64,000 nt of DNA from Octopus sinensis (GCF_006345805.1 NW_021832869.1:1-64000); one strand, 5' to 3'; numbered from the stretch's first letter, positions 1 through 64,000 are shown. The notes: generated by a model not told the origin, from the sequence alone. Numbers and translations: made by a program.

Positions 1-972
1 ACCCTAACCCTACCTAACCCTAACCCTAACCCTACCCTAACCCTAACCCTAACCTAAAACTAAGCCTTTTCCTAACCCTAACCCTAATAACCCTAAAAAC
101 TAACCCTTTTCCTAACCTAACCCTAACCCTAACCTAACCCTAAAATAAGCCTTTTCCAACCCTAACCCTAACCTAACCCTAACCCTAACCCTAAAAAACT
201 AGCCTTTTCCTAACCCTAACCCTAACCTAAAAACTAACCCTTTTCCTAACCCTAACCCTAAAACTAAGCCTTCCCTAACCCTAACCCTAACCCAACCCTA
301 ACCCTAAAACTAGCCTTTTCCTAACCCTAACCCTAAAACTAACCCTACCCTAACCCTAACCCTAACCCTAAAACTAAGCCTAACCCTAACCCTAACCCTA
401 ACCCTAACCCTAACCCTAACCCTAACCCTTTCCTAACCCTAACCCAAAACTAAAACCCTAACCCTACCCTAACCCTAACCCTAAAACTAAGCCTTACCCT
501 AACCCTAACCCTAACCCTAACACTAAAACTAAGCCTTAACCTAACCCTAACCCTAACCCTACCCTAAACTAACCTTACCCTAACCCTAACCCTAACCCTA
601 ACCCTAACCTAACCCTACCCTAACCCTAACCCTAACCCTAACCCTAAAACTAACCTAACCCTAACCCTAACCCTAACCCTAACCCTAACCCTAACCCTAA
701 AACTAAGCCTAACCCTAACCCTAACCCTAACCCTAAAACTAACCTTACCTAACCCTAACCCTAACCCTAACCCTAACCCTAAAACTAAGCCTTACCCTAA
801 CCCTAACCCTAACCCTAACCCTAAAACTAAGCCTTACCCTAACCCTAACCCTAACACTAACCCTAACCCTAACCCTAAAACTAACCCTAACCCAAAAACT
901 AACCCTACAAAAACTAACCTAACCTAAAACTAACCCTAACCCTAAAAACTTAACCCTAACCATAACCTAACC
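1..972. repeat. Telomeric array (CCCTAA)n, i.e. TTAGGG on the minus strand, with variant hexamers
   Basis: Continuous CCCTAA repeats from base 1, with recurrent AACTAA, GCCTTA and CCCTA variants; the C-rich strand at the 5' end fits a left chromosome end. Confidence 0.95.
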
Positions 973-1421
973 TTGGCGTGTGCTACGGTGGATGTCCGTC
1001 TGCCAAGCAGCAACAGCAGCCTCAAGGTTGCGATGTGAGCCCACAGACTAAAGCCCAGTAACGCTGGGTAAAAGCCGAAACCTACATCAGTCGGACCAAA
1101 TGGGCTTTCCCCAGTCCGTCCAAAGTCGATGTCTCTATTTAGACGTCGCCGGCCCCAGCACACTCACATACGCGGAGTCAAACACTAATTAGTGTTATAA
1201 CTCAGAAGTGGTCCGTTCGACTGTCCCCCATAAGAAGGCAGAACCCCACCGTGACAAAGCTTTGTCTCAAAGAGGAGTCCACTCGGATCAGGACTTACAC
1301 AACAGAGATTCCCAACTGGAATTCTTCCGCCGCTGTGTAGGAGCCCTGACCAAACTTGGAGTGGATATGAAATATGCTGCAAGAGCTCCTGATAGAAGGA
1401 GGATTTAGCAACATAGCCACA
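973..1421. other. Unassigned GC-richer segment directly capped by the telomere
   Basis: No long ORF. A minus-frame stretch DFGRTGESPFGPTDVG...WAHIATL weakly resembles the rhabdovirus N core motif G(L/I)SxKSPYSS. Similarity to the LINE tail begins only at ~1422. Confidence 0.25.
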
Positions 1422-1550
1422 ATTAACTCTGGCTCACGACAAATGAATTGGACGCAAAGCTCAGAAGAGTTCAGTTGCCTTGGTATCAGTCTCGTCCTAT
1501 CACCGTCCTTAATTCCTGTACTTTCTCTGTTAATTACAATCTACCTTTAT
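1422..1550 (+). mobile_element. Isolated 3' tail of Jockey/I-like LINE (family A)
   Basis: Matches the reverse complement of ~10490-10625 (attaactctg.ctcacgac...gctcagaagagttcagttgcc...gttaattacaat), the 3' UTR of the LINE at 10460-11310. Confidence 0.75.
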
Positions 1551-1559
1551 TAAAAAAGA

Positions 1560-2530
1560 AAACTAATTAACTAAGTAATTTTGCTAACTAAGTCCAGAGC
1601 CTTCGAAGTTAGCAGAAAGGTGGCACTCCACGCACTCTCCCCTTCTTCTCCTCTTCTCTGGCACTGTAGACCTTCGAGAAGGTGCAGTCCGGCGCCTCTT
1701 GCTGACTAAACGTCAGGAAATGGCTGGATCGGCGAGCATCAAACGAGACACTCTCCAGAGTCCTCTTAAGAACAGTTGACTGTAGAGACTTATCTACATC
1801 CAACTGTCTTAAGTACCGCTTGTGGTATTTGGTGACCAGTCCATCCCATGTCATCACACACGGGATGACATGGACTTTGCACTGGTGCATCAGTCCTAGC
1901 TCGTTTGCAAGGAGGTCATACTTCCTCCTTTTCTCCACTTCCACTATCTTCAAACGGTCTAGGCACGTGATGCCCATCTCCACGTTAACAATCTCCCCGG
2001 TGACTTTATTGTGGACCACAATGTCGGGTCTGTTGTGCTAGACAACAATCGAGGTGCGTATGGGGGTATCCACCTTAATGCACACCCGCGAGTTCTCACA
2101 CACCGATTGAACTCGATGGGTTCGCAACTTTCTGGACCGCCTCAAGCCATACTTATTGCAGAGCAAAAGATGGAGGGACCTCATCATCTCGTTATGCCTC
2201 CATGTGTAATCATGGTAAACCATACTCGCGCATTTTGTGGCTAAATGGTCAACGCTCATCGCCTTACTTTTACAGTGATTATACGGTTTCGTAGACCATT
2301 AAAAAATTTCTATCCTGTAAATATGAGAATAACCCTTCTGATCGGGGAGACTTATTCCCATATTTCAGCCACATTGATGACGACGATACATCAATGTGCG
2401 GATTGTCCAGGCTGCTAAAGAGAGTCTTGTGAAGTACTTTTAAGTTGATCTTTTTAATTAAAGACTCCTTTTGAAGTTTGATCAACTCCTTCACATTAAC
2501 TTAGGTAGCAAACTTACTTGAATTGAACTT
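1560..2530 (-). mobile_element. R4/Dong-like non-LTR retrotransposon 3' fragment (Zn motif plus restriction-like endonuclease), frameshifted
   Basis: ORFs 2279-2494, 2038-2259 and 1609-2019 give LQDRN, DHLATKC, RHNE, VEMGIT, KYDLLANEL and TWDG; paralogous to 22640-23400 and 28950-30480. Confidence 0.75.
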
Positions 2531-2534
2531 GCAA

Positions 2535-2596
2535 AATCAATCAATCAAACAAGTTTATTGTAATTAACAGGGAAAGAGAAAGTGACAGGAATTAAG
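2535..2596 (-). mobile_element. ~60-bp extreme 3' tail of Jockey/I-like LINE (family A) with (TTGA)n end
   Basis: gtttattgtaattaacag.gaaagagaaagtgacaggaatt matches 10484-10523; followed at once by viral L sequence. Confidence 0.75.
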
Positions 2597-4409
2597 TTGT
2601 ACTCATTTGTCGAAGATCTGACTCATTTGTCGAAGATGTGGGACGAAGGCGACACTGATATCTTTAATAAGAATGAGTGGGATCTTGAGAACTACGACAA
2701 CAAAATGACCATCAATTTATCAGAGTTCGATTACGATTTGGAGGGTATAGTAAAAGATGTGTTCGACACCACTGTTGGGTCAAAGGTTCTGAAGGAAAGG
2801 GATTATAATCTCAACTCTCTGATTATTTTAGACCTTTTGACAGGAGATACGAAATCATCGATGTGTATAAATCAGGGTACACGGAGAACGCATTATAACA
2901 GTAGAGGGTTTAATGAGATAATACCATCAAGCTCGATAATCAAGAGTGATAACGTACATAAAGTGATATTTAACAAAATAATATTACATGGACACACAGA
3001 GAGAAGATATAGGGATTATAGCCATAAAGTCAAGAACATAATACAAAGGCCGTTCAATAAGAACCAGAAGTCTTTTGACTTAGTGAAAACATTCTATGAC
3101 AAGACTGTCCAGATGAGTGGAACCTGTGTATATGACGAATATATCAGGAGAGTCAGATCAAAACTGACCAATCTAACCAACAATATAGACTTTGTGATCT
3201 GGTATAAAGACTTGCTTCTTTGGAAATTAATTATTCTCTTGATGAATTCACAAGATAGAGAAGAAGTGACCAACATACTTTCCAATTGTGCATCATTAAA
3301 CTACTTGTTGAAGTAATCTCATACAAGTATAATGACTCAGGCACAATAACGTTAGATGTGAAGGATACAAGAACATACATCATAACCCCGAGTTGTGTTC
3401 TACTCCCATGCTGCCAACTTGTGTTAACCAGATCGCTAGTTCTGATGATAAAGGACATTCTTCAATCTAGAGTTAACACCCTCTTGACATGGGCAATCGA
3501 TAAGGGTCATCGACATGACAAAGGGTTATATCTTGACTTGATTAGGGTGTACAGATATTATGATTACCAGCTTGTAAGAAAAGGCACAGTTGCATATGAT
3601 TGCATCAAGTTGGTTGAGCCTATCTGTCTCTTAAGAGCTATTGTTTTAGCTGAGGTTGGCGACAGATGTAGAAAAGCGACAGATTTTGGTAAATATATTA
3701 AGACGACAATTGAGGAGCTATACAGGACCCTCGACATTGACATGGGTATCTTTAGGGACATGATTGTCAAGAATCAAAATATTTATGATGTTTTGTTCTT
3801 TTATGGAATATGCAGACATTGGGGGCATCCGAAGATAGAGTGGAGGACAGGACTTGACGATCTAAGGAAAAGAACAACAGAAGATATAAAAGTAGACACT
3901 GATTATGTGAACACACTCGCAAGTGATTTTGCAATGAATCTCTTGAGACATTATTATAAGAAGAACAAAAAGTGGCCAGTTGAGATTACAAAGACCTTCC
4001 GGAAGATCATCCTTTCATAGACGAAATAAGAGAAGCGAGCCGTACCCTGTTCAAATAGACAAGTTTGGTCCCAATTGGCACAAGCTCCCCTTTAAGAAGT
4101 TATACGATATCCCAGAGACAATAAAATTATCAGACATATTGGATCATAAGGCGCACTCTTTGACTAGATCTGAATTGAGGAAGTATATTAGACGAGGGTC
4201 AGTAGGGACGAGCGCCAATAGAAGAGTTTTAATCAGCTCGCTGTACACTGAAGAGTTCAAGTGTGGTGAATTCTTAAGAAAAATACAAGAACAGGGGTTG
4301 TCAACAGAAGACTTAATAATAGGGCTTTCGGCAAAAGAACGAGAATTGAAAAGATCTGGAAGATTCTTTGCGTTGATGAGTTACAACATGAGGTTATACT
4401 TTGTAATTG
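2597..4409 (+). pseudogene. Endogenous rhabdovirus-like L polymerase, N-terminal ~600 aa (EVE-1), frameshifted
   Basis: ORFs 2582-3316, 3286-4020 and 3980-4540 carry ERDYNLNS, RHWGHP, FGPNWHKLP, DKAHS-like DHKAHS and KERELKRSGRFFALMSYNMRLYFV, all typical of rhabdovirus L. Confidence 0.93.
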
Positions 4410-4647
4410 ACTTTAGATATGTCCGAGACAACAAAGTTTGGATAAAAGTACATAATTATCAGATCGAGGGCCGGATGGTCAAGCTCATATATAACCGATG
4501 GTCAAACTCATATATAACCTATCGAATTGTGGAGAGTTGACTCGAGTGTTCAACTCAGAATGCTTCTCTAAATTTGTTCAGTCAAAAGTTGCGTTCGCGA
4601 GCAACACAAATCCGATTTTCGACCATGATATTGTAATCTCATTTTGC

Positions 4648-7600
4648 AAGTTGAACGAACGAACAGATTTTATTGACTTAGCAACCGAAAGAGAAGAGTT
4701 ATATGAAAAGGTTTTATTAAAATCGAGACACCGAAAGCCTCCTCCTTGCTTTCCTTTTCACTTCTCATGCCCTTTGCAATGAGCAGAGGACTTGCCGAAT
4801 GTTTTGAGTTTGTTCGTCTAGCTCTCTGGGGAGATCCTGATCAAGCCGTAGCTTATACGCCAGTTTAATCGCAAAGCGCCTTGTTTTCTCCAGTTTGGTG
4901 ATTATGCGATTTCTCTCGTCTGTAGGGTACCAACCTTCATGTCCATAGATAAGTACTGGTTCTACAATCGCCTTATTGTCTCCAGAAGTGGTTCTCTTCC
5001 TTTCCGAGTTTTAGAAATCCACGTGATGGTGGACTTGTCTCGTGCTATAGAGAGGGCTTTCTCCATTGCCCAAGACTCAACCCTCGCTACATATTCCCTC
5101 AGTCTTTTCCAAGAGAGGTCCTTAGATCGCGACAGATCCGTAACCAATATGTCGTCCGCATAGATAATTAGTAGACTCTCCTGATTTACTGGTTTCGGGA
5201 TGTCGGCAACGTATAAGTTGAAAAGTAGAGGGCTCAGGACCGACCCTTGAGGCACTCCCCTCCTTAGATTGATTGTATCCGAGGTCCGGTTACCACATCT
5301 GATAAAAGACTTTCGCATGTGTAAGAAATTCTCTAGCCATTTGACAGTCCTTTGCCCCGGATGGATACTGATGATCCTTTCCAGGAGGCCTAGGTGCCAA
5401 ACGCTGTCGAACGCCTTTGAGATGTCCAGACAAACAGCTGTCATCCCCATCTTGTGTGTAAGGGCCCTCGAGATTTGCGTTTCCAGGTGGGCAAAGCAGT
5501 TTCCACAGGACTTCCCACGTCGGAAACCCCATTGTTCTTTAGCCAGGTAACCTGACTCCTCCACAAGAATAGATAATCTGTTAAAGATTATACGTTCCAT
5601 GATTCTTGATATGGAGCAGATGAGACTTATGGGTCGGAAATTTTCTGCACGGTCTTTAGATTTCCCTGCCTTTGGAATCATTCGTACCACGGTTTTCTTC
5701 CATGCATTCGGGACGTATCCAGTCTCCCAACTGGCATTGAAAAGTATCGTTATTATCTTTACTAGGCTTATCGGGGCCTCTTTGAAAACTCGGATGGGTA
5801 TGTAATCAAAACCCGGTGCGTTGTCCTTGCATCTTTTAATTGCTAGTAGGGTTTCATCGAGGGTGATTGCGTGACAAAGTCGACCAGGGGACATTTTCGC
5901 AGAGGCTATTGCCCTCTTTTTATCGTCCATTATATCTGTCGGGACAAAACAGCTCGGGTCGACATCTTGAATTTTCGCCAGTTGTTGACGTAAAGCGTCA
6001 GGTACATCGTCTCGGTTGATGGCATAGCCATTTTCTGTGGTTAAATTGATTTCATCTCCTTTGCATTCCGTTTCCTTTAGGCGATTATATGCCTTCCAGA
6101 AACTTGGGTGTCTTCGATTAAGCTTAGAACATTCCAATCTCCAAGCTGAGTCAATGTTTTCTTTAGACCTTTTGTCGATCCTCTTTTTAAGAGAGGAAAT
6201 CATTGCTCGTAGGCGTGTGCAGTCTGTTGGGTCAAAACATCTGCGTAGCCTCTTCTGGTATCTTGCCTTTTCTTTCAGGAGACTCACTACTGTGTCGTCG
6301 AGTTCATGAGTCCCTCCACCAGAGTGTTTAATGAACTTTTTCCTGGAAAACTTCTCCAAAGAAGTGTTGATGAGATTCCTAACGAGCTGGTCCAGACTTT
6401 CAATTTGTTTTGTCGTGTGAACTGCTGCCCGATGTATGAGTGACTCTAGCGAGGTTGTCAGGAATAGGGACACAAGGGGCCAATTCGTTTGATTGGTATT
6501 GTATCCAATAAATACTTCATCTTGCAGAACTGAGCTTGCACGTAACACCATTGTTTGAGGAAGGTGATCGCTTCCGATATCAATTTCAATGCGTGGGCGG
6601 TCACAGAGGGGGGCTAAGCAGTCCGCCACGAGAAACACACCAAGTCGATCTTCTCCGTAACATGAAAAGTGATTCGTTTCGTCAGAGGACCAGACCTCAA
6701 AACCGTGTCTCGCCGATAAGGTATGAAGTAACCGTCCGTCACTGTTTGTTGATACGCATCCATATAGCGAGTTCTTTGCGTTTAGGTCTCCGACTAGAAT
6801 CGACTTTCCATTTGCCTTGAAGAAACCTCCAACTAGGTCTGGGTAACTCTTGAGGTCCTTTGAGTACATCCCCCCAATAGTGATCCATCCCAGAGAAGTA
6901 TGGAGCTCGAGAGACAGCATTTCGCATCGACTTTCTTCTATTCTCCTGTGATTTCTTGTTTGAAGGTTTTCTTTATAGTAGATGCACGATCCGGTTCCCG
7001 CATTCGCGAACGGTTTCCAAGCAATACTCAATGACTTGTATCCTTTGATGCTGAAGGATTGGCCTTCCTTCAGTTTCGATTCATTGATAACAAGTATATC
7101 CATGTCTACGGAGCCAATCATGTGGAGTAGCTCCGTAGCCCGTCTCCGAAGAGATCGGGCGTTGATGAGCGTTATAACGCTCATATCTTTCCGTCTGGAT
7201 ACTGGCGGCAGACCTCTCCCTTTAAGAGCGCCACCAGGAGGAGTAAACCCTCTCCCTTCTTTTTTGTCAGCGGCTTTTTGTCCGTAATCATTAATTTGAT
7301 GTCCGACTCCAGCTTCTCAGCGTATGACAGTCCCTCCATTTGCCACGGCATAATAGAAGGGTTCTGCTTCTCTGCTTCCCTTTTTGATGGGACTGTATCT
7401 CTTTTGGGTTTACCGCTTACAGTCTGTAGTGGTTTTCCTTCTTGTTTAGGAATATTGGTAGCCAGTGCGTCTGGTTTTGAAGGCTCGACGACCACACTCA
7501 GTGCTTCTGATTTCGGATGGGGTATTGATCCGACTCCAATAAATTGAGTTTCCTCGCGGAGGTTCCCAGTTTCTTCATCTGTTTGGGTTCCTACGTCGAA

Positions 7601-8290
7601 AGTGTCCTTCTTTTTGTCGACCGTCTTCCACTCTGACGGATGTGGTTTGCTTTTAGGACTGGGTTTTGTTGTCTCTTCTTTCATATGGCAACTGCTGCTG
7701 ATATTGTCTTTGGAATAGACAATTTTTTGTGTCCTAGGCCGGAAGATCTCTTCCTTTGGTGATTTTTGGACTCGTTTGGACATACTTAGTATGACCTTTA
7801 AGGCTTCCTTCACTTTAGGGCAACCTCGAAAGCTTGCCATATGCTCTGTCGATCCAAATTAATACAGATTTTGGAGATTTGCCCTTGATTTGAGCACGAA
7901 GCTCGATCATGATCTTCTCCACAGAGTAAGCACCTTCTTTTTTCTTTGCAGTTTCGGGACAAGTGCCCAAAATTCTGACAGGAATAGCACTGTGGTGCCG
8001 GTTTACGGAACCACTCACAAGATACGGGTGAAAAGCAATTGTGATGCCCATTCTGACCAGAGATGCTGCCTCACCTCGGTTCGGGATTACTACCTTCGCC
8101 ATTGGCAATGGGCGACCATTTTTTGAGAAACATTCTACTTTGAATCCGGGCGACAGTATAGACTGAAGATAGTCTTCGAGTTCTGGAGTGCCAACCCAAT
8201 ACGGTAGGTTCCTTAGGACGACCTCTGATGGGCTGAGGGATGCTTCCTTCCTGAATTTTCATCTTAATGAGTTATCAGATACCAATATTC
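4648..8290 (-). mobile_element. Jockey/I-like LINE (family C), 5'-truncated; Gag-like ORF1 with CCHC knuckles plus APE-RT ORF2
   Basis: ORF1 remnant QCYSCQNFGHLSRNC..CLLCGEDH; ORF2 4962-7184; C-terminal KAIVEPVLIYG after a deletion near 4980; AATAAA plus (TTCG)n tail near 4650. Confidence 0.9.
4962..7184 (-). CDS. LINE ORF2: AP endonuclease plus reverse transcriptase (C-terminus deleted/frameshifted)
   Basis: APE motifs INARS, NESK, GDLNAK, GSDHLP; RT motifs RPISL, QWGFR, LDISKAFDSV, GVPQGSVLSP, YADD. Confidence 0.92.
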   Translation of the reverse strand: MSVITLINARSLRRRATELLHMIGSVDMDILVINESKLKEGQSFSIKGYKSLSIAWKPFANAGTGSCIYYKENLQTRNHRRIEESRCEMLSLELHTSLGWITIGGMYSKDLKSYPDLVGGFFKANGKSILVGDLNAKNSLYGCVSTNSDGRLLHTLSARHGFEVWSSDETNHFSCYGEDRLGVFLVADCLAPLCDRPRIEIDIGSDHLPQTMVLRASSVLQDEVFIGYNTNQTNWPLVSLFLTTSLESLIHRAAVHTTKQIESLDQLVRNLINTSLEKFSRKKFIKHSGGGTHELDDTVVSLLKEKARYQKRLRRCFDPTDCTRLRAMISSLKKRIDKRSKENIDSAWRLECSKLNRRHPSFWKAYNRLKETECKGDEINLTTENGYAINRDDVPDALRQQLAKIQDVDPSCFVPTDIMDDKKRAIASAKMSPGRLCHAITLDETLLAIKRCKDNAPGFDYIPIRVFKEAPISLVKIITILFNASWETGYVPNAWKKTVVRMIPKAGKSKDRAENFRPISLICSISRIMERIIFNRLSILVEESGYLAKEQWGFRRGKSCGNCFAHLETQISRALTHKMGMTAVCLDISKAFDSVWHLGLLERIISIHPGQRTVKWLENFLHMRKSFIRCGNRTSDTINLRRGVPQGSVLSPLLFNLYVADIPKPVNQESLLIIYADDILVTDLSRSKDLSWKRLREYVARVESWAMEKALSIARDKSTITWISKTRKGREPLLETIRRL

Positions 8291-9142
8291 ATGCTGTGTG
8301 GCACAGCTGCAGAGCGTAAGCAGGCGAGGCGGTGCTGGTCGAGCCTCATTGCCAGGTTGTCTGCAGTGAATTCGCAGCGTAATTTGTCCCAGCTCTGTTG
8401 GAGTGATGTTTGGATCGGGAATTTTAATCCTGATTCCTTCCACAGCATACATCCATCTTCAAAAGGCCTGTCCAAAGAAGATTCGGGGGATTTATGTAGA
8501 ATCTCCAAGGATAGCCTTCGGCAGGATGAGTGAGAGGACAGGAAAGCTGGGAGGGCAAGGTCCAGGGCGGATCTTAGGCCAGCTCCGCCAGAATTAAGAG
8601 GTAGTTTACACTGGGTCCACCCATCATTATCGAAACGGACATTTAGGATCCACTCGGCACACAATCTTAACGTATCATCGATAGAATGCAATATTTCATC
8701 TTGTATAAAGCAGGGCGAGCATCTCAATAAATATAACAGTTTGGGCACGTGGATGCAATTTTTGAGGAGGAAAAAGGCCGTGTGGGAGTCGAGTAGAGAG
8801 AGGCGTTCAGTAAAACGGGACATTTCGACACTCTTAGCAGATGCTGCAGAGCAAAGAAAAATTGCCAAATACGCAAATCTTGGACAACGGTACCGCTTCG
8901 TACCTATGGCTGTGGAGACTTCTGGGGTAACCGGCCCTCTTACGACTTCTTTCATCAGAGAAGTCGGAGGAAAAGTTGCTAGGCGACGTGGGGAGCCTCG
9001 AGAAGTGTCATGGTTATTCCAACAAATTGGAATAGCTGTCGTTCGCGGCAATGCTCACTCCATCATGCGTGCAACCGCAAGTGCCTTTTAATCATTGACT
9101 AACTTATTTCAATTATAACGATTTTGCATGCAAAAAAAAAAA
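8291..9142. mobile_element. CRE-like non-LTR element with internal inversion (internal part minus 8291-8820; 3' end plus 8821-9142 with poly(A))
   Basis: Minus: LLKNC..PKLLYLLRCSP...LPLNSGGAGLRS..DLALPAFLSS. Plus: AEQRKIAKY..FVPMAVETSG...LFQQIGIAVVRGNA; A15 at ~9132-9146. Confidence 0.85.
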
Positions 9143-9695
9143 AAAATATTCATGCTTACTTTCCTGTCATCATATGCCTCAAAGATGATTTTGCTCCCCT
9201 ATGTTGAAAAGAAGAAATGGTCAAGAATATCTGTAAATGACATTCGATGTAGAGCCACAACCCATCTGGGGTTTGGCACTGCACCAGTTGAATACTCATA
9301 CCTTGAAGGTCATGTCTCGGACATGTACTCTCACGGGCACTTGGTCATGAAGTACCAGACATCAACCTCATGTAATATGAGGATTTGGTTCTGGCAGACC
9401 TATACGTGTGCCCATAACCGAGTTCAGTTAGCGCCGACAAAAGACGAAGCTATCAATGCAGTCAATGAATACAGGGCAGGCAACGTTGACATGTACAAGA
9501 GCAATCCCGATTACCCAGATGATGTATCTAGGTTTTTCGTGGATGTTACGAACTACATGGAATCATTGTCCGTGTCTGTCACAAACTACATCATCGACCC
9601 ATTAACATACATGCCAATTAATTCCGTATTTGATGGAGGGATTTGTTTCGAACAATTTTGCAAAGTTCTGGAGGGAAAAAATTTATATAATAAAA
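9143..9695 (+). pseudogene. Endogenous rhabdovirus-like glycoprotein G, N-terminal fragment (EVE-G)
   Basis: Signal-like IFMLTFLSSYAS; ILLPYVEKKKWSRISVNDIRC parallels VSV G IVFPHNQKGNWKNVPSNYHYC; YIIDPLTYMPINSVFDGGICFEQFC parallels VLVDEYTGEWVDSQFINGKCSNYIC. Confidence 0.8.
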
Positions 9696-9832
9696 GTATC
9701 ATTCCGAATTTTGTGAGTAATCCAAAAATTATCATTCCCAAAATTTTTAGGGCTAGGGTTAGTATGTGGTATATAAAACCACATATATGTGTATATGTGT
9801 GTATACAGTCTCTTGTTCTTTACAATAAAAAA

Positions 9833-10330
9833 TTCAGTTAAAAAAGTCTAGAAAAAATATAACAATAATGATTAAAATTGGTAGAAATTGACATTTTTAG
9901 ATTTAGGGCGCTAAAATATAAGATCGCCAATCCGGGAACAAATAAATAAAATTTGCCATAAGAATATAAAGAATAGAACTTTCTATCAAAAATAAGGTGA
10001 ATTCAATGAATAAAGATAATGAGATAATTTAATAGCGATATAAACAGATTGAAAGAATAAACTCGCAATATTACGAATGATGAATTTCAGATATTTATTA
10101 ATAAAAGAAACTACATCGCAAATATTCCTTCTAATCCAATTAAATAAAAATATAAAGATTGACCAAATATGTAACAGGACACAAGGTATGTCAAAAGAGT
10201 GGTCACATGTTCCAATTTATTAGGTTTTCTATTAATAATTGGGTAACAAAAATTAAGATAATTTTAATTAAAACACATTCTACCTAGTACTTATAAACAG
10301 TGTAAATACCAGAGGGGATATCTCAATGAT
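9833..10330 (+). repeat. ~500-bp AT-rich segment duplicated at ~20765-21295
   Basis: Collinear match (gttcagtt..aaagtctagaa ... gatatctcaatgatgg); the second copy has many homopolymer insertions. Confidence 0.85.
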
Positions 10331-10341
10331 GGCAAAGGTTA

Positions 10342-10438
10342 AACAGACTTGCGAGCAGATTTGCAGATTCGAGCAGATTGTTTCCTTGGAACTTTTGCTC
10401 CAGTAGATTTTTCGAGTAGTTTGTTTAGTTATAGCCAT
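10342..10438 (-). pseudogene. Histone H3 5' fragment (~30 codons)
   Basis: With one frameshift reads MAITKQTTRKSTGAKVPRKQ...KSARKS, versus H3 [29 protein letters not shown]. Confidence 0.75.
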
Positions 10439-10459
10439 ATTTTTTTTATTTCATACAGA

Positions 10460-11310
10460 ACCATTCAGACAATCAATCATTAAGTTTATTGTAATTAACA
10501 GAGAAGAGAAAGTGACAGGAATTGAGGACGGTGATAGGACGAGACTGATGCCAGGCAACTGAACTCTTCTGAGCTTGTGTCCAATTAATCTGTCGTGAGG
10601 CAGAGTTAATAAAGTAGGTTCATTATTTTTGACGAGTGCAGAGAGTTTCCGATTGATAAACAGGTCGGTCACCTGAGTTCTTTCCGGAAAGATCGGATAG
10701 ATTTCTCAATGACCTGTCGTATCTCCGGAGATCTGGTCTCCGCCCAGCTTGGGACGGGCCATCGCGGATCAAGCCTGTAAGCTAGCTTCAACGCGTAGCG
10801 TCAGATTTTCTCCTTTCCCGCAAATTTTCTCGAGATTTTTTCGAGTAGTACCATGCTTCTATCCGTACAAGCAAGCTGGGTAGGATGGTTGCATGGAACA
10901 CGAAGAGGAATGTCTTAGGATCCAGATGCATGCTTCTTAAGAGGCGGAGAGCCGCAAAGGCTTTTGCTCTCTCTTTTCTTGACATGCAGACGGTAACCCG
11001 AGTTAGCGTCGATGAATCCCCAGGTAGCGTATGCAGCTGGGGATACAACATTTCGGCTAGGGGCCCAGAGCTCTGATCTGATGGACTTTTCGAGTTGATT
11101 TGTAGGAAAGCGGATTATCCATTGCTAACGAGAGCTGTTTGCTGCGCACCACTCCTTTATTACCTCAATGTAGGTGAAAAGCCTCTTTTCTGAGGCCATC
11201 ACATCCTTTGAGGTGTCAAGGATAAGGACGTCATCAGCAAAGAGAAGTAGATTTGTCCGAGGGTCTTGGGGCAAAGGGAAACTGCTCATAACCAGATTGA
11301 AAAGAAATTA
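10460..11310 (-). mobile_element. Jockey/I-like LINE (family A), 5'-truncated within RT
   Basis: LFNLVMSSFP..LLLFADDVLI, then FHATILPSLL..EAWY; AATAAA and (TTGA)-like tail near 10470. Confidence 0.8.
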
Positions 11311-11319
11311 TTCATCATT

Positions 11320-11680
11320 GTTTTTTTTTATCTTAAATCAATTATTAATGTTAAAAAATTTGGAAATAGTTATACAGGTACGAAGAAATGATGGCGATCC
11401 TGTTTTTCCTCTCTATTGCTTGGGACACGTTCTGGAAGAGCCATCTCTTCCCCAGAGGATTGTGTGTTTCTCAAGGTCTTGAGACGTCCAATACACTTGA
11501 GAAACCTCAACGAATCCTTCCCAATCGATCCCAGGGTTTCGACAGCAACCGGCCGGAAAACGTAACGATCGGTGAGCCCATCATATTTCTTTTTCTTGAT
11601 GTCCTCTGCATTATCCGCAGCTGTGCCGAGACTGACAGAGTGTCAGTGAGCTGGTGCCCCGGATGATAGCGCATTTCTGA
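11320..11680 (-). mobile_element. CRE-like element 3' end (endonuclease C-terminus, 3' UTR, poly(A)) fused to viral L
   Basis: Minus frame GTAADNAEDIKKKKYDGLTDRYVFRPVAVETLGSIG...WLFQNVSQAIER; T-run at ~11321-11329. Confidence 0.8.
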
Positions 11681-13876
11681 TTTCTGTCTTAATCCCTCTA
11701 ATCCACCGGGTCGCCCGTTCCATGACACCATTAGGTCATTGTACTTATTTTTTATTCTGCCTGATTCATCAACCATAAAAGCAAGAGGTGCGTTTGCATA
11801 GTAAAAGCCAGATTTCTCAAATATTCTGTGTGTTCTTGAAAAGACATTTTTTAATCCGCATGCACGATCCATCACTTAAAGATTGGCGAAGTGGAGTCAT
11901 GTCTTTGAAGATTGTTCCATTTAGAGTAGTCAACATGTGCAGCATATGTAACAGTGGTCCTTTGATCCGTTGAGTGTCCTGGACTGCCTCTCTCATTTTC
12001 TTGTACACTGTAATTGATGGGTCGTTTTCATAGTAATAGAATCAAACATCGGTAAGAAGTATTTCCAATTAGTTTCTCTGTAGCACAAAATAGAGTCGAA
12101 GAGGAAAGTCATTAATGAAAAGAACCTTCCTTCCTTTTGAGCTCACGCTCTTTTGCTCTCACTCCAATCACATAGTCTTTTTCTTCGAATCCGTTCTCAT
12201 CAATATCTTTTAAGAATTGTTTAAAGTTCACATTTTCTTTACTTAACGCAGTGTTCAGGACCCTTCTATCTGCACTGTATCCAATGGTTCCTTTCCGCAA
12301 TGATTCTTTGAGCTCTTCCATGTTTAGTGAATGTGATTTATCACTTAATAGTTCTGATAATGGCATGGTTTCAGGTATCTCAAATATTGGCAGCATGGGT
12401 AATTTATGCCAATTGTGCCCAAATGCACGTATGGACAGTTTGCTTGGGAAGAGATCGGATTTTATCTGATACATAAATGTTTTAGAATACGGCTCAAGTT
12501 CATCCAATTTTTCTTTGTCGACTGACCATCGCTTCTTGTCTTGAAAGTCTATTACAAGAATCATTCGAGCAAGGTCACTCGCCAGTTTCTCTATATATTC
12601 TGAGTCAATAGGTAGATCTTCATGGGTTTGATCGTAAAGTTTCTTTAGCCCTTCTTGCCATTTTATTCGCGGGTGACCCCAATGCCTATATGTTCCAAAG
12701 TATCCAATAACTTCATGCTTGTTATTATTGTTCATTATCAGATCATACAAGTATTTAGCAGTATTTGGTCGGAGATGCTCTGCATCATCGACTGTTTTCT
12801 TGATGAAATCATGAAAATCAGATAATGACGGGACATCAGACCCTTCTTCTGACAATAAAACTGATTTGTACATTGCTATGACTTCTATTAACTTAATAGA
12901 TTCATATAGTTCAGTTCCGTCTCTCACCATCATCTGGTCAAAGTGTATGTACATTCTAACCAAATCATGTGTGAAATGTTTTGTGAATCTTCTCCCATTA
13001 TCTAACTGTAATGACAACAAGCCGTTCCAGCGGCTCTGGAAAATATCCTTAACCATTAGGACCAAGTTAAAATCCAATAATAATTGTGTTGTATCAACTA
13101 TTATGTATTCTTTTTCAATCCACACTTTATGACTCACACTCACATCAGGGCTCTGAATTATAAAAAAGAGTTTTCCTTCATCATATCCGTACCTTAACCC
13201 AATAACATGTAGCCACCGCGAATTCTTTAGAATTTTGTTAGTTTCTTCATTTAATGTAGAATTCATTAAATTCACAATAAGCGAAAAAAGTTTCGAACAC
13301 AAAAAATATTGCATCACGCTCTTGTTTTCCAACATCGTAGTAACATTTTGTCGGATTGCATACTTTCGGTCTCTATGAAATCTTTGTTCCCTCCCAGTAT
13401 CCTTTCTTCAAAACAAGACGCAATCCTGTTGTATGGTTTGTCTTCAGACATAATTCTTCTGAAGTGTTTCAGCGTTGCCCTCCTCGTTGCAATGGAAGGC
13501 AGAAGAAAACATTTGTTTTCTGTTATTATCATATCAAACAACGCTTTATGGATTACCTCCCCAGATGGAAAATTAGAAGGGTTGTATAGAGGCTATCATA
13601 GTGTTTCTCCATAAAATTGTTCCGTATCCTCAAATGATCTTTGGTAACCAGTCTTGTTTTGTCGTCAACTAGCTGATCAATAGAATCGGTTATGATTGGT
13701 TGATTCAAATTATAATCCCTTTCATGGAGTATATCAGCCAACAGGTAAGTAGGTATGTCATCGTTCTCATTTCCTGATTGGTTTAATTGTAATTCCTCGT
13801 ATAGGTTCCCAAACTCATGTATGTTAGAAAAGTTACACTCAGTTAAAAACCGGTCTTCTATATAGTTGAAATTCAT
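11681..13876 (-). pseudogene. EVE-2 L polymerase, N-terminus to RdRp motif B (~730 codons), frameshifted
   Basis: ERDYNLNQP, RHWGHP, FGHNWHKLP, DKSHS, KERELKR, HVDYSKWNN (motif A, ~11910-11935), WNGRPGGLEGLRQK (motif B) where it breaks off. Confidence 0.95.
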
Positions 13877-13880
13877 CTAT

Positions 13881-13899
13881 ATTGTTGTTTTTTTCATTG
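13881..13899 (-). promoter_or_regulatory. Rhabdoviral G/L gene junction CAATGAAAAAAA-C-AACAAT
   Basis: A7 polyadenylation signal plus AACA start, just upstream of the L ATG at 13876. Confidence 0.9.
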
Positions 13900-13938
13900 G
13901 AAATAGGTTAATATGAAAAAAATTAAGTTAGTTGTTAG

Positions 13939-15550
13939 TTATAACGGAATATTTGTATATGGTTTTTGACGGACAAAGTGATGGTAGTTAAACCTTTCTT
14001 CATGAGCATCAGGAAGATTATCACCATTGTTTTCCTCCTCACCTTCTATGTTTTCTTCCGTAAAGTATTGTCTGTGCCTTCTTAAGGGGTGATAACGCCC
14101 TATCCTTCTCACAATGTTGCGGTGATGGTGCCCCATCAAACAATGATACAGAAATGTTAAAGAGACTGTAACTACAATTCCAAGGAACAAATAGGTGAGT
14201 ATGAAGATCACCTTGTGTCTCAATGATACCACCCAGTTGATGTTATTGAGTCTAGGTGATTTATCTCTCTCGTCTATAATCACTTTCTGCTCTTCAGTTG
14301 ATGATAACTTTTGAACATCATTTATAACTTCTTCAATATCTCTTTCATTGTTTGTTAAATTCACAACTAGATCATATGTCTCAACTGTATCATCAAGGTT
14401 TGGAATCACAATTTGATAAGCATCGTTTATGTATAATCCGTTTATACTTGAAGTAGATGGTGCACAGCGGCCACTCATGTTCGTTATGGACCCATCTGTG
14501 TCTATACACCAATTGCCTAAACAGCATTTTTTTTACATCAGTGCTGTTAGGGTCAATGGTTACCCATGTATACTGTGCTGCTCGTAAATACAGACCCTCA
14601 TCAGTCAATTTGTAAATGTATGACACGGATGGAGACGATGGTATTAGAGAAAGTAGGTTTGAATGCCGTATCTCCATTGATTCCTTGATTTGTGACCTGA
14701 CAGTCTCACATAGTGTATTTTTGACCATGTTTCGAATTTGGTGTACTTCGACGTCAATGTACCATTTCCTTGAAACGCCTTTCGGTTTTTGTTTGCAAAG
14801 CTTAGTACAAGACACAGATGTGCCATGTAACATAAGCCCTTCCAGCGTATTTATGTACTTCTTCCCACAATGGGTTTCACAACACCGTTTGTTGACTTGC
14901 AGATAATTACCAAATTCAGTTATGTACACGGTTGAGTTGAGCTTGTGCAATTTTATCTTTTGATCAGGTGCACACTGATCTCTCGAGGTTTCTATGTAAA
15001 TTCCTTTATTCGAATTGAATTTACATGTCTTGTTTAAGCATATGTTGTCCTGAAAGAAAGAATTCTTTAGTGTATTTGACAATTGGTCAATCATGTAATT
15101 CACCGGATGTACAAGGTATTTTACCACTTTTTCTTCTGTTACTTTGGGCCAGATACAATTACAGCTTGGATAGGCAAAAACTGATGAAAAGCCACTGTAT
15201 GAGCCTTGCATGTATCTATCAATCTCTGCATGACATTCTTCATCAGGTGTCATTTCATTTTTCCAGTGTTGCTTTACTATTTTCTCCCATAGCCAAAAAG
15301 GGTAGTCACATCTGCAGTGTAATTCGTATTTATTGCATGTAAATCCTCTTGAATAAAGTTTCGTCACATGAGTTTCCACATAGCTGACTTCATCCATTGC
15401 ACTGATCGGGCTTGTGTTTGGATACACTCTTGGGCATATAATGTTGTCAGGATTTATTTTATTCTATTTTGAGCTCAAGACATGGGTAGGTAGAAGTATC
15501 TCATATTCCGACTTAGTGTGTAACAAAAGCAGAACCACCTGAATGATCAT
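13939..15550 (-). pseudogene. EVE-2 glycoprotein G (class III fusion protein), frameshifted
   Basis: ATG at 15550 gives signal-like MIIQVVLLLL; Cys pattern GFTC..CRCDYPFW..EECHAEI..YPSC..ICLNKTC matches rhabdovirus G; TM segment VIFILTYLFLGIVVTVSLTFLY and cytoplasmic tail in ORF 13939-14478. Confidence 0.92.
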
Positions 15551-15562
15551 GACCTTGGTCTG

Positions 15563-15579
15563 TGTTAGTTTTTTTCAAA
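15563..15579 (-). promoter_or_regulatory. Rhabdoviral M/G gene junction TTTGAAAAAAA-CT-AACA
   Basis: A7-CT-AACA, 13 nt before the G ATG. Confidence 0.9.
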
Positions 15580-15595
15580 TAGGTTAATATGAACC

Positions 15596-16451
15596 TCATG
15601 ATTGGGCCAAATGCTGTTTACATTGGCTGAAGAAAGTGACCCTCCATGATTCATTGTTACATGGGTACAAGGATTTATTTCCATTAACAATAAAAAAACA
15701 TACATTGATGGAAAAATAGTGTGCTTGCTGCACCGAGTTTCCAAACAATGCCTTCAGGTAATCAGCACAATGACTGTTCCTCGGCTTTATATCAATCTCA
15801 CAAGATATAGTCCAAGGGCAACCCATGTCTTCAAGATCAAATTTGTGAGTATACTTCTTATTGATAATTTCATTGGTGAGGTAAAATGAGCCGGTTAGGA
15901 CGGACTCATGCCTCATGACCATATAATCACCAAGTTCCACATAATGGTTTAATGACAACAAGTATATGTAAACGATTGATATTAAGTCGAAGTTCTCAAT
16001 CTCGGCATGCATCATGTCCCTTATAGCATAATATACATTTTTGAGGTCTATATTGCTAAAGAATGATTTATCTCTTTTAATGTGTGCATTTATTTTAATA
16101 GTGAATGTTCTCATTGTGATCGACAAGTTTTTAAGCGGAAGATAAGGTGACTCTACAAAATTGTACCGATTTTGATCAGAGTTGTCAACTGCGGGCATTC
16201 CAAGCAGGCATGTAGTGTTGTAATACAAGTTACGGTAATCAGGGAGGTGTTCAGACCCCCGGAAGCTTGAGTGTGCAGAGAAGATCATGTTCGAATTTCC
16301 TGTCCTCATATCCTTGTCACCGACTAGGATGGGTGTTGTGTTTGTTGTAGGTTTTGGCACAATAGACTTTTGATTCTTTCACCCCTTTCTTGCCTGATAG
16401 TGATTGCTTATCCATCTTTTGTTAATCTTTTTGTTTCTTAATAGACTTCAT
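15596..16451 (-). CDS. EVE-2 putative matrix protein M (5' end frameshifted; ORF 15596-16360)
   Basis: Position directly upstream of G, basic N-terminus, flanked by gene junctions; no sequence-level match recognised. Confidence 0.65.
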
Positions 16452-16454
16452 TTT

Positions 16455-16473
16455 CACTCAGTTTTTTTCAAAA
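16455..16473 (-). promoter_or_regulatory. Rhabdoviral P/M gene junction TTTGAAAAAAA-CT-GAGTG (atypical start)
   Basis: A7-CT conserved; start differs from AACA; ATG at 16451. Confidence 0.75.
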
Positions 16474-16480
16474 AGTGACT

Positions 16481-17734
16481 TCAATTTTTCGACAAAGTCA
16501 ATATCACACCATTGCGATCTTGATCCACGGCAATTTTGGTTCCTTTCCTTATCAACTTGTGGACAAATCTCTTCCTATCTAAGATGTTCTTAGCCTTTAA
16601 GTCTCCATTAGTTCTTATAGATCTCCCCACACATTCGAGCAAATTTCCGAGGTATATGAAAGACTTGTATGATGAACCATTCTCTCTCATCTCTTTACAA
16701 AGCAGAGTTTCCAGGTCTATAGTGCGTATGAGGAATAAGAGCGCATTGGACCTTGGCTCAAATATCTGATAAGCGTAGTATAACCTGTTAGCCCCTTTCG
16801 GGTTCTTTCCTCGGCAATCAAATAAGACCACATCCTCCCATTTCTCAGTCAGCTTCATTATTGAGTCTTTCTTACCATCAGTTGGATCACATGGAAGTCT
16901 TCTTGCCCCTTCTTTCCCATAGCCTATTACAATGTCATCATTTCTTCCTAATGACCAATAAAAACAATTGTTAATTTGTGGCTTCCTTGGCCTCTTGAAG
17001 TAGGTTAACGCACCTGCATCGATCATGATTCTTTCTTCAGTGTGCTCAACTAGCTTTGATGGCTTGTATTTAGAGTCATTGTTGAGAAATTGAATTAAAT
17101 TATTCATGACTTTTAAGCATTTCTTTTCCCTAAAAGTTCTCATCATCATATGGTAGCCATAGATCACATCATAATTGCATCCTGATTTAGGCACAAGGGA
17201 TGGGAAGTTAAGAGGTAGATTGTTGTTGATTATCCAGCCCTCGATTTCATCGAAGATGATGTGCCTCTCATCATCCTCATCATTGAGTTTCTTTCTCTCA
17301 CCCCTTATAAATTTCTCAATAACCGCGTTGTAGCTTTTTCTCGATGAACATTTGCCTTCTGTTTCCTCATATTTCCTCTTAGTTGATTGCGATAGCAAAT
17401 AAGTAAATATAATTGGTGTCTCCTCGTCAACATTTATTTCATTTAGTTGTTTAGTGATAAAACTAGTCTCTTGCTCAAACTCACTCATTATCTCTTCATT
17501 GATCAATATGTCAGGTAGGTATTTGGGCCCCCTGTTCTCTTCATCAGATAATTCATAGGTGTCATCTTCTCCTTTGACCACGTCAGCGGGTGTAGTTCTG
17601 GCATGATGATTTGTAAATGAGGTTCTAAGGGGTCTGTGCAACTTTACACTTTTGGAAATGCTGTGAATTCTCACTATTTCTTTTAGTGTGAGTTGGTTCT
17701 TTTCATCATTGACACTTGTACGGTTAAGGGACAT
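16481..17734 (-). CDS. EVE-2 417-aa intact ORF in the P (phosphoprotein) position
   Basis: Uninterrupted; acidic N-terminal region (EDDTYELSDEE, EEIMSEFEQE); own start and stop junctions; assigned by position only. Confidence 0.6.
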   Translation of the reverse strand: MSLNRTSVNDEKNQLTLKEIVRIHSISKSVKLHRPLRTSFTNHHARTTPADVVKGEDDTYELSDEENRGPKYLPDILINEEIMSEFEQETSFITKQLNEINVDEETPIIFTYLLSQSTKRKYEETEGKCSSRKSYNAVIEKFIRGERKKLNDEDDERHIIFDEIEGWIINNNLPLNFPSLVPKSGCNYDVIYGYHMMMRTFREKKCLKVMNNLIQFLNNDSKYKPSKLVEHTEERIMIDAGALTYFKRPRKPQINNCFYWSLGRNDDIVIGYGKEGARRLPCDPTDGKKDSIMKLTEKWEDVVLFDCRGKNPKGANRLYYAYQIFEPRSNALLFLIRTIDLETLLCKEMRENGSSYKSFIYLGNLLECVGRSIRTNGDLKAKNILDRKRFVHKLIRKGTKIAVDQDRNGVILTLSKN

Positions 17735-17750
17735 TGAAATAATGACTTTT

Positions 17751-17770
17751 ATTGTTAGTTTTTTTCATTG
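17751..17770 (-). promoter_or_regulatory. Rhabdoviral N/P gene junction CAATGAAAAAAA-CT-AACAAT
   Basis: Vesiculovirus-type TGAAAAAAA-CT-AACA consensus, 17 nt before the ATG at 17734. Confidence 0.9.
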
Positions 17771-17793
17771 GTACCAAAAAAATGAGAACAAAT

Positions 17794-18153
17794 TTAAACC
17801 CTCCTGACACGTTTTTTCTTCCCCTCTGCATGACTGCTCATTCTTTTGCGTCCTTTTCTTCTTTTGTTCACCTCTATGTATGCGCGTGTTTTAGCGTCTT
17901 CTTCATTGAAACCATCTTGAAGTTCTTGATTAAATATGTCCACAAATTCATCCATCTCCATCATCTCTTCAATTGGGATTGCTGACTCATCCGAGGAGTA
18001 TTCCGCCTGGTTCTGCTCGTTGTTGTACTCATCAATAGACTGCATTTGTATCTGTGTGTGATCCATTGTCCTCATAGTTTTTATCACCTCTGCTAGCGTA
18101 TTTGTGCGAGAGGGAACCAAAGCAATCTTTTTCATAACAATGCCTTTTTCCAT
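17794..18153 (-). pseudogene. EVE-2 probable nucleoprotein N C-terminal fragment
   Basis: Ends before the first gene junction; SRTNTLAEVIK resembles the N terminal helix (R.xTIG-like), followed by acidic and basic tails; 5' part cut by a CRE fragment. Confidence 0.5.
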
Positions 18154-18155
18154 TG

Positions 18156-18625
18156 AGGTGAGGTAAGGACAGTTGCGGAAAGGTCATTGACAGAAGAGGG
18201 CTACACCCCCTCTCTTGTCGCCTCAGTGCCGGCCGTATACCCAGACATGCCGCCTTGAATGATATTGTCAAGCGCGCGCTCTACGCCGCTGGATTCCCTT
18301 CGGTCCTGGAGCCGGTTGGGTTAGACAGTGGCGACGGAAAACGTCCCGATGGGTCCACGCTATTCCCGTTCAAGGGGGGACTCGCTCTCGTTTGAGACGT
18401 CACCTGTGTCGACTTGTTTTCCTCGTCATCTCTCATGGACTCTGCCTCCCGCCCTGACTCAGCCTCCGCACATGCCGAAACAAAAAAAATCACTAAGTAT
18501 GCCTCATTGGAGAACACCTGCCTTTTCGTCCCTCTTTTCAGCGCATTTCGCTCGAGATATTGCGCGGAAAATGCCTGTCTATTCCCTCGTCCTCTCAATC
18601 CAAGAATTAACGTGGATCATTTTAT
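18156..18625 (+). mobile_element. CRE-like element 3' part (Zn knuckle plus endonuclease), 5' end joined to EVE-2
   Basis: [55 protein letters not shown]; its tail also matches 61140-61240 (minus). Confidence 0.85.
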
Positions 18626-18799
18626 TATTTTTTTGGAAATAAATAAAAAATTTCAAAAAAATATAATTTGTTTACTTTGGCTAAATTATCCCAAAAAAAT
18701 AGTAAATATATACAGTGAACAAAAATAAAAACTGAAAAAGCATTTTCTCATGAATTTACTATGAAACAATATTTAAAAAATAACTTCTATTAATTTAAA

Positions 18800-18935
18800 A
18801 CATTAAACAGGCCCAAACATTCTCTATAGGGTTTAAATCTGGGCTTTGTGTTGGCCATAGTAGCAATTCGATATTATTTACTTGAAGAAAGCTCTTTGCT
18901 ATTGTCGAAGTATGTTTCGGATGATTGTCTTGTTG
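18800..18935 (-). mobile_element. Tc1/mariner transposase fragment
   Basis: Minus frame QQDNHPKHTS..WPTQSPDLNPIENVW. Confidence 0.8.
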
Positions 18936-18939
18936 ATAA

Positions 18940-19025
18940 GACAGCAACAGAAACATTTTTGGTTTTTATAGGAGTTCTTTTTTGTCCTTTTGTGCTAACT
19001 TTAGGTGCCATTATTAACAAAATTT
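18940..19025 (-). pseudogene. Short 5' coding fragment MAPKVSTKGQKRTPIKTKNVSVA (H2B-tail-like, or a LINE ORF1 start); second copy at ~32986-33063 (+)
   Basis: Near-identical copies at two sites; resembles H2B tails such as Drosophila [20 protein letters not shown]. Confidence 0.35.
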
Positions 19026-19061
19026 GCAAGTTCTGGAAAATTTTTATTTTAAATAATTAGT

Positions 19062-20150
19062 TAGAGAGGCTGTTAGTGAGGTAACATAAGGAGACCTTCG
19101 GCATTCCTGCCTTTTCGGTCCAGCACACACGCTCGCCTCTCTACACAACCACAGGTTAGGACTTACCGTCTTACCTGCCACCCAGTCATTATCTTCTCTA
19201 GGACCTCAGGGAGGCCTTTGAGGGACAATTCCTGGGCGAAAAGGCTTCCTCCATACGTGGAGATGCCATTGCACTCACCCCCTTGCGAGCGTGTGCCGCA
19301 GGACAGTGTTAGTCCTGCGGTGGAGTTATGTATACGCCTGATAACACTTTGTAGGGAGATGAAGTGCAGTGTAGCGGATATGCTACGCCGCAACTATGCC
19401 GAGGCCAAGAAGATCCTTGGCGAGGAGCCGATATGATGCTCAACATCATATCGGTGAACGCGCGCTCCTTGTCAGGCAAAGGAGACGCGATTCGGAGGAT
19501 GTTGGCCACCACTAGTGCGGACATCCTGGTGGTCAACGAAACAAAGTTAAAGCAGGATCGGTACGTAGTTGATGGCTACAACTGCTGTCACATACCCTGG
19601 AAACAGGGGTCAACATGTGGCACTGGAACTAGCCTCTTCTACAAGCCGTACCTTGCTCTCCGGAGCTCAGGTTTATGTTCTTGTAGCCTATGTGAATTCC
19701 TCCAAGTGAGGATTCGCATCGGACCCGGTTGAGGTGGCTGATATATTTTCAACCCACCTCAACAACATCTCGGGAACTGACGGAAGTCAGTTCGTAGAGA
19801 CGTCGTCTTTTGTTACTATCCAGGAGGTATTGTCTTGGGACAAGCGCTGCCAGCTGGACATATCAAGGGTCGATGCAGGCGAAGTTTCCGAAAGGGAGAT
19901 CCTGGCAGCGATCTCCCGAAGTAAGAACACCGCGGCGGGGCTAGATCGGATCCCTATGTCCATCTTCAAAAAGGCCCCGCCGTTGTTGATCACGGCCTTA
20001 CAGGTTTTGTTTAGCGGGAGCTTGCGACTTGGGATGATTCCTTCCAGGTGGAAAGTGGCTGAGGTAATCCTCATTGGAAAACCTGGGAAGCCTCATGATG
20101 TCCCCGGGGGATATAAGCCCATTTCCCTTTCAGGGAAGGCAAGTCCCTGA
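19062..20150. mobile_element. Jockey/I-like LINE (family B) with inversion: 3' tail minus (19062-19215), internal APE/RT pieces plus (19216-20150)
   Basis: Tail matches the reverse complement of ~37900-38050; plus part MMLNIISVNARSL..VNETK and NTAAGLDRIP..YKPISL match 35347 and 36700-36900. Confidence 0.85.
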
Positions 20151-20530
20151 TTTGGGACGCAACTTGTGTTGACTCGTTCTCCGCGTCGGTGTTACTCAAG
20201 TCCATCACTAACCCGGGTTCCGCCAGTGCTCAGGCTGAGGAGGCTAAGAGGTCGAAGTATGGAAATATTTCGGACTCTTACGAGTTTGTCCCCCTCGCCT
20301 TCGAAACATCTGGAATTGTCGGCAGGTCTGCGACTCGCCTTCTTGCCGACATTGCCAGGAGAATTGCCAGGAAGACCAACGACCGGAGAGAGACGAGCTG
20401 GCTCTTCCAGCGAATCTCGGTCGCGGTGCTCCGCGGAAACTGCCACTCGATACGCAGTGCGGCGACTTTGAGCTGACCTCCAGGCTCTTTATTAATTCGT
20501 GTACAACTTATTAAATTAATTTGTTTAATA
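20150..20530 (+). mobile_element. CRE-like element 3' end
   Basis: WDATCVDSFS..AEEAKRSKY..FVPLAFETSG..WLFQRISVAVLRGN. Confidence 0.85.
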
Positions 20531-21539
20531 AAAAACACATCGCAAAAAAAGTACATAGAGGAACAAGCTCTCGATAAGTTATGCTGCCTGTCCTGTTATT
20601 TGTCATTTTATAATATTTATCTTGACAAAATAGATTTTGAAATAGAATTCAAATATTTTTTTTGAATTTTTTTCCAAGTCCGAAAGTATAACCACCTAGG
20701 CTCGGTACACCCTAGGCCTGTGACATAATAATTTATAAAAATAATATAACAATAATTAAATTCGTGTTCAGTTTAAAAAAAAGTCTAGAAATAAAAAAAA
20801 TATAACAATAATGATTAAAATTTGGTAGAAATTGATCATTTTAGATTTTAAAACGCTAAAATACAAGATCGCCAAATCCGGGAACAAATAAATAAAAGTT
20901 TGCCATAAGAATATAAAGAATAGAACTTTCTATCAAAAAAAGGTGAAATTCAATGAATAAAGATAAATGAGAAAATTTCAAATAAGCGATATAAACAGAT
21001 TGAAGGAATAAACTCGCAAATATTACAAAATGATGAAATTTCAGATAATTTATTAATTAAAAGAAACTACATCGCAAAATATTCCTTCTAATACAATTAA
21101 ATAAAAAAATAAAGATTGACCAAATAATGTAACAGGACAACAAGGTATGTCAAAAGAGTGCTCACACGTGCCACAATTTATTAGGTTTTCTATTAATAAC
21201 TGGGTAACTAAAAATTAAGATAATTTTAATTAAAACACAATTCTACCTAGTAGCTTATAAGCAGTGTAAATACCAGAGCGGATATCTCAATGATGGTCCA
21301 GATATCTGAAATAAAGACTGCGATAATAATAATTATTTCTGTTTCATAGAGAATCGACAATTAATTTGCAAGGAGATTGTATTTCTGAAATTTCCACGTG
21401 CCAAATTTTTTTTAACAAAAAATCTATGCAAATCAATTTATGATAGGCGTTTCTAGGAAGGCGATTCTAGGAAATAAAGAATAAATTTTTTTAATTTGAA
21501 TATGCAAAACAATCATCATTTTTTGAATGTGGCGCCACA

Positions 21540-22250
21540 TCTTTGTTTATAAGAGGTATATAGCATCATTGTGTTATTCATCAGGAAAATTAAATTACAA
21601 AAACAATAAAAATGGAAAATGTTCCAAAATCGTTGTATTCATCGTTAATCTGATAAAGATAAACGCCCTCAATCATCAAAACTTCAAATCTTTTATAAAT
21701 GATATTGATGCCGATTGTGGAGATGTTGTTCGTTATACTGCAGTTAGATGGTTGAGTCGTTCTGTTTGTTTAAAAAGCTATATGATATTTTTTTTTGCTT
21801 TCTGAAATTAAAGAGTTTATTCCTCATAAACAACAATATCTTCAACTGAATAATCAAAATAGGTTGCAGACTTTGAATTTTTTGTTGATTCTTCATTACA
21901 TATTTCGGATTTGAACACTGATTTATAAGGAAAAGACAACCTTTGCTATCAATTATATGGATTTATATCCTCTTTATTCAAAAAACTATATTTGCGACGA
22001 TAGCACTCAACTCTAAAGTGCATGTACCCAGTAAAATAAAAATCATACGTATTTTGTTCCGTTCAAACTGAAATAAAAAATATATTATCTTCATTAAGTT
22101 AACCAAAAAATTTGCGGCCCTTATAAATAGAAAATTTGATTTGTGAATTCTGGTCTGTATGTTAATTGACAATTCCATGAACATCAAAAAGGTCTGATTT
22201 CTGCATTTTAAAAATAAAAGCTCTGAATTTTAAATTTGTCGGAAAACTGG
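21540..22250 (+). mobile_element. Degenerate hAT (GTF2IRD2-like) transposase relic
   Basis: VNLIKINALNHQNFKSF..YTAVRWLSR parallels INFVRGSSLNHRQFK..YTAVRWLS of the 58-60 kb transposase. Confidence 0.75.
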
Positions 22251-22277
22251 AAATGATTGAAGAAATATTTATTTAAA

Positions 22278-22570
22278 AAGAAGCTGTTAGTAGAGGGTAG
22301 ACAAGGACCTTCAGCATTCCTGTCTTTTCAGTCCCGCACACACGCTCACCTCTCAGCCTTAAACTAAGACTTACCAAAAGCGGAGAAGGGAATACATTCA
22401 GCCAGGAGCCTGAGTATGGCTGACAGGCGGAACGGAAACAAGCCAGTCTGTGTTTGTCGAGGAGTGGTTCCAAGTCAGTTGAAAATCACGCCAAGAATTT
22501 TGTCCCAATCCCGCTGAGAAAGACATCGGAAGGTACTTCAGAGAAATTGTGTTTCCAAAGTGCAAGCCTA
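22278..22570 (-). mobile_element. Chimera: CRE internal fragment fused to a Jockey family-B 3' tail
   Basis: QRDWDKIL..HRLACFRSACQPYSGSWLNVFPSP (CRE) runs into ggtaagtc..gagcgtgtgtgc..gaaaag.caggaatgc.gaaggtc (Jockey-B tail) at ~22375. Confidence 0.75.
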
Positions 22571-22639
22571 TTTTAAATTATCTAATTAAAAATCTAGATT
22601 TTCAGTGATTTCTCTTCTTCGCTTGGAAGAAGAATTTTC

Positions 22640-23400
22640 TATAAACTTTCTTTCATTTTATATTTCTGCGTCAATAATTTTATTCAATTGAGTGTCCTCA
22701 CGAGATGCCACCTCTGTAAGTTGATTGGCGGCAGAGGCGTACTCCTCGTTGTCTACCTTCATCACATGTCTGTACCCGATAAGCATACTCCCTAGCGTCC
22801 TCTTCATCACAACCTGGATGTATGTCCTCGTTCCTTCTTCAATGGATAACTTGTTCATATGACTTTTAAAGAACTTTGAAAAAACTCCATCCCATGTCAA
22901 GACAATTCGAATAATCTTCACTTTTGCTTCATAGAAAACCGACAGTTCGTTTCCAAGCAGGTCGTATTCGTGAAATTTCACCACTTCAACTTGCTTTAAA
23001 CGGTCTTGCGAGATAATTCCCACTTCGATTAAATGAATTTCTTTTTTCTCTTGTCATAAACGAAAATACAGGTTTATGAATTGGACTTTAGTTTCAGTCA
23101 TAATTAAGTGTCAACTCTGATTTCGACATTTTGGGTCGACATTATTGACACAACCGAATGTCCTTTCAATTTCCTGCTTCGTTTAATTCCATACATTCGA
23201 CACAAGTGGAGATGAATACACTTTACCACTTCGTTGTGTCTTCGGAGATAATCACTGTTTAGCATCCTACCACACCGCGTGGCTGATGGTCAACAGTCTG
23301 CCTGCTTTTTGCAATGGACGCATAGTGATCCCGTGTATGCAAAGAACAAATTTCTATTTTGAACGAAATTGAGTTATTAAATTAATCTGATCATATGGAG
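22640..23400 (-). mobile_element. R4/Dong-like element 3' fragment
   Basis: DHQPRGV, RHNE-like region, IEVGIISQDRL..YDLLGNEL..LTWDG. Confidence 0.75.
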
Positions 23401-24698
23401 GATCTCGGGTTGACAGTGATCATAAAATAGTCGTTGGATGTTTCAACATCAACAAACACCATGCGCCCCTCAACGCGCAAAGACTCGCCAATCTGATCCC
23501 CAGGATAACGGCGATCGTTTTATAGAGAGGCAGAAAAAAACATTCGTTATTGGGGGGTCGGATCTTGGAGTCGATTTTGCACAAATTCATCTCCAACTTC
23601 CACCGAGAATCAAAAAAAGCAATCTTTTAATGTTTTTTCAATTTTGTTAGTTGCTGACAATTATTCGTTTTTTAAAATAAATCTTTTGAAAAATTATGTA
23701 AAAACGAGCTTTTAGTTAGTCTGTAAAATTTAAGAACAATTAAGCTGTTGAAGAGATCGCATATCGGCACGTGTTTATCAAAAAGGCTTTGATTTGGCAT
23801 GGTAAATAATTATGTGAAACGTCACAATCCAAATCCATAATGTCAGAATGTACTAGTCACTCTCAACACAATATTTGCCTGATCTCTACTTGAGAAAGAC
23901 GCCAAGAGATTTGTTCAGCGTTCCAGATGGAGACTACCTCTTGCAACTAGGCAATCAAAGTCTACCACCAACCGAATTTGTAGTAAGAACTGACAGTATT
24001 TTCAAGACACGTACAAAATTGTCACGATAAGCCCAGGTCGCATTGCAATAATGTGATTAGACAAAATCCTAACCTCTTCTCCAATAACACGGATCGAGTC
24101 TAAGAATATAACAAAAGTTTGTACAATGTCAAAAAAGTCCTAAAATTGCTTTTTCGACAAATTAGTCAGTTCCCTTACTGAAACGTCGAGGAAACGCTCA
24201 TAGTTTGCTTCTGTAAGTTCTTTCTAACAATTAATAAAAAACACAACAAAAAACTCGTTGACTTGTTCACAAATATCTGCACATTCGCATCAATTTCATA
24301 ATCATCAATCACTTGTCTGACATGTGCGGTCTTGACATTAAAAGTTCCCATATTTGCATCACCTGTTCGTTTTGGTCAAGAGGGAATAGAAAAAGTCTTT
24401 CCTCTGCCAGACCTGCCAAACAACAGCAGGCAATGATACACCTGACTGCCATTCCTTGAGGCAGAAATAAAATCTGGACTTGATTACTTCAATTAACATT
24501 ATCTCATAATTCTGATTCTGCTAATAACAACAAACATCGTTGATGATAAAATCATTTGGGACAAATGAAAAAATGAGAGGCATTACCGCGTAGAATAGAG
24601 ACCGAGACGCGCTGGAAGAGCTATCTGCAAGAGCCAAATATTCAACTTTAGATAATTAATGCCTCGTTAAATTCTTCTATTTAAAATATTTTCCCGCA

Positions 24699-26066
24699 AT
24701 GTTTTCCGATGCTAATTCTTTGCTATCCTTAATTTCCCAGACTGAAAATGAGTGCCCATCTCCGTTATTTAATCCATCTCAAAAGTCTAGAAATTAATTT
24801 AATAATAGAGTTTTACAAAATTGCCAACTTTTGAACATACCTCTCCTTGATAATGCTCCGACAGTTCAAATTTTGTTGATACTGTTATATTAATTGTTAG
24901 AGATGTTTCTTACAACAACATTCGTCTTCTCAATGATAATTCTTTTACTGAAATGCCACAGCTTACTGATTTGTAGCAATTTTGGTAGGCTCTAGAAATT
25001 TGGAACACAACTCGGTAAAATCAATCACACGTAGAACATTCGACAAAATCCAAAATTTAGCATCACTGTATTCATTTTTTTCGAATCGAAGGAATTTGAA
25101 TAATAATTTATTAACCAGTTTTGAAATGGGGACATTTGACAGCCTAACAAGCCTCCAAATACTGTACAAAATTATTCATTTTAAAACTAAAAGTTCATTC
25201 AGCGCCAACCAAATCACTTCACTTGGAAAATTGTTTGATCAAAATGACAAACTTGCTAATATGTTTGCTAAATTTGTAAAATTAAGCAATTTTTTCGACA
25301 ACCCTATAAAAGTGGTAGACATGAGGATCTTTACTGTTGGAAATCGAAATTATGCGTTTTTTTGTTTTATAATTTTAGATCTATTTCATTTTCAAATCCA
25401 AACGTGACATGTGCTTTTAATCTTGCGCGATATTCTATGTACATTTCATAAATCTAATAGCAAGTTTTATAAAACCTCAAGAAAACAACAACAAACCAAT
25501 TATATATACATTTACAGAACAAGATGCTGCAATAAAAAAGTTATAGACATTTTGTGACAGATAGTTTACGTTATATAAATAGATTTTGTCCAATACAAAA
25601 TGTTACAGAAGAATGTAGGTATGCGAGAAATGGTATTTCTCAAATAAATTTATATTAAGAATGCCAACGACCCGATTTAGCACCACACCAGACTTCAACA
25701 GCTTCAATAATGTCAGAAGTAACGGCAACGACCTTAACAGTTAAACCAATCGATTTAACACCACAGAATACTTCAACAGCTTCAACAATGTCAAAAGGAA
25801 CTGCAACGATCTTAACAGTTGAAACCAATCGATTTAACACCACAGAATACCTCAACAATGTCAAAAGGAACAGTAGCGACTTTACCAGTTGAAACCAATC
25901 GTCCATTTGAAAACAAAAAAGACAAAATTCACATATTTTGACGTATTCGCTTGGCATTTTAATACCGATAATAATTATAATAGCAAGCAGTATAATGTAG
26001 GTACCATTTTGATGACTTTATAGTTATTATGTTGCTAAGTCGAGAAAAATGAAAAAAATTGTATAA
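24699..26066 (+). pseudogene. LRR type I membrane protein (signal, LRRs, Ser/Thr repeat stalk, TM, basic tail); micro-introns; frameshifted
   Basis: DVSYNNIRLLNDNSFTEMPQL, NLEHNSVKSITRRTFDKIQNL, NLNNNLLTSFEMGTFDSLTSL; 24-, 30- and 27-nt GT-AG introns; TM ILTYSLGILIPIIIIIASSI. Confidence 0.7.
25673..25900 (+). repeat. Three tandem ~70-79-bp repeats encoding a Ser/Thr-rich stalk
   Basis: Units start cgattta at 25673, 25751 and 25830. Confidence 0.85.
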
Positions 26067-26199
26067 TAGTTTATTTAAGTTGTTAGAATGCCTCGATCCC
26101 GGAGGGGTACTACTCCACGATCAAAGAAAATTATTATTCTTCAATTGTACGATCTAAAATTTAGATTCTAAATTTTTTTTTCCAATGAAATGTTTTTAT

Positions 26200-27325
26200 T
26201 TCTTAAAAGAAAACAGAGAGAAAAGAGAGTTAACAAAAGGACTTCCCCGCCTCGTAGATGGAGAAATAGTTACCACGTACAATGGCAAGGGAAATCCTCT
26301 GAAGGAGCCATCCACACTCACGCGTGTCGTTTCTCTTGCGAGAAATCAGACGACCCAGCTTTTTGAGGAAAATGAGTGACCTTCTACCGATTACGCCAGA
26401 GGTCTCCACGGCGACGGGGGTTAACAGATAGCGTTCCGAGAGATTGGTGTACTTTGAAATCTTTAATTCTTCTGCTCTGCGAGAAGTAGAGCCGCTGCGA
26501 CAGCTGAAGGAGGAAGATTTAGTTCGGAAAAAGTATCTGAGCAAGTTTTCCCATATCTCGATCGCTCGAATGGGAAGGTGGATAGACCGTCAGGCCTCTT
26601 TCCGTCTCCCCTAGCAAGCCCAACTGGTTCGAGAATTGATAGGATTCCGGCAGCTTTGAGCCCCCTCAGGACAACGTCATTTAGGGCAGCGTGGCGTGGG
26701 GCACGCCCAGCACTGCGTCTGCAGGAAAGAGGGTGTAGTCCGTACTGGTCGATCATGGCCCCACAGCGACACTTGTGAATTTCACAGATCTTCAAACCGA
26801 GGCGGAGGGAGATAGCTACTCTGAGGCAATCGCCGTCGAGTAGTGTCCCGATGCTCGGAAGAGGGGGGGCCTTCAGCCAAGCACCGCTGCCTTGACATTG
26901 ACCTGCGCGTAGGCAGGCGAGGCGGTGTTGATTAGAGACGGCGATCAGGTCTTCGTATATTTTCTGACAGGAGATTTCATCCCATTGGCGCTGGATAGAT
27001 GTGGAATCAGGTATACACGGGCCAAACCGAGCTTCCCACCGACCACAGGCAGCAGAGTAATCTTCAGACAATTTGCGTTCGGAAAGGTTTCTGAGAACGA
27101 TGTCTGAGAGAATACGTGAAGCAGAGCGTGCGGAAAGGAAGGCTGGGAGGGCGAGATCGGAATAAGATCTCATGCCCAGGCCGCCCCAGCGCACCGGTAG
27201 AGATGCCTGAGACCAACCCGGATCGTCAAAGGCCAGATTACATAGCGAGCTCGTACCGAGCCTGAGGATGTTATCCAGATTTGACAGAAGGTCGTCTCTT
27301 TTGAAACAGGGAGCACACCTTAATG
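26200..27325 (-). mobile_element. CRE-like element, 5'-truncated
   Basis: ORFs 26463-27194 and 26230-26544: GGLGMRS..DLALPAFLS, LRLGL..HKCRCG..HPLSC, GKRPDG, VAVETSG, LQRISLAIVRGN. Confidence 0.9.
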
Positions 27326-28224
27326 TGTAAATTAGTCTTTAAATTAGTCTAAATTAGTTAACTTCTCTATTTTATTTGTCATTTTACCTTGAAAAAAAAA
27401 TTGTACGATCGCATCACTGATCCTCCAAAACATAATTTAGTCAAGAAAATTAATTCTAAATAACCACTGTTTTTCTTTCCTTAAATAAAATAACTATTTG
27501 ATTATTGTATTAAGTACCGAGGGGTCTGTGTGAACAAGGGGTGACATTTCGTGTTACACTGTTTCCTTCAATACAATTTCTTATTGGAGAATTATGACCA
27601 GCAAAGAGATATGTTGGCAATTATTATTCAGTCATTCGGAGACTGGGGTCACGTATATTTGGAATGGTCACAGGCACGTGTTTTATTTAAGACATGCACA
27701 ATCACGTTAGAAATTTGTGTTATGACAGATTAAGTAAACCACAAATCTCGCAAAGATTTATCAGTTTTCATAAATTTGTGTGTTTGACTAAGATCGTGAT
27801 TAGACTTGTGGGTTTGAGAAAGTAATTTGAGGAATTATATTCAAGGATAAAACTTATTAGTAATAACTTATTAGTAATAAGTTATTACTTTATTGACTAA
27901 ACCCCAAACGAAAATGATAAAAAATTAACTAATTCATTGATCCTAATCTTTGGAAATTTTTTTCCTTTTGGGAAAACTATAACCAACTCACTGTCTGCAC
28001 TTTCATGCTCTGAATCATTTATAATTCGCTTATTTTTTTCATCCGAAGGGTTTTCGCAAAATTGGCTTTTTCATCACAAGTGTTCGAATATAAGTTCTCG
28101 TTGGGCCTTGAACAGATAATGTTTTAATATAGGCTTTGCAACACGTTGAAATCACCTCGTCTCATGTCAGTACATTTGGAATAATCTTTAAAGGTGCCCC
28201 GTAAAGTATCATTAGTTCTCTAGC

Positions 28225-28600
28225 TAGAAAATCGTATTTATGTAATTTTTCACTTCGGTTTGTTTGAGTTTCTCCTGCGACGTAATTCCCACTTCAAGTA
28301 TGGAAGGGGGAAACAATTCGGATTCACCAATGGCTGCATCGCGAATAACAAACGAGTTATCTCGCAAGATTGCTATAGATATTCTCTGGTACAGCCAGCT
28401 AATTTCTCGGCAGGTCAAAGGTCTTATTTCCGATCGATTTTCCAATTATAGACAGAATCTTCTTCCCAGTTGGCTCAATCACATGACTTTTCTCCACTGA
28501 AACTAGGACGAAGTTGTATGCGTCAGGAAAGAATGCATACTTCCTTCATTTGGTTTACTCGGCCGGTGGGACCCATCAAGAGCCACTAGTGATACAGGGT
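28225..28600 (-). mobile_element. CRE-like 3' end fragment
   Basis: REISWLYQRISIAILRDN. Confidence 0.7.
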
Positions 28601-28949
28601 CGATTTATAGTTTACAATTATGGTATTTGTCGATGGCTTTTTAAAAAACGAATTTCTTAAGTGCTTTCTATAACAGTTTTTCGAGCACCAAATCGAAAGT
28701 GTTATTTCTAAGTGTGAAATCAATACAAAGTATATATATTTCAAATTGATAGCAAGTTTCAAGATGGAACAAGATTCATGTAAACTAAAAAACTTGAACT
28801 TTTATTTGAAGTTTTCATCTCCGAATATAAATGAACTGGGAACTGATAAAAACACAGTTTTTGCCAAGTCGTGTTTTGTGAAAAACAAATTAAAATATTT
28901 TGAATTTGTCAGTAAAGAACGATGGATTAATAGTATCTTGGAATCATTA

Positions 28950-30480
28950 TCATGTGAATTGGAATCATTGTGAGACTATTGATGGAATCAATGGATATCG
29001 GTATTTTGGTGTACTTGAAGATAGTGGAAGCAACGTTCCTAAGAATAGAGTTATGGACTCTATCTTTGAGAATGTTAAGAAGAGGATAACTATGCTATCG
29101 AAAACAAAACTCAACTCTGTGAATCTGTTTCGTGCTATAAATGAATATGCATTGCACTATATAATTATTATATTGGGCTAATCAATATTGAATCTTCTGA
29201 ATTTGATGATATTGACAGACAAATACGGCAATTGCTTACGTCACTCTGATTACAATCTGCAAATAAAGAGAGACTGTATTTAAACCGGAAGGCTCTTGGA
29301 AGAGGGCTTTCATCAGTTACTTTCAAAAGGGAACTAACGCTCTTTCAGTTCCTTACGAGTCTGGAAAATATGTCAACTATATGCTTACGGAGGGCCGGGA
29401 TTCTGCGTGTAATTAAAATAAATAAATGGCATTTGGCTATGATCGCAGGATTTCTATCCTCCAAATATGCAATTATTGATAAGAAGAGTATTACTATTGA
29501 GTCTCTAAAGTCCAGTCAGATACAATATTTACAAAAGAAAATTAGTTCTAAAGCACTACATTCTGTGCTCTTCAAATGTATGGATGAACCTAATGTTGAT
29601 TTACCTGCATCCTCAGACTGACTATCTAATGGAAATAATGAGCCACGAAGCGAAGCATTGTATTGTCTTTTGCAAGATCGAAACTTGTTTTTTGCATCCG
29701 CTGACTCATTATGCAATCATTGTAAGAAAAGCAAGAAAACTGTTGACCACATGGCTACTCAGTGTGGTAAAATGCTCAACAGTGATTATCTCCGGAGACA
29801 CAACGAAGTTTTGAAGTGTATTCACCTTAACTTGTGCCGAATGTATGGACTCAAAAAAGCAAGACGATTGAAGGGACATTCTGTTCAGTCAACACTGTCG
29901 ACGGGAAAAATTGAAATCATGGTTGATCCAACAATCCTCACCGAAACAAAAGTAGAATACAACAAGCCAGATATCTTTGTCCACGACAAATCAGAAACGA
30001 AATAAATCTAATTGAAGTGGGTATTACTTCACAGGATCGCCTCAAGCAAGTAGAGGTTGAAAAGTGTCACAAGTATGATCTACTGGCAAGCGAGCTTTCG
30101 CTTCTGTATAGCTGTCAAGTAAAATAATTCCTGTGGTTATGACATGGGATGGAGTTGCCTCGAAATGCTTCAAAAATTATATGAAGAAACTATCTATTGA
30201 AGCAGGAACGAGGACATACATCCAATCCGTTGTACTGAAAAGAACGCTCGAGTATGATGATCGAACACAACAAGCACGGAATGAAGGTATCTGCTTCCAA
30301 TCGGTATGAGGAGATGGCATGCAAAAATGAAGACTACCACCCAATGAATGCTAAAGAAGATGCAATGGTTAAATCAGATGTGGTAAATGGGGAGTAAGAG
30401 GCAGCTGGAAGTAGGCTCTTCTTCCAAGAGAAGGAGAATGGATAGCAGCGAGCTGGAGTGAGATCTGCTTAGTTTCTGAT
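28950..30480 (+). mobile_element. R4/Dong-like element, post-RT and endonuclease region, degenerate
   Basis: YRYFGVLED, RLYLNRKALGRG, LQDRN, DHMATQC, RHNEV, NKPDI, IEVGITSQDRL, TWDG. Confidence 0.85.
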
Positions 30481-31762
30481 TAACTATTAATTTATTATTG
30501 TTTCAATTCAAGGGTGTCAAAAACATTTATCTTATCTTTGATTTTAATTGTAATTTTTGATCGTTCATTTGAATTGTTTTTTTTGTACAAACAAGAGATG
30601 ATGGGTAACAGCCAGTGGTTTCTCTTCATTAGCGAGTGTTTTATTCTTCAATTTCATTGATCGTGCATTCTCCTCACTTTGAAAGTTTATACTTAAGTTT
30701 ATGGAAAGCACATTTTCCCGCATAAATAATAGTTAAAATATGACCAATACTTGTCAATGGGTTATCTGTAATTTATCTCTCAATAATTTGATTCAAAATA
30801 GAGAGGAGAAATCCACTTTTTTATAGTGAGTTATTTTTCCAGTAAGTGATCCACTAACTTGAGAGCTTTAATCTCATAAAAAAGACTCTCTGCAAGTAGC
30901 GTATATTCTGGCATCAGTAGTATTGCAAATAAATCACAGTACTGATTTTTTGATATAGAACATGGTTATCATTATCAGATAATTGTCTATATTTAGAGAT
31001 TGTAATTTGGCATTGTAATTTGCAATTTGAAATGATACTCCGACATCCTTCTTTTTTGTTTTGAATATAAATTTGGCATTCATGTCGAAACTATGTAATG
31101 CTTGACCTACAATTTGAGCCAAAAGACAACAGCTGCAAGGATTCGAGGAGAAGAAGGCGAGGTCTTTGGATGAGCCGAGTCCAACTCTTCCAAACTGATT
31201 GGAAGTTTCCCCTGACTTCACTCTATTCATCACATTCCATAATAAGAATTGATGTCAAAATATTCTCGAGGTTTGTGGAGAATTAATATTCATACCTGTG
31301 GCTCCCACACTGGCAAATGTGAATTTTCCGTAGTTTATTTTACATACGTAATTTTTTTATCAGAATCAATTTTTTATCAGACACATAGTACTATGATCCC
31401 ACTTGACAAATTCGAACATGTAAAAAATGCAGAACGACTCGTATAATGTAATTCAGAGGAAGAAGTAGGATCTCGGTAGATCACTTTTGTCGACATTAGA
31501 AAAATTTGCAACTTTGCTTGAAACAGTTTAAAGTGGTAAAAATACATAAATATTACTTATAGATTAAATATAACTAACTTTTTTCGGTTAAAACAAAAAA
31601 GGACATCTTTCATTATATGTCCATGGACTTTGCCATTTTTGAAATTTTGTGTTTTTGACCATTAGCAGGAAGCCAACTGTCCATTAAAGATAAAAATATA
31701 TTTTTATAAATTTTTTAATTTTCTAGGTTATGTTTTTCTGTCTCAAAGCAAAAAATTGTTTT

Positions 31763-32985
31763 TGTTGACATTAGAGAAAGAATTGGGTTATCCTCCGAGT
31801 TCTTTGAAAGAAACTTTTTTTTTATTCAAAAAACTGCAGAATAAATAGAGATATTATGTCTCAAGTTGTTTGGTTATCCTTATTTCGATAGGTACTGAAA
31901 TAATTTTTAATAAATAAAAAAATCATATTTTTTATCGAAACTATATAAAAATAATAAAAATGACATTTCACTACGTTTGTTTGGGACACGACATTTGAGA
32001 ACTTCTCTACTATGACTTCGGGATTTTTCAAGCGCAAAAGGGGTCAAAAATGCCTCTTTCCCCTACTCTTTCTCATTTGTTATCTTTGGATTTAAAACCA
32101 GTGGTGTTATCTGTGTACTATTCTTTCTGAGCTCGCAGGTTCTTGATAAAACCATGACAAGTATATATTTACTAAAAAATTAAATCTTTCCCTGTCCGCT
32201 GTCGATCCTGGACTCGCTTCGAGGCTGGCCGAGGATCGAAAGATTCTCAAGTACCGCCACCTCTACAATTCGCTTCTTTTTACTCCAGTCTTCAGTAATC
32301 TTCGGGGCCACGACGCTCCGTTTCCTTCGCTCGGTCGACGGATATCAAGGATAAGACACGATTCCAGAGAGTTATCTTGGCTTTTGAAACATCTGTCGAT
32401 ATCCGTGATCCGTGGGAATGGCTTTACTATGGCGATAAAAATTTGCTGATTTTTTTCTTGTTCGTAAAAGATCAAATCAGTTAGCTACTAGCTATCCATA
32501 GCCTTTGTGGCAATTACAAAACAGTCAAAAAAAGTTTGATATTTCTAACAAAAAGGACATCTTTCCTTATATGTCCATTTACCTAGACTTCGTTTTTTGA
32601 CCGGTAGCAGTATACAACCGGAAGCATTTTGCAAACCAGTAGCAACATACCATCCGGCCATTAATTAAGGACATGGAGATAAGAACATTGGCATTCGCTA
32701 TTCACCAAGAATGCCACTGAGGAATACTAAAGCTTCACAAGAAGTGCTGTGAATTTTATTTTACTGTGAAACGCCCTGTTATCAAACAAATATAAATAAC
32801 TGCAAAATTGTAAATTTGCTGGACCGTTAAAAGTTTTTGATTAAATATACTTAGGTATCCGATTCTAATTACCATGTTGAGCTCCCTTGGCTGAAGACTA
32901 AGCTATGGATAATGGATTTGGACAGTCGTGAGTTCGATTCCGAAGGAGGCCAGATTTCATCCTGGGGCCAATTCTCGTTATCGTT
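31763..32985 (+). repeat. 1.22-kb direct repeat, copy 1 (copy 2 at 38069-39293), flanking a LINE
   Basis: Both copies run from tgttgacattagag to ccaattctcgttatcgtt, differing mainly by small indels; each contains a CRE 3' end (~32180-32450). Confidence 0.95.
32881..32952 (+). pseudogene. Possible degenerate tRNA or tRNA-derived SINE head (copy at ~39189-39260)
   Basis: GCTCCCT...AGGAGGC partial acceptor stem, TGGCTGAAG A-box-like and GAGTTCGATTCC B-box-like motifs; stems imperfect. Confidence 0.3.
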
Positions 32986-35900
32986 TTTGTTAATAATGGC
33001 ACCTAAAGTTAGCACAAAAGGACAAAAAAGAGCTCCCATTAAAACAAAAAATGTTTCCGTCGCTACAAAGAGACAACTGTCTGCACTAAGAAGGCTATGT
33101 CGAAGTGGAGGCGTTCCCGCTTCGCACTCCCCGGAGGACAAGACGGTTCAGTGTGCCACTACGATGAACTGCCGGAGCCGTGGTTCACCGCCACGTGCTT
33201 CCGGCTATTCTAGTCGTGTTTTTAATTCTTTAGGTCAAAGCAGGAGGTCGAAGCCTGGACCCTCCCAGATGGGTTCAGCACTCACTGGAGACTCTTCTCC
33301 CTCTGCTCCCCCTTTGGCTGGTGTCGGGGGAGCAGCAGCTGCAACAGGTACTAATTGTTTGGTAGCCACGACAACCGCACAGCATGCTGGTTCGCCACGT
33401 GTTTGCGGTTTGTCTAGTGGTGCCAAACCCAGCCAACTTAAGTCATTTAATGCTAACAGGGTGTCGTCTCCTGGGCCCGCTCCGGTGGGTCCGGCAGGAA
33501 ATAAGGTTCCCCCCGAGGACGGTTGGCACACGGTGGGGAAGCCGAAACGTGTTGCTGGCCGTCCAACCCCCCCTAATGTTTTAGGTACTGGGTGTGCGTC
33601 CGCTCAGGTGGATGCACACCCAAAGAAGACCACTGGCGCCGGGGGTAGAATTACCTTTGGTGCTGTGGCACGACTTGAGGTCCTCCCTACAAGTGGGAAG
33701 GCCTCGGTCGTAAAGATCCTAGGTACCTTGGACTCTATCCAGCCTTCAAAGCTGTATAGAGTCCTGAAGAGGGAGCCCACCCAATTCCTGCTTGGTTGGG
33801 AGAAGGAGGATGACTTCTCCAACTTCAAAGGGGAGTTGGAGAAGTCAATCCGTTCGGTCCTGGCATGCATCGCCTAGTCAGGATCGAACGTAAGGTAAGA
33901 AAGGTAGTGTCCTCCTCCTCGGGTTCCTCGGGACTTCGAGGATAATGACCTCCTAGATCAGCGGTTCTCAAATGCGGCCCCCGGGCCGCATGTGGCCCCC
34001 AGGATTTTTTTTGCGGGCCCTCTAGAGTAACTAACTTTTTTAATTTTTTAATAATGTTTTAAATTTAATTATTCATTCTTAAGGTTAACAAAAAAAAACA
34101 TATCCATAATTGGTGATTTAATTAATCAATTTGAAACACGTTTTGGGGTACATTTATATAAATTTAATTTTTAGAATTTTAAAGAATTCCTTCCTTTAAT
34201 GAAAATATTCGCAACTCCATTCAGCGTGGAAATTAAGGATGCGCCTGCAAAGTTTCAACTAGAACTCATTAATTTACAACATGATATAGAACTGGCGGCA
34301 TTGTTCAAATTAATTTTACAAATTAATTCCTCAAGACAAATTCAAAAATATAACACATAATGCATATATGAATCTACATATTTATGCGAATCAATATTTA
34401 GTAAAATGGAAAATATATAAAATATTTTTTGTGCGGCCAGCGAAGCTAATCTTAATTATCGATTTGGCCCTTGAGCTAAAAAAGTTGAGAACCCCTGTCC
34501 TAGATCACCTGCAGCAGGAGTACCCCAGTGCCTCTGCCATTGCACGCTTCAAGCAGGGTAATCGCCCTCTTGAAGTGGCGGAGCTAACACTGGATCTCCT
34601 GCAGAAGCCGAGCGCCTGGTACTTCTTGGTACCAGGATCGGCTACATTAGGATCCGAGCTGCCTGGCCCCCCCGAAAGCAACCCAATGCTTTCGGTGTCA
34701 GGGGTTCGGGCACATCTCTACGAAGTGCCCGGATAAGGCTAAGTGCCTTATCTGCGGTGGAGAGCATGGTCGCAAGACGTGCCCCTCACCATCCAAGGAG
34801 AGGCAGTGTGTCAACTGCGGTAAGTTAGGACACACTGCCAACTTCAGAGGTTGCCCCAAGTTTAAGGAGGCAACCCGAAAGGTAGGTGGGGATGTAATCC
34901 CAAAGGTAAGGCGCCCGCCTCGCGTCGCGCCCCCTGCCCCAAAACCTGACAAGCAGGCGATACTGGCCAACCTTCCAACCCGCTAGGTGGCGAAGCCAGT
35001 GGAACCTGTGAGCCATGCTGCGTGTGGGTCGTGTCAGCCTTCGCCGACAAAGTTGGCAAAGCAGGCGAAAGCTTCCCCGAGTCCGCTTGGTTGCCTAAGC
35101 CGGCAATGCCTTCCGAGGCGGCTAACGGCGGCACCGTCCGGCACAACGTGTGGCTGAAAGGCGTCCTCCATACGTGGAATGCCATTGCACTCAGCCCCTG
35201 GCGAGCGTGTACCGCAGGACAGTATTAGTCCTGCGGTGCAATTATGCGTTTCCCTATTAAAATTTGTAGGGAGATGAATTGCAGTGTAGATGAAATGCTA
35301 CACTGCAACGTTGCCGAGGCCAGAAGATCCTTGGCGAAGAACCGATATGATGCTCAACATCATATCGGTGAACGCGCGTTCCCTGGAAGGGAAAAGGGAC
35401 GCCGTTCAGAGGATGTTGGCCACCACGAGTGCGGACATTCTGGTGGTCAACGAAACGAAGATAAGGGGGGGTCCGTACGTAGTTGATGGCTACAACTGTC
35501 GTCACATACCCTGGAAAGACGGGTCAATATGTGGCACGGGAACTAGCCTCTTCTACAAGCCGTACCTTCCCCTACAGTTTCAGGTTTATGTTTATGTAGC
35601 CTATGTGAATTCCTCCAAGTGAGAATTCGCATAGGTGAGCTTACATTTTACCTAGGAGGGATGTACTCGAAGAACTTTACGGCGTGCTCCTGGCACGTAC
35701 GGGAGTTCTTTGAAAAGCATCCGAAGGCCATGGTTGTTGGGGACCTGAATGCCAAGCATCAAGATCTTGGCTTCAGGGTAACCAACTCGCATGGTTTGGC
35801 TCTGAAGACGCTGATTGAAGAACTCGGGCTGGAAATCCGGACCTCGAGCGAGCCAAACCACGTCGACACGAGGGGAGGACGTGACTGGCTAGGGCTTGCT

Positions 35901-38060
35901 CTGGTCAGTCCCGGTCTTCTAAATTGGGTTAGTAAAACTATTTTATTGCCCGATATTGGGAGCGACCATCTGCCCTCTATGCACGAACTTCCGTGAGCCA
36001 GTTCCTCAAAGGGTCCCAGGATACTTTGACCTCCGGGTGGGTTCCTGGGCTAACCTGAGAGTTTTTCATGGCCAGCAGGTTGCCCTCACTTCTGGTGGGG
36101 AATACCTGCGCCAACATACGTGAGTTGGAGGCGCTTGATAATGGAATCAATGCTGCCCTGACTGATTACATGCGAGATAATTTTCAAACAGAACTCAGTG
36201 CAGGGTCAGTCACATTCCACGCTCCCTCACCGGATCTTAAATAAAATTAGGTTCAAGCGCCGGCTATCCAGACTACGGGACAAATGCATTTACGAGGAGA
36301 ACCGTGTTTGGTTTCGTGGCTGGATTAGCCGGCTTCAGAGGGAGATCCGAGAGAAATCCGCGAACTCGAAAGTTCGCGGTGGGAGAGGGCCTGCCGAAGG
36401 GTGGACCCTCGCTTTCCGGACTTCTGGAAGCAGTTGAAGAGCCTGTCGGGGAGAAGGGGGCTAAGTCAGTGCGCCTTAAACCTCTGATGGAACCCTCGCT
36501 TCGGACCCGGTTGAGGTGGTTGAAATACTTTCAGCCCATCTCAATGACATCTCGGGAACTGACGGAAGTCAGTTCGTAGAGACATCGTCCTTTGATACTG
36601 TCCAGCAGATATTGTCGTGGGACAAGCGCTGCCAGCTGGATATCAATGGACGATGCAGGCGAAATTACTGAAGCGGAGATTCTGGCAGCAATCTCCCGAA
36701 GTAAGAACACCGCGGCGGGCTTGGATCGGATCCCGATGGCCATCTTTAAGAAGGCCCCGCCGCGGTTAATCACTGCGCTAAAGGTTTTATTTAACGGGAG
36801 CTTGCGACTTGGGATGATTCCTTCCAGGTGGAAAGTAGCTGATGTGATCCTTATCGGAAAACCCGGGAAGCCACATGATGTCCCCGGGGGATATAGGCCC
36901 ATTTCCTTGCTCCCCGCGATATCTAAAATCCTAGAAAGAATTATGCACCAAAGGCTCCTGGAGGGGCTGATGGTGGCAGACCCCTCCCTGAGTTCCAATG
37001 GGGCTTCAGGGAGGCCGCTCATGCGGGACTGCCTTCACAAGGTGTCGTCTAGTATGAAGAGCGCCCTCCAGAAAAGGAATGCGGTATTTTAGTTAGTCTC
37101 GACATTGAAAAGGCTTCGACTCGGTGTGGCACGACGGCCTCCGGAGTTCCCTTGCCACGTGTGGGGTTTCTCCGTGTCTAAGGCGCTGGCTGTCGGGGTT
37201 TCTTGAATCTCGCAGACAGGTCGTGCGGCATCAGGGGGTCTTTTCTAAGTCGCAACAGTCCTTCGCGGGGTCCCTCAGGGCTCTGTGCTCAGTTCCGACA
37301 CTATTCAATGTGTTTATGGCCACTGCGCCTATGCCAGTCAATGCTCGTACTGAAATGGTAATCTATGCAGACTACATTATCCTCTGGGATCACTCAATGA
37401 ACCGGAGTGTGCGTGTCGTAGGCTTCAGGTTGCTGTGGATGGACTTGCAAACTGGTGTGGGAGTAGGGGTCTGAGAATGTGCGCGGACAAGTGCAGTGTC
37501 CTTAAAGTCTGTAAAAGGACGAGGGGTTACACTAATTTTGTTCCTAGGTATTGCTGAGCGGTCAGCAATCGCTGCAGTTGATCGGATGACTTATTTGGGC
37601 GTGCTCTTTAAGCCGTCCGGTAAGTTTGATGATCACATTGCACGTACGAAAATGCGTGCAATGCAGCGATTAGGTGCGTTTGCTGCTTTCCGCTTGAGCA
37701 AGGTGCCTGGTTCCGCGTGTTTAACGCCATGGTGTTACCCGTCTTGACCTATGGCGTCCACGCTTGGTACCTCTATGAGGACAGGATAAGCATGTTGACG
37801 TGCTTAAAAAAGTAAGAAGACGAGCCATAAGGCTAGCCTATGGCTTAGGATTCCGGACTGTGCTCTCCGACGCCCAGGAATCATCCCTCAAAGCCTCTCT
37901 GAGGTCCTAGAGAAGATTATTTCTGGATGGCAGGTAAGGCGGTAAGTCTTAACTTGTGGTTGTGTGTGGGAGGCGTGTGTGTGATGGAGACTGAAAAGGC
38001 AGCGATGCCGAAGGTCTACTTAGTTAGTTTTTAACTGCCTCCCTTAACTAATAAATTTTT
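32986..38060 (+). mobile_element. Near full-length Jockey/I-like LINE (family B), frameshifted, interrupted by a hAT MITE
   Basis: ORF1 knuckles TQCFRCQGFGHISTKC..CLICGGEH..CVNCGKLGH (~34680-34860); APE VNARS, GDLNAK, GSDHLP; RT RPISLL, DIEKA, YAD; 3' UTR to ~38060. Confidence 0.9.
33959..34497 (+). mobile_element. hAT (Charlie-like) internally deleted MITE
   Basis: TIRs CAGCGGTTCTCAA / TTGAGAACCCCTG; perfect 8-bp TSD TCCTAGAT; relic PFSVEIKDAPAKFQLELINLQ. Confidence 0.92.
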
Positions 38061-38068
38061 CCCCCCCC

Positions 38069-39293
38069 TGTTGACATTAGAGAAAGAATTGGGTTATCCT
38101 CCGAGTTCTTTGAAAGAAACTTTTTTTTATTCAAAAACTGCAGAATAAATAGAGATATTATGTCTCAAGTTGTTTGGTTATCCTTATTTCGATAGGTACT
38201 GAAATAATTTTTAATAATAAAAAAATCATAGTTTTTATCGAAACTATATAAAAATAATAAAAATGACATTTCACTACGTTTGTTTGGGACACGAGACATT
38301 TGAGAACTTCTCTACTATGACTTCGGGATTTTTCAAGCGCAAAAGGGGTCAAAAATGCCTCTTTCCCCTACTCTTTCTCATTTGTTATCTTTGGATTTAA
38401 AACCAGTGGTGTTATCTGTGTACTATTCTTTCTGAGCTCGCAGGTTCTTGATAAAACCATGACAAGTATATATTTACTAAAAAATTAAATCTTTCCCTGT
38501 CCGCTGTCGATCCTGGACTCGCTTCGAGGCTGGCCGAGGATCGAAAGATTCTCAAGTACCGCCACCTCTACAATTCGCTTCTTTTTACTTCTCAGTCTTC
38601 AGTAATCTTCGGGCCACGACGCTCCGTTCCTTCGCGCTGGTCGACGGATATCAAGGATAAGACACGATTCCAGAGAGTTTATCTTGGCTTTGGAAACATC
38701 TGTCGATATCCGTGATCCGTGGGAATGGCTTTACTATGGCGATAAAAATTTGCTGATTTTTTTCTTGTTCGTAAAAGCAAATCAGTTAGCTACTAGCTAT
38801 CCATAGCCTTTGTGGCAATTACAAAACAGTCAAAAAAGTTTGATATTTCTAACAAAAAGGACATCTTTCCTTATATGTCCATTTACCTAGACTTCGTTTT
38901 TTGACCGGTAGCAGTATACAACCGGAAGCATTTTGCAAACCAGTAGCAACATACCATCCGGCCATTAATTAAGGACATGGAGATAAGAACATTGGCATTC
39001 GCTATTCACCAAGAATGCCACTGAGGAATACTAAAGCTTCACAAGAAGTGCTGTGAATTTTATTTTACTGTGAAACGCCCTGTTATCAAACAAATTATAA
39101 ATAACTGCAAAATTTGTAAATTTGCTGGACCGTTAAAAGTATTTTTGATTAAATATACTTAGGTATCCGATTCTAATTACCATGTTGAGCTCCCTTGGCT
39201 GAAGACTAAGCTATGGATAATGGATTTGGACAGTCGTGAGTTCGATTCCGAAGGAGGCCAGATTTCATCCTGGGGCCAATTCTCGTTATCGTT
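38069..39293 (+). repeat. 1.22-kb direct repeat, copy 2
   Basis: Begins ~10 bp after the LINE 3' tail; collinear with 31763-32985. Confidence 0.95.
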
Positions 39294-40855
39294 CCCCTGC
39301 CCGTCAGGCAACGAGTACTTCTGGCACGACACAGTTGGAAATGGGGATCTCTTATCTTCCGGTCTTAGCGTGGCGTTAGGGGGTCCTAAACCAATAACAA
39401 CTTCTTTAAATAAAATATTTTTTTTTCATCTTTTATTTTTACAAAATAACAATAACTCAGTTAAATACCACAAATTCTTTTAAATTACTGTCTTTCTGTG
39501 TTAGATAATAAATTTGAAATTGACTTTTTAAATTCTCGTATTTTTTTCTCCATTGCTCGTCTTATTTAATAAATAAATTCATTGGTCTCTTAGTTTGCTT
39601 TATTAAGATGTATTTCAGCTTTCCTGATGGTTTGGTTTGCGTGGAATGCCCACAAAAAAAGAACCACTAGAAATGTCTTAATTTGAATTAAACATTCTAA
39701 TTTTTCACAGTTTGTGTTGAATAAAAGGATGCCTCAATGATTAGATTCACAATAATATGTTTGTAGCAGGGACAATTGCTCTTTTGTTTGAATTTGATTT
39801 TAAAAAGTTTAAAACTTTAAAGTATTGTCATCATTCTAATCAACAAAAAATATTTTAAATGAAAAAAGAATATTTTAAATAAAAATATTATTTAAAAAAG
39901 GACATCTTTTTCCTTATATGTCCCGGGTACGAACCCATTTTTGAATTTTCATATTTTTTTAATATGTCTCATAACACCAAGTAGTGGCACTATTCAACGT
40001 TTTTTTAGCCGGTAGCACAATACCACTGCTAGCACTGTGCCAACCGGCCATTATGGTTGCCTGAAAATGGTCGCTCTCAAAGTCCTCTTTCGTTCAAGAC
40101 CGAATTTATACTCTTCCAGTTTTTCAAAAGTTTGGAAAAACAGTCGACTATCTGTCTGGGAGGGTGAATTTGACTCGAAATATGCAGTTGTCGGCGGGTT
40201 ATTTGCAAGATAAGAATATTTTTGCATTCACGGGATCACTATGCGTCCATTGCAAAAAAGCAGACAGTGATTATGTCCGAAGACATAATAAAGTGGTAAA
40301 GTGTATCAAGAGTTGCTCCCAAAAGACCTTGGGGAGTGAACAGCAAGTTTTTTGCGGATGGGAAAAGACCAGAGCAGGGAAAAAATGATCAGTTGAGCAC
40401 TTGTCAACATAGCAAAAGCTACAGAAAGAAGAGATCAAATGGTTCATTAAGTGAGGTAAAAGTTTAAAAAGTGGTAATAACACAAGCGAAAAAGGCAAGG
40501 TTGATCTGAGAAGAGCGCTCCAAAAGCAATTCGGGGGGATCAACTTCTGGTGGAAGTTTTTTGAGGACAGGGTTAGGCGTCAGTCTTAGAATGAACAAGG
40601 TAGAAATAAAATCGTGGATTTTTTTTATAAACTGTGAACATTGGTTTAAGCCTTTGAATTTAGCAAGCAAGGATCCGGAAGTATTGTTTTGCAGGCGTGC
40701 TTTTTGGTGCATCTTAATTGAATTTTGTAAAGTTTTTTGTATTTTAATTTCCCCCAAAACGTTCTAGGCATCAAAATTATGAATTTTAGCTTTGCTTGAC
40801 AACTGATTTACCATGTTTAGGAATTAATGTAAATTACCATTTGAACAGTCAAGAG

Positions 40856-41244
40856 CAGCGGTTCTCAACCGCGACCCGCCACAATTTTGGTGCGGCCCGA
40901 TTAAAATTATAAAAATATATTAAATATTTTTTGTTTTTAGATTTAATATTTTGTACATTAATGTTTAAATAATATTGTTTGTGATGTCTGATAAACGTGT
41001 TAAACGAAGTAGAAAAATTATTCATGAAAATCGTGCATTTAACCCCGAATGGGAGGATCAGAATTTTATAATTTTAATTTCTCGCGGTTTGAACACCTCC
41101 AATCCAAATAAAAACTCAAAATGGTACAGTTCTCTGCTCGGACTGAAAGCACTGGTTTCTGTGCTCTTGTCTTTTTCTGTTTGTGCTGACTTGGGGACTT
41201 TAGATTGACTTTAATGAGGTCAGTGAACGTGTTGAGAACCCCCG
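40856..41244 (+). mobile_element. hAT deletion derivative retaining the transposase N-terminus
   Basis: CAGCGGTTCTCAAC left end, GTTGAGAACCCCCG right end, SDKRVKRSRKIIHENRAFNPEWE; no clear TSD. Confidence 0.6.
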
Positions 41245-41924
41245 GACTCACGACTATTTTTTTCACATGGTTTTTGAGGTGTTTGTGAACATTCAGAAAC
41301 ACAAGTCTTCTGTGTTTGATGAGAAAGATGAGTTCTACCAGTTTTTCCAACAGGAATAATATTTGAATGATTTTATGAGCAGACTGATCTCTCCTTTTCA
41401 ACAAAAATGTTTTCCCAGTGACATAAACAAAGAATTTTGCCAAAAATATTCGCAGAGCAAGCAAACGAGGCAAGACCAGGTGGATAAATCAGCAGATTGT
41501 CGACGGAATCAGAACTGGACTGACTTGCTGACTTAATCAGCAGTGTTTAAAGACTTTGTTCGAATGTCTCCCTCATGTCATGGCAATATCCCAAGACTAT
41601 TTTATTAAGACGTTCAAATTTTGGTCCTTTACTTTAGATGTCTCACCTGTGGTCTAGATTTGGTCAAAGATTGCACAACTGACTCAGGGGAGTTGTCCCA
41701 TCGGGCATTTCTGTGCATTTCTTACTTTGTGCTACTCATGAAGAATTATTTGATTGGGGTCCATAAGCAGACGTACCACTACATTATGTTTCGGATTCCG
41801 TGGACCAAGGCCATCACAGTTTATTTCCACACACTGGCATCCGACAAATCGTTGGCTGAGTTGGGAATGACACATGTCATTAATACTAGTTTGACTATTC
41901 CCCTGACGTTGTGAGAGTGGTATA

Positions 41925-43426
41925 CACCCCTCGACAAAAAATTTGGTTATTTAATCTTTCCTGCTTTTTTCATTTAAAAACGAATAAATTCATACTTTAA
42001 GATCCTTTAGATCTTCTAAAATAATATTTATTTTGTATTTATAATTAAAATAGATTTAAATTTTAATATTGCAAGAAATTTAAAGCATGTCGGCAATTAG
42101 GTTAGTGACATGAAAATTGGTTATAAAATTTAAACCGTCAAATTATGCTAGTATTTAGAGATTGATCTTAATAAAAAAATATTTTTAGATATAATACTCT
42201 CGATTCGTTTATGAAAGGGAAAATAATTGCGCTATACGACTTAAATATGTCATATATTAAAATTTCTAAAGAAACCGGTGTTCCATATTCAACAGTCGTA
42301 AATTTTATCAAGAAATACAATAAAACTGGATCATATGACCGCCAACATGGTTCTGGAAGACTATCAATTTTGAATAATGTGCAAATTAATCATTTGGTAC
42401 GCACATCAGAGGAAAATTCATCTTTAACTGCTTCTGAACCCTCTAATGAAATAGAAAAGTTTTCTGGAACACGTGTCTCGCCTCGAACCATAATACGAAA
42501 TTTAAATAAAAATGGAATTTTCGGAAGAATTGCAAAGAAATAACCACTTCTAACAAAAAAACACATGGTTTCCAGATTCGAGATCGTCCAAAAATTTCTT
42601 CAAATTTCAGACCATGATTTTAGATCAATAATCTTTTCTGATGAATGTATTTTTGAATTATTACCGATCCAAAAAAGAAAAATTGTGTATAGAAAAAAAT
42701 TTGAAATGAATAAATTCGAAAATATTACTCCAACTGTCAAATTTGGAAAAGGTAAATTATGATGTAATAAAAAATTAGGGAAAGTCATGGTGTGGGGTTG
42801 TTTTTCCTATCATGGGGTAGGTGATTTGTGTTTATAGACAAAACGCTAATTCTGCAAAATATCAATCTATTTTGACCAATAATTTGCCATTTTCTGTACA
42901 AAAAATGGGGATTGTTGACTATATTTTTCAACAAGACAACGCTCCCTGCCATACATCAAAAATGATTATTCAATATTTTCGCGAAAAAAATATTAAAAAA
43001 TTAGAATGGCCTTCGCAATCTCCGGATTTAAATCCGATAGAGCATTTGTGGGCTTATATGAAGGTTCAAATTAGGCAAAGAAAAAATGAGAACATTCAGG
43101 CACTGAAGGAAAATCTATTAGATATTTGGAATTCTATTCCATCAAAAACACTTGAAAAATTAGTTGAGTCAATGAAAAAAAGGTGTTGGGAGATCTATTC
43201 GGCAAAAGGAGGTTATTCTACATATTAATCTCACAATAACCAAATTTTATGCCAATGAAAGTCGTTGTTTTTTCCAAATTTCTTAGACAAAATTTCAAAA
43301 TTTAAATAATTAAATTAATTTTTATCAATTTTATCAGATTTTAAAATATATCTGAAGAAAAAATTAAATCATTCTTTGTATGAATGAAGTAAGTTGAAGA
43401 TTCACCAATATTTATGTCGAGGGGTG
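41925..43426 (+). mobile_element. Tc1-like DD34E transposon, full length, transposase disrupted
   Basis: TIRs CACCCCTCGACA..TTGGT at both ends with TA duplications; HTH GSGR, FSDEC, FQQDNAPCH, SPDLNPIEHLW; stop at 42541. Confidence 0.92.
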
Positions 43427-44629
43427 TATGTCTTAGGTTGGAATATTTGGAGTTCTACAAGGACGTGGTCAGGATGGTCCCCGATATGTACAATCTGGTG
43501 GTGGTCAGGCATTTGTTTGTTTATGTCGGCAATACTTTGACTGACTGTGAGTCATTTCTGGCAAACAATGTTACATTTGAGGACGCGGACATTTCTGAAG
43601 ATAGGAAGGTTATTGCTCTCAAAATCAATTATCAAACAAACATTTCTACTCCAATTACAATGTAAATCCGTTGGACGAAGAAATAAGAAGTAATATGTCG
43701 CGTCCCATGGTGGTTACGCATCCCATGCTGGCTACATGTCACCTGTCAATAAATCATTTTTACGAGGTCATTGGCTGTCAGATGTCATAATTAATGTGGT
43801 TTAATCATTCGTTACTCGTGTGGGCATATTTAATATTTTTAGCGTTAAAGCCATTCTGGAATTTGTAAACTGCAACAGGAATGTTTACACTCCTATTTTA
43901 CAATAAAGCACTCCATTCATTCTTCTATAAATGAAACACCATTTAAAAAACTAAGAGGAGTTTCTGGTATAAACACCGTCATTCATGATGATAAAAGTTT
44001 TTTTAATTTTTTTAATTTCAAAGAAAGTGAGTGTTTGGATGATTTTTATCATGTATCATCAGAGGATATGGATGTAGAAAATATTTTAGATGTTTCAGGT
44101 AAATTTTGAATAACATATGCTAGACAACTTGGATGCTAGTGATTTTATATTTAATTTTTCTCCACCTAATTTAAATTCACCATATTTTAAACGCATGAAT
44201 AAAAAAATGAATGTTCATCAATCAAAATACGATTTTTCAATTGGGAGCGGAGTATTTTTAGTGAATAATTGTTAGGTTAGAGTTCTAAAGGATTTTGGGA
44301 CAAATCCTTCCCTAAGGCTAAACCGATTTGAATCCCCATATGGCGAACCTGCTGAAGTTGTTCAAATTTTGTCAAACAATCGACTAGAGGTCTATTTTAT
44401 TATTATTTTATTTAACAGATTAAAACAAGTTCAGGGAAGTCTAAAATAGTTAATATGAATCAAGTTAAAAAAACGTAGACGCTTTATTTTAATAAATTTT
44501 TATTGTTGAAACGATTATTGATTAGAAATCAATGCAATTAAATTAATTATTAAATTTGACAGTCACCATGACAGGCATTATTATTTATTGACGACATGTA
44601 ACCACCATGGGATGGGTAGCTCGTGTGTG

Positions 44630-44960
44630 ACGCGACATAATAGATGGGGCTTATTCGGTCACATCCTACGAATGGACAGGAAAACTCCCGCAAATCTCGC
44701 AATGGAACACCACTACGCTCCTCATCCGGAAACGACCTTCCGAGGAAGACCACAAATCAATCTAGCAACCCTCCTGCATCAAAACCTAACTTTGATTAGA
44801 AAAGAGTTGAAATCGACAGACGATCATGAGCACTTGAGGAAACTATCGAGGAACAAAGGGACTTGGAAGCGATTAACAAAACACATCCAGGAGAGGGTGG
44901 CACACACGAGATAACTTTACTAACGTTATTTTGCGGTGTGCTTATTAATAATAATAAGGA
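44630..44960 (+). mobile_element. RTE-clade LINE 3' fragment
   Basis: RWGLFGHILRM..RGRPQ..LL..W pattern of RTE C-termini. Confidence 0.65.
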
Positions 44961-45084
44961 TGCAAACAAAAATCAATTCTTAAAATTAGTGTAAACGCAC
45001 TTTGCACGTTGTTGTTGGGGTGCACTTTTTCTGTTTATTTGCTATTCAATTATCTGTTGTTTCTATCTAATATTTCTGATCTAT

Positions 45085-46335
45085 CTGTTGAAACTGGGAT
45101 AAGGGGAAGTTTGTGTTTGAAACTGGGATAAGGAGGGGGAATACAGGTTGGAATATAGTCTAACAGTGCAGGAGACATGGAAGGAAACCCAGTGAATGGA
45201 AGAAGAACAGCGTTGGTGGTCGAGTGGGAGACAGTCAACAACGAGTTGATCGTCTGAGGACTCGACGACTTGGACCATCAAATTTGTGTACTTCAAGCCA
45301 ACGCAGGAGGAATGAGTGAGCCGTTTGAAGTTAGTGGCCTCAAATTGGTAGTCTGAGCGTTCGATGAAGATGACGGAGGAGAACGCAATGGAGTGTGAGC
45401 CGGCTTGAGGATTGGAAGGGAAGTCGGGGACAGTGAAGGAAGAGGGGTAAGTAAAGTTGCAAATATGGAGTTTGAGTGGATTGAGAACAACCATAGTCCT
45501 AAAGAGTGAAATGTGGAGAAGGAACCTTTTGGCAATGGAATTGAGTACAGTACGACTACAGGCATCGAGGAGTGAGGGATCAGTGTGTGAGAGGGACATG
45601 GTGACTCCGACGTTGGCACAAAAGTAGTTGAGAGCGTCGGGTGGGACTCCCCTTCTTCGGAGAGAGAGTAAACAGTCTGGGGTCATCCCAATCACTAGAG
45701 TAGAAAAGTCGAGTAAACCTGACGAATCCTCGTTGGATGAGCTTGGCAATCTTCCTCTTGGACACAACACTGTAGTACAAGTTGAGTCGACTGTACTCCC
45801 ACTGGACTGAACAGTACACGTCAAGGGCATTGCACAAATAAAAGTAAGACGACCGCCTACACTCCCCGTCATCAATCACCTGCTCTGGAACTCCTTGGTG
45901 CACAAAGAGTGAGTGATGTCCTCGATGGAGTCACACAAGCAGTGAGTAAAGTCATATGTGGGATATACACACCTACACTCCTCCCATTGGCACTACCAGT
46001 CATTCATTGTTCGGTAGTGCTCGCAGTACTTTATTCGGTAGGCCACCGGGTCCACCTTCCCGTCCTCCATTCTGTGCTTCATTCTCAACGACGCCTCCCT
46101 CTCCTCCAACTTCTCTCTCCTCATGTCCTCGAACAGCCCCAATGACTTTTTCACCGGTCTTGTCCTCCATGGAGACTCCCCCACATTCGTCCCCTTCAAC
46201 TCATCCGCGACATGTGGCACACGTACGCCAAGTCCTTTCTGATCAGCTTTACTGCCAGAGAGTAGAGTTGCTCAAAGTAGTCCGACGCGTATGTGATTGC
46301 GTGAGGGGCGTATCCCAGCCACCGAATGTCCTGAT
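45085..46335 (-). pseudogene. QARS: Glutaminyl-tRNA synthetase internal fragment with five micro-introns, truncated at both ends
   Basis: [73 protein letters not shown]; introns at 45973-45996, 45857-45879, 45695-45718, 45499-45525 and 45123-45144. Confidence 0.9.
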
Positions 46336-47704
46336 ATTCCGTAAACTTGTTAATTCCTTGAAAAGGCACATTTGGATCTTTCAGAGATATTTTGAATTGC
46401 CACAGATTGATGTCCTTCTATGGTTGGATGGAAAACTGAAATTTAACATCTTATAGCTGGATGGCAAGCAGACGATGAGTTGATTCCTGTGATTTGGCAT
46501 CACAGCATATTGCATCAAGATAATATTCCTGCAAAATCGTACATACCGCGCTATTTAAGTCAAGCAAACTATTGAATTTAAGTCGAATTCCAAAATGGAA
46601 ATATTATAACTTGGTTGATAATGCTTAAAATGCATCAGTCTTTGGATCAACGCATTCATGTGAAGTTCTTTTCAGTAAATTTACGCAAACAAAAATAAAA
46701 ATCGAGTGATTGATGAACACTTAAATCAACTTCGCCGTCACCGTCTTTGCAATTTTTGTAAGGTATGTTTTGGACATATTCTATTTAAAGTTTTGATTAA
46801 ATACACAAACCAATCTTCTTACAGTCGATTAGTGCATTTTTGTTGCATTTTTATATGGTCCTTCGACAAGTATACATTATTGGATGGGGCCTATTGGTAA
46901 ATATGCACATTTTATGGCTATTCTCAATACTACACAATGAGTAATTTAAAATACCGAATTTTTAGGGGATGACTGTTTTTGGGTGACTGAAAAATGACAT
47001 TTAATGGCATGTATCTTTAATGAAAATAAGATTTGTACAGAGATTTTAAACTGTCTAGGCATGCAAAGGCATCTACATTCAAGTAACGAAAATTACTACA
47101 GAAATACAGTGCTCTAATGATTCGAAATATTTAAATATGCATATGGAAATTAACGATCCAACTCATCCAATGAGCTGTTTAGTATTCTCTTTAGCGAGTT
47201 TCCATAACAGTAACTAGCATTAATGAAATTTTGATTACAATCGCTTTAAGTTTGTTAAATTTGAGAATATTTTTTTATCTGGAAATGTAACGTTTCTTAA
47301 AATTGCATTGATGTTATATGTCCCACAGCATTTTCTCTATTGAAATTACAATTATTGAACATCCTAATTTAAATTAAGCAATTTTTTAAAAATCTGTTGT
47401 GTTAAGTTACAGTCGTTTTAAATCACAAAGTAAACAAAAAGTAGGACAAGTGAAAACATTATAATTAAAAGTCAGATTTTATTGTGAATAACTTATTTTT
47501 TGGACATTTAATTGATATATTTTTTTCGAGTGTATTTGTTAATATATATTACTTTAAACTTATTTTCCGTCAAGATCCGCACCCAGTCAGAAAGTGTATT
47601 GGCTCTGGGTAGACTGAATTTGTTGGAAACTTTCTAAATATTTTCAATGTTAAGATTTCCTATAATTGGGTTTTTAAAAGACATAAATTTACAGCCAAAT
47701 GTCG

Positions 47705-48809
47705 GGTACTTGTAGATTTCATGCTGCACGAAATAAGGCTCTAACTTAATTTTGGAAAATTTTTTTGATTAAAAATATGAAAAATTAAAAAAAATGAACA
47801 ATGCCGAATTTGTAAATATTATTATAAATTTTTTTAAATAAAATTTTGAATTCTTAACGTCTTAATGGTGTTAAGACTATACCGACAAAGTAAAAAAGTT
47901 ATTAAAGTCAAAAAAGTTCAGTTGTTTCGACGTAGTGCGACGTTCGGTGGGCGATATCCAACGATTATTGCGCCATTTTGCGCTCCCCCACATTCTCTCC
48001 ACAGTCTGAGTATGTGCACCGGTCCTCGGGTCTACAAAATTCCGCCTGTGATTGACTGTAAGGTGCACATATGCAAGAGCATTAAGATCTGGCGTTGAAT
48101 AACCTATTAACAAGAACAAAGTAATTACAATTACCCTTCCATTTGTCAGAGTATATCACTGAACCCGGTGCGATATTTCGCTGTATCGCGGCTGTCAAAG
48201 TTCTTTTCGTGCGATCTGGAACCATCTCCAGGAAACACTCATTACTTCCTCGACAGATTCCCCCAAACACCCATTGTTGAGGGAGAATCCGTCCTGCATT
48301 ATTCTTTCTTTTTGAAAACATGCATTCGTCTACTTCAACACTTTTTCCAATTCCACCTATACAATCAAATATGAGTAATATACCAATCATGTGTTCGGAC
48401 GATTAACTAAATAATCAGCACATACCTCCCGCAGGAGTGAGACCAATTACAAATAGTTTGGCTACTCCACTCCAATTGACGCTGACACCATGAAATTGTG
48501 TGTCTGTCAAGCTCCACATATAGATAAAACGAATACATGATGTAAGGGCACTGTCGTGCTTCGAGCTACGTACCTAAAATAAAGTTCCTCTTATTATACC
48601 GTTTCTGACAGAACTATAAGTTCGGCACTCGCTTTTATTGCACACCCATGTGGTATTATCTTGCTGAAAAATTTTTTTAAAAAAATTTATAATAATATTT
48701 ATAAATTCGGCATTGTTCATTTCTTTTAAAATATCATATTTTTAATCAAAAAAATTTTTCAAAATTAAGTTAGAGCCTTATTTCGTGCAGCATGAAATCT
48801 ACAAGTACC
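47705..48809 (-). mobile_element. Merlin (IS1016/IS1595-like) DNA transposon with intron-containing transposase
   Basis: ~140-bp TIRs starting GGTACTTGTAGATTTCATGC; 8-bp TSD AAATGTCG; IGGIGKSVEVDEC, WVFGG, SDKWKGY, VNH..FVDP.TGAHTQTVERMW; introns at 48357-48383 and 48104-48134. Confidence 0.92.
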
Positions 48810-49319
48810 AAATGTCGAATTGTTTGTGTGATTCTTGAATCTTTGTTGCATATTTGAAAATTCAATATTAGAGATGCAGCGTAAATAGTCCCCTTTTAAT
48901 AATTTGAACTAAATATTTAAGCCAATTTTTTCTATCGTTGGTTTTGATTGTTTTCACTTCAAATATTATGCAATTTCCTGCATCTGTCTTCTAGCACTTT
49001 CAAATAACAATAGCTATTTAGTCCATTCATTAACGCGGCATCATTCCTCAATAAATAATGAGCTGTGCGCTGATTTTTCAAAATGTTTTTTCAAACCATT
49101 AAAGTAAATAATTACATCCTTCATTATTTATCTTCTTTAAGTTTCAAATCATGGATGAATAAAACATGATTTCTTGAATGCCCACCAATAGATGTATGAT
49201 TTTTAGAGACATTTTGAATTGGGTATTTTGTGAATAAGTCGACATTTATGTACAGATCTTTAATCACTCTGATTACAACGGAAATTGATTTGAGATACTA
49301 AAGTGGATACTTTTTTTTA

Positions 49320-49698
49320 TCCGCCCACAGATGATGGCGGAAACGGAAACCGCGCTTTCCGTTCTTCCGTGACCAGGATGCCGAACGTGGCAGAATATGG
49401 AGGGTGGGCGAAGCCTTTGATTGCGTGTCGTTGTTTTGTGTTTGTCCTTGATCTTTCTCTCGATTTATTTTGCCAGTTCCAAGATTTAAAGTGTCAGTTG
49501 AAGGATTACAAAGAGGGACTGAGTCGCCTTCCTTCTTTTTTGGTGTGCAATAAAGTCGATTTACAAGACGCAAGTCGGAGATTTGATGAATTTGTTTGTT
49601 TGGAGGACACTATAATCGCCCCTGTGGCTGTCTCTGCTAAATTCGTTGTTGGTATTGCAGACTTTCTGACTAAATTACGCTCTAAACTCTTTGCTTAA
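49320..49698 (+). pseudogene. Obg-family GTPase, internally deleted
   Basis: DDGGNGN..F Gly-rich Obg fold joined directly to FVFVLDLS..NKVDL..VSAK; G1-G3 motifs missing. Confidence 0.7.
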
Positions 49699-49924
49699 TA
49701 AAATGTAGTGAAATGTGTATAAACCAGTAGAACAAAACATGCGAGAAGCCACAAATAAGGACCACTAATCTAACAGATACCTTACTCACCTTACATAGTG
49801 AGGTTGTAATCACTTAACCAAAGAAAGACTGCAATCTGTGCCGCTTAACCATGGGAAATCGGAATCACGATGACTATTAAATATATCATTCAACTAGCAC
49901 CAACTAATGAAGAGACAGCCAATT

Positions 49925-50700
49925 TGGGCAAAAAAGATGAAATAAATATAATTTTTATTGGTCATGTCAACGCAGGAAAATTGACAATTGGCGGTAACCT
50001 AATGCTCTTACAGTAATGATAAGCAAGATAACATTGGAGAAATACGAGGCAAAAGCGCGGGAACCAAACCTTGAGTCGTGGTACTCCTAACTCTAATTTC
50101 TGAGGTACCTGTGCTCTCGACACAAACCCAGAAGAGCGCGAAAAAGCAAGACTGCGAAGTGCGGTATTCCTACTTCGAAACCCCCAAAAAGAACGTGACT
50201 ATATTGGACGCTCCAGGCCACAAGGCATATGGCCCCAACATGATAAAGGGGGTAGTCAAGGAAGACATGGCAGTACTAGTAATCTCTGCGAAGTCGGGGG
50301 AGTTTGAGACAGGGTTTGACAAGGGGGTCAGACGCGGGAACATGCTATCATTGCGGAGGCTTCTGGCATTAATTATTTTGTTGTCTTTGTTAATAAAATG
50401 GACGACCCGTCTGTCACGTGCCCCGAAGAAAGGTAATTTCACACATTTTTTTTGCCAAAGGTTTAAATTTTATGACGCGAAATTAGCGCCGTTTTTGAAA
50501 TGCGTCCTCTGGATGTGTATCCCTGGTTTAGGTGTGATTGCTAAAGTAATGCAAAGAAAGTGGACTTTTCTGTATCCGTAGGACAGTCTGGAGCCGATTG
50601 ATCAAAGGCCTTACCATCCAGTCAGGTTTTTGGTGGCAGATAAAGCAATAATAATCGGGACCTTGGTTTTTCGTAAACTGGATATTATTGATTAATAATA
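49925..50700 (+). pseudogene. Eukaryotic release factor 3 (eRF3/GSPT-like) GTPase-domain fragment, frameshifted
   Basis: IIFIGHVNAGKLTIGG, TLEKYE..WY..LDTNPEERE, TILDAPGHK, VLVISAKSGEFETGFDKG, NKMDDPSV; 24- and 28-nt introns. Confidence 0.85.
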
Positions 50701-51189
50701 ATTTAAATTAATATTTTTTTAATTAAGTGGCTGTTTCGATCTCCAAAGTGATGGTGGAAGAGACTGAGGTAGAGCAGTCCAGTATAATATTTCTCTGAGA
50801 ATCCTCGTAGCCTCCGAAGTTGTTTTTGTAATTAAAAAACCAATTCAGGAAATATCAATTCGGATTTCAACATTTTCTGTCGATATTATAGACTCGACAC
50901 AGTGATCCTTTATCTTTGTTGCTCTTTTTTACTTGACAAAAATGTAATTGAATACACTTTACAACTTCATTGTGTCTTCGTAGATGGCTAAGTTCACATT
51001 TTGTTTACATTTTAAAAACAATAAAGTAGAATATGGGCAAATATATTGTCTCGACTAAACATATATAAAGGTGAATAGCTATAATTTTTAAGATTTTTTG
51101 TTAATTTTTTAGTTATATTATTTATTATACACATTGATGACAAAATAAATAGTTAAATTATAATTATGTATATTCGCTATTTTCATATA

Positions 51190-51990
51190 ATAATTATTAT
51201 TTATTTAATATGGGGTACAGTCGGAGTGATTGGGACTATTATAATATGGAACAATAATAAACCAATAAACTCTACCTATATCATTCCTTATGTCAGGTAA
51301 CATTAAATAAAAAACAACTGTTCAGTGACATGGCTAACCATCGACCGCAAAGTTCGTTTTTCTCATTATTTTTTACAATTTTGTTTCTTCACCGTTTGAT
51401 TTATATTTAATATAACAGAATTGCTTATCGCATGTATAATATTAATCTATAATCGACATAAACTGAGAATCATTCAGAAATCTCAATTTTTGAATAATAT
51501 TTTATTTCTTAATGAATTTGTGTGCACTTTTGGAATTTTAATTCCTGTCAATTTTCAGGTTTTTTTATTTTTGTTTAAAATTTAATAGTTATACCCACTT
51601 CAGAAATTACACTTCTCTGGAGCACTCATTGGGTTTATTGGGAATTTATTTGGTATTTTTATTCTTGCCAAAGTCTCTACAATGCTTTACCCACAATTTA
51701 AAACTAAAGAAGCTATTATATATGAGTGGATTTTGGCAATTCTTTTGGCTATTTCTTTTGCAATGTGTATGCGATGTGATTTTTAATATTGTAGATCTGA
51801 TATTCAATATTTTGTCAAAATATATCAACAACAATGTAAGGTTTATTTATAAAAAATAGAATTTTGTATCTGTAAGCTCGTTTTTTGAATGGATGATGCT
51901 ACCATTTACATTTCTATATTTTAGTTCTTACTATTTCGAATTTAGAGAACTTTGTGTTGAAGTTAAGTTGCACACGAATTAAACTAAAAT
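51190..51990 (+). CDS. DRAM/TMEM150 (Frag1/DRAM/Sfk1) family membrane protein, multi-exon, possibly disrupted
   Basis: IPYVSD..P.SSFF, GILIPVNFQ, LHFSGALIGF, FEWMML..YF.SY..EF match the family pattern; 29-nt intron at ~51297-51325. Confidence 0.6.
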
Positions 51991-53339
51991 AATTTTAATA
52001 ATAAATATTTATTTACACAAATTTTTTTAACACATTTAAATCAGATTTAAAGCAGGTTTGTTTAACAGTGATTAGAGCAAAATGTTGTTTTAGGAAATAC
52101 AGCTACTAACTTTGTTAATATTTCTATCAGACTATCTTTAACTACTCTCAGCAATATTTTGTGAGATGAGTATTGGCATCATATTGGCATATGCCCGATT
52201 CTTTATTTTATTTTTGGATTCAATCTGATTATTTTCAAAATATTTTTATTTTATGGAAACCTCTCTGATAAAATTGACAGGTTTGTGTATCATGTAGAAC
52301 TTTACTGATGGATTAACAGACTTCAAAGGATAAAGGAAGACAATTCATTCACGACGGTTTTGTCCATTCACCGTCATTTGTCTATGCCTAGGACAAACAG
52401 TTTGTCCGTATTTAATCAAGAGCCGACGGATTAACAGCACTAATCTGTTTAGATTCCTCAGTTTGATGGAAGACTCGGCAGAATGTTTTTTCCCGTTTAT
52501 TAGAGAGTTTATTTTGTGGCTGTAACCTGGACAGAACATTTTTATTATTCCTTGAGAGATGAATTTTTAGAATCAAAGATGATAAGAAAAATTAGATGCT
52601 GTATCGGTCAAGCAAATGACCTTCTAAAAAGTGACGAAAGCGTAAACATTAAAATTTAAGGGAAGAGATTATTTCACCAATCTCCTAGACGTATCAGGAA
52701 CAAGACATATTCGTGTAATTAAGTAAACAAATGCTCGCAAAATTAGGCCTAAGATAACCAGTATATAACTTCAATAAATTATATCAAAGCTGCTCATTTA
52801 CAAAAAATAAAACCACGGGTGCAAAACCGTAGTCGATAAATAAAGTCAGCAAATTAAGAATTATCACTTTTAGAGTTTTCGAAAGTTTACATTGTCCATT
52901 TACTTTGCTGAGTATATTTTTTACACCAGAACCTTACGAATATTAAACAAACTAAAAAACATTTATGGCAACCCCGCATAAAAAAAGACATAATATTTGA
53001 GGGAAAAAGGTTTGTAGGAATATGTAAGACTTTTGACATCACAGAAAAATCCACGTGCGTAGGTTTTAATTGTAATTTTATGTAATCCTTATGAAAAGTA
53101 CTAAAATGATAATATTAATGGAAGTACCGAATAAACATAATAGCAGGATAATGACCAAAAGGGAATAAATTCCCTTTAAATTTAATTTATTTTTATTCAA
53201 GAATTTTTTAAAAAATAAAATCAAATATAAAAATTTAACATAATTTATGTCCAGTTCAACAGATTTACTTTTTTCATGCAAAGTATTTTTATGATCTGTC
53301 TTACGTTGATTAGGATTCAAATGAAACAGACTTGTCAGT

Positions 53340-54309
53340 TTACATGAATGTGGGGAAGCTCTTTCTTCCCACCAAAGTTCATCCAAAAAGTGGGCCAGAA
53401 CAAACTCCCGATTAGTCGAAAAGAACGGAAAAATTAAATGTAGAATTTCCGGTTATAAAAAAACGTGTTATTTCCGATTTTTTGACATCTCTGCTTTTAC
53501 TGAATTGGATACAATTATTCATTTTCATCATTTCCATATACTTACTCAGTTCTGTTGTGTTTGCACTGATCTGGTACATTCTGTTTTTATACAGTGAAAC
53601 GGAATGTGTTCATAATTTAAACACTTTTTTAGGAGCAATGGTTTTTTCAATGAAAACACAAAGCACTGTTGGATACGGCCATATGTTTGTTAGTTCAAAC
53701 TGCCCTCTTTCAGGCATAGTTCTCTTATTGCAAACACTGATTGGAATTTGTTGGAATCTTTGGGTTTTGGACTTGCATTCAAAAAAATATCCAATCCGCT
53801 TTCAAGGAAAAAACTTGGATTTTTACAAAAAATGCGGTTGTTTGTAAAAGGAATCAATCAAAATATTTTATTTGTCGAATTCTTAATATCCAAAAGTCTC
53901 AAATTATAGCTTCTAATGTTAAAATGTGTCTCATTTGTTCTCAAATTACTGCCGAAGGGGAAATGATTCCTTTTCACTCTAAACGTCTTGCAACCAATTT
54001 TGATTCAAGTTCTCCTGACTCTGGCTGGCCAATAACGGTCTCTCACAAGATGACGAAAACAGCCCTCTTTACAAATACGACCAATCAAAATTCATAGCTG
54101 ATGGATGTGAAATTATCGTCACAGTGACAGGAGTCAGTGAATCGTCTGGCTATTCCGTGAAATCACCAACTTCTTACCATTCAACTGAGGTCCTTTGGGA
54201 TCATAGATTCTCGAATATATTCTCTCTTAGTGGAGTTGATTGGCATGCCGACGTAGAGAATTTTGAGAAAACAATCCCTCAAATTGAACCAAAGCTAACC
54301 CAACATTAA
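53340..54309 (+). CDS. Inward-rectifier K+ channel (Kir), apparently intronless, with frameshifts
   Basis: RLVEKNG, SDFLTSL..W, TQSTVGYG..CP, FTKNAV, EGEMIP, ITVSHK, EIIVTVTG.SES.G, SY..TEVLWDHRF. Confidence 0.88.
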
Positions 54310-54879
54310 CTCTTATTAATACAAAAAATGTATTTTATATTTTTGTGAACGAAACCCCAAGGTGTACAAACGTGAAAAAAAGATGTCCAAAAAAGTATTC
54401 CCTCATCTCACTTATATCAGTTCACTGTGGCTATGATTCCAAACAACATTTATTTGAAATGTCCCCACTAGAAACATCAATCAAATGATATTTACAAAAA
54501 ACGATCGATCAATGATTGCAGTTTAGGACACCCTCCCAGCCTCAGGGATTGCGAAACAGTTGTCACGGGTTTTAAATGACTAAAGAATGTCACAGGCTTG
54601 AAAGGACCTCCAGGCTTGAAGGGACCCACTTTGAATTAAAAAGGCAAAAATTTTACTTATTTTTATAATAATTTTAATGTTTAATTTATTATTTTAGAAT
54701 GGCTTGTCTAAAATTTTATTTTTACATATCAAATTATTTTGAATTAAAAAGGCAAAAGTAAATAGCAGAAATAAATCCTCTTTCGAAGAGAAAATGTGAA
54801 TTTAAATAAGTTCCAATTGTCTTTCTACAGACACTCTTACTAGTTAAATGTTTTATTTCATTACTCAACGTGTTAGAAG

Positions 54880-55256
54880 ATTTTTGGGATCGCACTCTAT
54901 AAGATGTAATAGAATTTCAATGTCTGTTTTCTGAAGCTTTTTAGGACGTCCGGAACCAGGAACCCTATCAGCAGTCCCATATTTTTAGGATCTTTCCTTT
55001 AATTATTGCATTTAACATTTTCTTATAAAACTCAAAATTCAACAACTAAAATATCACTCAATAAAGCAAACCGGTTTTTTATTCACACAGAAAAACTCAA
55101 ATCTTCAAAATTTTAACCGATTAATGAAACTTTTTATAAATAAAAAAATTATAAATCTAGTCAACTCCAAAAAGTTCAATTCAGTTGGAAAATTGAATGT
55201 TATCCGCCAAAAAAAGTTAGTAACTGCAAAACCGGTTTTTTTCTACCAGCACTGTA
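54880..55256 (-). mobile_element. Tc1-like 5' end fragment
   Basis: KYGTADRVPGSGRPKKL HTH region; CAGTGCTGG end next to TA at ~55255. Confidence 0.5.
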
Positions 55257-58180
55257 TAACAGATTGCATTATTTATAAGTAGTCACTTTTTTCTGCTTTA
55301 AGTGTATTTTTACTCTATTGGAGACACCATGAAGATTTTAATCGAATAATAACAATTAAGTAACATTCCATATGTGAAGACCATTTATTACACTGAATGA
55401 TTCTTTTTAACCTATGATAATTTACATTTAATTTATCAATTTATTTTAGCAAAATTTTTATGAGAAAGATAAGTCCTCTCAATCAAAATTGCTCATAACG
55501 TTTTCAGTTTATGATACTTATTGTGACAAAATGAATTATTGAACGTATAAAATATATTTGATGTTTTGATAACACTTTGTTGGTGAAAACGTCACAAGAA
55601 AGAGTATCCGAATTGTCCTAACTGATCTTACTGGTAAAAGTGTCGACTATAAACTTTATTTGTACAAATGTCCGTACATAATTGTTTAAGAAATTAAATA
55701 TTGGTGTAATCTCATGAATAATTCTTCCATAACTATTAATAAATTATTTTGATAATTCGATTTGTAATTTATTTTATCTTTATAATTTTTATTATTGATT
55801 TAAATTTGTCAACTTTAAACTACATTTTGTAGATTAATTCAAAATGATCAAAAAATTGAACTCCAAAAACCATGAAAATAAACATCCAAAACACAAAATC
55901 ATGCTTATCTAGCTACTGTTAGCTATCTAGCTACTAACAGCCTTTTTAAAATAAAATAAAAAAATAAAATCTAGCTACTGTGATTTTAGGTCCGCGTAGA
56001 ATCTAAAAAATCCGCCTTCAAACCAGATGAGTAAGAATATTTTAATCAATTTAGTCATCCGGATCACAAAAGCATCAAATGTTGAAAACAAACACTTTAA
56101 AAGTTCGAGTTTTCTAATTATCAATTTCTCTTTAACCCATTTATTGTTTTGGTTTTAATATATATAATAGTTTTATTTATTACTAATGTGTGGTCAGATA
56201 AATAATCATAGCATCTAAATTATCAGTTCTTACCCTTTTTAGCTTAAGGGTCAAATCGACAAGAAAGAGTATATTTCCGGGCCGCACAAAAAAGATTTCA
56301 TTTATTAAAAAAAGGCTTTATTACGTAATAAGAGAATCAATGTGTGGTTTGGTTTTTTTTTGGTGTCTAATATTTTATCAAAGAGAAGAGTGAAGTTCGA
56401 ATACGATGTACGTTGAATTAGATGTTCACCACTCATCGATTTCAATACTTACTTTTTATTCGCGTAAGTTTACTGAAAAGAGGTTCACGTGAATACTTTG
56501 ACTGATGCATTTTTTGAGCATTATCGACCAAGTTCGAATATTTTCATCGTGAATTACAAAAATTTTTACTCCATTCAGATTAAAATTTTTTCAACTTTTT
56601 TAACACGTTTTCAAGACATCAAAAGCAATATTAATTGAAATTTAATACAAACAATATTTCATTTAAATCACCAAAAGCCCGTGGTTTGCTCTGTAGACAT
56701 TTACAAAGCCTTTGACTCGGAGGACGGGTATTATTAAGTGTATGAAATATCTAATTAGGGTAGGTCCTTTCAAGCCTGTGACAATGGTTATAAGGACGAG
56801 AAGAATGTACTGACTGTACTCTGCTTGTGTTACATTTGATGCCGACAAAAAGAACGACTCTTCTTTCCGAGGCAATAATCGGTGCTCCATTGAAGAAAAG
56901 TATCCATTCGTGTTTAAAGTTTACAAGTTATGAGAGATATGACTACGAGGACGTGATAGAGGATGACAGTGATGACGATTCTAGTCCGACGAGAATAGAG
57001 GAATTAATCTGTATTCTGATTTGTGTCATCATTTAGCTCAATTGGAGACAATTCCAGAGGAGAATGGATCTCGAGACTTGGAATATGAACAAGTCCCAAA
57101 TGAGGGGGAAATGTCTAACACGTTCGACGATATGCAGTTGGGTGTGGAAGGAGACAGCGAGGACGAGCATTCTCATCTCATTGAAGACATCTCAGAAAGT
57201 ATTTCCGACTGGACTTGGTCTTCTTCAATCGGAATTGGTCTTTGAATGTTTTAATGTTACAGATGTGGGGGTCCAAAATTTCGACGGACTTGTCCTTGAC
57301 AATTTAATTTGGGCAGTTGAATCTGATCAAGTTTTTGGAGGGCGAGAGATTATGTCAGATGAAGAGTATCACACATTTATGATATTGTAGCCAACATATA
57401 TTATTCGTACATGTACAGTCTTGTCGTGGTGGATGCTGCACAGTCTATGTCGTTGGCAGGGATGTCGGCCTCCAAGTGCTCACTCTCAAGATAATTTCAT
57501 TCGACGACTCGAAGGAATCTCTGAGTGGGAGTATTGGGCAAATTTGGTCACGAGTTCTCAATGTGTTTGAATCCCTTTGAATTCGTTTTGGTATTGAAAT
57601 GTGGGACAGTGGGCAACGTACAAAGCGCTCAACTGAAGACAGGGGCGATAACTCGGAGGGAGTCACTCTGAAAGATCAGTGCCCTCTGATGTACTCCCAG
57701 ATAGTCTGACTCGTCTGTTACAATTGATGAGGTCTCAGTCGAACAAGCAATATGGACAGATGCTCACCTCACTCAATTTAGGGTCACATCTCCATTACGC
57801 TTTCTTTTTTAATTCCATTGCCTATTTCTACCAAGTACTCCAAAACACAGTTAATTGCTCGGAAAACTCCCTCTATGACAGGGTTATTGCTTTTTTGTAT
57901 TTTAGTTTTTTAAAGGGAAGTGTCAGTCTAATTCAGAATACAAAGTTACTTATATTCTTGCGCTGAATATAACAGACACGTTCAAGTCTGATCCTTGAAC
58001 AGCAACTGGAAGCAATTATTAAAGAACAAAAGATGACTGAGGAGAGTAAAAAAAGGAAAATGACTGACATAAGGTGGGTCGAGGGCCTCTCTCTCACAAC
58101 CAAAGGCCATTTTGTCCCTTTGCCCATTCTTATAAACAGACTGCAGTACTTTCAACTCCTTTTTTCCCATCTCCTTAATC

Positions 58181-60353
58181 CAGACGTCACCAAACTACGG
58201 CCCGCGGGCCGGATCCGGCCCGCGACAACATTTTATCAGGCCCGCGCACTATTTCGAGATATTCAATTAATACCTTAATAATTAACTTAAATAAAAACTT
58301 TAATTAAAAAATTAAACTATTTTGCAAGATTTAATTCGAAAAAAAACTTATCAGCATTAACGTTAAATTTTTCTTTGTTGCTATGTCTAATATGAAAAGA
58401 AAGGTTGACCGCGAATGCCGTGTATTCAATAAATTATGGGAATTGAAGTATTTTTTTGCGAAAGATGAATTAAAGCAGAAAGCTTATTGTTTAATATGCC
58501 ACGAACATCTCTCTGTTATGAAGGAGTATAACATTCGACGTCATTATGAAACGAATCATGTTCCGATATATTCCAAGTACACTGGAAAGCTACGTGAGGA
58601 TAAAGTTGAATCACTGAAACGCACTTTACAAATTCAACAAGGCCTTATAAAAAAAAATTTTGAAAATAATGAAAATGTAACAAGAGCTGGATACGAGATA
58701 ACGAAAATTATTTCACAACACGGGAAACCCTTTAGTGATGGGATGTATATCAAAAATTGCATTATTGAAGCAGTTAATTGTTTGTGCCCACTAAATTCTT
58801 CCTTATTTGATGGAATAAGTTTGTCGGCGAGTTCTGTATCACGGAGAACTGAAGAGCTTGGAACAAATATATATTTACAAATTTGTGAAAAGACAAGTAA
58901 TATGTTGTGGTATTCTCTTGCATTGGATGAGTCAGTTGACATTTCGGGAACATCGCAACTTCTTATTTTTATTCGTGGAGTTGATGAGAATATTTCCATA
59001 ACTGAAGAACTGGCATCTGTTTGTTCTATTCATGGAACAACCACTGGAAAAGATATTTTTGATGAATTGGAACAAACTATAAGTGACTATAACCTTGAAT
59101 GAGAGAAACTGAGTTGTGTTACGATTGACGGGGCAAAGAATATGGCTGGTTTTAAAAAGGGTCTAGTTGGGCAAATAACTAATAAATTGGAGGAATTACA
59201 TATTTCAAACACTTTGTTCATTCATTGCATCCTTCATCAGCACGCACTATGTGCGAAGGCTCTTAATATTTCATGTGTGTTGAATCCAGTTATTCGCATA
59301 ATAAACTTTGTTCGAGGGAGCTCACTTAATCACCGTCAGTTTAAAGTTTTACTTGACGATTTTGGATCTGAATATTTTGACTTACCATATTACACTGCAG
59401 TTAGATGGCTTAGCTGTGATAATGTATTAAATAGATTTTATAAACTCCGAAGTGAGATTGATATTTTTCTAACCAGTAAAAATAACTATTATCCCGAATT
59501 ATCAGATCTTGCTTGGCTATCAAAATTATCATTTTTGGTTGATGTTACAACTCACATGAATGAGCTAAATCTGAAATTACAAGGAAAGGAAAACTTAATT
59601 TGTGATTTCTACAGGATAATTAAAGCATTTCGACAAAAATTGATGTTATTCGAGTCACAACTTGGAGTACGTCAGTTTTCACACTTTTCTTGTTTTAAAA
59701 GTTTTTGTGAGGCAAACTGTAATGAGATCGACATTACTTTCCAAATTGGAATTATCAAAGAATTAAAACATCATTTTTTACATAAGTTTTCTGAACTTGA
59801 CAAAATTGAAAGCGATATAATTTTGTTCGAAAATCCATTTTCTTGTAATGTTGAAAATGTTCAACATGAATTACAATTAGAAGTTATTGACTTACAATCA
59901 AATGAACAGCTCAAAGATTGTCACAGACGGACCAAACTCGCTGAGTTCTACGAATATCTCAAGGATGATGAGTTTCCGAGACTAAAGAATTTTGCGATAA
60001 AGATGATTTCTATATTTGGCACAACTTACCAATGTGAGCAAACGTTTTCGAGGATGAAATATGTTAAGTCTGCCCATCGTGCAAGATTGACTGACGGACA
60101 CTTAAAATCAATTCTCATGATAGGATGCAGCAATTTAAAACCAAATATTGATGAACTTATCAAAAAAAGATCACAGTTCCATAGCTCTCATTAAAATTTT
60201 TGTTTACTTTATTTTTGTTTAAATTAGTTTTTATTGTAAAAAACACACTTATGAATTTCTAGTAAAATTATAATCCTATGCACGTGCTCCGGCCCGCGTT
60301 CATTGTGTTGGGGTCAATCCGGCCCGCGAGTGCAAAAAGTTTGGTGACCCCTG
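58181..60353 (+). mobile_element. Complete hAT (Charlie/GTF2IRD2-like) transposon
   Basis: TIRs CAGACGTCACCAAACT / AGTTTGGTGACCCCTG; perfect 8-bp TSD CCTTAATC; transposase 58383-60194. Confidence 0.95.
58383..60194 (+). pseudogene. hAT transposase with a single in-frame TGA at 59100-59102
   Basis: BED-like CLICH..RRHY, SLALDESVD, DGAKNM (read through the stop), HCILH, VRWLS, FGTTYQCEQTFS; both ORFs are in the same frame. Confidence 0.9.
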
Positions 60354-60361
60354 CCTTAATC

Positions 60362-61110
60362 TAATGCACCACCGAAAGGATAAGGGTACCCCCTTATGAA
60401 TATACTTTTGTAAAGATTTTGTCCTTGCATGAAAAGAATTCAGTGGCAATAAATTTTGTTGAACGTAATAGGAGCGAGGAAAATATGTTGAGCTCAATCC
60501 TTAATCACTCGGAAGACTCCAATATTAATTAGTCTATCTAATAAATTCTAAATAAGTCATGAGCCATTTTTAAACAAAAAACGTGAAAAGAACATAAAAA
60601 GTGTTAAAGGTTCTTCAAAGGAGAATTAATCATGGAGGCTTCCTTCGATGATAAATTATTTAAAAACAAACCAATTTGGATTTTAAAAACCCATCAATAA
60701 GAATTCTGTTAATTTCTTTACTTCCCATAGACTCGTTTTGTTGTTCAACCATATTCTTGTTTATTTTGACATATGAAAGAAGCTGATTCATATCTTCTTT
60801 GATCTCTTTGCTTTTCAAACCATTCTCAGATTATAGGAAATTCACTAAACCTTAGGCTTTTGATCAACAAATGAGTATTTCATAACCAGTGATGAATGGT
60901 AGTCAACGAGTTTCGAGATGCATGCTTCAAAAGCTTTCGGATAATTCATTTTCATCTAAAAATCAACAAATTAGAACAACCTTTGAAACCAGTGCCTGCT
61001 TCTCTTGCTTCTCTTGTGCTGACAACTGATCCCATAGCATCTTGACATTCTGCATACCTTTAGATGCGTTTTCCGTGAAAAATAAAGTAAAAGAGGAACT
61101 ATAATATTTT
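60362..61110 (-). pseudogene. Possible HMG-box protein remnant cut by the hAT and a CRE tail
   Basis: FTLFFTE..KMLWDQLSAQEK resembles HMG-box helices; otherwise degenerate. Confidence 0.3.
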
Positions 61111-61483
61111 ATTATGTTTTTTTTCGATGAAAGTTTTTTTTCCCAAAAAATAATAACGTTAATTCTTGGATTGAGAAGACGAGCGAATAGACAGGCAGTT
61201 TCGCGCAATATCGCGAGCAAAATTCGCTGAAAAAGCCAGTTTTTGAGGCATTAAAAAACTACTTATTATTATTATTTAAGCCAAACAAAATCACCGTCTT
61301 AACCATTAACTAACACGTTCAGGTGATTCCGACATTTCTCAACAGTCGAGCCATGTTTTCACGATGTTCCGACCGTGACCCCACACACTTTCTGTATGTA
61401 CGGTGAAAGGTTTGTGGTCCATTTCCGCGATCCCCCCCCCATTTGCCTCTACGAGAGACTCCAGTGTTCTATGGACAATTAAA

Positions 61484-62020
61484 ATCTTAATAATAAAATG
61501 GTATGGTGTGTGTCTGTCTGTCTGTGTGTCTGTCTGTCTGTGTGTGCACACCAACTTCAAATTCATTTTAACCAAAATGCAGAAAATTTTTTTTTAATTT
61601 TTTTTGGGGGGAAGGTTTTAAGGACTTCATCATGTAAGTCGAGGACATTGTAGTTGTTCATTTTAACCAAAATGCAGAAAATTTTTTTTTAATTTTTTTT
61701 GGGGGGAAGGTTTTAAGGACTTCATCATGTAAGTCGAGGACATTGTAGTTGTTCATTTTAACCAAAATGCAGAAAATTTTTTTTTAATTTTTTTGGGGGG
61801 AAGGTTTTAAGGACTTCATCATGTAAGTCGAGGACATTGTAGTTGTTCATTTTAACCAAAATGCAGAAAATTTTTTTTTAATTTTTTTGGGGGGAAGGTT
61901 TTAAGGACCTCATCATGTAAGTCGAGGACATCGTATTGCCAATTTGAAGTTGGTGTGCACACACAGACAGACAGACACACAGACAGACAGACACACACCA
62001 TACCATTTTATTATTAAGAT
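61484..62020. repeat. Fold-back element: ~80-bp inverted repeats around four ~95-bp tandem repeats
   Basis: atcttaataataaaatggtatggtgtgtg(tctg)n..cacaccaacttcaaatt at 61484-61563, inverted at 61941-62020; internal units start near 61562, 61657, 61752 and 61846. Confidence 0.9.
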
Positions 62021-62168
62021 GATGAACTCCCAATTATTCGCGATAAAGAAATTCAATTCATCCTATGTTTTTCTCTTTAAAATTAATTGCATATATCATT
62101 ATCGACCATGAATCAAAATTAAAGCTATTATCATATTTGACTTTGACAGAATGTGCAATCACAGATTG

Positions 62169-62410
62169 CACGACTTTGAATAGAGTGTGCAATTAACAGA
62201 TTTTGAAAAACCACTTTGATAGTTGAAACCACATTAGCACAATCATTAACACAATTTACCACCAATTGACGCACGACCTTGAATAGAGTGTGCAATTAAC
62301 AGATTTTGAAAAACACTTTGATAGTTGAAACCACATTAGCACAATCATTAACACAATTTACCACCAATTGACGCACGACCTTGAATAGAGTGTGCAATTA
62401 ACAGATTTTT
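62169..62410. repeat. ~100-bp tandem repeat, about 2.4 copies
   Basis: gcacgac.ttgaatagagtgtgcaattaacagatttt.. recurs near 62169, 62272 and 62372. Confidence 0.85.
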
Positions 62411-62439
62411 AAAAACATAATCCATTGTTGCTTCCCTTT

Positions 62440-64000
62440 CTCTTTTTTGTTTTTCTTTTCCTCTTTCTCTTTCTTTCTATCTCACCAATAATCCATTTAT
62501 TGCTAATTCTAATTTTCCATATCTATGTCTGTCTGTTCTGTTTGCAATATCCGTAATAATCGGAAAAAGACCATCCGTTGTGACCGTTGTTATGCCTTTT
62601 TCCATTTATCCTGCATCAAGCTTTCTAAGAAATCTGCCTCTTCCCTTTCCCGATGGGTTTGCTCTGCTTGCTCTTCTTTCCCCCCGTCATATTTCGCTCC
62701 TGCCATCTGTACCGGGTCCTCTGATTTTACTAATCCTATCCCTTCGCCGGACCCCTTCCTGCTTAATCCAGAGTCTGTCTTAAGACTCGCTCGTGATTAC
62801 CGGGCGTCCTATCGTATTCTATAAGAATTCCTCGTTCTGCCCGTTTTTCCGCGGCGAAGGCTCTGTCTGCTTTGATCGAGTCAGTCATTTGTGTTCAGTC
62901 CATTCCGAATTGGAACCGTTTGTTTTGCTTTGCCATATTTGCCCTGGGCTCCCCAGTTCAAGGCTTGGGCTCGGTAAAATCCCTTTCCTCTTCCATCAAG
63001 GAAAATATTAATAAGTTCATGGAGGATTCCTTCATTCTGCCTCCTCTTCTGGGCAAGTCCCATGAACCAACTACTCTTAAAGATAATCGTATTCGTTTAC
63101 GCAAACGTGTCAATTCCTGCCTTATGGCGCATGATGTCGGCTCTGCGGTCCGTATTCTTTCGTCTTCCGATTCCGTCCGTTCGATAACCCCGGATGTCCT
63201 CAAAATTCTCAGCGCCAAGCACCCGGCTGGCGATGTCCCTGCCTTTTGTGCCCGGACCCCTGAGGAGGTCTCGATCGCCTCTTCATCTGTCCAACAACTT
63301 TTGTTTGCTTTGAAATCTTTCAGGGGGAACAGTAGTGGTGGTGTTGACGGTCTCCGTCCCATTCACTTAATGGACCTCATCTCCAATACTGCTGAGGCTG
63401 GAAACCGTCTTTCTCAATCCATTGCCAAGCTTTGTAACCTATTTCTCCGTGGGGACATATCCGAGCATGCCAGACTGCTCTTCTTCTCTGCGAACCTGTC
63501 TGCTTTGGGGAAGAAAGACGGCGGCATCAGACCTATTGCCGTCGGGAACGTTTTTCGTCGCTTGTTTGCAAAGGTCGGATGCAAGCTTGTAATTCCTTCT
63601 ATTAGCGACGAACTCCAGCCCATTCAGTTGGGTGTGGGGGTACCTGGTGGGTGCGAGGCCTCGGTCCACGCTGCCCGGTGTTTCATTGAATCGGCTCGTC
63701 TCTCAGAGCGGCCCCAGTTATTATTAAAATTGGATGTGAAGAACGCTTTCAATTCGCTCAATAGAAAGCATCTTCTTGAGGTTTGCAAGGCCAGAATTCC
63801 TTCTCTGCTGCCCTTCATTTTTCTTTCTTATGGTAACCCGACCCTCTTGGTTGCTGGCGATTCTTTCATTTCGTCTTCCTGTGGCGTACAGCAAGGCGAT
63901 CCTTTGGGTCCTTTATTATTTGCCCTCTCGGTGGACTTTGTCGCCCGCAGGATTGCGTCCCCTCTTAATATTTGGTATTTGGACGACTGTACTATTGGTG
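62440..64000 (+). mobile_element. CRE-like non-LTR retrotransposon 5' half (PHD finger plus RT), continues past the window
   Basis: CSVC..IRCDRC..FHLSC..WVCSAC (PHD); GGVDGLRP, RPIAVGNVFRRL, QLGVGVPGGCE, LDVKNAFNS, GVQQGDPLGP, YLDD. Confidence 0.92.

Follow-up and report, generated by a model that had tools for sequence, protein, structure and literature searches.

How a piece of a GlnRS gene came to lie in DNA recorded as Octopus sinensis, and why the excess of G over C on its strands reverses in mid-gene, in introns as well as in exons, are the questions raised by this locus. The piece occupies the minus strand from 46339 to 45105 of the window (the whole stretch of 64,000 nt that was analysed) and corresponds to residues ~321–708 of the ~782-residue animal GlnRS. 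Its stop-free pieces match PF00749 (tRNA-synt_1c) and PF03950 (anticodon-binding) in Pfam with E-values of 4e-8, 1.8e-7 and 2.3e-15, and the two domains stand in the order of GlnRS, the catalytic domain first and the anticodon-binding domain after it. An earlier note had claimed a GlnRS fragment copied from elsewhere and truncated at both ends; the first claim is supported by the minus-strand homology and the Pfam matches, and the second by the limited span of residues and by the absence of any further GlnRS piece elsewhere within the 64-kb window. Both cuts fall in mid-exon. Weak GlnRS homology perhaps extends upstream to ~46363, with Octopus GlnRS residues 363–415 aligning to 46363–46190. 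There is no complete frame, and the N-terminal domains and the HIGH region are lacking. Since only residues ~321–708 are represented and two frameshifts interrupt them (46209/46208 and 45661/45660), the piece is a gene fragment rather than a working member; it is probably a dead copy that does nothing now.

The fragment comprises parts of six exons and the five introns between them, all on the minus strand and all introns bounded by GT..AG. The first exon is split into E1a (46209–46339, EYQDIRWLGY...AYVCHM) and, after a 1-nt frameshift at 46209/46208, E1b (45997–46208, ADELKG...RTMND), which carries a PF00749 match and belongs to the G/purine-rich part of the gene. Intron 1 (45973–45996; 24 nt, phase 2) and intron 2 (45857–45879; 23 nt, phase 2) are both G-rich and enclose exon 2 (45880–45972; 93 nt), whose silent sites are of pyrimidine type. 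Exon 3 (45719–45856; 138 nt) encodes a KMSKS-type motif, VVSKRK, and contains the cumulative G−C maximum at 45746–45747. It is followed by intron 3 (45695–45718; 24 nt, pyrimidine-rich) and by exon 4 (45526–45694), in which E4a (45694–45661) and E4b (45660–45526) are separated by the second frameshift, located in a CT run of 7 nt as against 12 nt in orthologues. Intron 4 (45499–45525; 27 nt) is pyrimidine-rich, in frame and stop-free; exon 5 (45145–45498; 354 nt) encodes the anticodon-binding domain, PF03950; and intron 5 (45123–45144; 22 nt), again pyrimidine-rich, leads to about six codons of the next, sixth exon, at the end of which the homology breaks off (45088–45122).

Neither poly(A) nor a terminal repeat nor a target-site duplication was found at the outer ends of the fragment, and with five introns kept, no poly(A) and no flanking duplication the fragment is unlike a processed pseudogene. 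No inverted-repeat or hairpin symmetry was found between its two halves. A tandem duplication with a period of 29 nt lies exactly at the 3′ breakpoint (45088–45133, with a 17-nt repeat at 45088–45104 and 45117–45133) and repeats the last part of intron 5 together with the beginning of the following exon. Its appearance is that of a break repaired with templated fill-in.

To place the introns, the exons of the Branchiostoma floridae (amphioxus) and Haliotis (abalone) GlnRS genes were mapped and the introns of the fragment set on the protein alignment. All five (24, 23, 24, 27 and 22 nt) fall at intron positions of both genes, intron 1 at Branchiostoma residue 438/439 and Haliotis 439/440, and intron 5 at the Branchiostoma boundary 701/702. 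Exon 2 (93 nt) and exon 3 (138 nt) are identical in length to the amphioxus and abalone exons, and removal of the introns, the stop-free intron 4 included, brings the protein alignment back to collinearity with the orthologues. Judged by sequence, these are real and ancient introns that have shrunk to 22–27 nt. The two introns quoted in the earlier note proved exact to the letter, being intron 1 (45996–45973) and intron 5 (45144–45123). When GT..AG gaps linking ORFs were scanned for blindly, the result was too noisy to be of use.

Introns below 30 nt are known among animals only in dicyemids and in myxobolid myxozoans (PMC13644364). Dicyema introns measure 26.2 ± 1.9 nt and lie at conserved positions in genes for divergent proteins (PMC2222250, PMC6543705); of the splice signals they keep only about GTa...AG, and the pyrimidine tract is absent or very short (PMC13644364). 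The introns of the fragment are of this type both in length (~20–30 nt, with GT..AG) and in their conserved ancestral positions. The likeness to the ultra-short dicyemid introns (PMC2222250, PMC6543705, PMC6736024, PMC13644364) extends from size (22–27 nt), GT..AG ends and ancestral bilaterian positions to weak splice-site consensus, little or no pyrimidine tract, a fast-evolving protein and a link to Octopus sinensis data, and is drawn from published descriptions rather than from dicyemid sequence. Myxobolid introns are also alike, with a median of 22–27 nt and reduced splice signals, but myxobolids alternate between fish and annelids or bryozoans (PMC13644364), whereas the sole database link of the window is to octopus data; a myxobolid lineage may nevertheless be compatible with the single-gene GlnRS tree described below. 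Introns 1 and 2 are without any pyrimidine tract, and splicing without one, which the earlier note took to be implied, would indeed be implied for the parent gene; such splicing is already published for dicyemids and myxobolids (PMC13644364) and is not new. In the parent gene an ordinary spliceosome would remove such introns guided by very few signals (GT, one or two A's, AG), as has been described for dicyemids.

Introns 1 and 2 (45973–45996 and 45857–45879) contain G runs and end alike at 3′, in the 9-nt sequence GGAGTGTAG; the common end points to a signal used by both or to an origin from one source. Small vertebrate introns reportedly depend on G triplets, a dependence said to have been described by McCullough and Berget in 1997. 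Those introns resemble introns 1 and 2 in being short and GC-rich with G runs in place of a pyrimidine tract, but they are several times longer. G-run-rich introns with a common 9-nt 3′ end, as are two of the five here, form a class absent from the published dicyemid and myxobolid descriptions (PMC2222250, PMC6543705, PMC6736024, PMC13644364).

Base composition changes sharply along the fragment. The earlier note had described the plus strand as G-rich over ~45085–45800 and C-rich over ~45850–46300, and measurement agrees: GC skew is +0.347 over 45085–45800 (AT skew +0.157) and −0.271 over 45850–46300 (AT skew −0.126), and cumulative GC skew, the check that it had proposed, displays the switch, with its maximum on the plus strand at 45746. 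In 700-nt and 450-nt windows alike, GC skew over the left half exceeds that anywhere else in the 64 kb, the telomere excepted (mean over the 64 kb 0.01, sd 0.10). Flank skew is near zero, the GlnRS skew ending at the edges of the block. The block is also richer in GC than its flanks (0.498 versus 0.334 and 0.303), as the note had it, probably because it is coding sequence.

The introns were said to follow the flip, and they do so closely. With GT and AG removed, the intron cores hold nine G and two C (intron 1), nine G and one C (intron 2), one G and six C (intron 3), no G and nine C (intron 4), and no G and ten C (intron 5), so that the two upstream introns pool to G18 C3 and the three downstream to G1 C25 (Fisher p = 5e-9). 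Four-fold sites on the coding strand number G23 A11 C3 T3 in E1a and E1b and C51 T24 A14 G3 in E4 and E5 (Fisher p = 8e-14), that is, a four-fold GC skew of +0.77 followed by one of −0.89, and, inside 1.2 kb of a single reading frame, a composition of 85% purine giving way to one of 82% pyrimidine. Within E1b, G occupies 42/70 third positions (60%) and the four-fold sites are G15 A6 C1 T1; third positions in exon 5 are C58 T33 A16 G10, and those of E4b and E5 together are 49% C and 7% G. The change is not, however, made at a single point, since exon 2, between two G-rich introns, is already of pyrimidine type (four-fold sites C3 T3 A2 G0).

Because the flip is present at four-fold sites, the composition of the protein is not its cause. 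In the GlnRS genes of Octopus, Branchiostoma and Haliotis the corresponding regions have all-site GC skews of only −0.07 to +0.12; amino-acid composition is thus ruled out by four-fold sites and orthologues together, and the flip, lacking in the three orthologues, is specific to the lineage of the fragment. Editing of the copy by ADAR- or APOBEC-type enzymes was likewise rejected, since A and G increase alike and the conserved residues are still in place. RNA structure near exon 2 was also rejected as a cause, folding there being unremarkable (z = −0.24).

The earlier note had proposed a parent locus at a switch in replication direction, that is, one straddling a replication origin or terminus so that a mutational strand bias reverses inside the gene. 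This would account for silent sites and introns changing alike and for orthologues without a flip, and it sits well with the lack of an evident selective reason, folding of the exon 2 region included. It is nevertheless improbable. Replication and transcription strand asymmetries pair G with T, whereas here AT and GC skew agree in sign, which makes the asymmetry one of purine against pyrimidine. Nuclear replication skews are not known to come near ±0.8, and the four-fold values of +0.77 and −0.89 stand far above them. Exon 2, of pyrimidine type between G-rich introns, breaks the pattern, flank skew is near zero, and pyrimidine-rich mini-introns occur within purine-rich exons as well. In place of joint enrichment of G and T with a single change of polarity reaching into neighbouring DNA, the fragment has a change confined to itself. 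GC skew in bacterial and mitochondrial genomes is a strand asymmetry associated with replication or transcription, and the GlnRS fragment resembles it in an abrupt change of sign that includes silent sites, but differs in that A rather than T accompanies G, in its much larger size, in its scale of ~0.5 kb, in being non-monotonic and in its confinement to the fragment.

The neighbourhood offers a different description. Silent-site purine fractions are 0.24 in an Obg-like gene fragment, 0.25 in a reverse transcriptase ORF at 62797 and 0.33 in ORF 26463, and the candidate intron of an eRF3-like pseudogene (both gene remnants are described below) is pyrimidine-rich within purine-rich exons. Pyrimidine-ending codons and pyrimidine-rich mini-introns thus look like the local norm, which makes the purine-rich part the anomaly in GlnRS. 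We infer from this that the skew consists of two superposed components rather than one regional switch, on the evidence of seven introns and a small number of ORFs, of which several are transposon genes. The first would be a background typical of the genome, of pyrimidine-ending codons and pyrimidine-rich mini-introns, covering exons 2–5 and introns 3–5; the second would be a local module, a G/purine-rich stretch of ~480 nt made up of exon 1 together with introns 1 and 2, the G-run pair on either side of the 93-nt exon 2. The module may be due to selection acting on RNA, such as intron definition through G runs in introns that lack a pyrimidine tract, or to a mutation bias that is local. As the bias lies at silent sites, in a conserved protein free of in-frame stops, it would have been acquired in a working parent and not after copying; the skew would then be older than the copy, on the argument of conservation alone. 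The mid-gene flip is real and unexplained, and it and the pair of G-run introns are curiosities for which the evidence shows neither a replication switch nor foreign DNA as the source.

The parent of the fragment was not an octopus-type gene. In Octopus bimaculoides, residues 152–822 of GlnRS lie in one exon, so the fragment, with five introns in this region, was not copied from such a gene. In a maximum-likelihood tree the fragment falls inside animals, on the longest branch there, and outside the cephalopod clade, which has 100% support; in this single-gene tree its companions are other long-branch taxa, a grouping that lacks firm support. On these two grounds, gene structure and tree, a copy of the octopus gene was rejected. 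Identity to all animals is about equal, at 70–75% in the core and middle and 38–49% in the C-terminal part. Searched against 5.8 billion proteins, the middle piece (X-padded) matched animals at ~72–75% throughout, none of them closer, and the C-terminal piece reached at best 52% identity among 1.84 billion representative proteins; unpadded, the C-terminal piece gave no match in a protein search. No close relative was found in either the 5.8 or the 1.8 billion proteins, collections that hold no dicyemid GlnRS. A scan of JGI metagenomes for the fragment gave no match, and the parent GlnRS locus was found neither in the searched proteins, nor in the JGI metagenomes, nor in the window. The three best unnamed matches are intronless and unrelated to the source of the fragment. 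Exact look-up of eleven ORFs of the window found none on record.

Evidence on the resident genome comes from the rest of the window. The only good relative (48%) of a LINE in the window is a protein labelled Octopus sinensis, encoded at 202218–223618 of VCDQ01013128.1 (GCA_006345805.1; RefSeq LOC115229389, XP_029655612.1), an unplaced contig of 428 kb. This 21-kb region and the window have at least four repeat families in common (window copies at 46749–46866, 20972–21189, 10046–10263 and 56729–56778), and one of the repeats, just 400 nt from the GlnRS fragment, has an identity of 96.6% over 118 nt. As chromosomal controls, the regions around GlnRS in O. bimaculoides and O. sinensis were used. 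These two loci have 105 HSPs in common, and two families of short repeats (octopus SINEs) are present there in at least 13 copies within 31 kb, whereas the 85 kb of window and unplaced region contain none of these SINEs, and no repeat is common to the chromosomal loci and either the 64-kb window or the unplaced region. Tetranucleotide profiles gave 0.31–0.50 for the window to the unplaced region and 0.17 for the latter to the O. bimaculoides locus. Common repeats and matching tetranucleotide profiles indicate that the window and VCDQ01013128.1 are of one genome type, and not of octopus type. Octopus DNA with a dicyemid insert, a reading suggested by the LINE match and the 96.6% repeat, was dropped after this comparison with the chromosomal Octopus loci.

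Genes near the fragment share its intron style. An ISXO2/IS1595-type DNA transposon (47705–48809, minus strand) lies 1.4 kb from it, with terminal inverted repeats of 143 nt (47705–47847 and 48668–48809, 95% identical) and a shortened transposase gene. An AT-rich, 31-nt GT..AG intron interrupts this gene at 48134–48104, and with this intron removed the Pfam match runs through the splice unbroken and rises from 28 to 53 bits; the gene probably has a second intron of ~70 nt. A decayed eRF3/EF-Tu-like GTPase pseudogene with several frameshifts (49930–50640, plus strand) has a candidate 24-nt GT..AG intron at 50081–50104, read by eye. Tiny introns are therefore present in two or three unrelated genes around GlnRS, the eRF3-like one as a candidate. 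Together with the non-octopus repeats they make the short-intron genome most likely the resident one. The earlier note had offered origin from another organism, and in that form the suggestion is not supported: neighbours have tiny introns too, the window lacks the repeats of chromosomal Octopus loci, and flanks belonging to a different organism than the insert were not found.

Dicyema japonicum lives in O. sinensis, and its genome has 36.7% GC and 49% repeats (PMC6736024); the GC content of the window is 38.5%. Intron size, the long branch and the link to octopus make it most likely that the whole window is dicyemid-type DNA. The repeat comparison suggests that VCDQ01013128.1 may be cobiont (dicyemid) DNA mislabelled as octopus. 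Neither the 64-kb window nor the 21-kb region of that contig contains an intact host gene, and the absence of an intact gene would be unexpected for a 67-Mb genome unless repeats were clustered.

On balance, the block is probably a non-functional, truncated duplicate of the GlnRS gene of the resident, most likely dicyemid, genome. A piece of the gene would have been copied as genomic DNA, introns included, and would have landed in a subtelomere rich in transposons, in an animal with normal introns of 22–31 nt, most likely a dicyemid, a parasite of the cephalopod kidney. Both the native origin and the dicyemid identity are to be read as the most plausible account of introns, tree and repeats. 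A (CCCTAA)n telomere tract occupies positions 1–970, which places the fragment ~45 kb from a chromosome end. Subtelomeres are patchworks of duplicated gene fragments and pseudogenes, and the locus is alike in having a truncated, frameshifted housekeeping piece ~45 kb from a telomere, with LINEs, DNA transposons, virus-derived sequences and the Obg-like and eRF3-like fragments around it; it differs in that the parent copy is not seen. In these respects the GlnRS fragment is an ordinary subtelomeric pseudogene. The C-terminal end of the Obg-like GTPase gene, with its stop codon, lies at 49444–49695 on the plus strand, so that there are two more housekeeping-gene fragments within 5 kb of the GlnRS piece.

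A rival to a native duplicate is capture by the host: a real octopus subtelomere that took up 1.25 kb of dicyemid DNA at a break, and acquired its short-intron transposon by horizontal transfer. Its attraction is that the best relative of the LINE and the 96.6%-identical repeat are in a record labelled Octopus sinensis, that the block exceeds its flanks in GC and breaks off within an exon on either side, with a 29-nt, templated-looking duplication at one junction, and that 64 kb pass without an intact host gene; dicyemids, moreover, release chromatin and circular DNA (PMC6543705). The record in question, however, is an unplaced 428-kb contig that has nothing in common with the SINE-dense chromosomal loci of O. 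sinensis and O. bimaculoides, 85 kb contain not one octopus SINE copy where 31 kb of the chromosomal loci have at least 13, and tiny introns are present in two or three genes that are unrelated to each other and lie less than 6 kb apart. We consider it unlikely. Were it true, it would be a direct transfer of a nuclear gene fragment, and of a parasite-derived transposon, from an animal parasite to its animal host.

An assembly artefact, in which a contaminant or chimeric read set foreign sequence between unrelated flanks, is very improbable. The telomere tract does have indel-like irregularities typical of noisy long reads, and two frameshifts interrupt an otherwise well-kept frame; given the noise of the tract, these frameshifts could themselves be assembly errors. 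The block is nevertheless internal, with unrelated sequence on either side, its truncation in mid-exon is not that of an intact contaminant gene, and its neighbours have the same intron style. Equally remote is a retrocopy by LINE 3′ transduction, in which a LINE tail was read through into antisense GlnRS and the transcript reverse-transcribed, introns being kept because antisense RNA is not spliced: the tail of a LINE ORF2 does stop ~170 nt before the fragment and in the opposite orientation, but poly(A), terminal repeat and target-site duplication are absent from the outer ends, and the gene is cut within its sixth exon, which makes such a LINE–GlnRS arrangement impossible in a working parent locus.

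As a gene, the dead GlnRS fragment is without importance. Worth keeping are the extreme flip at silent sites and the set of ultra-short introns, two made of G runs and three of pyrimidines; if the flip were genome-wide, it would bear on the recognition of 22–27-nt introns or on an unusual purine/pyrimidine mutation bias in dicyemid-type genomes. The possible mislabelling of VCDQ01013128.1 (LOC115229389) matters to users of the Octopus sinensis annotation.

Other elements of the window are of various kinds. The LINE tail mentioned above (ORF2 3′ end, RTE-like; 44600–44912, plus strand) has a GC content of 0.45–0.49, and no evidence was found of a link between it and the GlnRS fragment. The LINE with its 48% relative on VCDQ01013128.1, apparently intact, lies at 4962–7840 on the minus strand, with an ORF1 of 219 aa and an ORF2 of 740 aa (endonuclease and reverse transcriptase) overlapping by 4 nt. 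Scans with Rfam and for tRNAs found nothing in the window. A mononegavirus-like endogenous sequence on the minus strand was recognised by ORF matches (12112–13335 and 14393–15427, with neighbouring ORFs to 17734), its long ORFs matching Mononegavirales RNA polymerase and rhabdovirus glycoprotein; the plus-strand ORFs at 2564–4537 are possibly mononegavirus polymerase-like, by eye only. The telomere tract is regularly interrupted by an interspersed unit of ~17 nt (AAAACTAAGCCTTTTCC and variants), and its many single-base irregularities may be real variants or long-read errors. A hAT-type element (58335–60194, plus strand) combines a Spin-doc zinc finger with a hAT dimerisation domain, and its frame is broken by a single TGA (59100–59102), at a position where hAT relatives presumably have tryptophan.
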